Assembly: GCA_900088475.1 (NCBI GenBank)
Contig: FLMG01003335.1
Coordinates: forward strand, 30,842-94,841
DNA: 64,000 nt
Source: Hyphochytrium catenoides
Lineage: Eukaryota > Protista > Hyphochytriomycota
Reading direction: 5' to 3'
The position numbers and the translations under genes were made by a program. The notes under the pieces were generated by a model, which worked only from the letters and a program-made list of their open reading frames with translations, was not told the DNA's origin and searched no databases. Of the stretch, positions 1-64,000 are shown piece after piece (the stretch's first letter is position 1; each line of letters begins with the position of its first letter).

Positions 1-3000
1 TTTGCTGAACTCCTCGATCTGGGCAATGGGCTAGCGGAATGTATTAGAAAAAAGTACTGAGACCGAGTTCAATGTGGGTAACAAGACCTACCGGCTTCGA
101 TCGAGGCTGATGTGATGCGGTGTCTGGTGTCTGCCCACTGACTTCCGGCTGGTCAGCAGGTTCTGTGGTAGGAGTTTGTAGCTCGTTGACCTTTGCCTTA
201 AGAGACGAATAAAGAGGAGAATGCGAGCGACCCAGGATGAGAAATCACAAATGTTTTTGTGCTCTCCTTCATCATTCTTACCCCAGGTTCCTTGTCTATC
301 GGGATGACTGATGCTTCTTCCTTCTTGTCTGTTTTCTCAACAACTGCTGGAGGGGACTGCGCGTTGTCAATTAGCTCAGTTTGAGTCCCACTAAGAGATG
401 GGGTCCGCCGGATGGGTTTTACCACTGGAACAACTTTTCCTGAGTCTATTATAAACAGGCATTTCAGTTGCTTGAAACGTGCGTGGAGGAGCAGTGGTGT
501 CTACCTGACTTTGCGGCCTTCTTCGCTTCGGTTTCTTTTAGTCGCTGGAGGAATGTTGAGTCCTTCCCCGTGGATGATATCTTGCGTCTAGCCTGTGCGC
601 TGCTAGAAGCCGGCGTGGTAGTACTTTTGTTGTTGCCAGCGGGGTCCTTGGGGGGTGTATGCTCCGTACTCTCAACACCTGCTTTAAGGCCATCTTGCTT
701 TTCCATTGTCTCTGAGATGTTATTTGCATTTTAGAGAGACGTACAAGATAAGAGTGAATTATATTCTCGCCCATACCTGCTGTGCTAGTTTTTTTGGTTG
801 GTGATGCGCTACTAGGGCCTCTGCTGCTCTTTGCGCCTAGAATTGTGCCGTAAGCTTTAGGTCTAGAAAAAATATGAGATTCTTGTAGTTAAGAGGCGTA
901 CTTGAGGGCCGTGCTCTACTTGCGCTGCTAGGTCTGGCATTGCGGGGAGTTGGCTCAGGAGTGTTGGAACGCTGATTAAAAGAACTTGATCTCCGTATGC
1001 CAGGTCTGCCACCACCAGGGCTCTGCGGTCACGAGTTAGACAAAAACGTAGGCCATTTGGTGCTAGTCTCTTTACCGGAGAGCGCCTTGGTGTAGCAGAA
1101 CGTTCTTGTTCAACCTTTCTCTCCGCTTCAACCTTTTCCCGAAGTAGTGCTGCCTGACGCTCACGCTCTTCTGGAGTGCCTTCTGCAGCTAGTCTCTCCC
1201 AAACGGGCTTATCACTGGTAGGTCCATCCTATAGTATGTTGAAATGCGTGAGGAAAATAGCCTCACTCGTGCTTCTGGAGCTATTACCTCAGTGCGACTA
1301 CTACTAATATCGGGCCTGAAAGTGCAGCTTTCCTTAAGCTTCTCTTCTGCTAGCTGTTGGGTGGGAACTGTAAGCTCCTTTAGCAAGCCTAACAAGATCT
1401 CGTAGCCTACCTTCTTTAACTTTTCTTCGTCAGTCAACTTTTCATTGGCCAGTCGTTCGAACACATTCTGCGCACGCTTCTTGTCTGGAGAAGGGGAAGG
1501 TGGCCTAGTAATCTGTGGCTTGAAAGTGCAGGCCTAGAAGGATCGTCAGTATGAGGCGATAACTATTCAAAAGTGGTTTTTCCGCAGACCTCTGTTTCTA
1601 GTCGGAGCTTCGTATCCTCTCTCTCTTTCTCAAGCTGCTTCTTGTTATCCTCAGCTAGCCGTTCCCAAACTGGTTTCGCGTTCCCTGTCGCAGGAACGGT
1701 TGCTTTTTCTATCTGTGGAGCGAAAGTGCAGCCCTCAAGTTCTTTCTGTCGTATAAGCAGCTCTGCTTCCTCTAGCTTCTTCTCCTTTTCCTTTCTTTCC
1801 TCATAAAGCCTCTCGAATATCGATGTCTCTTGACTTGCTACCCCATTAGCTGGTCCTGCCGATTGAGGTCTCTTTTTTTGAGCTGAGGCTGGACGAGATG
1901 GCGTCTTTGTCTGTATCCTAGGGTTAAACTTGCGGCAGACCCCACTAAGCGTTTAGATGTACCTTGGCAAGTAGCTTTTCCTCATTCTCTTTCTTCATAG
2001 CCTCTCTCTTAGCCGCAACTTCTTTCAGATAATCCGCATTGTAAAGGCGTTCCACCACCGGCGTCTCTGGTTGGCTCGATCCAGGTCTCTGTTTCTCTCT
2101 AGAAGGTGGTCTACTAACCTTTGGTTTGAAGGTAAGCTCCTCCTGAATGACGAAGGACTGTGAGGATTAACGCCACAGTGATGATGTTCGCTGTACCGCA
2201 CCTTTTCCTTTTGAAGAGTCTCCTGCTTGAGTCTCTCAATTTTCTGCTGCTTTTCTTCCTTGTACTTCGCCATTCTCTCCCAAAATGGTCGCGTGTCCGC
2301 ACCAGCATTTGCTGCTTCACGCCTTTCATCAGCAGCTCCTTCTGGCGAAGCTAGGAACATAGGATTTAGTAATCAATCACACGCCACCAATAATACCACG
2401 CATACCACTGCCGGAAGGCGAACCCGGGACTCCTGCCGAACTTGGACGTTGTCTGGTAGCAGAGGAAGGTCTCTTTGAGACAATTTGGGGCTTGAACGTG
2501 CATTGCTCCATTTCCCTCTTGAGACGCTCCTGAACGACGATTATAAGAAGAAGGCCAATTCTAGTAGTTGCTTGACTTGACTTGCCACACCTGTTCCATC
2601 TGTTCCTCTTTGGCCTTCAAGTTCTGAACTTCAGAATAAAGCATTTCATACCGGGGTTTTGCAGGTGATGGAGCTCTTTTAGCCCTCTCAGATATCTGCG
2701 GTTTGAAAGTGCACCTGCATGATGTAAAGGACTGGTTAAGAGAAATTCCACCTTGTTGGCTGTTAACGTGGAAAGTATACCCTTCTATCTCCGCTGACTT
2801 CCGTCGCTCTTCGATTCGCTGTTTAAGCTCTTGGGCATTCTTGTATAGCTCATCAAACCGGCTTCCATTTGTCTCATTTTTGGATGCTATCTTCTTAGAA
2901 ATGGGGTTGATGGAGGGTTGGAAAGTGCATTCTTCCTGTTGCTTTTTCAGAAGCTCTTGTCTTTTGCGCTCCATCAGCTCGGCGCGCTTATGTAGAGCCT

Positions 3001-3734
3001 CAAATTTCTCCTGCCGTCCCCCAGCAGGACTCTTCCAATCAAACGTATCAGGTAAAAAGCGGTAGCTCTATCAAATTCAATCTTAGAAACTCACCTTCTC
3101 CCCAGAAGAAGAAGTCTTGATCTCCGGTCTGAAGGTGCATTCTGGGTCTTTAGGAGAATCCGCTTTCTCTCGAAGCTTCTTCATTTTCTCCTTGCCTTGA
3201 AGATACAATCGATCTCCAGCAGCAACGGTCTAAGGAGAATGGTTGATTAAAATCAGGCCGCTTGAGAAGAACTGAAGGCATTCATACCTTCGTTTCTGAA
3301 GCGCTTGGATGATTGGGGCTACTACCAGTGACCTGGTCACCACAATTTTTGCCACCACTGCTTGCCGTGCTAGAAGCCGCAGGAGAGCTAGCTGTGTCTT
3401 GATTTGACTGCTACCAATCGAAAGCACTTAATTTAACTGAGATGCAGCAAGAAAGTCATTTTGTTGCTTACAGGGGATCCATTGCTATGCTGCGTGTCTC
3501 CCACTGAAGGATGACAGAACAGCACCACCTTTGGTTAGGTTCGTTATTAGTTCGAGATCTTATAATAAGGATACCTACCTATTGCTTGAACTCTAGGACC
3601 TGAGTCTTTTTGGGATGTGCTTTGACCGCTAGGAAGTTGTATCTGAGCTCTCAGTAAGCATAAACAGACGGCATAGAAACTAACCTTTCAGCGCTTTCCA
3701 CCGTCATCTTGTCCTGCTCAGAGATAGTTTCCAT
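1..3734 (-). CDS. Multi-exon protein with ~9 copies of an (F/W)ERL...E-CTFxPxI repeat, 3' end runs off the window
   Basis: Spliced exons give repeats ending ECTFRPEI, ECTFQPSI, GCTFKPQI, QCTFKPQI, ELTFKPKV, AKFNPRI, GCTFAPQI, ACTFKPQI, SCTFRPDI. Each follows a charged helix (RFDELY, FWERMA, IFERLY, VWERLA, VFERLA). A S/P/R-rich low-complexity region follows. Putative ATG at 3734; phases of the first 2-3 exons are ambiguous. Confidence 0.75.
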
Positions 3735-4975
3735 CTAGCAGCACCAAGCGCGAGCAATGCTACTTTTCCCTCAGGTTAAGGTTTTGGGAAGACGCAGGCT
3801 CCCACATCCACAGCTATTCGGCAGCAAGTTAAAAATAGCTCTAAAAGCTTCAGAAGGGGGACGTCTTGTATGGTCTGCTTCCTAGTTATTGCGATCAACC
3901 GAATTGGCCGTCTCCAGAATTAGCAATTGGCGGGAATCGAAAATTGTCGTCGAAATTGCGCTTCCTTTGGCTCTGCACACAGCGCCATCGCCAGCGCTCC
4001 ATCTTTCCTTCAAACCTCTTTCAAGTCACACACACATCACCCTTTGGAGAGGGCTGAAACCTTCATACAGATAAATGGAAGCTTCAAATGGGACATTGAC
4101 GAATTCAATTCTTCACACGAAGTATCTTCGTCAAATATGCCAAATCTGGCTTGGTAACGACAACCCAAAATATCTTACTACACTCATAGTCCCTAAGATA
4201 GGTACCTAAGATTGATAGTATTACTACTATGGACCTCCCAACGGCGCAGAGGATTATTCACAAACCTGATAGCACATGTTGGCAAAACTCTCACCAAGAA
4301 TTAGTTAAGTGGTAGTGGAAGATAACTGGATCACAGTCTTCAGTAATCAACTAACACTGATCTTCCATCAGTAGAGAGGCGTTTCATGGTGTCGTTTGGG
4401 ATCCCCCTCAGAGGGCACCACACTGGGCCATCCTCCTGCTGGTCCGCCCTGCCGCCACTCACATGCCGCAGCTGCCGCTGATCAACGATCTGAAGATAGC
4501 AGACGCCTTAGAGACATCAAAGTGCAGAAGAGGCGGAGAAGGACTATAAATCATTCCTCCTTTCTCCCTGATGAGCCTCTCTCTCCTGCCACCTTCGTTT
4601 TGCTGGTGGGGCAAGACACAAGTTCCATCGCCAAAGAACGACGGAAAAGAGTAAAGGCTGCCGTCCGTATGAGGCTGGACAGCTAAGAAAGCTGATTGAA
4701 TCGTTTAGTTGTTGGTGTTAGGCTCCTCCAGCTCGACTACTTTGTTGGCCAGTGCATCACCTCTTCTCTGGCATCTCGGCCCGAAGATCTGGAGTATATT
4801 TATGCTCTCTTCTCTACAACGTACCAATCTCATGATTCAGACGGTGGTTGTCAGCTTGGCTCATTGAATCTTGTCCATTACTGCTCTCTGGTTGGTCCAT
4901 TCTCATCTCCAAGTTAGTAGCTAGATATTCGACGAGGTAGTTCGTGGGCGTGTCCTTTAACCTCGAGGGTTTAGG

Positions 4976-7648
4976 ATGGAGGAAGAAGGCTCGTCTCGGC
5001 CTCCGCCTCCTGGCAGTGGAGGGAAAAAAGTTGCACTATCTCCAGCAGCAGCAGCACCAGGAAGTGGCAGCAAACTTTCAGCTTCACCAGCAGTCGCTGA
5101 TATACCACCTGCTATGACGATCGCTCCAGACACCAAAAAGAAGGAAAAACCAAAGAAACAGCGCCGAAGAGTAATCACAAGCAAGGCTGAGAATAACGAA
5201 GGCATCGAAGAGCTTGAAGGTGTACGCGACGACGATGTGAGAGAGCTAGTGAAGGTGCGCCCAACTACTATTGTTATGCGCATCGTGTGCCAGTTTGTCG
5301 ACAACCAAAATCTAACCACCGTCATCCGTTCACCGGACTGGAACGAGTAGCTCGTAAGGCGCATGAGCAAAGTGTTTCGTGAGAAAAGGCATGAGGATCC
5401 GGGATGGAAGCGGGTGAGTGGTCTAGAACATCCTCCTTGAGGACGCCTTTCAATGTATCAAAGCTCAAGCCAGCGGTCTTTTCCACGAACTATCAGGAAT
5501 TCAAGGGCTTGGATCCTAGGTCCGTTGTCTACAGAAGGCTGCTGTTAGACGCTGGGATCATTGGGGAGCACGCGAAGGTACGTCGTCCCGTTGCGCTTGC
5601 TTAAGCTCCGTTGTTGCGCGACTAGTGGAAGAAGAGGGGGGCTAACTCCATGGTTCCATCAGTGGGCTCCATGGTTTCATAGATCAGATGCAATCCTTCT
5701 TCCCAGAGCGGCGGATCGTATCTTGCAAAGGATCATTCAATCCTATGAATCTACCACTGATATAAAAAGACAAGCTGTCATGGAAAAGACAGTGGAAGAA
5801 GATGCAGACATCCTCTATCAGAGCCTGGCTAGCAATTCAGAAGGACTGCCCCCTAAACACCTTATCCAGCGGACCCTCCACTATGCCATCAGAGATAGAC
5901 AATATGCGAACGGAAATTTTGAGTTCAAGGACATAACAGACACTTGGAGCATTCCACCGGAGGACAATGATATCCATATCGCAGGGTTTGCCTCGCCCGT
6001 AGAAGGGCCCTTGGAATCTCTCGGCGCGGAGAAGGTAACATCACGTGCATGGTGGGCTGTTCCTTTATAACATGTAGTCTTCTTATAGAACAGATGGTGA
6101 GAGGAAAAGGTGGTGCAAAAACGGCAGAAAAGTTGGGGAGAGCTGACTGATAGCTGTGAGTTCCGAACCTTCTTCTTCCCATGATGCGCGTCCTAATCTC
6201 ATATCTCAAACCTAGTTCTTCAACTATGAGGGCAGATGGCAACGGGGAAAAATGCACTCTGCTGGCGGTCTGCTACGATTCTATGACGGAGGGACCTACA
6301 AAGGAGATTGGGCAAACAATTGCCCCAATGGCGAAGGGACTGCGGTTGGTTGTCTAGTTGACTACCTAATCCTCTGCCTTGGGAGTCTACCATCTCCAAA
6401 GCTCTTGGCCAACATTGGCAAGACTAAGTGCTTTCCTCGTCCGCTCGCAGGCTTATCCCAATAAAGTCCAATACCTTGGCTCCTGGAGAGATGGTTTGTA
6501 CCATGGCAGAGGCCAGATCCTCTATCCTGATGGTGCCAAGTATAACGGAGAGGTATCATTCAATGGCCAGCAGTCTCGCATCAGTAGTGCTGCTTGTCTT
6601 CTCATCATTTCTTCTGGTGATGTGTCTGCAAAAGCGATCAATATCTCAATTCAAACCGACACTAAAGAAGAAGAGCCATCTATCTGCTAGGAGCTGAAGG
6701 AGTCTGTATACTTGTCTGTTGGTCGCGTTCGTTCCTAAGTTATAAGTAGTTCTCTTCTGGCACTGGTTCGCTTATGCTTTTTGACGCAGTGGGAAATGGG
6801 ACGAAGGCATGGACAAGGAGTCTTCACTTCTGGTTCTGGTCAAGTTTACGAAGGTTCATACGTGCATGGAGCCAAACATGGCAAAGGCAGCATCTACGAC
6901 CGGTGAGTGTCTTAGACTGTGGTGGCGGCGTTCGTTGCAGCTAAAAATCGTACTTGGTCTTCCTATCATGGCTGCAGCAGCAGATAGTACTACTTATAAC
7001 TCCTCTGACTCATTTGGCCTCTTCCCCAGAAGTCCAGTGAGATGTTGCCTATCATCGATTTGGCAGTATAAGTGGGCTCTTCTGGCGATCGTCTCTCCTA
7101 GCCAATGAGTGCGCTGGTCATTAACTTCCGTCCTATCTCTGCAATCTCTTTTAGATCTGGCTACCGCTTTGATGGGATGTGGGTAAGGGACAGGATTGAG
7201 GGCTACGGGACGTTGACACTTCCTGATGGCAAAAAGATACTCAAGGCGAAATGGCCAAGGGCCATGTTCGGAGGTAGGAGTACAACAAGGCGGAATGCGA
7301 ATGACCAGGAACAAGAGTAGAACGAGTACCGCCCCACCGTCTCTAACTAAGTTCTACCAACATCATTTGTTTGCCTTAGAGACTATCCGAAGCGTCCGGA
7401 GAGAGCAGGGTCTTGAGTCTGAGAGACGAAGGCAAGAATGGAACAAGCTTGTTGAGATGAGAGATAGATTACGAGCGGCTGAGATGGTCGGAGAATATCA
7501 TGCCATCAAAGAGTGGGAAGAAGGGGAGAAAGAGAAAGCAGAAATGCAGAAGAAGCTGGAGGCGAAGAGGATGCGCAGATTAACCCAAAAGGCAGAAAAA
7601 CGCCACAAGATTGACCAAATGCTCAAAGAGATGAAGGATGACGCCTAG
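4976..7648 (+). CDS. MORN-repeat protein with long N-terminal region and C-terminal coiled coil
   Basis: Exons encode MORN units: YKGDWANNCPNGEG, YLGSWRDGLYHGRGQILYPDG, YNGEWEMGRRHGQG, YEGSYVHGAKHGKG, FDGMWVRDRIEGYG. GT-AG phases are consistent where traced. The last exon is the charged helix ending MLKEMKDDA* at 7648. Confidence 0.85.
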
Positions 7649-7883
7649 AATGTTGCAGGCCTTGCGTGAGGGTGTAGACTCCAGAGCTGCTTAGAGCTGT
7701 CGAGATGGAGATAAGCAAAGGGAAGGGCACTGCACAAAGGCATAAAAGCAGTGATTATGATTTAAGTGCGGCACACCCCGCATTGTCTGCACCCAGATGA
7801 CACTTGCGGCGCCTTCTTATCCAGCACTATGCCATGTATAGGGACTCCAGCAGATCCTTATAAATCTTGCCTTCATATATCGT

Positions 7884-9859
7884 TTATGGCGTAGCCTTGA
7901 CATCCAACTCGGCTTCAGTGGCATCCCACAGTGTTGCCTGTGAGTCTTGATGCCAGATTTTGGCCCTAATAACAGAAGGCTGACACTTAGTGGCCTTTAT
8001 AGACGCAGCGGTTGCAAGCAGCAAGGACAAGGATGGACAAGGTGTAAAGATAAGCGCCAGATATTGGAGCAGCTAATCATTACCTAGACCATCTGAGACA
8101 GGGGCAAGTCCTGGAGTCAAGATTCAAGTGCTTCTCACGTAGCTCGGTAGCTTCGTTAGCACTCTTTCCTGAAACAATCGTCACGTCCGTGCCTCGTGCA
8201 AGCATGTAGCCTGCTCGTCGAAGGATCAGTGCTGGTTCCTTTGACTCCTTGCTTTCGTTCTCCAACCTATTTCTTTCTGTTACTCTCACTTTCTTGCCCA
8301 CTTCTCTTTTTGTCCTGCTTTTGACTCTGTACCGACCCTACGACACCGCTGCCCTAGGCCCGTTGTAAAATCCATTTTGTAAGCAATCATCGACAGTCGT
8401 CTCACCATCAGGAAAGCGGTAAAATTCTTGTCCCTCTTCTCCCTTGGGACCAGCCGAGATTCTGCAACCTGTCATATCAACGTCGTACGCACTGGGAGGT
8501 CCAAATAAGAGGAGAAGGGCAGCGGTTGGTGAATGTCTGCGTCGTAAGTCTTGGTGCCCCAAGTGTTGGATAATAAATTGACGAGCAAAAAAGTGCCATC
8601 AGGTTCTACAGAGGTCCAGACCACAGAGCTAAGGCTTCCCAGAATACAATGCCTACTATCATCGACCAACGGAAGAATGTGCAAAACAAGAACGAAGAGA
8701 TAAGAACAGTGACAAGAGCGTAAGAGATAGAAAGACATGAAGAGCGCACTGCCCAAAAGGCGCCACCTCTTAGGTCCAAGGGACGCGGCATACCTTCTAT
8801 TGACAATAGCCACTCTGTCTCTAAGAAAATCTAACTGGCCTACGGAGACCTTTCCTCTCATTTCACTGGAAAGCGTTCGCCGTGGGACAATGCCGGAGCC
8901 CCTGGATGCCAGCCAGTAACCAAGCAAAAGCGAGAGAAAACTCACCCCTACCCCCATGGTAGCGGCGGTGCCAACATTTACACTAGAACGAAACTAGATG
9001 AAGCCCCAGTAAGGTGGTTCAATGTTAGTCTGAGTTGATGGAGTGCGATCTAAAGGACGGCAAAAGATACCAAAAGGAGCAAAGCCCCATAGTCCCAAGA
9101 GAAGAAGGCAAGCATCTGGCGTTTGTGCAGAATCAGATCTCAGATAGCAAGCGAGCGGTAGCAGGTGCAAGAAGGGCAATGTCGGAAGCATCTCTTAACA
9201 TACCTGCTTCAGACCAAAGAGATCTGGCACCAGTGATCCGTTGGCCGCCTTAGTCGACTCAAAGAAATGGTCAGAATAAACACGACACTGATCCTGCAGA
9301 GCCTCCAGTTCACCCTGTAGAGCAGAGACTTCTCTCTCTCCTGCTTCTGCTCTCTCTAGCACCTGATTAAAGATTTCTTGGAGGCTGCGGTAAGAGTAAA
9401 GGACGAAATGTCGAACCTTCGCGACGTACCATTCCGTTGCCTGTCTAGTTCCTAGGCAACAGCAAGGGCGCGACCAGCAACAGGCGGAGAAGGAAAAAGC
9501 CGTTCAAGGTGAGCGAAGGGAGGCAAGAGGGAGTTAGTCACCGAGAGAGGGCTTGCGCGACGAAACCAAATAAAAAGGGGAAGCAAGGACAGGAACATGA
9601 GAGGAACAAAGAGATACCACAAATAGTGGAGAGAGCCTTTACAATGTTAAGAAGCCGTACTTACTTGGTGCATCTGCTCCATCTTGGACTTAAAGGAAAG
9701 CTGTGACCTCACCTCTACCTCCGCATCAGAGCCCACAGCTAGATCTCTGGTCGCATGACAGCCGTGCCTCGGCAAACAAAGTAGCAGCACCAGAGCGAGC
9801 AGAAGAGTGCGCCTCGGACCACAGAACAGTGGGGAGTATGAGTATGAGTAGTCTGCCAT
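7884..9859 (-). CDS. Signal peptide + coiled coil + transmembrane helix + lamin tail domain (LTD, Ig-fold) protein, ~294 aa, 7 exons
   Basis: Exons 9859-9665, 9451-9430, 9376-9204, 8993-8794, 8491-8406, 8210-8084, 7965-7884 (885 nt) join in frame via GT-AG introns. The C-terminus GKVSVGQLD..VAIVNRSAYDVDMTGCRI..YRFPDGYMLARGTDVTIVSG..LRWSRAKIW..ATLWDATEAEL matches the LTD pattern. The exon 2/3 junction has an alternative solution. Confidence 0.8.
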
Positions 9860-10055
9860 CCTTCGTCCACGTAGAGCGGTCGAGCGAGCGCTTATCACTG
9901 ACAACAACACCCAAAGAAAGCCTTAAACTTAGGTCCTCCTATGACACTCCGCACCCAACGACCGATTTCTCAGCTAGGATTATCGCTTAGAAGCTGATGA
10001 ACTTATCGGAAAGGACTGTTCGCAGGTCTTATGCCTTATGGCCCTTGCTTACTCT

Positions 10056-10383
10056 CTAGCGATAGGGCTCCGCCTTAGGCTTGAAGGCTCGGTCGACATT
10101 GCCAAAGTGCTGGCTGCTCTTGGCTCTTCGACTGAGCTCCTCAGTGCCGGCCCGGGGCGGATCCTCAGGACAATCAGTCTGTTCTGATCTCTGCAGCTTG
10201 AAGATTCTGATGATATTTTCTATAATAGTAGCCTGGGGAATTAATGGATAATTGGCTGACACATACTCCAGTGAGTGCGGAGTAGTAATACACCGCAATT
10301 CAAACTCTTCCTCCCGCCATGGTGACCGTTTGAGCAGCAGACCTTCACCGCCACGGGCTCTCACCACAAGCCCAAGTTCTCGC

Positions 10384-10416
<33 letters not shown>

Positions 10417-11141
10417 ACCTCTTCCTCCCATTGTCCTCCTCCTTACTTATCAATACAGCGCCCCCTTGTCAGTCAGAGCTTCCCGCCTCGGCCTGGTCTG
10501 AGGCTGCTGTGAGCTCTGGGGTTCATGGCGGAGGCGGAAGAAGCAAGAAGAGAAAGCGTCTTGCATAGTCGAATGGTGCAACAGCTGATCTCGCAAAGAT
10601 TATCCTGCCTCCCCGTGCTGTCTCTATTATTTGGTAAGGCTTGAGATCTAAGACGAAGAGTGTCGCACATGCAAGTCGGTGGGGAGGGAAGGGAAAGGAC
10701 AGCAGCGGCCCCACTACCGCGGTTAAACTAATGACAGGCCACGGTCCATCTACATACTCCTCCTTTATCAAGCTTGACACAAGAGTATCTTAGTATGGTG
10801 TCCCTGCTCTCGTCTTCTTCATTCTTACTTCTTTCTGCATCCTAAGGATTCACATCTATCTTCGTAAGAAGGACGGACCCATTACTGCTGGCAACTCTTG
10901 GCCCCGTCCTTACTTGGTAGTCCCTGGCTAGTTTACTATCATGATGTCCCTCAACTTCCCAGTGGTGGGAGGAGGGGGGAAATGCTGACGATGTTGCTGC
11001 TCCTCCCACTAATCCCTTGAAGTTTGGCCGTACGAGCAAATCATGAGCATCACGAGCCGAAGATCTTACCAATAGCTTGAGTCTTCTCCTCCCTTTCGAA
11101 GGGTCATCATCGTCTCTTTGCGCGGTCGATCCGCCGTACAT
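10056..11141 (-). CDS. Hypothetical spliced protein, possibly with a PH-like beta domain
   Basis: Phase-0 joins give MYGGSTAQ...ARDYQ|DAERS...LRYSCVKLDKGG|RELGLVVRARGGEGLLLKRSPWREEEFELRCIT. The last acceptor (10383) is preceded by TAAC and a (TC)n tract. The fold call is a guess from the hydrophobic pattern. Confidence 0.45.
10386..10414. repeat. (GA)n microsatellite, probably serving as the polypyrimidine tract of a minus-strand intron
   Basis: Perfect GA run lying between minus-strand TAAC and CAG. Confidence 0.9.
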
Positions 11142-11467
11142 AGTTACTCTTGAATCTCTTTTCCCTCTGAAGATACATCGCCCGCAGCAGGGAATGCTCA
11201 CAGAAAGGCCGACCTAGCTTGTTGGCCTCTGGAAAGGCGAATGACAATGGCTAATGAGGCCGATCAACAACGCCTCTCTAACAGATAAGACAAGATGATT
11301 GATCAAATGGTGCTTTTCCTATTATTCAAGAGGAGCTTGTTGCTCGTCTTTTTCTATTATCAAAAAGATACTGCAGCTAGGCAACATGATCTTTAGTTCA
11401 GCTACAACCTCTTCATGGTGCGACACGAGCAGAAGCTTGGCTTCACCACGACGTCCTATGGCGGCGC

Positions 11468-12223
11468 TCACACCTTCATATATACCACCCCGTTACTCTC
11501 AGGGTTACCGACGACACCGGCCATCACTGGGGTGCCTCCTCCTATTACTGGAGCAGCCACCAGGAAAACGTCGTTATCGTCGACTGTGAGAGATGTTGTC
11601 GCGGTATACTTGGGTGGCGGGCCACAAGAGGAGGAGGCGGAGGCACCTGAGTCTGGGAGGCGCCTGGATCCAACCTGCAACCCTAACTGAACCAAACTGC
11701 AGCACTGACAGAAGAGCGAGCACAGTACGTCTTCGGTGCAGTTTCCCGGTACTTGAAAGATGCTCCGGACTCGCATTCGCAGCCAAAGAAGAAGTGCGAA
11801 GGCCAATCCGGTTGAACAAGCACCAAGTATGATAATAAGCTGAAGACTGGCAAACAGCTTCCCCATCGTATCTTCATCATCTTCTTCTGCATCATAGCAG
11901 GCTCTCCTCACCTCGTAGAACGAATAGCAGGACTTCGTGAAGTACCAGTCGTACACATAATATCTTGCCGCGAGATTTGGAGCGACTACCAGCAACAGGT
12001 AAAGAAGCGCTGCCGTTCCGTAAGAGAGAGCGCCAATTCTGGCGCTGATCTGCCCAAAAGAGATGCAGGGACACCATAGTGCGATGCAGCAACCATCGCC
12101 ACAACACGCATCATTCTTTGCCTCGGGGCGCCATTGACCAGTGACCGGGAGCGGGTACCCTTGTTCATCAACTGGCGTTGCTGGCTTGCTACTTGCATTA
12201 ATTTCCGCTGCCGTCTGCTGCAT
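11468..12223 (-). CDS. PLAC8 family Cys-rich membrane protein (single exon)
   Basis: GQW..ACCGDGCCIALWCPCISFGQISARIG and LRMRVRSIFQVPGNCTEDVLCSLFCQCCSLVQL are the two PLAC8 half-motifs. Two hydrophobic helices lie between them. First ATG at 12223. Confidence 0.9.
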   Translation of the reverse strand: MQQTAAEINASSKPATPVDEQGYPLPVTGQWRPEAKNDACCGDGCCIALWCPCISFGQISARIGALSYGTAALLYLLLVVAPNLAARYYVYDWYFTKSCYSFYEVRRACYDAEEDDEDTMGKLFASLQLIIILGACSTGLAFALLLWLRMRVRSIFQVPGNCTEDVLCSLFCQCCSLVQLGLQVGSRRLPDSGASASSSCGPPPKYTATTSLTVDDNDVFLVAAPVIGGGTPVMAGVVGNPESNGVVYMKV

Positions 12224-14226
12224 CTTGGTAGTAGTTATACCGCAGGTGGTGCTCACTTGTGCTGCTGCTTATAGTGTCGATCGGCCGCAAGCCTTGTTGG
12301 TTGATGAATGGGGAGGATGGTGATTCAAGATAGAATGATAATCAGGACCCTTCTCCGTTGACAAGATAGGCAGTCGGCAAGCAAGCTCTTCTGCTCGCTC
12401 CTAAGGGCCTATCAATTGTCTGTCTCTTGTTAAGGAGATTCTACAGTGAGTCGAGGATTTGACACCAATGCTGAGGAGCGGGTAGGGAAGGACGCAGACC
12501 ACCTACGCCTTCTTCCTTCCTGTGCTGCCACGCAGCCCAATAAAGGTGCCCTCTTCTGCTGGGTTGCCAGCCCGTCTTCCTTCCTCGACGTCCGAATAAG
12601 CAGGTTCGTCATCTTTTCTTGATGTAGGCAGCAGCAACGAGGAGGAGGAGGAGGAGAAGAAGACAAATGACAAGCACATAGCCGCTGGCTGTATCGCTCT
12701 CCGAGGATCCAGCAGAAGAGAGCGGATGCAATGATGCTGCTTGCTGCTGGTAGGAACCGGGGGAGCAAGGAAGTACTGGTACTCCATCCTTCTGGTCCAA
12801 TGTGGACAATCTTCAGCAGTCAAAAATTCTCAACAGCCACCGATGGTCACCCTCCGACCCAAGCCCCGGCGCCATTATTGGCTTGAAAGTAGAATAAAGG
12901 TAGGGAGCTTCCTTCCTCCTTCACCGCTCGCCTTGCATCTCCCGTAGACCACTTTATCTTCCTCTGATCCTCTACCTTCTCCTGGTCCCTTTGCTCTTAC
13001 ATTGAGGGAGAGGACGATCGTCAAGCAATGAGAGCGCTTTAGGTTGGACAAGGAGCGGCCTCCGTTGCCCTTTCTGATTTATAATGACGGCTTTCTGATG
13101 TCACATGTAGAACACCCACCAAGAAGGTGTTACTCTTAGACCGATGACCAAAGAGAGAGTGGACGGGAGGACGAAGAGAAAAAGAACGAGGAGGTGTTAG
13201 CGGCTCCGTAGCGTCCAAGACAGACCCACAGCTCAGACATAGACGCAACTTCCCGTCTCCAAAGTCTCAGAAGTCGTCATTCTTCTTGGTCTGAGAACAT
13301 TTATTCGAGGCTGTCAGAGGAAAGACAGAGAGAGAGAGAGAGAGTCGGCATGACCTTGGAGGTTATTGGCCATAGACCTGTCTTACCTACGGGCGGTAGG
13401 TCCTACTTCCTTACAGGGCCCTTATAGTACCGGCGAGGGCCATGAAGGCTCCTTCAGATGGTGTTGGAAGTCACGAACCGCTCCTGCCCTTCCAGCTCTG
13501 ACCATCACTAAAGAAGTCCACCGGGCTAGGACAGCTCCTAAAGTTTATGATGAAAAGACCCACAGGTCCAGTTAGAGGGAAACCTACAGGCCAAAATGGC
13601 TGTTCGTTGGCCTTGTCACACCCTCCACCGGTATGGTCGTTAGCCTCGAACCTTGATGAAGAGAGTCTGTGACGGCAGTACGCTGAATAATGATGAATCT
13701 TTTTATCGGATTTGTACACGCCGAGTGCTCTGGGGGCTTGGCCATTCAGCTTCCTAGTGAGTCTCACCGCTCCCTAGAATTCAACCACATTTCGCCATGC
13801 CCATCGCTCTTGCTGCTCTTGTCCTCTTGCTCTGCGCCCGCGCGCCTGCTAGCTACTTTGGTGCTCGTATCCGCTGCCTGCTAAAGACGTCGCCTCGCAT
13901 TGACTTCGTCCCAAGACAAGAGCTTTCCATGCAAAGAGGCTCAACAAGTGTTGCAGCGACACTGCAACCTCCTCCGGTTATCGATCTCTCGTCATGTCTC
14001 TCTTTCACGAAGGTCTAAGAGTTGCTTGATTGAAGGTAATAGTACCTTGTGCCCTGGTCACTAGAGCTCTACGAAACAAGAGCTTACAGAGCTCTATATG
14101 GACTTCCCAGCAGTGGGACTGCTGCCTTTACTTAGTGTTACCATCGTATGCTATCCTCAATAAAGCGACAGCCCAGCTCATGCAGCAAACTGTTAATCAC
14201 TCCCTTATAATGTGCTTGCATCCTAT

Positions 14227-17200
14227 CTACTTGGTTGGAGTTGGTTTTACACCGCCCGCCACCTTCGCACTTGGCGACGCTTTGCTGGCTGACGGTCCGA
14301 CCTTGGCCTGGACTTTTCTCTCTGGAGTCCGCTTGACCGCTCCTGAGGCTTTAGGTGAGACTTGTGCTGGCGCGGCCTCCTTAGCAACCTTCAGAGTGCG
14401 TGGCGAGGCTTTCGCTTTAGAGGGGTCCTGGACTGGTTTAGATGCACGAGTGGGTGAGATCACACCCCCAGATGCTCCAGCCTTGGCCACACGGGAAGGG
14501 GAAAGAGGAGTAGTGCCCGCCTTCACAGGGGTAGTGCCCGCCTTCACAGATGGTCGCCTGACGGTGTCCGCCGGTGCTTTGCTTCCAGGAAGTGCTTTGC
14601 TGGCAGCTGCAGCCTTACTCACCACGGCAGATTTTCTTGAGGGTGAAGGTGTTCTCTTACTCTCATTGTCACTCTTCCGAGCGCTTACCTTGGGAGAAGA
14701 GGATGGAACTGCGGCAACTTTTGCAGATGGCTTGGACTTTGACGGTGCCTTGGCAGCATTACCAGGAGCTTTCGCCTTACTCGCGTCAGCTTTAGGTGCG
14801 GGACTTGATGACTTTGCTTGAGAGTCGACAATCTTAGCTCTGGAAGTAGATGAAGGGGAGAGAATCTTCTTTTTGTCCGCACTTGGGCTAGGAGACCCCT
14901 TCGTTATTCTTTTCGGAGAAAGAAGAGTAGACTTCTTTTCCTCTGCTGCGGCACCAGACGCCGCTGACCTAGCAGAAGAGAGCAGGGACTTCTTCTGCTC
15001 AACCGCAGATGATGGAGGAGAAACATTTTCATCGGCGGCCGACGAGAGAGGGGCAGTGTTTTGTTCCCCCACAGACGGCACCTTTGCCGGTGAAGCAGGG
15101 GGCACCGTTTGCGTCCGCTCTACATCCTCTTCCTTGCGCGCTGGCTTAGGTTCAACTGGAGAGGCACCGCCAGTTGCACCGCCAGTTGAGGGTTCTGGTG
15201 CAGGAATCGAAGATGCGGATGATGGAGATATTGCTTTGCCCTTGAACTTTCCAGACTCTCCAGGTCCCTTTGGCCCTCCTCCAGCTTTCCTGGTCGCGGC
15301 TTTCTCCTCTGCAGCGCCTTCAACCTACCATCAGAAGAGATGTAAAGCGCTATGACTCAGTTCGCCCAATGGCCGGTCAAGAGCTGTATCTTATCTCCTA
15401 TCCTCTTTGCAGGGTTACTCGTATAACTCGCCTCATACCTAAGCCTTACCTCAAGCTTCTTGAATAATATCTCGCCAATGCTCACGCTAGTGCCTGGAGT
15501 CAGATTCTGAAAGTTGGACTTCAAGTTGCTAATTCCTACAGCAGGCGTGTTCAACCTCTCGAAGATCTTTCCGCTGGCCTCAGGGAGGAAAGGTGAGAGA
15601 AAGTGCGCGATGACGTAGATCGCTTCCAGCACGGAACGCACAATTTGCTGTTGCGCTTCGTTATCCGAGAGGTGCCACGGCTCTTTCTCTGTCAAGTACC
15701 TACGAGCGTCACATGAATGAGAAAAAGTGTCGAGTGCTGTCTGAATGACTGTGATTTGCCCTCAAGATTGAGTTAGGAGCATGCGTAGGATATGCAGGCA
15801 GACATGACAACCGCAATGATCAGTAAATTAATGTAAGTGCGGGCAAGAGTTAGCAACAAGTCAGGAAAGACTAAAAGACGAAGGGGGTTTAGGTCTCCTC
15901 CTTCGCTTTCACGACCTACGCTTATAACCTTACTTATTCGTGTCCTTCGTGGCTTCGACTGCGAACTCCGCAGCCTCTTGCAGCTGGAAGTGAAAGATGG
16001 CTTTGTCCGTCTCGTACGCTAAGCGCTGCACATCGAAGATAGTATCCGGCCTATGGGGAGGGACACAACCTCCACAGTATTTCTTTGTAAGGTTAACCAC
16101 TCGATGGACCAAGTTCCCTGGAGAATAGGGTAGGAAAGGAAGTGATCAAGTTAGCCAGCAGGAATATCACTATCCACATAGAGGAAGCGTGTACTGATAG
16201 TAGCCGAGGTATGAAGCTCAGCAACCCCGATAACACCTCTTAAACGTGGTGCCCTCTAAAAAACATACCAAGAGTGTCCGCTAAGTCTGCATTATGCATC
16301 AAGATCAGGCCGGCCTCAGAGAAAGGCACATCCGCGCCGAAAGGTGATCCTCTCACGACATAGTACCGGATAGAGTCCGCTGCATATTTATTCTGCAGGG
16401 TAGCGTTACAGCGGCATAAGAAGAGGACGAATACGGAGGGGCTGACGAGAGGGGTGCTGAATTCGAAGCAATCGAAGCAACAAAGTGGACTTTAAGGGGC
16501 ATAGAAATTAAGGCTCTAGCTAGCAGGCTGTCCCCATTAGGTTAGAGGATTGAAGGCATAAGCAAATGCGAACCTATAAGGCGTCCAAGGGAGAGAGAGT
16601 AAAATGTGCGCCAGGAAGCAAGAATTTCGTGCTTTCCTGGCGTGTCTCTTGAACAAAGAGAGGCCTCAGCCCTAAAAAATCTATGAGGGAGGCCTTACCA
16701 GTATTTCGTTAGGGTCCACAGTGTTACCCAGGCTCTTGCTCATCTTGCGCCCATCTGCTGCGTTGACAAAACCATGGGCGAAGACAGCACGAGGTAACGG
16801 GATTTCGGCTGAGAGAAGAATACAGGGCCAGATCACAGTGTGGAACCATATGATGTCCTTGCCTACGGGGAAAAAATACTGGGTCATACTCAACGATAAG
16901 CATGCTCGGGCTCCTTAACAGCCTGAAACCTCTTCCTCCTCTGAAGCATACCTTTGTAGGCTATCTCCCTTTCTCTAACTTTCCGACACTATTGACTGCC
17001 TCGTACTCCAAATATTGTCCTTCAAAAACTCTCTCTTACCGATTATGTGCACGACGTTGTCCCACCACTTCTTGCCATCGTCACCGTCCCAGTAGTTGCA
17101 ACCAGTGATGTAGTTTGTCAGAGCATCAAACCAGACGTACATGACATGCCTGAGGATAACAATATTAGGCTACCACGGAGAGCGAAAGCGTTATCTATAA

Positions 17201-19631
17201 CCTTTTATCAGAACCGTGAGTGAAGTGTCTCAGGAGAGGACTGATAACTTACTTTGGATCATTCGGCACCGGCACTCCCCATGAGAAGGTCGTTCGCGAC
17301 ACCGAAAGATCAAGAAGAGGCTCCTCCAGCCTTTTCAAAATGAAGTCACGACGGTGCTCGGGCTGGATAAATTCTGGATTATCAAGGATATGTTGGCGCA
17401 GTTTGTCCTATGGCATTCGCTGAAGTAAGCCCTCAGAGCCAACGTCCGAGGATACACCGAGATTTTTACCTGATACTTGGACATCCTGAAAAAGTAAGAG
17501 GCTTCTTCCATTTTCTTCAATGGCTGACCATACTCATCCTTATAGTCATTTAGTTTCGCCTCACTCTCGGCCACAAACGCCTCCTCTCGGACATTATACC
17601 TAACATCGTGGTACAAAGAGGAGAGGGACATCAAAACGTAAGCATCCAACATCAAAACGTAAGCAATCCAACGTGGCGAGCTCTAAAACACGATAATAGG
17701 CCACTCTTACCATCCTACGTATTTGTCAAGAAAGACATCGCCCTTCTCAAAGCATCTATTCCACATCTTGTGTACAGATGCGTAGTGCTCGGGCTGGGAG
17801 GTCCGGATGTACCTTGAAGGAGGAGGGAAAAGGAACTCTGGTCATTCATGGCAGGACTTCAACGCTCATAACAGAGAGAGAGTCACAACCTCAAATATGT
17901 GTGCATCAGAAAACCTTTCCTTACCGGTCATTAGAAATCCAAAGTCTCGCGTTAAGCTCTTGGAATTTCCCAGCATAAAAATCGCAAAGCTCAATCGGCT
18001 TCTTTCCATCCTTCTCAGCTGTGGTTGCAATCTTCTGCCCGTGCTCATCGGTACCTTGAGAACGAACGCTTCGTTACATTTGAGGAGGATAGCGTAGCGC
18101 TACCTTTACCTCGTTTCCTCTTTGGTTACCGTCTTCGCTCTGAATAAACATCTAGTTTGCTAATCTAAGGTATCCCTCCCTTACTCATCTCCCCATTCGT
18201 TGAACGGCTGTCGTGGTACCTGTAAGGAAGAAGGTCTCTCTCCCGAAGGCACGATGGTACCGAGCGATAACATCTGTTGTTAACGCTTCATACGCGTGTC
18301 CAATGTGCGGAAGACCGTTCGTATAGTTGATCGCTGTGGTCACGTAGAAACGCTCTTGTTGCCTAGTAATGGCCACGCCAAAGGGCAAAATGCGAGAAGA
18401 AATGAACGGGGGTAAGTGGAGCACCGGTACGCCACACTCCCCGCCTTCCCTTTCCCTCTTTAAAGCCAGAGATGAATAGATACGTTAATTCGCCAGCAAC
18501 CTACCGATAGGGCGTGACCTGGTAGATAGATTGTACGGTTTTGGGAATGGCAGTAGCAGCTCTGCTAAAGAAGCTTTGCGCACCAGCCACCTTATTACCA
18601 GCACTCGTCAGCGTGGTAATGTTCTGATAGAACGACACTATGCGGGGGAGGGCCGACAAAGATGGCTGGTCAATACTCTTTGTCGCCTACGTTTGAGGTG
18701 AAGGAGTTAGGTCACCTTAATGGGCGCGAGTTCTAAGGAGGAAAGCTGACTCACTGTTGGGGGAAGCACCATGAACAAGACTGCTGCAATTGCGATATCC
18801 GCGAGCGACAAAGCTCCCTAAGGATGACCATAGTGGAGAGAGAGTCAGGATGACACTACGCCAGGACAGGCTGTATAGGCCAGTAGATTAGAGGACAAAT
18901 AACAGGGTAGGATTTCCGACTTTGTAAAGCAAAAGGTTGGCACAAGCTTGAAGCAGCAGGGAAGAATAACAAGCCAATGCACGTCATGTCAAGTACAGCG
19001 GATGGACTAAAATCTACAAGGGAAACGCACCCCAGCTAAGTGGCCATTGTCCTCTAGCGCTTCCTCTAGAACATGCAACAGTCTCTTGAGATCACCTTCG
19101 CCAGTCTGTCATTCATGCCATTGTCAGTGTCAATACTCATGCTACTTCCGCCGGCTACTTACTGGCTTCCCCTCGAGGAAGGCATTCATGGCAGGAACCA
19201 GCCTGTTGGACGCGAGACATGTCAACTCACTCTCCTTCCTGTCACCACCAAAGGGCAGAACGGACCTTTCTTCCTGCCATTGGAGCCAATGCTCCACCCC
19301 TAGGTCCCAGTGGATTGGGCTCTGCTCCAAGCTTGTGGACGCTACCTCTGCAATGTATCTACACACAGCATTGATGCCCCTGATGCTCGTCTTGCCATAG
19401 ACTGGATCTGGGACACTAAGCCACGTTAACGATCCTAAGGGGTGCTCTGCATCTACATCTAAGGAGGACGTTAACATGGGCAAAGCAAGGTTTCTAACGG
19501 TGATAAACGTCCTTGCACTCACCCTTCGTCAGAATTACTGTGGGCTTGCCAAGAAGCTCTAGCGCCGCCAAGGTAGCTAAGCACTGCCGAAAGCGTTTGG
19601 GCGATGTGTCAGGATGGACGGTGCCGCCCAT
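14227..19631 (-). CDS. MARS: Methionyl-tRNA synthetase: GST-like N-terminal domain, single-knuckle MetRS1-type core, 365-aa S/P/A/K-rich C-terminal tail
   Basis: [21 protein letters not shown] (HIGH), [45 protein letters not shown], and an anticodon domain ([23 protein letters not shown]). The N-terminal NAVCRYIA / HWLQW / SLADIAIA motifs are GST-like. Terminal exon is 15324-14227. The start may be 19667. Confidence 0.93.
17628..17670. repeat. Intronic tandem duplication, ~21-nt unit x2
   Basis: acatcaaaacgtaagcatcca / acatcaaaacgtaagcaatcca inside a MetRS intron. Confidence 0.85.
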
Positions 19632-22329
19632 GCTGGTACCTACGGACTCGTACCTGTATGGCTGCATGAGGCTCCGCGTTCTCTTTGACAACGTATATCT
19701 TCAGTCCTTCCCACATTGTCCTCTTCTCTTAACAATGTCTGAAGTCTGGGCAATCACTTTTTGTTTCTGCGTCCACTTCTTAAACTGTCTGCGTGCAGAT
19801 GAACTCCTTCGGACGATGTCAAACGTACATTTCGCGAGGCTTTGAAGCTTGGTCAGCGACAATGATGACTGCTTGAGAGGGATGGAGCACGAGGAGGACT
19901 GATGGGGGAAAGGATAACTATCGAAAGGGGAGGAGACAGAGCAAGAGGCAGTGCGGCCAGATACAGAGAGAGATAGGTAGTCTAGAAGGGCTAAGCAATA
20001 AAGCGGTACATAGTAGCGGCATTGTCGAGACAGATTGACGGGGGAGAGAGATAGAGCGTGAGAGAGATGGGACAAAGGAACGAGTGAGAGTGCAAATCTG
20101 GCCATAGATGCTGGATCCTCACCGTGGATATCTGGGTCTTTCGGGCGGGACCCAGTTTCTTTCCCACCACTATAAAAATCTCCTTGGGCGATGAATCTTT
20201 CTTTCATGAAGGAATCATTTGAAAAGTAAGAAGGAACCGTTGTTGAACGGTACAACATTATAGATGAAGGTTTCATTAGCTTCATTCGTGGGGGGAATCT
20301 TCGCCCGTTATCGAGGTTGTGATGGACGGATCAGATGGAGATAGATCGTGGGAGGGAGGGAGAGAAAAGTGTTCGTGACAAGCACCTGCGCATGGCCGTC
20401 ACTCTCAACCAGGAAGAAGAAGGTACAACCTGCTGCTAAGAAGAGTGAGCAGGACAACATTTTCCTTGGTGCGTTGGAGGAAGCAAGGATCCTCTAGGTC
20501 TATGTAACCCTTTACTAATGCTGCGCAAGCTTCATCATTCCTCTTCTCAATCATACACATAACATATATAAGAGGTTGTTTCAGCCTTACAGTCTTTTCA
20601 TAGCATCGTGGCGAAGCGTAACAACACACCTTTTTCTAGTGGCTTATGTAGTCTATCTGAGAGGGAAAGAACGCATGATTGGGCCTCCTATTGATTTCAT
20701 AGGCCTTGTTGTTGATTGTCAACATATTCCTGCATTGGCCCTGAGAAGTTATTTCCAAGGGCCTGTTTTTTTCTAAATAACAATCATTCACCCATCCAGA
20801 CGACGGGTCGCTCACGAGAAAAGCTTAAACCGAACGAACAGTGGCGGTCCACCCTAGGTCTCATCCTGAGATTCTCCTGTGATCTACAGACCACTTGCCA
20901 CGTTCAGAAGCTTCTCCTACTTCTATTGTTATATCTGGAAGAGGATATTAGTGTATTCGTTCCTTATCTCCCTTATTACGTCCAAGATCAGAAATTCTCC
21001 AGTGATGCGATGACTGTCTTTTGCAGAGGTCAATTAGGGCGACTGGCATTAGGTCCCTCTTCTTACCCGTGACCTCATGTTGTCTTCAGAAGAGGAAGAA
21101 TAATGGCCCAGAAGCGATTTAGCCCCGGTAATATAGACGGCAATGAAAAAGCATCGGGTCATGACGCAGTAGTAGTAGAACGGGAAGAATACTCTCTTTT
21201 CCTTCAGTTGTCTCCCGCTGCAGCAGTATAAGCTCAACTTAGTGGTTGCCCAAGGCCCCTAGGTCTTCCTGGCACCGAAGTCTGGTCCTTCGTCGGCTGC
21301 ATCCTCCCTTGCTTTAGCGCTCTAGTCAGCGAAAAGCAATTAAGACTCCGTGTTGAGCAAGTTGCAGTGCAGCAGCACTTCCTACTATCTGGGCTGGTAT
21401 TTCTCCTGAAATGGATGGAATAGTCCCATTAGTGTCCGCTCAGCTCTACCTCGAAAGCTCCCTTCTACTCAAAAATGCTGCCCCGTGCGATACGCTCCAT
21501 ATATCCCAGGTAAAACTGCCGTGATTGGTGTTTGATAATAAGACAAGCGCTCCGCCTTTCAATTAGTCCTGGAAGAAGAGAATTCGTAACGATCGCCGCT
21601 CCTTCCTGGCTTCTAATAAGTTATAAACTCCCAGGCTCCTCCTCTATTCAACATGAGAAGCCAATCAAGGTACAGATCGTCATAAGAAAGGAGTCCACGG
21701 AGCAGCTGCAAATGAGGTTTGGTTAGGCTGATTGGCCATCGCCTGTGGGTGAGAACTCAAAGAACGCCACCAAGACTAACATTATTCTTCTGATAGGAAA
21801 CCTTAGCAACTCGCTTTCCTCGCCTCAAGGAGATCCTATTTATTTGTTTGTACAAGGCAAGCTCTTCATCACGAAGATAGCTATGGTCGCTAACGGCTAG
21901 GCGATGAACTTTGGAGTTGTAACCTATCGAAGTATGGGTTTACCTTGTCTCCACCATCAGCGTACTACTACAGCCAGTCAATTAGGTCTTTACTAGTGTT
22001 ACAGATGATAGACAATGCGTATTATTGCGTCCCCCAACCTCACGCCGCGATCCGGCATATAAGAGCAGAATCGGGAGTTCTGACTGTCTGGCTCCCTTCG
22101 TCTTGATGGATCTCCTTCGTTGCCTGCAGCGTCGCAGAGGATTTGTCAGTACCTTGATGAGGACTGAGGACTGAGTGCTCTCCTTTGTAAGGCTCCAGTG
22201 TGGTCAGCTCTAACAGACACTTGGCAGTCTCTTCTAACAGAGTTCATTCTCTAGCCTCCGAGCACGTTGACCAGCGTCTATCTGTGGGTTCATTCCGCTC
22301 CCTAAGTGCCTAACTCTGAACCACCAGCC

Positions 22330-23503
22330 ATGAACTCTGGAAAATTACTACTCTCACGATGTGGCACTGCCTTACAGCCGGTCTCAGCAGCTGTGAAACG
22401 CACTACCCGCACTTCTGTCCTTCCTAGGCGGCTATCTACCTCCAAGGTAAATCAGGGCAAGCCGAGCTCCACCTTTAGGTAGGCAATAGTTACGCGTTGG
22501 GCATGGGGATAGCCTCTCACTAGGTTCCTGATAGTTCCAGAGCTCTCGGTGCTGTCGCTGTGCTGGGTTTAGGTGGAGGTCTGGTGGCTTATGCCGCAGA
22601 GGCTGACCCTCCACCACAGAAGCACATGGGAATGAGTGCGCTTGATATCCCTCTCGGTGACAAGTATCCCCATGTTATCCCGGTCGTGGTAGAATCTATG
22701 CAGGTTAGCCAGTCATTTTCATCTGTACATATCGTGTAGTCTCATCGGCGAGGGTTCACAGGGCTCAAGGGAGAAGTACGAGATGGATGGGGAGCTGCGA
22801 ATGCTCAAGCAAAGGTAAGGAATCTGCTTTACACGTGTGACCGATTAATGTCTAACAACAAATCTTCAGGAGAGTGATCCGCTCTGCAGTATTCTTCCCG
22901 CACAACTACGGCTTTATCCCCCAGACAAAGGTATTCAAGAGCTGCTGCAGAATCCTTGAATCCTAAATCTTACGTCTGCCTTTTGCAACTCCAGCGACGA
23001 CACGAGCAGGAGCCTTTGGACGTTATGATTATGGGTGGAGATCAGCTCATTCCTGGCTGTGTGGTAGATGTAAGGACGCAATCCAGATAAGGCCCACCTA
23101 TACCGATGAAATGTTCACAAGGCCCTTCGCAGGTTCGGCCACTCGGGTATATCATCATGGAGGATGAAGAGGGTATTGAAGAGAAGCTGCTAGCAGTTGT
23201 AGATTCAGATCCGCGTTACAAGAACGTGACGAAACTCCGCGATGTTCCAGAGCATCTATTAAGGGAGATCTCACACTTCTTTGAGACCTACCTTGCCCTT
23301 GAGAACAAGAAGTGGAGGAAAATTGGAGGCTGGAGAGGTAAGTGTAGAGCTTTGATGAGTCTTGACCTCTGTTAAGTGCTCTCTTTTCTGTAGGAACTGA
23401 TGATGCCATTGAGCTCATTGAAGAAGCTCACCTCCGCTACGTCACCTACTCCCAGCAAGTTAACAGAAAGGATGAAGTACGTAGGTTTGCCACTCGGCGG
23501 TAG
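22330..23503 (+). CDS. Family I inorganic pyrophosphatase-like protein with degenerate active site and mitochondrial-type presequence
   Basis: The spliced product contains VVVESMQGSREKYEMD, FFPHNYGFIPQT, EPLDVMI, VRPLGYIIMEDEEGIEEKLLAV, EISHFFETY. The N-terminus is R/S-rich without acidic residues and is followed by GAVAVLGLGGGLVAYAAEA. Confidence 0.9.
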
Positions 23504-24222
23504 ACAAAGAGTGAACGGTTAGGGAAGTAGATGGGCTTATTAGACGGAATCCTCAGTAGTTCTTATTTCGGGCTACACAGTAGTAAAATTTTTAAGCGTT
23601 GTAGCTACTCTCGACTTTCTCGCCCACACCGCCGCACAGTCAGTCATCATAGCGGGCTTCACCCTTCTTCTCTGCTAGTGCACTCGCTCATCTTTGCCCA
23701 AAACTCCCGTGACTTAGACGCCACTCTAGCTCAAGACCTAGAGTAGACCTTTCAACCAGTCAACCTAAGATCTAAGCTTCTTCCTTATCCAATCTTCTTG
23801 CGGGGAGCCGCCGTCATGCTGCCCTCTCATTATTATTTGAACAGTCAGCACACAGCATGTTGATTGTCTTTCTTCATTATCTTGCTGGTAGGCCAGTGCC
23901 GTCAGCCCTCCCCCAGGTGTTGCGCAGAAATAGTTCGGTGATGAGTGTGGTTTGTTGCGGTCAGAAGAGGGCTGCAGATAAGCTGCGTGTGGTCTGCCTG
24001 CAGAGCTCAGCGTCATGGTCGCAAGAGTCAGAGGAGGACGGCGACTGACGGAGTATTTCCTTGCTCAGAACGCATGCGGCACGGCCACGGGAGTTGTGGA
24101 CTCTACCACTAGGTTGGCTGTTTGAGGTGAAACGCGATCGGCGTACCCTCTACTTCACAGGATTTACCGGCATCTGCTGATCAGCAGCTTATAGGGAGGC
24201 AGGATCAACAAAATCTGCCAGG

Positions 24223-25716
24223 ATGAACACTGTGACTGCAATGCGTGCCCTGCAGAGCGCAGCGCGTAAGACAAGACCCTGCAGGAGTGACTTTGGGGTC
24301 CCAACTCTACTCAAAGCCACAAGGTTGGACTCCCCCTTTTACGTCTATCAAAGGGCAACCTTATACTCATCTCGGTGGCTTCAGAAAAAATAGGTTGCGC
24401 GAAAGAGAAATGTGGACAATCCGGTCCTTTCAAAGAGAACTTTCTACTGGTCGCAAGGCACAGCTTGATGAGGAGATGAGCTATAAAAACAAGCGAGTTC
24501 TGATCTATGCAATGTCCATCATTATCGGGACTATAGGAGTCACGTATGCATCTGTGCCGCTGTACAAGGTTAGCCTCCTCCTTTGGAAGAGACCACATAG
24601 CCCCAGCTGACTCTGAAAGCAGGCGTTTTGTCAAGCAACAGGCTTCGGAGGGACTACCCAGGTTTGGTGGCTCTCTCTCTCGATATATTTGTACTTCCTT
24701 CTGCTCTCTCTCCTTTTGTCCTTCGTTCTCAACTACTCTCTCCCAACCAATCCTTGACATGTCCCTACGTGCCCTTTTTAGCCATCCGAGTGTTTGTCTT
24801 GGTTCTTATAGATGGTTTGTACGGCTTGGAAGAGCCTCTCCTGCTCTATTGCTGCCTACCTGGCAGCCTTTCTGGTATTGACGCTGCTCGCCCTCAGGCA
24901 TATAGGCTTGAAAGACCTCATGTATCATAGTAGCGGCGCCCTAAGTATGTTTTCCCCCAGGTAGCAGATAGTGAAAAGGCCAAGAAGATTCGCCCGGTAG
25001 CGGGATCCAGAACGATCCGCGTCAGCTTCAACAGTGACGTTGCGGACACTTTACCCTGGCGGTTTAGGCCCCAACAGCGTGATGTCAAGGTCCGGCACCC
25101 AAAACACTTGACCGCTGGTCTTTCTCCACCCCGTCACACCTTTATGACTCTTCTTGCTTATCACCCTAGGTAGTTCCTGGAGAGACAGCATTAGCGTTTT
25201 ACACTGCAAGTAACCAGTCAAAAACCAACATTACGGGCGTGGCGACATACAATGTATTCCCAAGCAAAGCAGGGTACGTCTAAGGGCCGAGGAGAAAGGA
25301 GGATAAGCAGGTCTTAGACTTAAGAATGCTGTGGAAGGAAATTTTTAGGAAAGGGCAACATGCGTGGCTTTAGAGGGCTGTGCGGGTATGGACCGTTCGA
25401 GCGGGGATCCAGCGCAGGATAACTAGCAGGAGAAGCAGGAATCTCACAATGGCGACGGAAAGGCTAGCGAAGTGTTCTGACCTCCTCCTGGCTTTGCAGC
25501 TTATATTTCAATAAGATCCAGTGCTTCTGCTTTGAACAGCAGCGCCTGCGGGCAGGCGAGGAGGTGGATATGCCTGTTTTCTTCTTTATAGACCCGGAGT
25601 TTCTCGAGGATCCCGCCATGAATGGTGTGAACAACATCATGCTGTCTTATACTTTCTTCAAAACGGATGAGGACACAGAAGGGCTAGCTGAGGAGGAGGC
25701 GGAGAATGCAGCCTGA
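24223..25716 (+). CDS. COX11: Cytochrome c oxidase copper chaperone Cox11/CtaG
   Basis: TM helix then YASVPLYKAFCQATGFGGT, LPWRFRPQQ, PGETALAFY, GVATYNV, YFNKIQCFCFEQQRL..EEVDMPVFFFIDP, LSYTFF. The CFCF copper motif is intact. Confidence 0.96.
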
Positions 25717-25848
25717 AGATTGATCTCATTTGTAAACTTTGCGGGGTGCTACTATTTAGCTCTTAAATACAGGCAATGCCAGTTATTGATAGTGCAAGTT
25801 AGCCTGAATCACCAGGCTTCTGCAAGTCCAATATCATTGCCCTTGTAC

Positions 25849-28800
25849 CTATTTAGGAACCCTAGAACGGACGATATTGACGGTTGTGACAATCCGCTTT
25901 GACTTCTTCTTCATCCAGTGCTGCCGCTCCATGAATTTCCACCTATTTTACAGGGAAGCGTCAGCGCACGGCCGTCCGAGTCTATTTGTCTGTTTACCGA
26001 CGTCAACCCTTCGCTACTGAAACTCTTTCGCCTATTAAATAGCACGTCACTTAGAAGTAGCAATACCTGTTGGGATCCTCTGGTATGAGATCGTTCTTAA
26101 TACCCCGATCTTCACATCTGGCTCTCAGCCGTTTGACATGCTTCTCCTTAACCTCGAGGCCCTGATCCTTCATCATCTGGTTTGGCAAAATTAGAAGTAG
26201 CACTGGGCGCCCTGCATGAACTGGCAATCCCACCTGCAGAAGCTTGAAGGAGTCATCGAAGCGCCCAGCTTTGGCACAGGCATCCACCATCAGTCCGAAC
26301 ATATCAGCATCAGGTTCAATGGGTCCATTCTGTATAGCAGAAATTGGAAATGAGAGCCACGAGAGAACATGAGGCCGCAAGAAGGACTCCATACGCTCAG
26401 AACTGAAAACGATAAGGAAAGAGGTGGTGCAGGCTTCGGACATCACTACTATAGCCAAAGAGAGAAGTTGTAGTTTCAAGGCAGTAAGCTGCACTCCAAG
26501 GGCGCAATAGGCATGTAGAGCCTCCGGTTCACAGGGGCATCTTCTTACCTTCGCAAGCGACAGGAGAAGGTCTTTCGCAATTCCACCCTTACCCGCTCTG
26601 ATGTACATCTTCATGAGTGACCGGAACGTATGGATCGTAGGCTCAATGTCGTGCTCATCGAACCTAGGAGCAACATAAGCGATTAGTGTGTATGTTACAA
26701 TAAGGTCATTTGAGAAGGGTCCTCGCTCCTCATGGTCCACGACCCACGCGGCTTCCTTGGCAAGTAAGACAGTCCTTTGCGCAGGGCTTGATCTGCGGAA
26801 CTATCCCACAAGACTATGGAGGTCATCCTCATATTTACAAGTGCATCTAGCTACAGTGTCATCTTGTTTCCAAATTGCTAGAACCCTCCTTCAGAAGTGT
26901 CTGCCCGATATCCCTAGCCCTTGAGAACATAAGAACATAACTCTCACAGCTGTTTCTTACAGTGAAAGAACAGCTTTGGCTTTGTCAATCTCCACCGCTT
27001 CGGCGAAAACGTTCAGAAAACTGTTCAAAGAGGCCGACGAAACAGGGACATCACTCTCTTGAAGGTCTGCGAAAATGGCCTCTGCCTCACCCAAGAGCCG
27101 CTCCTTCAACTCCTCCTTTGTCTCTTCGACATGCGGCGAGAAAACCAGCGCTACGGAAGACGAAGTTAATGTCGATCTTAGATTGATGGCAGTGTGCTAT
27201 AGCAGGCGAAGAAGGCAATAAGAGAGGGGCCCTGCTTTGAGAGATAACGCAATAGTAGTGGTCATGGCACAGACAAGGGCATGAACAGAAAGGGGAAAAC
27301 ATACAAATGGATGACACCAAAGCCACTGACAAACGGGAATCCGACGTACACAAAAGAAAAAGGTCAACGCGGAGGTAGACGAAGGAGACATGACAGTTGA
27401 GTTTAGCGACTGACGGTATTGCTTTACCGTCAGAAATGCGCTTCGCTTCCGCTGTAGCTCGGTGGACAAGCTCCTCCGCTTTGTGCAGACCCCTTCGACC
27501 GTAAACATCCAAGACGACATCAAGTGCTTCTCGCTCCAAAAGCTCCTTTGTCCTGACCTCTTTTGATCTCTCCTCGTGTTCTTTTTCATCTGGATCTCGC
27601 TCTGCTAACCCCTCAAGTTCCTCCTCAAGTCGTTCCAACTCTTCGTCATCGTCGTCGTGAAAGAGCCCCTTGCTAGACCTCCTGGACTGGAACTCTGTGG
27701 AGCGTAAGGGAGCGTTCTTCGTCCGCTCGTACCTTTCGAGTGTATCGCGTGGATCTGCACCCCTCGACCGGTACCATATTACAAGGAGATGGTCAAGATC
27801 AGTCTGAGAGGTCTTTTGACTGGAGAAAGATGGCAAAGACTAAAATGACACAACCTTTGCTTTGGCATAATGTCGAAAGCAACAGCTATTGCGAAACTGG
27901 AGGGAAGACAGAAGGAGAACGCGAGGGTTACAAACCAACGTGTCATTGGCAGACACTAAGACTGTAACGGTGCAGGTACACTAAGACTGTAACGGTGCAG
28001 GTGACACTAGGTAACTAGAAGGCTAAGTAACATACCGTTGAGAACTACGGGCAAATACTCTGTCTCCTTGATCAGGCTGACACCCGCATCCTTCTTCTTA
28101 CCCAGCCACTTGTGAGCGGAGAGAGCCTTTGCATAAGTGTTTAAGAGAGAAGAGAATGTGTGCTCTTCTGGTTCGTGGCCTTCATCCCTCATTTTCATGA
28201 AGGTCTTCACTGCACTCTCCACATCTCCGGTCTGCACGCAGCTCTGAAGCAGGATATTATAGCTTACAGTGTCGGGCTCATAGCCTGCCACCTTCATCCG
28301 CTGGTGCCTGGTAGTTACAAGGCATAGGAAAGTATCAGTGGAATGGAGACAAGGACCATAGATCATCGACGTGAGGAGAGAACCAATCAGGGCAATACGA
28401 ACCACACGGTAGTCAGCTTCTGATAACCCGTAGAACGTGCACACGCCGTCATCATTGTGAGGAAAGTTTTCCTATCTGGTTCTATGCCCTTCTGTTGCAT
28501 CTCTTCCATAAGATTGTTGGCTCGCTCAACCTGCTCGCAACGCATTATAAGGTACCGTGAGCAGTGAATTATCCGCAACGCCCTTGTACCTCTCCTCCCC
28601 ACACCATGCCATATGTTAAGTCTCTTCTGCATATGTTATGACCATTGAGACGGCTCGTCAATGCACACTACCCCACCCGCTAGGAAGGGAGACCAGCAAA
28701 ATATCGTCAGCCGGCCCTTCCTGCCATTTCTACTAACCCTCCCCTAGCACTGTCACCGCGAGGCAGCTTTACTGGGCTTGGCTCTGAACTACTTGCACGA

Positions 28801-30558
28801 AATTGATACCCTTCCTCTTTCGTCGTCAAAGCAATGCCTTTCCCAGTTCGCACCATATTGGTCTTGGCGCAAGCCTTCATCATCGTAGTATAAAGCTGCA
28901 GATCTGGTTCTGCATACTCTTTCCTCATCTGTTCATAAAGCTTCCAAGCCATGTCTATCTTTCCTCGCCTGTATGGATAGGATACCGTCAGGGAATGCGT
29001 TCTCAACAAACAGATACATACAAACAATTGGGCCTCATAGGGATGAGCCTGCTAGACAATTCCGGTCACTGTTTGGAGAAAACTGAAACCCAGATGCGTA
29101 TAAGTAAACGAGACAGGCTAGCAACTAGGACCAAGGCTTCCAGTGACATTACTAGAGAAAGACATGGAGAGACATGAGCGAAGCCGGCCCTCAGGCTATC
29201 GGCCAATCGCTCTAGAGCAGGACCTGAAGTCAAGAACGGGAAGCGGGCCACACTAGGAGAGGAGGGTAGTGGAGAGACAGATAGAAGACAGAGTTTTAGC
29301 ACTTACTCTATACATCCATCAATGAGGGGATTGAACACTCTAACACCGGGTCTTGCTCCTTGCTCCCTACAGTTCAAGTATCATAGAGCGGAAAATAAGA
29401 CAGCTAGCTGAGGAGTATAACAGTCCATAGGAGTCCTACATTAGAGCGTTGATCAGCTGGAAGGCTTTATCAAGTCGATTAGCGCGAACGTAGCAATGCA
29501 TCATTAGGCTATTCATCACGTCCCCAGCCTCCACACCCTGGCCTTCAGCCCGTGCGACGACCTCAAGCGACTTGTCGATGTTTCTGTCCAAGGGAGGTTA
29601 CCACGACGATAAGGCTTAGGTACGTAAGCATAGTGGGCAGTAATGTGGACCTGTCGCTTACCCTTTCCATGCATAGTAGCGCAGGATCCTTGCATACACT
29701 TCCTCTCCAGGCTCCATATATTTGCTTGTTTCAATGGACCGAACTGTTTTCCAAGCATCTGTTTCCTATAAGAGGGTAGTGGACATGACACGCTCAGCTA
29801 TAACATAGTGCCTACTAGGTGCCTTCCTGCAGGCTCATGCGCTGGAAAAAAGCTATGCAGTTCGAAGATCGCCCTACCATATCAAGCTCCAACTGCATTC
29901 GTAACAGTTGCAGCAACGACTCCAGATTCCGTCGCCTAATTCCTTTCTTTAACTCTTCCTCCATCTGAAGCACGTCTGCCTTTGTAAACTGCATCCCAGG
30001 AAAAGGGCGGTTAGGGGAACGGTCGAAGGCTGTAGTCGACGGAGAGCACTATCGAAGATCTAATCGACCAAAGTGTACCTGAAAAGCTTCCGGTCGAGTT
30101 TGGAGGTCTCCCAAAATGTCTTCAGCAGAACTTTCCATAAGGTAACTAAAGACCCTATCTATCTTGCCCTCGAGACGAGACTCTTCAGGACCAGCACTCT
30201 CTTTGGTTTCCTCGACGACGGCCAGCTCCGACGTCATCCATGAGGGCTTCAGAGCGACTTTGGGAGGTTGAGCTTTGAGCTGACAGACCAACACATTAGT
30301 AAACAGCAACCCGTAGTATTAAGCCGGTAATAAACTGACCTTTTCACGTCTTCTTCTGAGCTGCTTTTTGCTCGGACCTGTCACCTTGGCTAGCAAGGCA
30401 CTTACTCCACCTCTGCGCTTCAGCATCGGCTCAGTAACGTGAACAAACGAACGCCGATGCAAGTCGACTGATCTCCAGGCGGAACCTGGGCATAACGAGC
30501 TTGGACCGGCAAGGAGCAGTTGCCTACTCAAGACTGCTAAGGACGTCGCACGCTTCAT
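25849..30558 (-). CDS. Pentatricopeptide-repeat (PPR) protein, probably mitochondrial
   Basis: Many PPR motifs: EPDLQLYTTMMKACAK, EPDRKTFLTMMTACAR, EPDTVSYNILLQSCVQTGDVESAVKTFMKM, EPDADMFGLMVDACAKAGRFDDSFKLL. N-terminus MKRATSLAVLSRQLL...HRRSF is presequence-like. Confidence 0.92.
27953..28002. repeat. Intronic perfect tandem repeat, 25-nt unit x2
   Basis: acactaagactgtaacggtgcaggt twice, inside a PPR-gene intron. Confidence 0.9.
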
Positions 30559-31430
30559 CTTCTTCTGTGTTTGCCGCTCCGCTCCTGATACGTCCTCTGA
30601 ATAAGTTACTGTGGCAGCGGACCCACTGCGCCTCCGCGTGCTTGACCGAGGTGCCCTAAAGGTCTGTGGCTTCTCCTCCTTTTGTTTCCTGAGCTATCGC
30701 TAAAGCTCTACCGGGACGAGCGAGGTGCCATTGTTCCGAAGCTCAAGCTTCATTCTGTCTCTTCATCACGGATGCACGGCGTTACATCTCATCCAACCCT
30801 TTCTCTGCTCTGTCTAAAGCAGAGGAAGTCCCTACTTCTGACTTCTGACCTCCAGTTGTCCCTTCTGATGATGATTCTTAAGAGAAAACAGATTAATCTA
30901 TTTCTAGTAACTAAATACCATGTCTGATTACTGATGGCCAATGTGGAGCGTTTCTAGAATGCATGGAACTGTGGGAAATGTACCTTCTGAGCTCAGGAAT
31001 ACCTAACTCTAGCCCATTGGCCCGTGGGTTATAGCAATTTCTGAGCCATCAACGAACATCAGAAGAAGGGAGCAGAAAGACGAGGCGAAAGGGTGATCAG
31101 AAGGTCCCTCTAATCTCTCAGAATGCCCTCAGCAGGCGATCTTCAGATCCTCCTTATCAAGCTGAGCACACTGCTGGCACCTCGGCAGGCGGTGCACCTT
31201 CGTCTTGGCACAAAGCACAGGCACACTCGGCCTCATGCCCGATGTTCTCCCTCCGACACGCCTCTCAAACCAAAAGAGCTCTGGTTGAAAGAAGAGAGAA
31301 CGAGCACCGCCACTTAGTGGGAGACCTGCACTTCCCTTTCTCCACGCCGCTTTTATCAGTAGATCCCAACCTCATCTACGGAGATTGATAGTGACGTTAA
31401 GGAGCTACTGGTCCCATAGGACATCGAACC

Positions 31431-34112
31431 ATGCTATCTGCAGTAAAGAACCCTGTGAAGAGGGCCCTGCCATCAGTAGCAGCACTGTGGAAGCCCAATC
31501 GCGTCTCACTGTTGGCGATTCCAAGACGTTTAGCTCCACCTCTTGTACGCCCGGTGACCTCAAAGCTTGCCCTGCACGGAAGTACTGTCCTCAGAGCTGC
31601 TTCTGCGTCACAAGGATGGAGAGGCTTTGCTAATCAAGCACCTCAAGGCCAGGCGTGGGTCAATCCTGAGAATGTCCCTGCAGGAGAAAGCTTGACGAAG
31701 TACGGTAGAGATCTGACTGCTGTTGCTAAGGGTAAGCAATATTAAACTGTCTTGTAACCCATCCTTTATCTGACTTCTTGTAATGCAGACGGCAAACTCG
31801 ACCCTGTCATTGGTCGTGAGGAGGAGATTCGGCGAACTATTCAGGTGTTGAGTAGGAGAACAAAGAATAATCCAGGTAACGAACAGAGGTGAGGTATTAA
31901 TGCAGCGGGTAGCATCTAACTCTCTCCATTCCTCTCTGTCATATTCCAGTCTTGATTGGTGAGCCAGGCGTGGGAAAGACAGCAATGTAAGTCTTGACTT
32001 GGTGAGGACTTGCTGGCAACAAGGAAACTAATCCATGTATCTTTCTCCTCTCTATCTTGAAGCGCCGAGGGTCTGGCGCAGCGGATTGCGGCTGGAGAAG
32101 TCCCTGAAAGCATGAAGAAGATGCGGGTAGTTGCATTGGATATGGCGCAGCTAGTAGCTGGTGCGAAGTTTCGAGGCGAGTTTGAAGAGAGACTGAAGGC
32201 TGTTCTTAAGGACGTGGAGGAATCCAACGGTGAGGTCATCCTCTTCATTGACGAGCTCCATACGCTGGTAGGGGCAGGAGCGGCCGAGGGGTCTGTGGAT
32301 GCCTCCAACATGCTCAAGCCAGCTTTGGCAAGAGGCACACTGCGTTGTATGGGAGCCACTACCTTAGACGAGTATAGAAAGTACATAGAGAAGGACGCAG
32401 CGCTTGCGCGACGATTCCAGCCTGTCCTTGTAAGCGAGCCAGGTGTTGATGACACCGTGACCATCTTGCGAGGGCTCAAGGAGAAATATGAAGTGCATCA
32501 CGGTGTGCGGATCACAGATGGAGCTTTGGTAACGGCAGCCACCCTTGCCAATCGGTATCTGACAGAGAGAAAGATGCCCGATAAGGCCATAGATCTCATT
32601 GACGAAGCTGCATCCCGCTTGAGACTGCAGCAAGAGAGCAAGCCCGAGCCTATTGACAAACTGGAAAGAGAGATCATAATGCGCAAGATAGAGATAGAAG
32701 CGCTCAGAAAGGAAACTGACCAGGCTTCGAAGAAGAGGATGGAACACCTCGATGAGCAGGTGAGATTGCTCCAGAAAGAAGTAGATGCCCTTACGGAGAC
32801 TTGGAAGAAAGAGAAAGAGTACCTGCAAGAGATGAAGCAAGCTAAGGAAAAGTTAGAGGAAGCGAGAAGAGAACTTGTCTTGGCTCAACAGAGAGGGGAC
32901 TACGCTCGCGCAGGAGAAATCCTCCACGGGGAGATCCCACGGCTGGAGCGCTTAGCAGAGGCCGCCGCTAGTCAAGAGGACGGACCGACGAATAAACCGC
33001 TCTTAAATGACGCGGTGACGTCCGACCACATCGCAGAGGTCGTTGCCAGAGCAAGCGGCATTCCCGTATCTAACCTGATGGAAGGAGAAAAACAAAAACT
33101 CTTGAACATGGAAAAGCAACTTTCTGAGAGAGTTATCGGCCAACCCGAGGCAGTCACGGCGGTCAGCAATTGTATAAAACTATCAAGAGCGGGGCTCCAT
33201 GGACACAACCGTCCCCTTGGTGTCTTCCTCTTTCTCGGACCAACGGGCGTGGGCAAGACAGAACTGACGAAAGCTCTCTGTGAGTTCATGTTTGATGATC
33301 CCCACGCCATGACGCGGATTGACATGTCCGAGTATATGGAGAAGTTCAGCATCAGCAGACTCATTGGGGCCCCCCCGGGTTATGTTGGCTACGAAGAAGG
33401 AGGGACTCTGACGGAAGCTGTGAGAAGACGACCATACCAAGTCATTCTTTTTGACGAGTTCGAGAAAGCCCACAGAGATGTTTCCAACCTTCTCTTGCAG
33501 GTGTTTGACGAAGGTAAGATAGGGGCTTCCTCTTGGTTTACACCTAGTTAGCTGTCCATCCCTCTCATCCCAACTCTCCCTCTTACGCAAACGTCGCCAT
33601 CTGCAGGTCGTCTCACTGACTCACAAGGACGGCTTGTGGACTTCCGGAACACCGTTATTATTTTGACGAGCAATCTGGGTTCAGAAATTCTCATGAACCT
33701 TCCGGAAGGAGTCCCAAGCTCTGCCGTAGCAGCAGACGTTAGGGCGGTCGTTCGCTCACGCTTTGCCCCAGAATTTCTTAACCGCATCGATGAACAGATT
33801 GTCTTCAACAAGCTCTCTAGGCAGGCGATGACCCACATTGTGGACTTACAACTGGACCAGGTCTCCAAGATGCTTACAGAGCGGGAGCTGAACTTTGAAG
33901 TGACAGACAGAGCGAAGAAGTGGCTGGCGGATATATCTTATGATCCACACTACGGAGCTCGTCCTCTCAAAAGAGCTATCCAGCGCTATCTGCTAAACCC
34001 TCTCGCCAACAGGTTGCTAGAGGGACACTACAGCGACGGAGATACCGTTAAAGTGGATTACGACCCCTCACTCGGAGACCTGCCACCTGAGACGGCACTG
34101 ATATTCAATTAG
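31431..34112 (+). CDS. clpB: Mitochondrial ClpB/Hsp78-type disaggregase (no Clp N-domain)
   Basis: The presequence leads directly to [25 protein letters not shown]. Walker A1 [17 protein letters not shown]-domain coiled coil, Walker A2 [33 protein letters not shown]. Confidence 0.96.
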
Positions 34113-35229
34113 CAGTCTGAAGTGCAGCCCTACGAAGCCGAAGCCTGTAGTGCATATAGGGATTAGGCTTTTCATCTTCACCAAGAATCGTACTAATCTG
34201 ATGGCGTGCTATTGCAAAATTCAGCTCTTCCAAGCTCTCACCATCACCTAACCTTAAAGAGTATTGGAGCATGATCTTCTTGCATCTGGTGAGAGAAGCA
34301 TCACCTCGGAAGCTTCCCCTGAAGCTGAGCTAGTTCATACTATCATTCACTCTAAATGTGTGTCGTCTGCATCCGTTTTGCCATTACAGGCTGGTGCTTT
34401 TCTGAGAAAATGGCCTCCTAGGCTAGCTGGGCTTATCTACCCACGAATCAAACAGGCAGGAGTAAGAAATAACTCGGCTGCTGGACCTGTGGCAATCCTG
34501 GACACAAGCAAATAGATTGTCCAGACTACGAACCCCAACCCAGTGAGGAGGACACTGCCACAAAGCTGGGATACAAGGGGAAAAGGAGCGGAAGAAACGC
34601 ACTAAGAAGAAGAAGATATACGATCATGACAGCATGACAGCAACCACGACCTCAACCCAAAGCAGTCCCACGTCCAAGGATCAGCGATGGAGTTGTGGGC
34701 TTTCAGGATGCACAGCCAACATGTCCCATGAGAGTCCACGATCCCTGATGCCTTGTATTGTCCGAGGCTTGAGCTGGAGAACAATTATTTGACATTACCT
34801 GCAGGCGTTACATCTCCCGCTCCTTCCACCCAACGATGTGTCACACTCTGAGCGTATATTATACTCCCTAACGTCACATTTCTTGGCGCAGGTTTCATAG
34901 TGGTACCAACGTTAGCGGCTACTGCACTGCTATTTTTCTGATCAGCATCACTCTCTCGATCCGCATGCCTCCTTCTCGTTCTGTTCTGTGTGTGTGCCGC
35001 TGTCTCTCTTCGTCTTTCATCCATTGCCTCTTCTCCTTGTAGCTCTTCTTAGCTCTACTCTAAGCTTAGGGACATCTCCAAAGTTTTTCTGGATGCCGTG
35101 ATCGTCTTGGCTACCTTCCTGGCCTCAGCTTCCGTAGGGAAGGCCCACAGGTCAATCCTTTCCGAAGCCCCGGCGTGCGAAGACAGGGTCTGGGCTGAGC
35201 GGTACGGCTCTAACAGTTGATTAGCAGTC

Positions 35230-38200
35230 ATGGAGAAGCTCATGGAGAGCAAGACGCTTACGGAACTTCGCCAGTAAGCCCTTCTTGTGGATCGCCTGCG
35301 TGACTTTCTGCATACGCCTTTTTGTACTTCCGAACTCCTTTCTGAGTTCAAGCCTTTCCACGCCACCTAATCTTCGCATGCCCCATAGGGAGCTGGACGG
35401 TGCAGGAGTGAGCACTAAAACCCCAGGGGTAAGAGGCGAGGAGCGGAAGGCCATCTTGGCCCAGCGAGTGCTGGATGCACGAAAAGAAGTCGCGAGAGCG
35501 GAGTGGCGAAAGCAGCGACAGGGCTCCAGCCAGGGACCTATCGCCAACGAACGCGAAAGTGAGGGGAATGTGGTGAAAGAAAAGTTCCTTCAGCCCTCCA
35601 AGTCGCCACCACCCCAGGCAGCGACACAGAATCATGCCACCGAAAGGGGTGAGTTATTCTTCCTTCCCACTTATGAGATCTAACCCTTTAAGCCTAATCG
35701 CCCTGGTGGTCCACTTACTCTTAGTCAACTCACAATCAATTTGTGGCAGCTTTGGTCATCCTCAGGTCTCCCCTGCCAGCTCCGGAATTTCTCAGGTTGG
35801 GCGACACCAATCAAGCTTTTATGGCTTCTGTGTGAATCATGATGCTTAGAGCTTAACTTCTTTAACAAGTTTGCCTTAACTCTACTCTCTGCCTCCTCAG
35901 CCGAGAAGTCCATATGGTGCCGAAGCAGAGGTAATCGGGATGTCGGAAAGACATCATTGTGCGGGGAAGAAGGGTGACGAAAGAGCAATAGAGCCTAATG
36001 GCCTTTCCGCGCGTTCTTGCAAACCAACTGAAGTCGATTCGCCTGCTCCAGCTTCAGAGGAGGATGTTGGGCTTCTCCAAATGGCGCACTGGGCTGAGGT
36101 ACTTTTCTGCCTTAGAGAGCTGAAGAGTACATTTCCACCTCCACCATTTTCTTTTTATGCCCTTAGCAGTCACGCGGTTCTCCAGTTCCACTTTTTCTTC
36201 CATTTCTGAACCGGGTTATGTCTTCCTGCTGAGTATGGATCTCCTAGGTCACCTGCATATCTGACCGCACCATGTTACACTCTCTCAGGTACAGGAGAAA
36301 GACTATGGCAAGGCGGATAGCTGCTATCAGCAATACCTTCGTTCTCACCCCGACGACGGCGGTAAGGCCTACCTTCGTGCACCCTTCTTCACTTGTTTCT
36401 ACTATTTCCAGAGCTACCTTCACGTGCACATAGACTCCTCACCAGTTCAGATATACTATTAGGAGGTTTAGTCTCTATCGTATGCCAGGTTCCTTTGACT
36501 GCTAATCTGCACCCATATTACTTTTTGTCCGTGCTCCTCTTGTTTTACCTATTGCCGCCTGGCGTGGAGCTGATCGGATATTCAATTTCAGCTACCCTAG
36601 GGCATTACGCTTATTTCTTGGAAAGGAGGCTCAAACAATTGGACAGAGCTGAACAGTTCTATCAACGGGCACTGGAGGCTCATCCTGATCTTGTGCCTAC
36701 CATATCCCAGTATGCAAAGTGAGTGCACTTGGCAACGTGAATCCAAGCTCCTAAGCTTGTCTGCGGATTGTGCCGTTGTTGTCCACCCCTAGAGCTTCTT
36801 TGCAGGACTCGGCACACAGCCTTACAATCAATTACCTCTTCCATACTTCTCAGTGTCACTCTATCTCTTGATAAGCGCTTAATTTTCTGCATCCCACTTG
36901 ACTTGCATGATGTGCACGTCCTTGACTTTGCTGGTGTGCATTCCTTGAATTTGGGGAGACGTAGGCTTACATCTCGGCCCTGTACCTCTATACATGCCCC
37001 AGTTGATTATCTTTGTCCTAAATTCTCCGGTACTGTGAGCGTTGCATGGTTGCTGCCTCTTTTAAACCCTCTCTCAAGTCAGCTCTTTCTGTTCTCCTTC
37101 TATTGCTACATCAGCTATCTAAAAAAGCATCGAGGAGATTACGACCGTGCAGAACAGTACTACAAGCTTGCCCTGGAGAAAGCACCGGGCCATCCGGACC
37201 TGTTGGGCAACTATGCTCTGTTCTTGAAGGGGTGCAGAAGAAATCTATTTAAGGCAGAAGCGCTCTTCAAGGAAGCGCTAGTCAAAGACCCATATCATAG
37301 TAACAACCTAGGTAAGCTTCACGAGTGGGGCATAAGCAAGGCAATTGTCACTTAGGCCTAGGACCGGACCGGGACCTGCAGAGCTTAGGCCGCCTTGGTC
37401 AAGCACAACTGAGACATCTTCCTCATAAACTGTAGGCAGCTATGCTGGCCTGCTGAAGAAGGTCGGCCGTTTCGATGAGGCCGAATCTTTATATCTTAGG
37501 GCCACAGCCAACGAGACTTGCAACGCGAACATTCTTGGTGAGCCTTACTTATGACTACCATATAGGTGAAAGAGTTTAAGAGTCGGGAACGAGATGTGAG
37601 GAAGAAGTGGAATGAGATCAAAGAAAGATATAAGGAACAGGGTCAGTCCTAGACTAAGAGGCGAGAGATTATCCTGAGTTTTGGAGCGCAAGCTTTATGC
37701 CAAATATTCAGAGACTGTAAGTACCGGGAGAGAGCAGGACACGGAAGACTGGTAGAGGGGTCTTCGCTTCTAACCTCTAGTTATCCTGTCAATAGGTAAC
37801 TTCGCCAACTTTATGCACTCTGTACGAGGCAAGCCTTCTGTCGCACGAGATCTCTATCTTCGGGCGTTGAGACAAGATGCGGAAAATCACATGGTCGCCA
37901 GGAACTACGCAATCTTTCTAAGAGATACGCCGGGCATGTGGGCAGGACGAGGCAAACGGTAAGCACAAAGTAATCTTCCGGGACTGTTCTCTAGGAGCTG
38001 ATAACAGGAACCGAGTATCGGCTCCCCCTTTGAACTCTAAACGTATGGAATACTAACTTTCCAATCCTTTCCTCTTGCCCAAATCCGCTGCTCCAATCTA
38101 CTGTTATCGTCTTCGTGACAACTGTGTCACCGGCTGATTGCTTTTCAAAAGTATTCAAGGTAGACCGCCTTCAGCGATGAAAAAGCAGACTGATGGAGGA

Positions 38201-38320
38201 GACGGTATGAGCACTATCGACGAGAGAGGAAGCAGAGGAGAAAGAAGCACGGACGGCCAGCTAACAGCGAGATCAGTCCAGTCTTCGTATTCTTCCAATG
38301 TTGTCCTCTCTCAAGCCTAA
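35230..38320 (+). CDS. TPR-repeat protein with N-terminal SAP-like motif
   Basis: Exons 1+2 give MEKLMESKTLTELRQ|ELDGAGVSTKTPGVRGEERKAILAQRVLDA. About six TPR units follow, e.g. LGHYAYFL..DRAEQFYQRALEAHP, LLGNYALFL..KAEALFKEALVKDP, ILGNFANFM..ARDLYLRALRQD. Confidence 0.85.
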
Positions 38321-38476
38321 GGGAGGCTGTGTCCAAACCTGCTCCCTAAAGAGCTATAACGTTATGACCGAGTCTTTCTTCCCGGGAAGGACAGATCCTG
38401 GAAGATCCTTTCTGTTCAGACGTACACCATAAGAAACATTGAACGTCTGCCGGGTCCATTTAAAGGCAATTAAGGG

Positions 38477-41285
38477 CTACGCCGGCACAGCTGCCTCCTC
38501 CGCATCGGCAGGGTCCGAAGGATCGCTTGGAGCTCCTCCGCTGCTGCTCTCTTCACGCTTTGTCACCGGAGGCTCTTCTTGGATACTATCTTCGTGTGTT
38601 CTACTTATTTCTGTTATCCCTGTCTCTGTAAGATCTTGCTGTTCCTGCAATTCCTTGATTATCTTCTCACGTTTGTCTTTCTCCTCTTTTAGAGTGCGAC
38701 AGAGCACTTCTAATGCACTAAGCTGACGCTGCTGGCTCTCTAGCTGTTTTTTCTGCTTGGTAGTCTGGGAACACGAAGAGAGGACCAAGAAGTGAGCGTC
38801 CAAGTAAAAATGTTACTGATGGAAAGATGAGACTCTGTAGTAAGATTCAACACTTTCGAAAAAGACCTACAACCGTCAGAGATAATGATAAGAGAAAGGG
38901 AAAATGCTGAATGTGCTCTGGATTTGATATTCTGCTATACCTCTTCATCAAGTGCTTCCTTAGCCGCTTTCTCCTTGTTGAATTGCTTGATGAGCTGGGC
39001 CTTCTCTTTGTTACTTTTTTGGATTGTTTTGGCAAGCTAGCAGAGGAATGAAAAAGGGTGCTTCTTAGCGGATGACACGTGGTATGTGTGCTAGAGGGCA
39101 ATTAAAGCAGTGGCCTCGGTAACACCAGTTACCTGCTCCTTATCTTTCCGGAACGATTCAAAGAGTTCATTACTCTTCTGAATTGTTGCGCTCACTTCCG
39201 CAAACTTGGTACTATAACCTTCTAACTCTTCCTGCATACACATGTCGATTTAGTCGAAGCTGCAAATGATAGCCTGACACAACCTGCAAGCACAGATCTA
39301 CAGACTATAAATTCTTCCTCTGCCTTTATCCATGATAGTTACTATTATGACTCACTCTTAGCCGCTGCTCGGACGCCAAGGAGTGCGCAAGTTTTGTAAG
39401 AGCCTCCTCTACCTGCAAACCGCTTATGTGAGTCACGTACTACAATCACAGACACCGCCCAAGACGGCAGGAGATCATTCTACGCGAGAGAAACCTCTCA
39501 CCGTTTTCTTTTCTTGAAACAGAAGTTCCTCACTGTGCTTAAGCTTTGCTTCTGCTAGCTGTGACTCCAACTCTTTCATCTATGGCGAGAGTAGAGGCTT
39601 ATTTTTGAATTCTTGGCCTAGTACCGAATCTTGGCAACGGAGAAGCGATGCTACGTATGAGACCCACCTTCACAAATTGATTGTACTGCTCTTCCTGGAG
39701 CTCAAACTTTTTTAGTAGCGACTGTAGGGATGCCCGAAGTCTAGAATTAAGCACATAAAAGGTTGTAAGGAACGTGAGACCATCGTGAGTTCCACAGAAA
39801 CAGAATGAAGGCCTCTAAGGGTCCTTACGCCTCCCATATTGAGCCCGGCTATCCATTGTAATCAGACAGAGCGAAACGATAAATGGAACGGGGAATGGAA
39901 CAGACAAGGCGCCAAGAATTTCGAGAGCGCATACTCTTCATTTTGCTTGGCCTGTTCTAGTGTGTCACTCTGCTGCTGCTCAAACTTCAGATTCATTTCT
40001 TCGAAACCACGTGTGAGACTCTGGCAGAGCTCATTCCTACAAAGTACAACGTGTCAGTGATGATTGTAACTTGAAAGAGAGACTAGCAAAGACAAGAGAC
40101 GAGAGCAGCATAGCTCTGGAGGAAGATAAGCAGGCAGTATGCGCCACTGAATAGAGCCGACACAGAAAAGATGAAAGAGTCAAGTATGAGGCCAAGAAAA
40201 GCAGACCGACAGACCAGACAGAGAAGATTCAAGCCCGGAGGGAGGTTAATCACAGCAGCAGGGTGAATACAATGGGTGCCAGCGACTACCTTCGTTCCTC
40301 TATCGTTTCTTTCTTCTTCATCTCCTCCTAACCAAGTTGACAAATGCAAAAAGAAGATTACCGCTAGAGTTGTGCCGATGCTGAGTGCTAATCTCTCCGA
40401 TATCCTCAAGGCCATCAACATCTGGAAAATCATTCAACGATAAAATAGCGGGAGGCGGAACAGGCGCCTCTCTGGAAAACGTGGGATGTACCTGCAGCAT
40501 CTTATTCTGCTTCTGCAGGACTCTACACAGCTCCTGCAACTTGCTGGTAGCATTCTGGGCCTTCACCAGGTCGCTAAAGACTGGAAGAGGTAGCAAAACG
40601 GACATGCAAGCGACGTTAGCATCATAAGTAGCTGTCGCAGGTGAGAAACATAAGATAGGACTGGAGAGCAAGTTCAAAACGATCGAGAGAAAAGGAGGGC
40701 TAGCGAAAGATGAGAAGAGCAAAAAAAGACACAGAGAGGAGAGAGAGAGGCACCGAAGGAGGAGGTTGAAAGAAGTTAGGAGAGCAGAAGATCTGTCGAC
40801 GATCTGAGACTAGACTTTGCGGGTGACGACCAAAGCCGAAAGTGGATTCAAGTGGCATGGACGGAGGAAGTAACGACAGAGCTCTCTCTGATCTCTGCCA
40901 AGTGGAGGAGGCCTAGCTCACCAGCATCATAGCTCTGCTTGAGCTTCACAAACTTCGTCTGGTTTGCCTTCATCTTCGTGCAAAGCTTCTCTTTCTTCCG
41001 CATTTGCTGCTGAAAGAGCTTTTTGACTTTCTCTAGACGGTCCTTATCATCCTCTTCACCCTCCTTTAGAGCAGTAATTGCAGCCAACCGCCTGAGGGCC
41101 GACTGAGTGTCATCCTCATCCTCGATCCCCTCCCAACCCTGCTCTAACGCCTTTAGAGTGCGAGCAACGAGATCCTTGAGCTCCTCTGTGTTCTCATTCT
41201 TAGTAGAAGAGGAGAGGATGGAGGTTTGGGCAGGAGGCGATGGCTCTCCAGCTGCTTCAGAACCACTACTATCAATGGTCGACAT
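38477..41285 (-). CDS. Taxilin family coiled-coil protein
   Basis: KLQELCRVLQKQNK, ELEGYSTKFAEVSATIQKSNELFESFRKDKEQ and LSALEVLCRTLKEE match the conserved taxilin blocks. Exon phases are consistent. Confidence 0.9.
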
Positions 41286-41982
41286 GCTACTTGGTAGTGC
41301 AGTATGCACAGCGAATCCCACGTTTCTCGCTAAGAAGATGAGAACTTCGAGGGCCTTGATCTCTGGAGCTCAAGCGGTCAGTGCTTTGAGCACGAAGTGT
41401 ATGAGGACGAAGGGACAGTGGCGGCATAATGAAGAGACAGACAGCACCAGGCCGGTGCCCAGCCGTGGCATGCGCTCTTTGTTCCTCTGACCTCTCATCA
41501 GAAGGCCAACCCCAGCAAAGAGATCAACACCTGTGATAACTGTTGGTACAGTTCTTTGGACTTGTGAGTTAGATCAAGTAGGTGATAGAGCTAAGGTAAA
41601 GCGATCTAAATAGGATGCGTGTGTTTGAGAGATTTCTGTTGGTTTGAAATCTGATTCTGTAAATGATAATCAAAACGAGGAAGATGTTGATGCTTTCCTG
41701 GATGGCAAATAGGAAATCTTCGCCCATCATCAGCGAGAGAGCTCTATAAAGGAGGAGCAGCGGGAGCAGGAGCAGCAGTTCTGACTCCAGATGACCCTGA
41801 AGCTAACCTCTCTTATGAGCTTGGTCTAGGCACTTAGTGCAGAGATGGAGTGTCTTCAGAACCAGCTTGCCCTTGGAAACTCTGCACAGTCAGGTTGGAG
41901 TCAGGGCTTGACCTCTTGTCTTCTTTGACCGCGAGCCTTAGTCTTAAACACGGGCTAGAGTACAAGCCCCTGCTGACGCGAG

Positions 41983-44900
41983 ATGGATGAGATCTTGGCG
42001 CTCCAGCAGGAGCTGGCGGAGGTCCAGAAAGCCAGCACAGCTCACAAACTGAGCGAGAGAAACTGCGTTGATATCATCTCCAAGCTGAAAGCCGCAGGAC
42101 TGCTTCAGGTCAGTCAGTCAGAAGACCGACTTCAATTACTGAGGACCGACGCCTCCGCTCTCTGTGTTGTTGTGTAAGGCAAGACCACCTTTCTTGACAC
42201 TGACCCTCCTTGGGCCTGTTTCCCTCCAGGTGGTGTACACCTTGAATGCCAAGGAGTACCTTACACCCAAGCAACTAGAACGCGAAATTCAAGACGAGAT
42301 CTTGGCACATGGCGGCAGAGTGACCGCGAATGAGATTCAGGTGTCATGGACCTAACCTTCTCCCTACCATTCTTTATGATTGCGCTGCGCTGAATGTGTT
42401 CTACTTGCTTTGCTAGTTCCTCCACCCGCGGAGCCTTGACCGTTTGTGCTCAGATTCGCCAATCATAGACATCTACTTCCGGTTGCCCTCCTCCGGGATC
42501 TGAATCGCTCTAATCCTCTTTCCTTCTTGCGCCTCTTTGTGTCTATCGCGCGATTAAGGTTGTCATCAACGTGGACCTGGCGCACATCGAGAACTCGTTA
42601 GAGACTCTCGTTCGCAGCGATTCCTCCCTTACTTACCTTGCTGGGGAAGTCATCAGCAGCTGGTACTTGGATGGAGTGGCCGAGGAGCTCAACGAATTGC
42701 TACAGGAGAAGGGCCAGATAACGTTGGGAACTGTAAGCAAAACTAGGTGCTCTCTTTGAGGAGCAGACCCCTTATCTCACCGCTAGGTTATATTTCTATG
42801 GAGGATCTCTCCTATGGTGTCATCTAGCTGCACCTTTTCCTCCGCCGGACCATGCCCTTTGCAGGGTTAGATAACTTGCCAACCTGCTTTTCTATGCTAT
42901 CAACCTACCAAGATTGGAGTTCGAACCTTTTGGTCCTTCATCTTCTAAGCAAAGCCTTCACACTATGTCCTTTAGCTTGCAAGTCAGTATAACTTTTCCG
43001 TGGAGTTCACGCGCGACTTTGTATCCTCCCGTCTGGGCTCCCTTATCCATGTAAGCAGAGAGCTTAGTGTCCCCATGAATCTGAAGAGTGACAAAAGCGA
43101 AAGAAATCGTTAGGAATGAGCCTTTGCATCCTTCTTCGCGATACCCATGATTTCTACCAGCCTGAATTGCGTACCTATCCTATCACAATCAGCGAATTCT
43201 TCTTGCTGTTCTTCTTGCTATCGCCCTTTGACACACTCATACTGATCCCTCGCTTGTGACCTATTGGTATGTTATAAACCATCAGGCGCAGCTTAAGCAA
43301 GGCGTCCTGTACACTGATGCCTTCGTACTTAAAGAGGAGGCCAGAATAAGAGGAGTCTTCTCTGCGATAACCCGTCCTACTTCTTTACCTGCCTTAACGT
43401 CTACCTACGGCTTTGAGGACAAAACGACGGAAGACACTGTCAAGAGGATGATAGAGAATGGCACTCTTCCTGGGTTTGTAAGTCAAGAAACGTTTTCATT
43501 TCGTGTTCTGGCCTCTACCTCTTCTCGTGCTGGCACGTGGAGTATATTCCAGTTTCTCCCTCTCTTTCTTCTTAAAGGAGAATGGTGTAGCTTGGGTGAC
43601 TGATTCTTCCTGTTCCCAGCTCAAGGGAAGGGACTACATCCCACACATATTTGCGGTCTCCCAGCGCGAGGCGTTGGTCTCCTTTTTCAAGGCCAACGGC
43701 TATCTTGAGCACAGCAGAGCAAAGAAACTCGAGGTGCAGAGCCCTAAAGTTCTCAATTAGTGGGCGGCAGCCCCCTCCCGACTCATCCTTCCGTCTGAAT
43801 TTCTCGTGTCTTGCTGGACTTAGGATGACATTCTAATATCTAATATCTGCTCTTTGTCTGCTGACACTCTCAGGTGACCAAGCCCTATGAGTTTTTGAAG
43901 CCCTACTTCCCTTCTTGCGTTCCTCTGGATTCCTGTGTCATCAGTAGCGGGCTCTTCAATCAGGCACGTAAAAGCTAACCGCTCTGACGGCCCGCCGCTC
44001 TCAATTGGAGCGTCGTGTCGTCCAAATATCATGCAGCACTGAACTCCTGTAATGACAAGACGTAGTACGCTAATGTTCCCTCCGTCTTCCTACCCCTGAC
44101 TAGCTCTAGACAGTAACCCGACTAACCTTTCCATTCAACCTCCATTTGTTGCTTTGATGGTCATGGCGCTTAGGTGGAGGCGGCTGTAGAGCATGCCTTA
44201 CAAGAGGGTGCGTGGCTGGATATCCGGTCCCTTCTACCTCCTTCTGTCTCCGATGCCAACGTATCTACCTTAACCCGCAAGCTGAAAGCGATGAAAGGAG
44301 GGAAGCATCTTCATCTAGCAGATGTCTACGTAGTCAGTGATAAGTTCGTCGAAAGGTATTGAGACTTACAGCACGTTGAGCAGATCTCCGACAGCGTGGT
44401 CTTCCCTTATGGCTCATTCTCTGCTCGCGCCATATCCCAGTTCACTGCCCGAGCAGTGACTGCAGTTCGCCCTATATGCGCATTACGCTCTCAACGATTG
44501 TCCAATGCCATTTCAGTGTCTGACTCATCTTCCTTCCATCTGCAGCTGTTTGAGCAAGTTTAGAGACGTGGCGGTATCAGAAGCAGAACAATTCGCTTCT
44601 CAACAGCGAAATGCTAGCACCTCGCACTCTACCGTTGAGCTCGATGAAGAGATCGACAGCAAAGGTGAGTATGGAACCGATGGCCCGCTTAAGCACCCTG
44701 CAGAGATTCTAATATTCCGCTTCCGTCGTTGCAGCGTCCCGAAGATCTGGTAGAAGAGAAGTTGAGGAGAGCGATACTGAGGATAATGGGGACAAGGGTG
44801 GTCGAAAGGGCAAGAGCTCGAAGGGCGGAAAGAAAAGGGTCGGGAAGAAGGGAAGAGGTCAGGAGGAAGACGATGTGGCTGTAGCGGAAGAGGAGGATCC

Positions 44901-47346
44901 TGGCAGTAGAAAGGGTAAAAAGAACAGAGGAAAGAAGAGCACCACAAGTGCGAGCAGCAATGGCTCAACAGAGACGGTGAGTGGTCTGCTACTTAATAAC
45001 TTCTCCCTTCTGACTGGATTTGTTAGCCGCGTCTCTTCGGCATTTGTTACCTCACTAAGCCTATCCCTGGGCCTTTTCCGGGGCCATTTAACTTACGTCC
45101 TGCCCTCAGATTCGCTCTTAGCTCTCCTTGCTCTATCTAAAGTCTACTTCAGTCTCCCCTTTCTCGCTTTCCCATGCCTTCAGAAGAGGACTTGGCGGAA
45201 AAGTTGGTGCAATGGTTTGAGGATCTGGAAGAACATCCGACGCTCTCCCGTGATCTGGCACAGGACCTCAGTGCCAAAGTTTCAGCTCTGTGAGTTTGAC
45301 ATTAGAATCCTTAGAAGCAGTCCGTCTCTATCACTTTCCCCAGACAGACCTACACATTTCCGTTGCCACGCTCGTCGCTATTGCTTCTTGGCCTCTTGTT
45401 CCCCTCCTGTTAGCGTTCGTGTCCACCAGTAAGCTTCGTGAACTGAGGTCTATGCCTTGTCCCCGAGACGTACTTCTCACGGCGCCGTGTCACTACTGTT
45501 CCAATTCCAGCTACGCAGATGCTGTGCGAAATGCGTTTACTTCTGTGTTGCGGGGGGATGCCGCAGTGCGCAAGCGTTTGAAAGTGAAGTTTGATGAACT
45601 TTTTGAAGCTGCTCAGAATGAACTAAGATTGCAGATGAGGGGGATAGAGCATTTAGCAAGCCTTTGCAGAGATGACACAGATTTCTTGGGTAAGGGCTCT
45701 CAGCGTTGCCAGAGGAAGGAATCTTATGCACTATCTTATTTACTTGAAACCTTTTGGTTTTGGATCCTCGCTTTTCTCTTATGTCGGTGCTTGACTCTTG
45801 GGCATAGCTTCTGTGCCGTAGCGGCACCGTCTCATCTTACTGCGACTTGCTTTCATGAGCTTTCATCGTTACCTACATTGTGCGACACCTGTTCATTGGT
45901 CCTCCGTGTTGGAAATGGCACATGCTTGTTCATCCTGTAAGCTCCTTGTCGCCTGAGATGTCAGCTTTCTTATCCAAGCCTACTTGATCACGATAGAGAG
46001 CTTCGATAATGAGTTACTGAACACCTCCGGACGAAGGCTTTGTTCCCTTCTGACCTCTTATCTCTGCCGCTTGCATAACATTAGCTGGGCGCCAGCATTG
46101 AGGTCAGACTCCCTTTACTAGATACGTTGATCTTGGTATTTCAGCTATTGTGGCTGACGTTGCTCCGTAGTTTTGAAGATAGCAAACCTCCTAGCGCTGG
46201 TAGTGCTGATGACAAGAGGAGGGAAGGAGACAGGGACTCTATTGAAGGTATTAAAAACATTAGCAGCTGCCAAGAATAGCCCCTCGGACTAGAAAGCCCA
46301 TAAGAGAGAGGATGCAAAAAGGGCAAGAGAACCCTTGTGGGCACAGATACGAGGATAATGAGAAGAGACGAGAACAAAGCCGCAGATGAAGGCTGCAATT
46401 TGTTATGCGGGAAAGATCAGGGGAATTGCTGGGATAGACCGAAAGAGAAACCTGACAGCAAACTTTGGTGATGTGTCCTTTCTTTTGGCCAATCCAATTG
46501 TTGCCCTTTACGTTATCTCTGTTCCCCCGTAGACACCAAAGAAGGCGAAGTGGCTTTAAGTGCTGACGACCGGAAAGTGCTGGAGGACGAGTTAGGTAGC
46601 TCAGCCGCGCCTGTTGTTAAGCTGTGGGCATCAGCATTGGGGACTAAAAGGAGCTTGCAGTCTTTCTTAGAGCTGCTAGACGTAAGAACTCTTGCCTCCT
46701 TGGCTGCATCCTGAGTCTCCTGTTTGCCTTATGCCTGTCTTTAGCGAGTCCTTGTCCCCCGCTTGCGGCTCCTTGTTCCAAGAGATTTGTGCCATCCTCC
46801 TCGAATGTCATGAAGCTTAGTCTTTCGTTCCCTTCCTTCAGGCTGCCTGTCAGTCCTTTGGAGCTCCCGTATACAAAGCTGATAAGAAGAGGGATAGACA
46901 ACTGCTTTTCGCTCTTAAGCACAGACGGGCTGCGCAACTCTCACAGGCAGCTGACTGGGTGGAAGTGGCGCGAGTATCCGCCGCACTACTATTCCAGCAG
47001 GTAAGGAAACCGACATCGACTAAGGTATTTTCCTGGCAACTTACCTACAAAGTTCAAATAGACCACAGGAGCGGCACTGGCAGTGCCTCGCGATGCAGTC
47101 TGCATGAGAAGACTGCTGGTTGTGATGAAAGAGAAGGCTTCGACGATGGCAATTGGGGCACTCATTGAGCTACTCGATGCCATAGCCACTGAGGTATGGC
47201 GGTTAGCCTCTGATTGTGCAAGGTTCGTGAACTTATTCTTTTGCTCCTTCTATTCTCTCTTTGCTATGCAGGAGCAGTCAGCCGACCATGGACCACTGCT
47301 CAATCGGGTGAAAGAAACTATCTCAGGCAAAGAAGTGAAGGACTAG
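41983..47346 (+). CDS. UFL1: E3 UFM1-protein ligase 1
   Basis: [78 protein letters not shown], a basic G/K loop, and [11 protein letters not shown]. The whole model was traced in frame and needs one GC-AG intron. Confidence 0.95.
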
Positions 47347-47647
47347 GATGCTGACTTAGAGTGATGGGTCAGAAAGAAAGTGTTGCTAGCGCTCTCCCTA
47401 ATAATCCTATAGGGAGAGAGCAAGGCTTAGGACAACTGTGGGTCAAGTTCTTTATAAACATAATATGTACAGCTAACACTCACTTCCTCGACGATGCCTT
47501 TACAATTGGCACTGCTCGGGCCTATACACTACTTCGAAACAAAGAATGGAAAAATGCAACCAAGAAAGAAAAGCGCTCTTTCCTCCCTCTGGTCGCGGCG
47601 CTTGCTATTCCCCAATCAGAGAAGTTGTAGCCGGAACGACGTGGCAC

Positions 47648-48416
47648 CTAAGAGGTCCAAAGCGCACGCCAGGACCTGTTCCGTCGCCGAGGGTCAGCCT
47701 TCAGATTTGGCAGAGCTTGAGACCGGGGCCAAGGACACCTAAGCACGAATAAGGGAGATGCCAAAGCGTCATCAGCGTCTATATAGGGATCAAGCCTACT
47801 AGGCGGCGAGCTTACCTAAGCATGTCCCCTTCTAAGCCCAAATCGTCATCTATGCCGTCGGCAGGATTTACAAATGTCCAGGTCGTCTCCTCATCTTGAC
47901 TCTCCTCGCCCGATTTTTCAGCTTCAGGGACCGTAAACACGACAGAGGTCTGAGAGATGGTGGAGTGAGTCTGCCCTAGTCCGCAGAGTCTGACGGATGA
48001 CTGAAAGTAATCTTCCTCCACACTGCTTAGCATAGAAGAATGAACTATGGAGCCGCCATCACTCATCCATTCATCACTGCAGAGAAGAGCGCAAAAGGTA
48101 AGGTGAAGGCCAAATGGAGCCATCCAACAATTCACACTTACTCGGAACCATCGCTTTCGGAGTCTGAGAACGAGTTCAGTTCTGCTAGAGCTATAACCTT
48201 GGGATTCTTGTCTGAGAGAGTGAAGAGTTTGCCTTGCGTGGGTCTCAGTTGATGAGACGGAGAGAAGGAGGAGAAGGATCGTGTTTGACCTTCCTTGTAC
48301 GCAGGGGGGCTCCAACTTCCCTCTCTTACTGCTCTTTCCGTCCAGCTAATGGGGGACTGAGCAAAGCCAGACATCTGCGACCCAGTGTTGAAGGAGTCAT
48401 CATAGGCTATATCCAT
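47648..48416 (-). CDS. Hypothetical acidic Ser-rich disordered protein (3 exons)
   Basis: ORFs 48416-48138 and 48315-47812 join through a gtaagt..gcag intron. A further gtaagc..ttag intron gives a last exon ending WRALWTS*. There is a probable 5'UTR intron at 48480-48857. Confidence 0.6.
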
Positions 48417-50419
48417 TCTTCGCTATGCCAATGGAGCCACTCCTTGTAGAGCCGCTATGTGGTGCACTAATAACTCTGATGAGATTGAACCAGGAAGAGC
48501 GGTCAAGAAGTTTCGAGTGAACCTTCCATATAATGTGAGACGGCGGACAGGCCCCGCAAGTCTCTATATCAGCTGCTCTTCCCTTGTAATTTCTCTCTGG
48601 GCTTCTTAATGCACTGTCTGCAATGTGGTCAGATTTGCCGCACAAATATCGGTTGCGTGGTTAGGATCCCTTTCTTCCCGACAATGGACGTCCTCTTCCT
48701 GTCAAAAGGCGCCGAAATAGGCGGCCGCTTGGGCAACGCTAAATCTTAGCAGGAGAGGAGCTAAGTCGGCGGCCAGTTCCTCGCCGCTCACCCGAGCGCC
48801 GCGGAGAAAAAGGGAGGATGATGTTGCCGCGCAAGATCTAAAGGTCTAAAGGCTTACCTGTTGCCAAGATTGCTCTCTCGCTCTCTCTGGTCTCTCTCTC
48901 TCCCTCACTTTTCTCACTCTCTCGCCTTTCATCTTTCTATCTTCATCAACATCTACTGACATAACCTCCTGGTATCGCTTTCTCCTTCCACTCTGTCTTA
49001 CGGAAGATCCTCGTCTGTCTGTCTCCCCACCGCTCTGTCTCTCCTAGGTGTGACTTGCAGAAAGTATGAGGAGAGGCTTGACGCTTCACTTAACAAAGGC
49101 GGGAGAGTGCTGACGGGAGAAAGGTCCGGAAGGGCAGCGAAGAAGTGGTGGGTAGCAGAAGACTGAGAGTCAGAGGAGATGCTAGAAACGTGTGGTAAAT
49201 GCTAGAGGAAATGGAGACAGAATGCGAGGGAGATGTGCACTGGAGGCTCGAGACGTACTAGCAAGTGATAGATTAGGGTCCAAAAGCCCAAAGCGTTATA
49301 AACTGTACCTAAGAATGGTGATGTCCGGTTAGTTGAAGATGCTAATTATATTCAAGATAGGGGATAGTTCAAGCTATGAATATCTGAATAACAGTCCTAA
49401 GAGGCAATCTATTTTGGATATCTGAACCAGCTGGATGGATGAGCTTCCCTTGGAAAGCATATTTTCTTCAAAATGGTTCATCTCAAACTCACACTTTCCC
49501 GAGACAACATCTCTTTCTTTCTTTCACAGAACCCTAAGACTTCAATAAATCCCGTCACCAAACACAATACAGCGCCTCCCATACACACCCTGTTGACAAT
49601 CAGAACACAAAGCATGCAAGAAATTTCTGTGATTCTCGGGGTTTGACAGGAATCATGGGTACCCATTAATTGCAGCCAATGGGGTTCAGTCCTAAAGATT
49701 CTATCATCACATCAGAGATAGGGTAACCTGGATCTGCTGTTTGGGTTATGGGTCTGCGGATCTAAGCAAGATACTGGGTTTCCGCCTTTTTACTGATCAT
49801 AACACTTCTTGTTTCTACAGTGATCGGTTGGATCTTTGGGTCACTGCCGCTCTCCTGTCGATTTGCTTCACTTTCATTCGTTGAGGGCTTGCCACGTTAT
49901 CCTGACAGAGCAGCAGGGGTAGCGGCGGACGATACGTGACAAGACACCTTTCCATATCTCAACCTTCTTGCTGTGTGGTCCTAATAAGGGGATGTGGTGC
50001 CTATTGTCAAGAGATCCACAATGCGTCAATGCTCGGGATCATAGGAGGAGGGAAGGTATTGATCGTGGGCTAAACTGATTGAGAGAGCCAGCGCCATACT
50101 CTTTGCTACCTTACAATTACTGACTGAGGGCAGCCTGCAAGCTTTAGTGGCACCTGTTTTATCCACCTGAGAAGGTCATTTACCTTGGACACAAATCAAA
50201 AGGTCTACATAGTATGAATATAAAGTACTGCCAGCGCAAGCTGGCTCCATCAAGGGCAAGGGCTGCCCTCAGGATCTTGAACAGGAGCCTCTTCTTCCTG
50301 CTTTTCTATTGTCTTTTCTACTGCAACTCTTCACTCAGGTAATGAAGGTTACCTCAGGGAGGTTACTGGGGCACTACGAAGCACAAGACTTCGGCAGGTA
50401 GTTTTACAACGGACCTGCT

Positions 50420-52665
50420 CTAAGTGTTAGGCCAATGGGTAGACATTCCGACTGCCGAAGACACGCTCTGCTGGGCCAAGAGACACTCCTTCACCGCTTG
50501 CTCGTAACGATGAGGGAGATGGTCACTGAACATGCTGGGAGTGATAAAAATTCTGTCAATGTCTCTCTGATCCCGCTCGATCATATGAAAGCCGCTATCC
50601 TCGTTGCAAACTAGGTGTAGTAAGCGCCCTGTTCAGCCCTAGTTAGCACTGCTGTTGTTCATTTGCCGGGTTGATGCATCTATGTACCTGGAGGATAGAG
50701 CTTGTTCTCCGTGTGGGTCTTCAATTCTGCGTTCAGTGGCTCTTCGGCTGTGGGGTAGCCCAATAAGGCAATGCGGGCTAGTGTCATAAGAGACTTCTGT
50801 TCATTCTTGTGGTGGGTGAGAGTAGCCACCCGCTTTTGCAGCTCCTGCAAGTCATAAAATAGAAATAAAACGACTGACGTGAGTTGCAGAGCTCATCTCC
50901 AATAGCAGGTCTCTTCTTCATGTTGTCATACCACAAAGTGTCCAACTGAGAGCCGGGTAGCGATATCTTCATTGAACGCAAAGGAACTCACTACAGCTCT
51001 GACTTGTGGGTGGGAAGCGAGATCGTAGGAGAGGACACAGGGAGGAGCATAGCAATAGCTCTTGATCTGCTTGTCTCGGACAATGTCCTCAAAGTCATGA
51101 GCCAATATCAGTGTGAAGAGCGCCGCGACACCGGCACCCAAGCTATGACCCCCGATTGCTAATGTGTACGTCGGATATTGTACCAGAAGATCTCGAATTA
51201 TGGGTAGCTAGTGCGAGGTGAGAGGGATAATAAGGATCAGGCTCCCATAAATGAGAGGGAGGAAGGTGATGAAGAAAGAAGGCAACCCGAACAATAGCTC
51301 CCCCGAGACAGGAAAGCTGATGGGAATTGAGTTAGCGATACGCTTACCAAGACTGCAGCTTTCATTCGAGCCGCTCGCGCCATGCCAGAGTGTGCGATGC
51401 CCTTAACACCCCATAGGACAAAGTCCTCATTGTCGAAGAGCAAATCTAAAAACCCATATTGACACATTGCAAACGTGAGCTCTCGGACAGCTTGAAGAGT
51501 AAGAATGAGAGTTAGTACCTATCCAAGTGCCATTTACCTGTCAGAAGATCGTTGACATGCAATGTGCCTCGAAACATCACCACTATAGCTTTCGTAGTGT
51601 GGTCAAGAGCAATGAAGTGCGGCGGGTCTAGGAGGCCACTCTGCCATTTGTCCTCCACAACATCCTGCACCCGAATGCCTAAATGAAGGCTCACCTCAGT
51701 AACGTGTCTACAGCATTGAGAAAAAGAAAAGGAAGCAGAGGGATCCACGCGTTGGGGATTCGACCGGAAAGTAAATTCCAAGAACCTACCAGCGTGATCG
51801 GAGATGGCTGCCCTGATAATCATAGCGTCCTCAGAGAAGCTGCTAAGGAAGTTGTTCTGTTCCTTAAAGTCGTAAAAGACGCTATTGACCACAGTCCAGC
51901 CATAGGCAGCACAAGCGAAACGCACGTAACGAAAAGCCTTCTTCAAAAAGCTGAGATCCGAGATCTCTAGGGATTCTCCTGATTTTATAGAGATTAGACA
52001 CCCAGGGCCAAGATCAGCAACGATGTAAGAATGGATTTAGGCACCTCTTGCCCTCAGTGCCTTGACCTTGGCCCTATCCATGGGTGCCAGGATAAGCAGG
52101 CCTAGCGGACATTCAATAAGTTATAGGCACTTAGTTGGACCTTATAAACTTTATCTGTTCGCACCGATAATTGACGCGTAGCCAGAACCATGGAGCCTCA
52201 GGTGTCTGTTGATAAGCTGAAGCTGCTTTAGGAAGATTTGCACCCGAGCCTCGCTAAGTGCAGGCGGCTGCATATTTTTAGGATGAGTACAGATTGTCAG
52301 ACCGGCATAGCAACGATGCGGCGAGACAAAACTGGCCACCGATACCTTGCAATCCGTTTCGTCCTTAGTGGCCTTAAGGTCTTCCCCTTCACATCCCTCT
52401 GGAGCCTCGACCAAACTCTCACTTTGCGGAATCACCAGTGAAGCTTAAGTGAGTGAGGAGAGTTAGTCGTGCCCAAACTGACACTTGAACCTCGCTTACC
52501 TCGTCTCTTCTGGACTGATGGGAGCGAAGACTCTTGAGTACCTCTAGGGTGAGTGGAGATGAGAAGGAAATATGATGATACTGCAACCGCGGCGCAGATG
52601 GCGCATACGGTGATACTAGCGGCATACTGTGATGGAGAAATCCAGTTTGAAGGCGGCGGAGGCAT
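50420..52665 (-). CDS. Class 3 lipase (diacylglycerol-lipase-like) with N-terminal membrane anchor
   Basis: FACAAYGW, HFIALDHTTKAIVVMFRGT..DLLTD, AHSGM, GHSLGAG (Ser), YAPP, EDIATRLS (Asp), LYPPGRL, MFSDHLPHRY (His). The catalytic triad is intact. The true start may be further upstream. Confidence 0.92.
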
Positions 52666-53222
52666 CCTTGAGGTTTGAGGGAGGCTTGTAACGTCACATC
52701 CTTTCAGAGACGGGGTAAGCTATGACGCTTCTTGAGCCTATGACCCTGCCCCTATCTTCATACTCCACGCGGTGCTATGTCCTTTAAAATCACTAACCAA
52801 GCCCTATCCCACCTCTAGGCAAGCAATATTCTAGGTCAACTTCTTCTGTCTCGCGCCGCTTGTGGCGGATATCCCATCCGGGAGTTGAGGGAGGTGGTGA
52901 TGGACTGCCTTGCCCCTGAGCGCGTCAATAGTAACGACCTGAGCATCATCACCGCAGGAGAAGTGCTGATACTGATCACCGCCACGTAAAAGTAGTTCTC
53001 AAGTATTTCTCAAGGACGTTTGGAGAAAAGGCGGTAACGCCGTTCCAAGCCCCATAGTGGTCAAGGCTAGCCGTTAGCGGAGATGTCGGTTCGGTTCCCG
53101 CCAAAACCTTCAACCTTTGCAATGAATGATGTTCAAAAATGACAGAGACAGGAAACGCTGATGCGAACGACGGACCGTAGCTTTGCACATTTGACGAGAG
53201 GAATGCTGAGTGATGATGGCGT

Positions 53223-53457
53223 TATAGCCTGATGAGAGCAGCAACCCTTACAGAGGAAGCTCAGTGCTCTAGAGGATAGCGTTCAGACCGTACACCTCTC
53301 TTTGCTTGCCAAGCTGGAAGTCCAGTAACAGAGAGCAGCTATAGCCTGATGAGAGCAGCAACTTACAGAGGAAGCTGAGTGCTTGAGAGGATAGCGTTGA
53401 GACCGTACACCCGTCTCTTTGCTTGCAAAGCAGGAGGTCCAGAAACAGGAAGCAGCT
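53223..53457 (+). repeat. Diverged tandem duplication, ~117-nt unit x2, likely decayed coding sequence
   Basis: Copies at 53223-53339 and 53340-53457 both start tatagcctgatgagagcagcaac and end gcagc(t). They differ by substitutions and small indels. Confidence 0.9.
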
Positions 53458-53516
53458 TCTGTTACTGTTGCCGCCGCTCACTTGGGTAATTTACTATCAC
53501 CACCATCATTGGCATT

Positions 53517-54590
53517 ATGGGGCAGATTGGAGAGCTTGCGAAACCAGAGTCATGTCAAAATACGGCGCTAACGCTAGCTACATCTGTCCCAGCAGTCGAT
53601 GCAGCAGGGTCGGAGGAGTCCGCTTCAAGAAAAGCGAAACCTAACCCTCTTGAGGTTATGGTGCAGACCCTTCAACAGGCGGTTACGGGGATGTCACAGT
53701 CTTTTGCCATCACGTTTCGGCAAATCTCCGAGAAGATGGAGCAGACTCAAGAAAAAATGCAGTCAATGACAGAAATGGTGGAGTTTACGATCTCAAGCTT
53801 GGTGCAAGTTCGTTCTCGAGTCCGATACTGTCCACAGCGCCGAAGGCCGGCACTATCTTTGACAATCCAAAACCAGAACAATCTAGCTTTAGAACATGTG
53901 TCTCTCTCACTCAACTGCACAGTAGCCTCCTCCGGTGAGCAGCAAGAGGTCTCTATTGCGGCCTCTTCCGAACTACCTGAGCTGGAGCCAGCTGTGGTCA
54001 GGACCGATAATGTTTCTTTTACCGGGGTTACGCTCGTTAGCCAGAATTCAGGTAAGGGGCTGGGGCCCTGGACAAAGCCGTCATCGTTAGAAGCAATGTC
54101 CAGCGCAACCTGGAACTTTGACTTATACTTACCAGAGCTAAATGAGTATAATATGGCGGTGACAGTGTCCTTTCTGAGCCCTGGGAGTGAGAAGATTTTA
54201 CGGTCAACCCATCGTTTCGGAGTTTATCTTGTGCACCAAGGCATTGTTAAACCCAAAACCAGACTCGAGATGACAACGTTATCCAGTTTTAAAGGAGAGG
54301 AGGTTACTCTGCACATTTCGCCGTCCTTTGCCAGGGAACTCCTTCAGAGGGCCCCAACAGAGGGACTGGTAATCATGCCCGATGGTTTCTATACCTTGAG
54401 CTATGGTGATCATTTCCACATTGTCATCATGCTCTCTCCTGATGTGAAAGGGGAGCAGAACAGGCTTCAAGCTGTTCTGTCATATTCAGATTCCTCAATC
54501 GACAGCAGCCTCAGAGATAAATTCCCTCTGCAACTCTTCGGGCACGAAATAACGCAGCTTCATACCGCACACGCTGCAAACATATGCTGA
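53517..54590 (+). CDS. Intronless 357-aa hypothetical protein (helical/coiled segment then beta-rich domain)
   Basis: Long uninterrupted ATG-initiated ORF. Amphipathic helix LEVMVQTLQQAV..MVEFTI, then alternating beta strands (LSLTIQN, VSLSLNC, WNFDLYL, MAVTVSF). Confidence 0.8.
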   Translation: MGQIGELAKPESCQNTALTLATSVPAVDAAGSEESASRKAKPNPLEVMVQTLQQAVTGMSQSFAITFRQISEKMEQTQEKMQSMTEMVEFTISSLVQVRSRVRYCPQRRRPALSLTIQNQNNLALEHVSLSLNCTVASSGEQQEVSIAASSELPELEPAVVRTDNVSFTGVTLVSQNSGKGLGPWTKPSSLEAMSSATWNFDLYLPELNEYNMAVTVSFLSPGSEKILRSTHRFGVYLVHQGIVKPKTRLEMTTLSSFKGEEVTLHISPSFARELLQRAPTEGLVIMPDGFYTLSYGDHFHIVIMLSPDVKGEQNRLQAVLSYSDSSIDSSLRDKFPLQLFGHEITQLHTAHAANIC

Positions 54591-56262
54591 GTTGAGTTGG
54601 GTTGGTCCACTCCTTGGGCCAAATGAATAGCCACTGTTCTATTATATCAGCTTAGCTAGCACTGAGAGACGACGATGGGCCGCTTGGAGCGACACTGTCG
54701 CCCATCGACGTGACAGCACAAGTAATAAAGCTCTGTAAGGAAATGGTACTTGAGTATTATAAAATCTGAGAGGTATCTTCCGACTGACTGATATCCAAGC
54801 GCAGATGGAATTGCCAATCCCCTGTTCTAAGGGCTATCTTCTACTCAGAATACTTCCCCCGTTACGTTGTAGCTGTGGATGTTTTTTGAGGTATGACGCT
54901 TCAAACTTCTGGTAAGACTTGGCAGCTCAAGAATATCCATCCCGCCTTTTATTAAAGCGGATATTAGCTTTGAGAGATAGAAGTAGGGAGGACAGCTTTT
55001 ATCTCTTATCTTCGACGCCTTGCATTGTCGGGCTGAACATGACAAGAAACACTCTTTATCACCGTGCACGTCCTGGGTCTTCCTCCTCCTCTGGTACAGT
55101 CGTAGTGTAGAGTGTAGACTAGCTGACGACATCATCAGCACATCAGTTCCCTTGATGGGCTGTCTCAACTTCTTGTCGTGAGAGGGAATCCCTTTCTCAC
55201 CCACATACTCGGTTCTCTCACCTCAACCCTTACTAGTCGTACACCAAAGAGCTGCAGGCCTCAATAGCCATGACGAAGCCATCATTTTCCCTTCTTTTTC
55301 CCATTTGTCCGTCCTTATACTCTTGGCAATTAATTTATGTTATCCCTTCCTTCCTATCCTTTGTTATTCTATGCTAGGTGTGCGATAACTGTCTGTCCCA
55401 CTTGTTCTAGCGTCATTACCAGGTGTTGTTCCTCTGTGTTCGGCCTTTCTTGTTTCCCTTAATCTGTCAGCCAGTGATAGCCAGTAGGAACTAGCTACTT
55501 TATAGCTTCCTCACTCTGTCTGCTCATTCGCTGTGTCTCTAGGTACTACGAGTAATGTTCCGTCAGCTCTCAGCCCTCAACTGCATAAACTCTCGAGATG
55601 TGCGGGTGCAGTAGTTCTAAGGTCTAGGCGTTCTCTCTCTCTTTCTCATCTCACTCTAGAATATAGACTCTCAACTTTTTTCTCTCTTATCACTCTCTCT
55701 CTCTTTTGCTGTATGTGCCTCCTCTCTCTTAATAACTCTCTTTTCTACCTCTCTCTCACTCTCCCTTTTTGTCCCTCTCCACTTTCAACTTTGTAACTCC
55801 CCTATTTTCTTCTATCTCTCTCGCACTCCCTCATATCCTGACAACGCTTGTAAGTGCTTGTCTCTCTCTCTGTCTCTCGGCTCTGTCTCGCACTCTGTCT
55901 CGCTGGCCTGTTGACCAGCACTGGTGTTATATCGGAACCAAAAATCGGCCAAAATTGGGTATTATTACTTCGGATCAGGGCTTCCCAGCGCCCACTGTCC
56001 AAAGCTGTAGACTCAAAGGGTTATTACTATTGACAAGTCCCACCTGGACTGTGTTGTGAAATATTGATGAGCTTATGATGGTGGCTAGGAGATTGTGCGG
56101 TATTAGTTTGTACGTATCTGTTCCTTTACAAATAGCTTTGAATAAGCGACAAGTGCGCATTATGGTGAGAATTCGTGTAGGAAAGCCTATGCTCTCCACC
56201 AGATCTCCCCCAGGCATTTGTCGTGACCTTTCTCTCTTCTTCTGTCTCCTTTGTAGCCAAGG

Positions 56263-56364
56263 AAGAGAGAGAGAGGGCGAAGAGAGAGAGAGGGCGAAGA
56301 GAGAGAGAGAGNNNNNNNNNNNNNNNNNNNNNNNNNNNNNNNAGAGAGAGAGAGAGAGAGAGAG
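56263..56364. repeat. (GA)n-rich microsatellite spanning an assembly gap (N 56312-56342)
   Basis: GA runs interrupted by gggcga flank the N stretch. Confidence 0.9.
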
Positions 56365-57050
56365 ACATCAGTCAGCCATCATAGAACTCCCATCCTCTTC
56401 TTGACAGAAGGACGGAAATGAGGTCAAGCTCGCAAGGAGTCGTCAGCAGTGACCACTCAGCCCTCTTCCTCGTTTGATTCCCTCTCATTCCCTCGTCCTT
56501 ATAAATTATTAGCTCTTCCTACCGCCCACTGCCGCTAGAAGATAGAACTCTGGCCGTACAAAGAGTCAATGCGTCAAGGCAGCTGGGGAGAGCATGTACC
56601 ACCGCCAAGCTTCACTCAACTATACGTTCTTCTCCGCCCACAGACCGGAGACAAAACTCTTCTTTGAATCAAACCACTTTATAAGCTCTCTTACTTCTCG
56701 TTTCTTCCTTCTATAGCCACTCTCTCTCTCTGTCACGGGGATGTACATGTCCAATAGGGCAGGAAATCAAAGCAGATTGACCTCCATCCACGAGCATCAA
56801 CGATCAGGGGAGTCACTGGCGAGTCCTCTCTTCCACCAGAGCTCCACGAGCAGTCACGTCTTTGCCATTTAACGCATGAGATTAAGGCCTCATCTTCCCT
56901 CAGCAGCTCCTCCCGTCTCCTTGCAGTTTCCGGTGTTCGACAGCCCATGAACAGACTCTTGTGAAGCCTCATTTGATACCTTGTACTACTCTCAGGCGTG
57001 CGTTTCAACGCCTGGCAGCTACTTAGCGTTTGCCCTCTCAGGAGGCTGAC

Positions 57051-57719
57051 ATGTCTCTTCAAGCATTAATTATAGTTGTAATAGTGGCGCTATGGTCACA
57101 CGAGACAGCAGGCCAAGCCCCAACACTTTCTGCCCAAGGAAAGACTTGCGATGCAGGCGCAACCTGCCTCAGAGGAAATTTCCCAGCAGGAGGTGTTGCC
57201 TCGTCTCCCTTCGCCCCTCCCTGCTGGCTGTGGGAGGGCACTTACTACAGCTGCTTTGAGTATGATCCTGCCACTGGAGCATGTCCTTGGCCCGGCATGA
57301 CAGACTGCAAGACCTCAGTCACCGAAGGGAATCTCACCACTACACCTCCTCAAACAACTGCTTCCCCTACGACTGCTACGCCCATCACCATTGCTCCTAC
57401 GACAGCAGTGCCTACAAGGGGAAACGATGGACCAACCGGGACGCCGGTTCAAGAGAATGATCAGGGTGGAAAGCTTAGTGCTGGTGCTATAGCAGGAATT
57501 ACTGCTGGCTCCGTATTTGCCGTCCTTATCGTGATCCTGGCGCTGTTAGTTCTACGAGGCAAGAGCTTCAAGAGGCCATCTTTCTTACCGGAAAGCGTCG
57601 GTGAGAGAGTGTCACAAGAGCCGATCGGCCGTTTGAGCATCCCGGAGACCCCGATGAATGCGCCTACACAGCCATCAATTACAGGATCGCTAGACCAGCC
57701 GCTTCTCTATCGGTTATGA
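57051..57719 (+). CDS. Type I membrane protein: signal peptide, 6-Cys domain, T/P mucin-like stalk, TM, short tail
   Basis: MSLQALIIVVIVALWSHETAG signal; six cysteines; TTTPPQTTASPTTATP stalk; LSAGAIAGITAGSVFAVLIVILALLVLRGK TM. Single exon. Confidence 0.88.
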   Translation: MSLQALIIVVIVALWSHETAGQAPTLSAQGKTCDAGATCLRGNFPAGGVASSPFAPPCWLWEGTYYSCFEYDPATGACPWPGMTDCKTSVTEGNLTTTPPQTTASPTTATPITIAPTTAVPTRGNDGPTGTPVQENDQGGKLSAGAIAGITAGSVFAVLIVILALLVLRGKSFKRPSFLPESVGERVSQEPIGRLSIPETPMNAPTQPSITGSLDQPLLYRL

Positions 57720-57816
57720 CGATAAGCTGTACTTTAGTTCATAGAACAGGGGGATGAATCTGTTTTAGTGAGGTGTATAATAGTTGTCAATAGAATTTTC
57801 TCGTTGAGCAAAAATT

Positions 57817-59666
57817 TTATGATGCTAATAGAGCAAAAGGTGAGCCTCTGCCGCCCGCCGCGTCTCTTACAAGTCGCTTCAAAGCAAGCAAGTGGCGAAG
57901 CGCCGCCTCTAGGCTAGATTGTTGCGGCATCCCGATTGCACGGCGGCTAGAGTAAGAACCTAAACTCTCTAGAATACAGTCATTTATGACGTTAGCGCAG
58001 TGGTCGCGGAATGCAGGCGATAATAGGTAAGCTAGCGGTGAAGACTGTGGGGTCTCATACGCTAGTAGACCCAGTAACTCTTGCCATTGCTGTTGTGTGC
58101 CCGGCAGCTCCGTGTATAAATAATCACTAAAGAGTACAAAAGCCCTTAGATCAACACGCAAGGGAGATTTGAGGCGTATACCTTACGCACCGTCGTTTCT
58201 CCTTCTGGCCCCATTGTATGGCAGAGACGAGCTCTCCTTCTGATATGTACATAATAAACTTCAGAGCTAAGAGCCTGAAGTCAGCAGCAGGTGAAAGAGC
58301 TGATCCTATGAGTTGAAAAGGCATCAGGGGTGACCACAGCAAATGTATTCCGACAGAGCAGATATGTTTTTCTTACCTCTCAGAGAAACTGCCTCTTTCC
58401 CCACGCTTTCGAGATCAGACAGTGACATAATCTTCTCTCTGATTCTACTTCGCAACTCCAAAGTTTCCACTAAGCCAAGCTCCTGCCCATAAGACGTAGT
58501 CTGCTTTGTCGCTGGAGACTGTCCATTAACTAGCTCTTTCTTATGGCCGTTCCTGTCGCTCTCGGCACGCTTTGCGTCCTTGCTTAACCCATTTCCCATC
58601 TTTGGCTCTGTTCTAGCCGTAAGCATCCGATGTCGCTCGTTGTCAAAGGCCTCTAAGGTGTTCTTGTACCCCTGGACCAGTAGATATTCCCTAACTAGTG
58701 CCCTCACGTCGACTGCGCTGAGAGGAATAGAGGAAATCTCCTTTTTTTCGCTCTGCCGATGACTCTGCAGGAAGGATGTGAGGTCGAAGCGGAATGATCC
58801 CCGTTCGCCAAATTTACCGAGGATGACGTCCCCGACGCCATGTAGCCCCACGGTTGGATACCAGATGCCTAGACAGGCAGCATTAGATATAGATGCGTGA
58901 CAGTGATGGTACCTACGGGATGCATGTATAAATGCAAAGAGTAACATAGTCATTGGCAAAAGTGACGGTAATATTCAGGCCGAAAAACAGAGATGAAAAG
59001 CCTTCGCTCATGAGGTCCATACCTGGGAACGAAGGCTTGCCGGGCACCTTGCCGAGGTATTTCCCATTCTTTGTAAAGAAAATATGACGAGAATCAAAGA
59101 TGACGCCACAGCCTACTACATCATGCAGGCCAAACGAGGGGCCGTACTTAGATCCTCTAGGAGAGCACAAATGCACTGTCCCATCCTCTGAAAGGTAGCC
59201 GAACGAATGCATCTCAAACCCCGGATGACGGTTGAGCGGCACATCGGCCTGCGAAAGGCCTGCATTCGAGAGCGGATGGAGTGAGCATAGCAAAATGGAG
59301 CAACAGGATAATCTCAACTGATCAGAGGATCTGGGTGTGGGTTACCTATTGAGATAGAGGGCTTTTGTCCCACTTTGATGACCTCAATCTCATAGTAGAA
59401 GTACTCGCTGGCGGATGGCAGCGGCCTATTTGCGCGAACAGCTCCAATATCATGAGTGTGACTCCCTTTGCCTACATAGGAAACGGTGCATTTGTCCTTT
59501 GCAACTTCCACCTGCAGAGGCACCGCTTCAGGCGTTAGAACTGAGATAGCCTCTTCAGTTTGGACTGATGAGCTACCTCATATGGATGGGAAGTTGTATC
59601 AAAGTGAAGCTCCTCTTCTTCTGCAAGAACGCTCTCCACAGCTTCTTGTTGCACTGCCCACGCCAT
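57817..59666 (-). CDS. Ran-binding protein 9/10 (RanBPM/Gid1)-like SPRY-LisH-CTLH-CRA protein
   Basis: VSYVGKGSHTHDIGAVRANRPLP..FYYEIEVI, HPGFEMHSFGYLSEDG..YGPSFGLHDVVGCG..IFFTKNGKYLG, YPTVGLH, LisH VRALVREYLLVQGYKNT, CRA ELLGLLAYETPQSSPLAYLL. Confidence 0.92.
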
Positions 59667-60503
59667 TTCAGGTTTGCAGCGCTTACAGGTCTCTCAATCT
59701 AGAAAGTTCCTACCTTGAGGTAAGGACCAAAGGTCCAGTCGATGTTCGCTCAAGGTAGGCGGGCGACCTCGGCGCATCTTGGATGTATCTTATGCGATAC
59801 GTCTTCCGCAGACCATAAATTCTACCGATCCTCACGCAAAGGGAATATAATCCTTTAAATTCAGCTGAACATTTCCCAGCAACGACCCAGTGTCCGTTAG
59901 TGGGAAGTCATGCCCAGTAGGCCAAGACTCACAATCTCACACCAGTCGTCAACGCCGTCAAGACGATACTTTCCAACTAATGCTACTTTAGCATGTGCTG
60001 GTCTGTAGATCATTACTGATGTTGGACTACGTTGGAGCTTGCAAGACCCTGATGGACTGTCCGCATTGCATGCACCAAAATCCTCGAAGAGAGCAAGGCT
60101 TGACGACAGCGCCAGATCAGAAGTGCTGGCAGAAACTGCGATGTCGCAAAGAAAGAAGAACAAGCTCAACATCAACAAATTCGGAAAGCTTCACATACTC
60201 TAATCTTTCGTCACGATATGCTTATCACTTCTCTGAGAAAATATATTGATTTCAACCTAATAAATCTTTCATCTCTCTGGAAAGGTCAGAAGATCAACTT
60301 CATCAAAAAACTCTCCCTTGCAGAACAATAGAAGCTCTTGCCATGAGCCATGAGAAGACCTTTACCATGGAGTAATGAAGGAAGACAAGAGGGTTAGCGC
60401 CCCGGAGAAAGCCTACAATCTTTGAATCTTTGATGCAGAGCAGCAGCGGCGGAGCTGTGGCAGCTATGCTAGATGTTTTAAGGAGACGTGCGCAGTACCT
60501 CCG

Positions 60504-61724
60504 TCACTTAGCATAGGAACGCGTCTGCTTAAACTCATCCATGGACGAGCTGATGCCCAAGAACTCTCCAATGCTGTCAGATACATTGACAGGAAGGATG
60601 CTCTTAAGGGCAGGCGCAACGTAGACCAACCGAGGCATAGCGAGCCATTCCTGATTTCTCCGCACCGCGGAAACGATTTTGTCCGCCACATAATCAGGCT
60701 GAAGAATCGGCAGTAGAAGTGGGAACCGGGTCTTGACGCCTATCAAAACAGCCCGCTTGTCAATCTATTCTCCTTACATATAGAAGTACAAGGTCCCTCA
60801 CCTGTAAACATGCCCGTGTCGATATAGTAAGGAGTGACCAGTGTGGTCTTCACTCCAAATTTGCCTAGTTTACGAGCCTCCAACCGGATGCTCTCGTGAA
60901 AGCCCACAGCGCCAAACTTACTTGCGCAATAATCTGCGAGACCAGGCACTCCCGTAGTTCCGGCCGCACTCGCAATGGTAACAATGTGGCCTTGGTCCCT
61001 TTCCATCATGGCTAGGGCAGTCAATTGATTTAGGTTCCCCATATTGCAACGTGATAAGCTCACACGCAAGTTGCTGTACCTGGAAGGAAAGCCTTAACCG
61101 TCCAGAAGTGTGAGATCGTGTTAACTTGCATTGTCTTCTCGGCCAGACCGTCTGGAACTTCAAGAATCTTCTTCCCTGACACAATGCCTGCGTAGACAAG
61201 ACAGGAAAGAAGAGGTTGGATGATCCTTGGCACCGACAGCCTATCCTAGTTGCCAAGTGAAATTAGACCTACCAGCGTTGTTTATGAGTATATCCACCTT
61301 TCCAAAGTCTGCGAGCACTTGTTTCCCCAAATCATAAACCTTCTGGCGGTCTGTCACATCGGCAACATAGGTCTTGAAGTCCTTGCCAGGGATTCCCAGA
61401 CCGCGAAGCTCCTCTGCCAGCTTTTCCAGCGGCTCTTTCTGCAAATCCCACAGAGCTAAGCGACAACCAAGCTTGGCGAAGCGAATGGCCATCAGTTTAC
61501 CGATACCTGGTGGAATGTATCAGGCATTTCATGAGACTCGCGTTCGATATACAGGCTTTGTTAGATGTGAGGATTAACGTACCTCCCGCAGCGCCGGTGA
61601 GTACGACAACCTGGCCTCGCAGGTCTTTTTCAGTCACAGCATGGTATGCCTGCTTTGCTCCATAATACACCCCTGCTGCTAAGGCAATCTTCGCCCAGGT
61701 TGGAAGCTTCTTTAGGCTTTCCAT
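60504..61724 (-). CDS. Short-chain dehydrogenase/reductase (SDR16C/retinol dehydrogenase-like) with N-terminal anchor
   Basis: [64 protein letters not shown] (YxxxK), PYYIDTGMF. Confidence 0.94.
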
Positions 61725-62208
61725 AATAGCGGAAACGTGGCCTTGGCTAAGACGGAGATAGCAGAGGACGAGCAAACCGTGCCAACGAGCGGTAAGCTTG
61801 TTTGCAGTTAGGGTGGTGCTCGTAGCCCGTTGAAAGCTGCTGGTATCTTCTAGCCAAACACTCCAACAAATCTGTGTTAGCGTGAGTCCTGCTTCCGGCG
61901 AGTAACAGGGCTTTGAGCTTGGTGGTTTGCTGCTCTTGGTTAAGAACTTCCTAGGCAGCCCAGAGGCGGCGCCGCCCAGAAACGAAGAACGCCGTTGGGT
62001 TCAGGTCAGAATTTGACGTGAAGCAAAAGATTAGATCACAGCATTCAGAACCCTATACTCTAATATTCATTATCTACACTACTTATATACTATGTATTCG
62101 GGATAATGGTATCTCTTCTCTTTTTGAGGCTACTTGCCAACTTCGAAGGAGCCGACAGACAGAAGGGAGCCATCGAACTGCAGACATAAGCAGCTTCTTC
62201 TTCAACCT

Positions 62209-62811
62209 TCAAGATTTTCTGCGGATCGTGCCATCATTGCCATTATGTAGATCTACATTGTACTTCGTCGGGACCTCTATTATTAACCAACGCGCTCAGG
62301 GGATAATAGGAGGNNNNNNNNNNNNNNNNNNNNNNNNNNNNNNNNNNNNNNNNNNNNNNNNNNNNNNNNNNNNNNNNNNNNNNNNNNNNNNNNNNNNNNN
62401 NNNNNNNNNNNNNNNNNNNNNNNNNNGAAACCCTCAGACCTTGGCTTGAATGGTGCGAGCAGGCGACACGCGGCCCGTCTTGACGTACACAAGGCGATCT
62501 TCTCAACAGCATACTGAAAGCGAGAGGCCAATACACAGAGAGCGGTATGCTCTAGGCGGGAATACAGTGAGGTCTTACACTAAAGCCTTTATCTCTGTTT
62601 ACCCGCCGTGTCGTCCTTCTGGATTCTTCTTGACTGTATACAAGCCTCCGTTCCTCACAAAGTACTGAAGAATGATACAGGGCCATTTGTATCGTTCGCT
62701 TACATCTTTTATCTGTCTGAACTCCGTATCCAGTGACCAAGAGAGTGAAGAAGGATCAATAGTACTAGTGGCCCTCTCGTCTAGACGAGCATAATAGTTC
62801 ATAGGTGCCAT
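62209..62811 (-). CDS. Small hypothetical 4-exon protein (~105 aa)
   Basis: Phase-consistent GT-AG joins: MAPMNYY..FRQIKD|YFVRNGG..RHGG|MLLRR..HSSQ|EVPTKYNVDL..RRKS*. The last intron contains the N gap 62314-62426, so exons may be missing. Confidence 0.4.
62314..62426. other. Assembly gap (N run)
   Basis: Run of n characters. Confidence 0.99.
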
Positions 62812-63303
62812 ATGAGGCAACTAAAACCCGATGCTTACACTCGCGTGCGCAAAGGTGATTTTAGGGTATATAATTAAGGGATCAAGGAGTCTTACAATGA
62901 AGTGATACAACCAAGCTGAGCTTGGCTCTGTAAGTAACAGCCCTACGCCGACCGAACAAACACTCAGCTACCTAATGACGACGCACTCCATCGCAATGAT
63001 AGCACTAACAGGCGTAGTGTCCCTTGCTGCAGCCCTATATCTCTGAAGTGCCAGAAGGCCAAGAAAGTAAATTCACTATACTGCGTAGTAGGCGACTGGG
63101 GGACAACAACTTGACAGGAGACTCGAGTTCTAATATATCGAAAGGGTCGGTTGAAGCAGTTGAAAAGAATGACGACGGCCCTTAATCCACGTAGCAGATG
63201 GTGGTGATGGTTCATCGGTTCATCGGATGCAGGGTTTGCATGTATCAAAGCTTAATGCACAGAACTATGCACTAGATTATGCGTATCTTTAGTGAGTACG
63301 ATT

Positions 63304-63998
63304 TTACCTCTCCTGGATCTGAGAACGAAAGTCCCTCTTAGTGATAATGGGGTCGGCTTACAAATCCATATTTATACTTCTTGCCGTCGCTGCTACTGCT
63401 GCTGCTGCTGCTCTTCCTGTATCCATAGCCCTTGGGCTTCTTATACTTGATCTTTCCCTTCTTGTTTCTGTACATCACGGTTCCTGGAGGGTATCCTGGA
63501 GGCACCATGCCAGGGTGGCCAGGGGCTAGGTAACAGGGGAAACCAAGGCATACATGAGGGACGTGCTCTTAGACAACACAAGGGAAGCTTGCTGCCTTCA
63601 CTGATGGACTTACCCATAACGACAGCTGGCTGTGGTGGGTACCCAGGTTGAGGTGGATACTGTGGACGAAGCATGTTCAGTGCTTTGACTTGCAAGATCT
63701 AAAAGAACCATCAACGTACATAGGGTTGCTGGCCAGGAACAGGAGCGTATCCCGGTGCATATTGGCCTGGAGGCGGATAGCCTGCACCGTATACAGGCTG
63801 AGGTGGCTGTTGAACCACCGTCCTACAGAAAGGACATGTCACGTTGGGAGAACCAGGGACACCCTGGATCAGATTCTTGCAGTTCGGACAGTTGAAGGTA
63901 AGGCCGCCCTAGGAAAATGAGCGTCAGTTTGACCCTCATTCAGTAGTAGGTGGCCGAATTCATAAGAAAAAACTTACCTGAGGTGGCGGCGCCTGCAT
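63304..63998 (-). CDS. Small protein: LSD1-type C2C2 zinc finger, GYPP/Gln-rich region, basic K/Y tail with poly-Ser
   Basis: MQAPPPQ|GGLTFNCPNCKNLIQGVPGSPNVTCPFCRTVV..GYPPPGQYAPGYAP..|YPPQPGYPPQ..|PGYPPGTVMYRNKKGKIKYKKPKGYGYRKSSSSSSSDGKKYKYGF. The ATG is at the window edge and the gene could extend. The stop is 63338 if the last gtaagc is not used as a donor. Confidence 0.78.
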
Positions 63999-64000
63999 TG

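Follow-up and report, generated by a model that had tools for sequence, protein, structure and literature searches.

What does the minus strand between positions 9859 and 7884 encode, and on which side of a membrane would its product work? In the 64,000-nucleotide stretch of Hyphochytrium catenoides DNA analysed here (the window), an earlier note had assembled seven short exons at this locus into a protein in which a signal-like N-terminus, a heptad coiled coil, one membrane-spanning helix and a lamin tail domain (LTD) follow one another, and had proposed it as a possible lamina or LINC component. LTDs occur in lamins and in many secreted proteins of bacteria, and to our knowledge the eukaryotic LTD proteins outside the lamins have barely been studied. 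The locus raises three questions: whether the gene is real, whether its C-terminus is related to LTDs, and how the encoded domains would be distributed across a membrane.

An intron-rich gene on the minus strand

The exon coordinates, the GT..AG introns and the single open reading frame proposed earlier are all present in the sequence. Spliced together, the seven minus-strand exons (9859-7884) yield 885 nt, that is, 294 aa followed by TAA. All six introns begin with GT and end with AG (donors gtaagt, gtacgt, gtatgt, gtatgc, gtgaga and gtaatg), and each peptide string that the earlier note had quoted was found in the translation. The features are as follows.

Exon 1: 9665..9859, minus strand; ATG at 9859, residues 1-65, gtaagt donor, coding frame preferred by the codon score; holds the signal-peptide-like N-terminus (residues 1-36, coded by 9752-9859), followed by a linker and the first part of the heptad segment
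Exon 2: 9430..9451, minus strand; 22 nt, coding for ELDRQRN plus 1 nt, bounded as ag/GAACTA...GGAATG/gtacgt
Exon 3: 9204..9376, minus strand; remainder of the coiled-coil-like segment and an N-G-S sequon
Exon 4: 8794..8993, minus strand; uncharged hydrophobic segment (residues 135-162, coded by 8898-8981), a K/R-rich stretch and the first predicted LTD strands from about 8855
Exon 5: 8406..8491, minus strand; predicted LTD core, SAYDVDMTGCRIS...EFYRFPD
Exon 6: 8084..8210, minus strand; predicted LTD continued, GYMLARGTDVTIVSG...LRW
Exon 7: 7884..7965, minus strand; final predicted LTD strands IWHQDSQATLWDATEAELDV, then KATP; TAA at 7884-7886

At the 5' side, an in-frame stop lies upstream of the exon 1 ATG, at about 9913. 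The very short exon 2 is required because it connects exon 1, which ends in phase 0, to the sole open frame of exon 3; it is too short to be judged by codon usage, and a continuous heptad periodicity runs across it. Models in which exon 1 is spliced straight to 9384 or to 9376 were rejected, both of them meeting stops. As for the acceptor of exon 3, for which the earlier note had listed both positions, 9376 preserves the frame while 9384 leads into a stop. On the 3' side we considered extra exons encoding a multi-TM region of the Saprolegnia type, and these were discarded since a convergent plus-strand ORF, which terminates at 7648, leaves no room for them.

The introns measure 53-302 nt, lengths that are ordinary for the genome: a ClpB gene in the window has introns of about 40-90 nt, and Hyphochytrium catenoides introns have been reported to average 208 bp, with 3.64 per gene (PMC5795050), statistics similar to those seen here. 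For the ClpB exon in the window, identity amounts to 72-76% with every oomycete group, 67% with Tribonema and 65% with a labyrinthulid.

To evaluate coding potential we used a codon-usage log-odds score trained on the window's other coding exons. The proposed frame was favoured in six of the seven exons, with exon 3 ranking second-highest among them (0.149), and the complete CDS reached the 97.7th percentile of random 885-nt windows; introns scored negative, except for two near-zero frames (+0.02 and +0.04). GT and AG dinucleotides are abundant enough that open segments bounded by them can often be threaded into an ORF, and a 22-nt exon is in itself unverifiable, so that the whole reading frame might in principle be a product of chance. 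We regard this as exceedingly improbable, given the frame-specific codon bias, the presence of heptad periodicity and an LTD homology that stays colinear over two splice junctions with E about 1e-6 to 1e-8. The locus is a genuine nuclear gene, rich in introns, of an oomycete-related stramenopile.

The C-terminal domain and its relation to lamin tails

The C-terminus was compared with an HMM derived from 220 bacterial LTDs, a proxy for the Pfam model (Pfam PF00932 was present in nine of ten sampled source windows). Against this HMM the spliced protein scored 14.6 bits (E=1.2e-6, Z=1), compared with a maximum of 4.4 bits in 2000 shuffles, and a central sub-HMM gave 21.3 bits (E=1.5e-8) on residues 193-245, a span that crosses both the exon 4/5 and the exon 5/6 junctions. 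With either HMM the model ranked first among 4797 real sequences. Alignment of the model to the LTD profile by hhalign returned P=80% and E=1.4e-5, and the HMM and hhalign alignments both continue unbroken over the exon 5/6 junction. When the C-terminus was used as a phmmer query, LTD ORFs accounted for 15 of the 24 best matches, compared with 4.5% of the database. The LTD assigned in the earlier note is thereby borne out in its central part, for which the profile matches indicate a genuine relative of the family; the C-terminal ~115 residues as a whole are predicted to form an Ig-like domain of the lamin-tail type.

Among the individual exons, exon 5 gives the clearest match: its open frame is the top LTD-HMM match of 2172 six-frame segments in the window, it scores 13.2 bits on its own against the central sub-HMM, and hhalign places it on columns 62-74 of a smaller profile, A1, with E=0.005 and a low probability. 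No other single exon aligned to A1 by hhalign, exon 6 alone not being significant. The match of exon 7 to the sub-HMM was not significant either, its likeness to the LTD C-terminus being one seen by eye, and neither the first nor the last third of the domain was significant against the bacterial sub-HMMs. The outcome depends on the breadth of the profile, as A1 gave merely 4.5 bits on the model by hmmsearch while the 220-domain profile works.

Searches with isolated pieces of the gene behaved in a similar manner. Pfam returned no LTD match on the exons taken separately, because the pieces, 26-66 aa in length, are too short. A phmmer search with exon 4 of 1.84 billion (1.84e9) protein representatives gave no homologue, nor did a search for the 173-aa open frame around that exon, using words from exon 4 in a database of 5.8e9 at lengths of 95-303 aa; a metagenome scan with exon 4 produced 599 pattern matches, of which 0 were confirmed. 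In hindsight, single exons are poor probes for distant LTD relatives. The lone match of exon 6 by phmmer in the PDB, a designed repeat protein, was judged spurious.

The same central region links the bacterial domains to lamins. The 12 best PDB matches of a related bacterial LTD profile are the Ig-folds of lamin A/C and B2, over the same central motif, and lamin A matches the profile solely in these central ~50 residues. Lamin A NKSNEDQSM...YRFPPKFTLKAGQVVTIW in the PDB and NRSAYDVDM...YRFPDGYMLARGTDVTIV in the model fall in the same profile columns, so that the lamin A motifs NKS...M..W.I, YRFP and L.AG..VTI have as their counterparts NRS...M..C.I, YRFP and L.RG..VTI. The lamin A correspondences given in the earlier note stand for the central part, where profile and PDB alignments agree with them; those of the last strands are likenesses by eye that draw on the earlier note and on the H. 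catenoides lamin.

Predicted signal peptide, coiled coil and membrane helix

The N-terminus resembles a signal peptide, in line with the earlier note: it has a Leu-rich core of 12-13 residues, RR ahead of this core and C-H-A at -3 to -1; the first hydrophobic segment (residues 11-29) has a Kyte-Doolittle value of 1.91. The coiled coil described in the earlier note corresponds to residues 59-106 (48 residues, coded by 9276-9685 including introns), which are heptad-periodic: their period-3.5 power was reached by 0.7% of shuffles (p about 0.007). In Pfam, exon 3 gave only a weak Tropomyosin-type match (E=0.07). The second hydrophobic segment, at residues 135-162, is moderately hydrophobic (1.66) and rich in Gly, Ser and Thr, and comprises 28 uncharged residues running with an LLL-G-Y-W-L-A core. 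Five K/R follow it within 18 residues and two precede it, a distribution that favours a cytosolic or nucleoplasmic LTD. The hydropathy and the K/R counts suit the topology suggested earlier, with the coiled coil in the lumen and the LTD on the cytosolic side, although the second helix is no more than moderately hydrophobic. Together, the signal peptide, the heptad segment and the helix fit a predicted type I membrane protein with its LTD in the cytosol or nucleoplasm.

The explanation that we favour, with a probability of roughly 0.55, is that of a signal peptide, a lumenal coiled coil and a single membrane helix, with the LTD facing the cytoplasm or nucleoplasm. We infer signal-peptide cleavage, membrane insertion, orientation, oligomerisation and a docking function: a cleavable signal peptide would direct the N-terminus into the ER lumen, an amphipathic heptad helix of ~48 residues would come to lie on the lumenal or extracellular side and would probably oligomerise the protein, a single membrane helix would follow, and the ~115-residue Ig-like LTD, exposed to the cytoplasm or nucleoplasm, would serve to dock proteins or ligands.

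Two other readings differ in what they make of the second hydrophobic segment. With all seven exons joined, this segment may simply not span a membrane, and the product would then be a soluble secreted or ER-lumenal protein composed of a coiled coil and an LTD. The modest Kyte-Doolittle value, the several Gly, Ser and Thr residues in the first half and the lack of a charged anchor residue within the segment are in keeping with such a product, but an uncharged run of this length followed by a cluster of five K/R has the typical appearance of a stop-transfer sequence, and we consider a soluble protein unlikely.

The other reading, which is doubtful but carries appreciably more weight, divides the locus into two transcription units or invokes an internal start. 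Exon 4 holds an internal ATG at 8957, immediately ahead of the hydrophobic core and in a context of A at -3 and G at +4; exons 4-7 read from this codon (MGVGVSFLSLLLGYWLASRG...) would give a secreted or lumenal LTD protein of ~154 aa with the hydrophobic segment as its N-terminal signal peptide or anchor, and exons 1-3 would code for a separate small secreted coiled-coil protein. If intron 3 were retained, the upstream ORF (9195-9362) would end two codons past the donor (...GLKQVC, then a stop). Moreover, no homology connects exon 3 with exon 4, and the bacterial LTD loci used here have N-terminal hydrophobic leaders. Bacterial LTDs are typically extracytoplasmic, and a product of ~154 aa would resemble most bacterial LTD proteins. 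Against such a division, the upstream stop lies only 238 nt from ATG 8957, a tight fit for a terminator plus a promoter, and the n-region of a signal peptide starting at 8957 would be without positive charge. Intron 3 furthermore has a good gtatgt donor, an ACTAAC branch-like motif ~30 nt before its ctag acceptor and a phase-0 to phase-0 join, and the open frame of exon 4 starts exactly at the acceptor; it is only on these splice signals and on phase that exons 3 and 4 are joined.

Lamins, the nuclear envelope and other LTD proteins

The protein is not a lamin. It shares with lamins (Ig-fold e.g. PDB 1IFR/1IVT) a coiled coil placed N-terminal to the LTD, but the ~350-residue IF rod and the NLS are absent: just ~48 residues are heptad-periodic, Pfam gave no Filament match on the exons, and a hydrophobic segment occupies the place of an NLS between coiled coil and LTD. 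Unlike lamins, it begins with a putative signal peptide, and the membrane helix between coiled coil and LTD is predicted to put the two on opposite sides of the membrane. The absence of a CaaX box, remarked on earlier, is evident from the C-terminus, which ends ...DVKATP. Hyphochytrium and oomycetes possess a canonical lamin with LTD and CaaX, and LTDs also occur widely in proteins that have no connection with the nucleus (PMC5630835).

These comparisons bear on the idea of an inner-nuclear-membrane protein of hyphochytrid and oomycete-like stramenopiles, in which a nucleoplasmic lamin-type Ig-fold would dock lamin, chromatin or lamin partners independently of CaaX prenylation, and a lumenal coiled coil would oligomerise the protein or play the part of a SUN stalk; such a protein would be an alternative component of the lamina or of LINC. 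The architecture would be compatible with this, having a small extralumenal domain, an LTD and a lumenal helix, and relatives have canonical lamins (PMC5630835). Nevertheless, the protein has no evident NLS or INM-sorting motif, a coiled coil of ~48 residues would bridge little of the perinuclear space, and LTDs are common in non-nuclear proteins (PMC5630835), so that we deem a nuclear-envelope function quite improbable. The SUN-like stalk and LINC role put forward in the earlier note are speculation, as Pfam matched neither a SUN domain nor a KASH peptide on any exon and the C-terminus is occupied by the LTD. The resemblance to SUN/LINC proteins goes no further than the general notion of a coiled coil in the lumen beside a membrane helix, the opposite side bearing a nucleoplasmic or cytosolic domain; the coiled coil here is short, N-terminal and located behind a signal peptide.

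Returning to the favoured type I membrane protein, its LTD has in common with bacterial and archaeal PF00932 proteins (CotH-type and others) the succession of N-x-S, x-V-D-[LM]-x-G-x-x-[IL], a short loop, [FYW]-x-F-P-x-G and a hydrophobic strand, as well as a domain length of ~110-115 aa. In contrast, the INE...DWIELYN strand pair carried by bacterial LTDs is not recognisable. Bacterial LTD proteins are also usually large, multidomain and secreted, whereas here the LTD forms the C-terminus of a 294-aa eukaryotic protein whose gene has six spliceosomal introns, and the domain is predicted to lie on the cytosolic side.

From the same eukaryotic supergroup come the uncharacterised LTD-like proteins of other stramenopiles, Saprolegnia XP_012194028, Nannochloropsis W7TNN4 and Ectocarpus D8LHR1 (Koreny & Field 2016, PMC5630835 suppl. 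table S1). They likewise join an LTD-like domain to hydrophobic, membrane-looking sequence, but in the opposite order: their LTD is N-terminal and without a signal peptide, and their C-terminal halves appear multi-pass by eye (PMC5630835), while the LTD described here is C-terminal, with a stop at 7884 and no long hydrophobic C-terminal half. Koreny & Field (2016) found no coiled coil in the LTD-like proteins, which was part of their reason for setting them aside (PMC5630835). The claim that the architecture is without precedent therefore needs to be narrowed, in that the domain order is undescribed but membrane-associated stramenopile LTD-like proteins had already been listed (PMC5630835); signal peptide, coiled coil, membrane helix and LTD would be a new arrangement within a known domain family. 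By analogy, the combination of an N-terminal LTD-like domain without signal peptide and a multi-TM-looking C-terminal half (PMC5630835) suggests that stramenopile LTD-like domains can act on the cytosolic face of membranes, and a cytosolic or nucleoplasmic LTD in the present protein, if true, would add to the hints of LTD modules on the cytoplasmic membrane face in this group. Some likeness to these proteins can be seen by eye, N-P-SAYDIDL in Saprolegnia corresponding to N-R-SAYDVDM here and EGYTLAPG in Nannochloropsis to DGYMLARG (PMC5630835).

Exon structure of the gene

Scripted assembly of the seven exons yielded 885 nt (294 codons plus stop), with introns 1 to 6 of 213, 53, 210, 302, 195 and 118 nt that start with GT and end with AG in all six cases.

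Exons of the lamin-tail-domain (LTD) gene, and the chaperone gene used for comparison
9859-9665, minus: exon 1, 195 nt, ends in phase 0
9451-9430, minus: exon 2, 22 nt
9376-9204, minus: exon 3, 173 nt
8993-8794, minus: exon 4, 200 nt
8491-8406, minus: exon 5, 86 nt
8210-8084, minus: exon 6, 127 nt
7965-7884, minus: exon 7, 82 nt including TAA
31590-34112, plus: ClpB/Hsp104-type chaperone gene, multi-exon, AAA_2 and AAA_lid_9, introns about 40-90 nt

From exon 1, the sole open frame of exon 3 is reachable solely through the 22-nt exon 2. Direct joining of exon 1 to 9384 or 9376 met stops in both cases; with the short exon included, 9376 is, of the two acceptors raised in the earlier note, the sole one that keeps the frame open. 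A codon log-odds score trained on ClpB and other coding ORFs in the window favoured the proposed frame in six of the seven exons, was negative in the introns except for two near-zero frames (+0.02 and +0.04), and rated the coding sequence above 97.7% of random 885-nt windows, each in its best frame. The splice sites, the single ORF and this frame-specific score together confirm the exon structure that had been proposed from the sequence. The 53-nt intron is ordinary here, since the ClpB introns are of similar size, and the mean intron of 208 bp and 3.64 introns per gene reported for Hyphochytrium catenoides (PMC5795050) fit the gene. Exons 2 and 3 (9204-9451, minus) add up to 195 nt, which is divisible by three, and their neighbours, exons 1 and 4, are both in phase 0; skipping exons 2 and 3 would yield an in-frame isoform that keeps the signal peptide, membrane helix and LTD and loses the coiled coil.

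Lamin-tail homology of the C-terminus

Searched singly with the Pfam HMM, the exons gave no LTD match, the domain being divided among four of them. Proxy HMMs were built from 120 bacterial and archaeal loci fetched with a degenerate DNA pattern for the [DE]WIELYN motif, and then searched against the spliced model; nine of ten sampled locus windows were PF00932 by Pfam (E=1e-12 to 1e-20), the tenth being an unrelated molybdopterin-binding protein. The LTDs in these loci span many phyla, including Bathyarchaeota, Nitrosarchaeum, Patescibacteria, Planctomycetes and Bacteroidota, and many of the ORFs hold at least two copies, with 220 domains spread over 123 ORFs.

The first HMM (120 sequences) scored the model at 7.8 bits (E=1.3e-4, Z=1), and an iterated HMM of the 220 domains at 14.6 bits (E=1.2e-6), against 4.4 bits for the best of 2000 C-terminus shuffles. 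With both HMMs the model ranked first against 4796 real control sequences, comprising the non-LTD ORFs of the loci and all six-frame segments of the window, and the open frame of exon 5 was the top LTD-HMM match among 2172 six-frame segments of the window. Alignment of the LTD profile to the model with hhalign gave a probability of 80% (E=1.4e-5), while a phmmer search of the C-terminus against 2748 ORFs placed LTD ORFs in 15 of the 24 top matches (4.5% of the database). The score depends on profile breadth, as A1, a smaller profile of 40 of the fetched LTDs, reached only 4.5 bits.

The match is concentrated in the centre of the domain: a central sub-HMM aligned to residues 193-245 at 21.3 bits (E=1.5e-8), and the N-terminal and C-terminal sub-HMMs were not significant. 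The 12 best PDB matches of A1 were chains of the lamin A/C and B2 Ig-folds, so the proxy profiles do recognise the namesake domain of the family; because these chains also match in the central stretch only, a centre-only match is the behaviour of lamin itself. The same output verified, for the central part, the lamin strings quoted in the earlier note (NKSNEDQSM, YRFP and LKAGQVVTI). The C-terminal LTD claimed there is supported for its central part, and its ends fall short of significance. Since the significant alignment runs unbroken over the exon 4/5 and 5/6 junctions, both splices gain independent support; the evidence for exon 7 comprises splice signals, an open frame and resemblance by eye.

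Predicted topology and competing readings

The most hydrophobic stretch of the protein, residues 11-29 (Kyte-Doolittle 1.91), has a Leu-rich core of 12-13 residues preceded by RR and followed by C-H-A at -3 to -1, and reads as a signal peptide, not a membrane helix. Residues 59-106 lack Pro, are high in E/Q/L/R and show a 3.5-residue hydrophobic periodicity equalled by 0.7% of shuffles, which fits a short coiled coil or an amphipathic helix spanning exons 1-3; Pfam gave a weak tropomyosin-type match. Residues 135-162 are 28 uncharged residues (best 19-residue window 1.66). The 15 residues on their N-terminal side include two K/R and the 18 on their C-terminal side five, which by the positive-inside rule would put the LTD on the cytosolic or nucleoplasmic side. 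We infer signal peptide, coiled coil, membrane helix and orientation from such simple measures, which fit the earlier proposal of a lumenal coiled coil, a membrane helix and an inside LTD.

The arrangement depends on the join between exons 1-3 and exons 4-7, for which the evidence consists of splice signals: intron 3 has a gtatgt donor and an ACTAAC motif ~30 nt upstream of the acceptor, with phase 0 on both sides of the junction. We consider the joined model probable. It competes with two small products, the second starting at an ATG at 8957 (minus), in good context immediately ahead of the hydrophobic core of exon 4, and comprising a signal peptide and LTD of about 154 aa. When intron 3 is left unspliced the upstream ORF ends two codons past the donor, as this alternative would have it; the 238-nt gap counts against two genes, though it is compatible with an internal start, and we regard two products as rather unlikely. 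If they did exist, the LTD would be extracytoplasmic, like most bacterial LTDs.

We favour, with a probability of roughly 0.55, a small type I membrane protein in which the lumenal helix would oligomerise the protein and the LTD would serve as a docking module facing the cytoplasm or nucleoplasm. Unlike lamins, it has no rod, NLS or CaaX, and lamin identity was rejected, as was identity as a SUN or KASH protein. The data allow the nuclear-envelope or LINC role suggested in the earlier note but lend it no support: the coiled coil is short, a targeting motif is not visible and many non-nuclear proteins carry LTDs.

Relatives and genomic setting

Exon 4 found no homologue in a word-indexed protein database (95-303 aa), among 1.84 billion representative proteins of any length or in the JGI metagenomes; as a 66-residue probe is blind to distant orthologues, this shows only the absence of a close recorded relative. 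Canonical lamins are present in hyphochytrids and oomycetes (Koreny & Field 2016, PMC5630835), and the Hyphochytrium entry has an LTD and a terminal CaaX, so a true lamin exists in the likely host clade. Of LTD-like proteins from several eukaryotes, the same study states that 'none contain coiled-coil regions'. Its table S1 lists three from stramenopiles (Saprolegnia XP_012194028, Nannochloropsis W7TNN4 and Ectocarpus D8LHR1), which by eye have an N-terminal LTD-like domain without a signal peptide and then a long, hydrophobic, multi-pass-looking half, the opposite order to the C-terminal LTD here. Local motifs are nonetheless strikingly close by eye (N-P-SAYDIDL in Saprolegnia and N-R-SAYDVDM here; EGYTLAPG in Nannochloropsis and DGYMLARG here). 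The multi-TM look of these C-terminal halves is left undiscussed in that paper; the proteins may form an uncharacterised membrane-protein family with a cytosolic LTD. Our full-text literature search found no paper describing a protein with signal peptide, coiled coil, membrane helix and LTD in this order. The earlier claim that no precedent exists is to be tempered, as apparently membrane-tethered, uncharacterised LTD-like proteins of reverse order are already on record in stramenopiles. We class the architecture as novel within an already-known domain family, and of moderate interest.

The window is eukaryotic and intron-rich (GC about 0.49-0.50), and no tRNA genes were found in it. A 479-aa ClpB exon shares 72-76% identity with the ClpB proteins of all oomycete groups (Pythium, Phytophthora, Albugo, Aphanomyces and Saprolegnia; matched proteins 741-775 aa), against 67% for Tribonema and 65% for a labyrinthulid, and this near-equidistance from all oomycetes suggests a sister lineage. 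The matched lengths fell within the limits set for the search, which would thus have picked up the source organism's ClpB had the database contained it; it is absent there.

Other features in the window
11468-12256, minus: ORF with PLAC8 (Cys-rich) domain, E=2e-12
14030-15355, both strands: overlapping long ORFs
26051-28444, minus: PPR-repeat exons, PPR_2 E=8e-15 at 28010-28444, weaker at 26051-26740
36768-37352, plus: TPR-repeat exon
58324-59317, minus: SPRY-domain exon, E=1.4e-10; adjoining exon RanBPM/LisH-like by eye
about 62310-62430: N run (~38 X in ORF translation), a scaffold gap in a draft assembly

The PPR exons probably form a single gene for an organellar RNA-binding protein. The minus-strand ORF at 14030-15355 (292 aa, Ser/Ala/Lys/Pro-rich low complexity, no Pfam match) is probably a single low-complexity coding exon, with the antisense frame open through composition.
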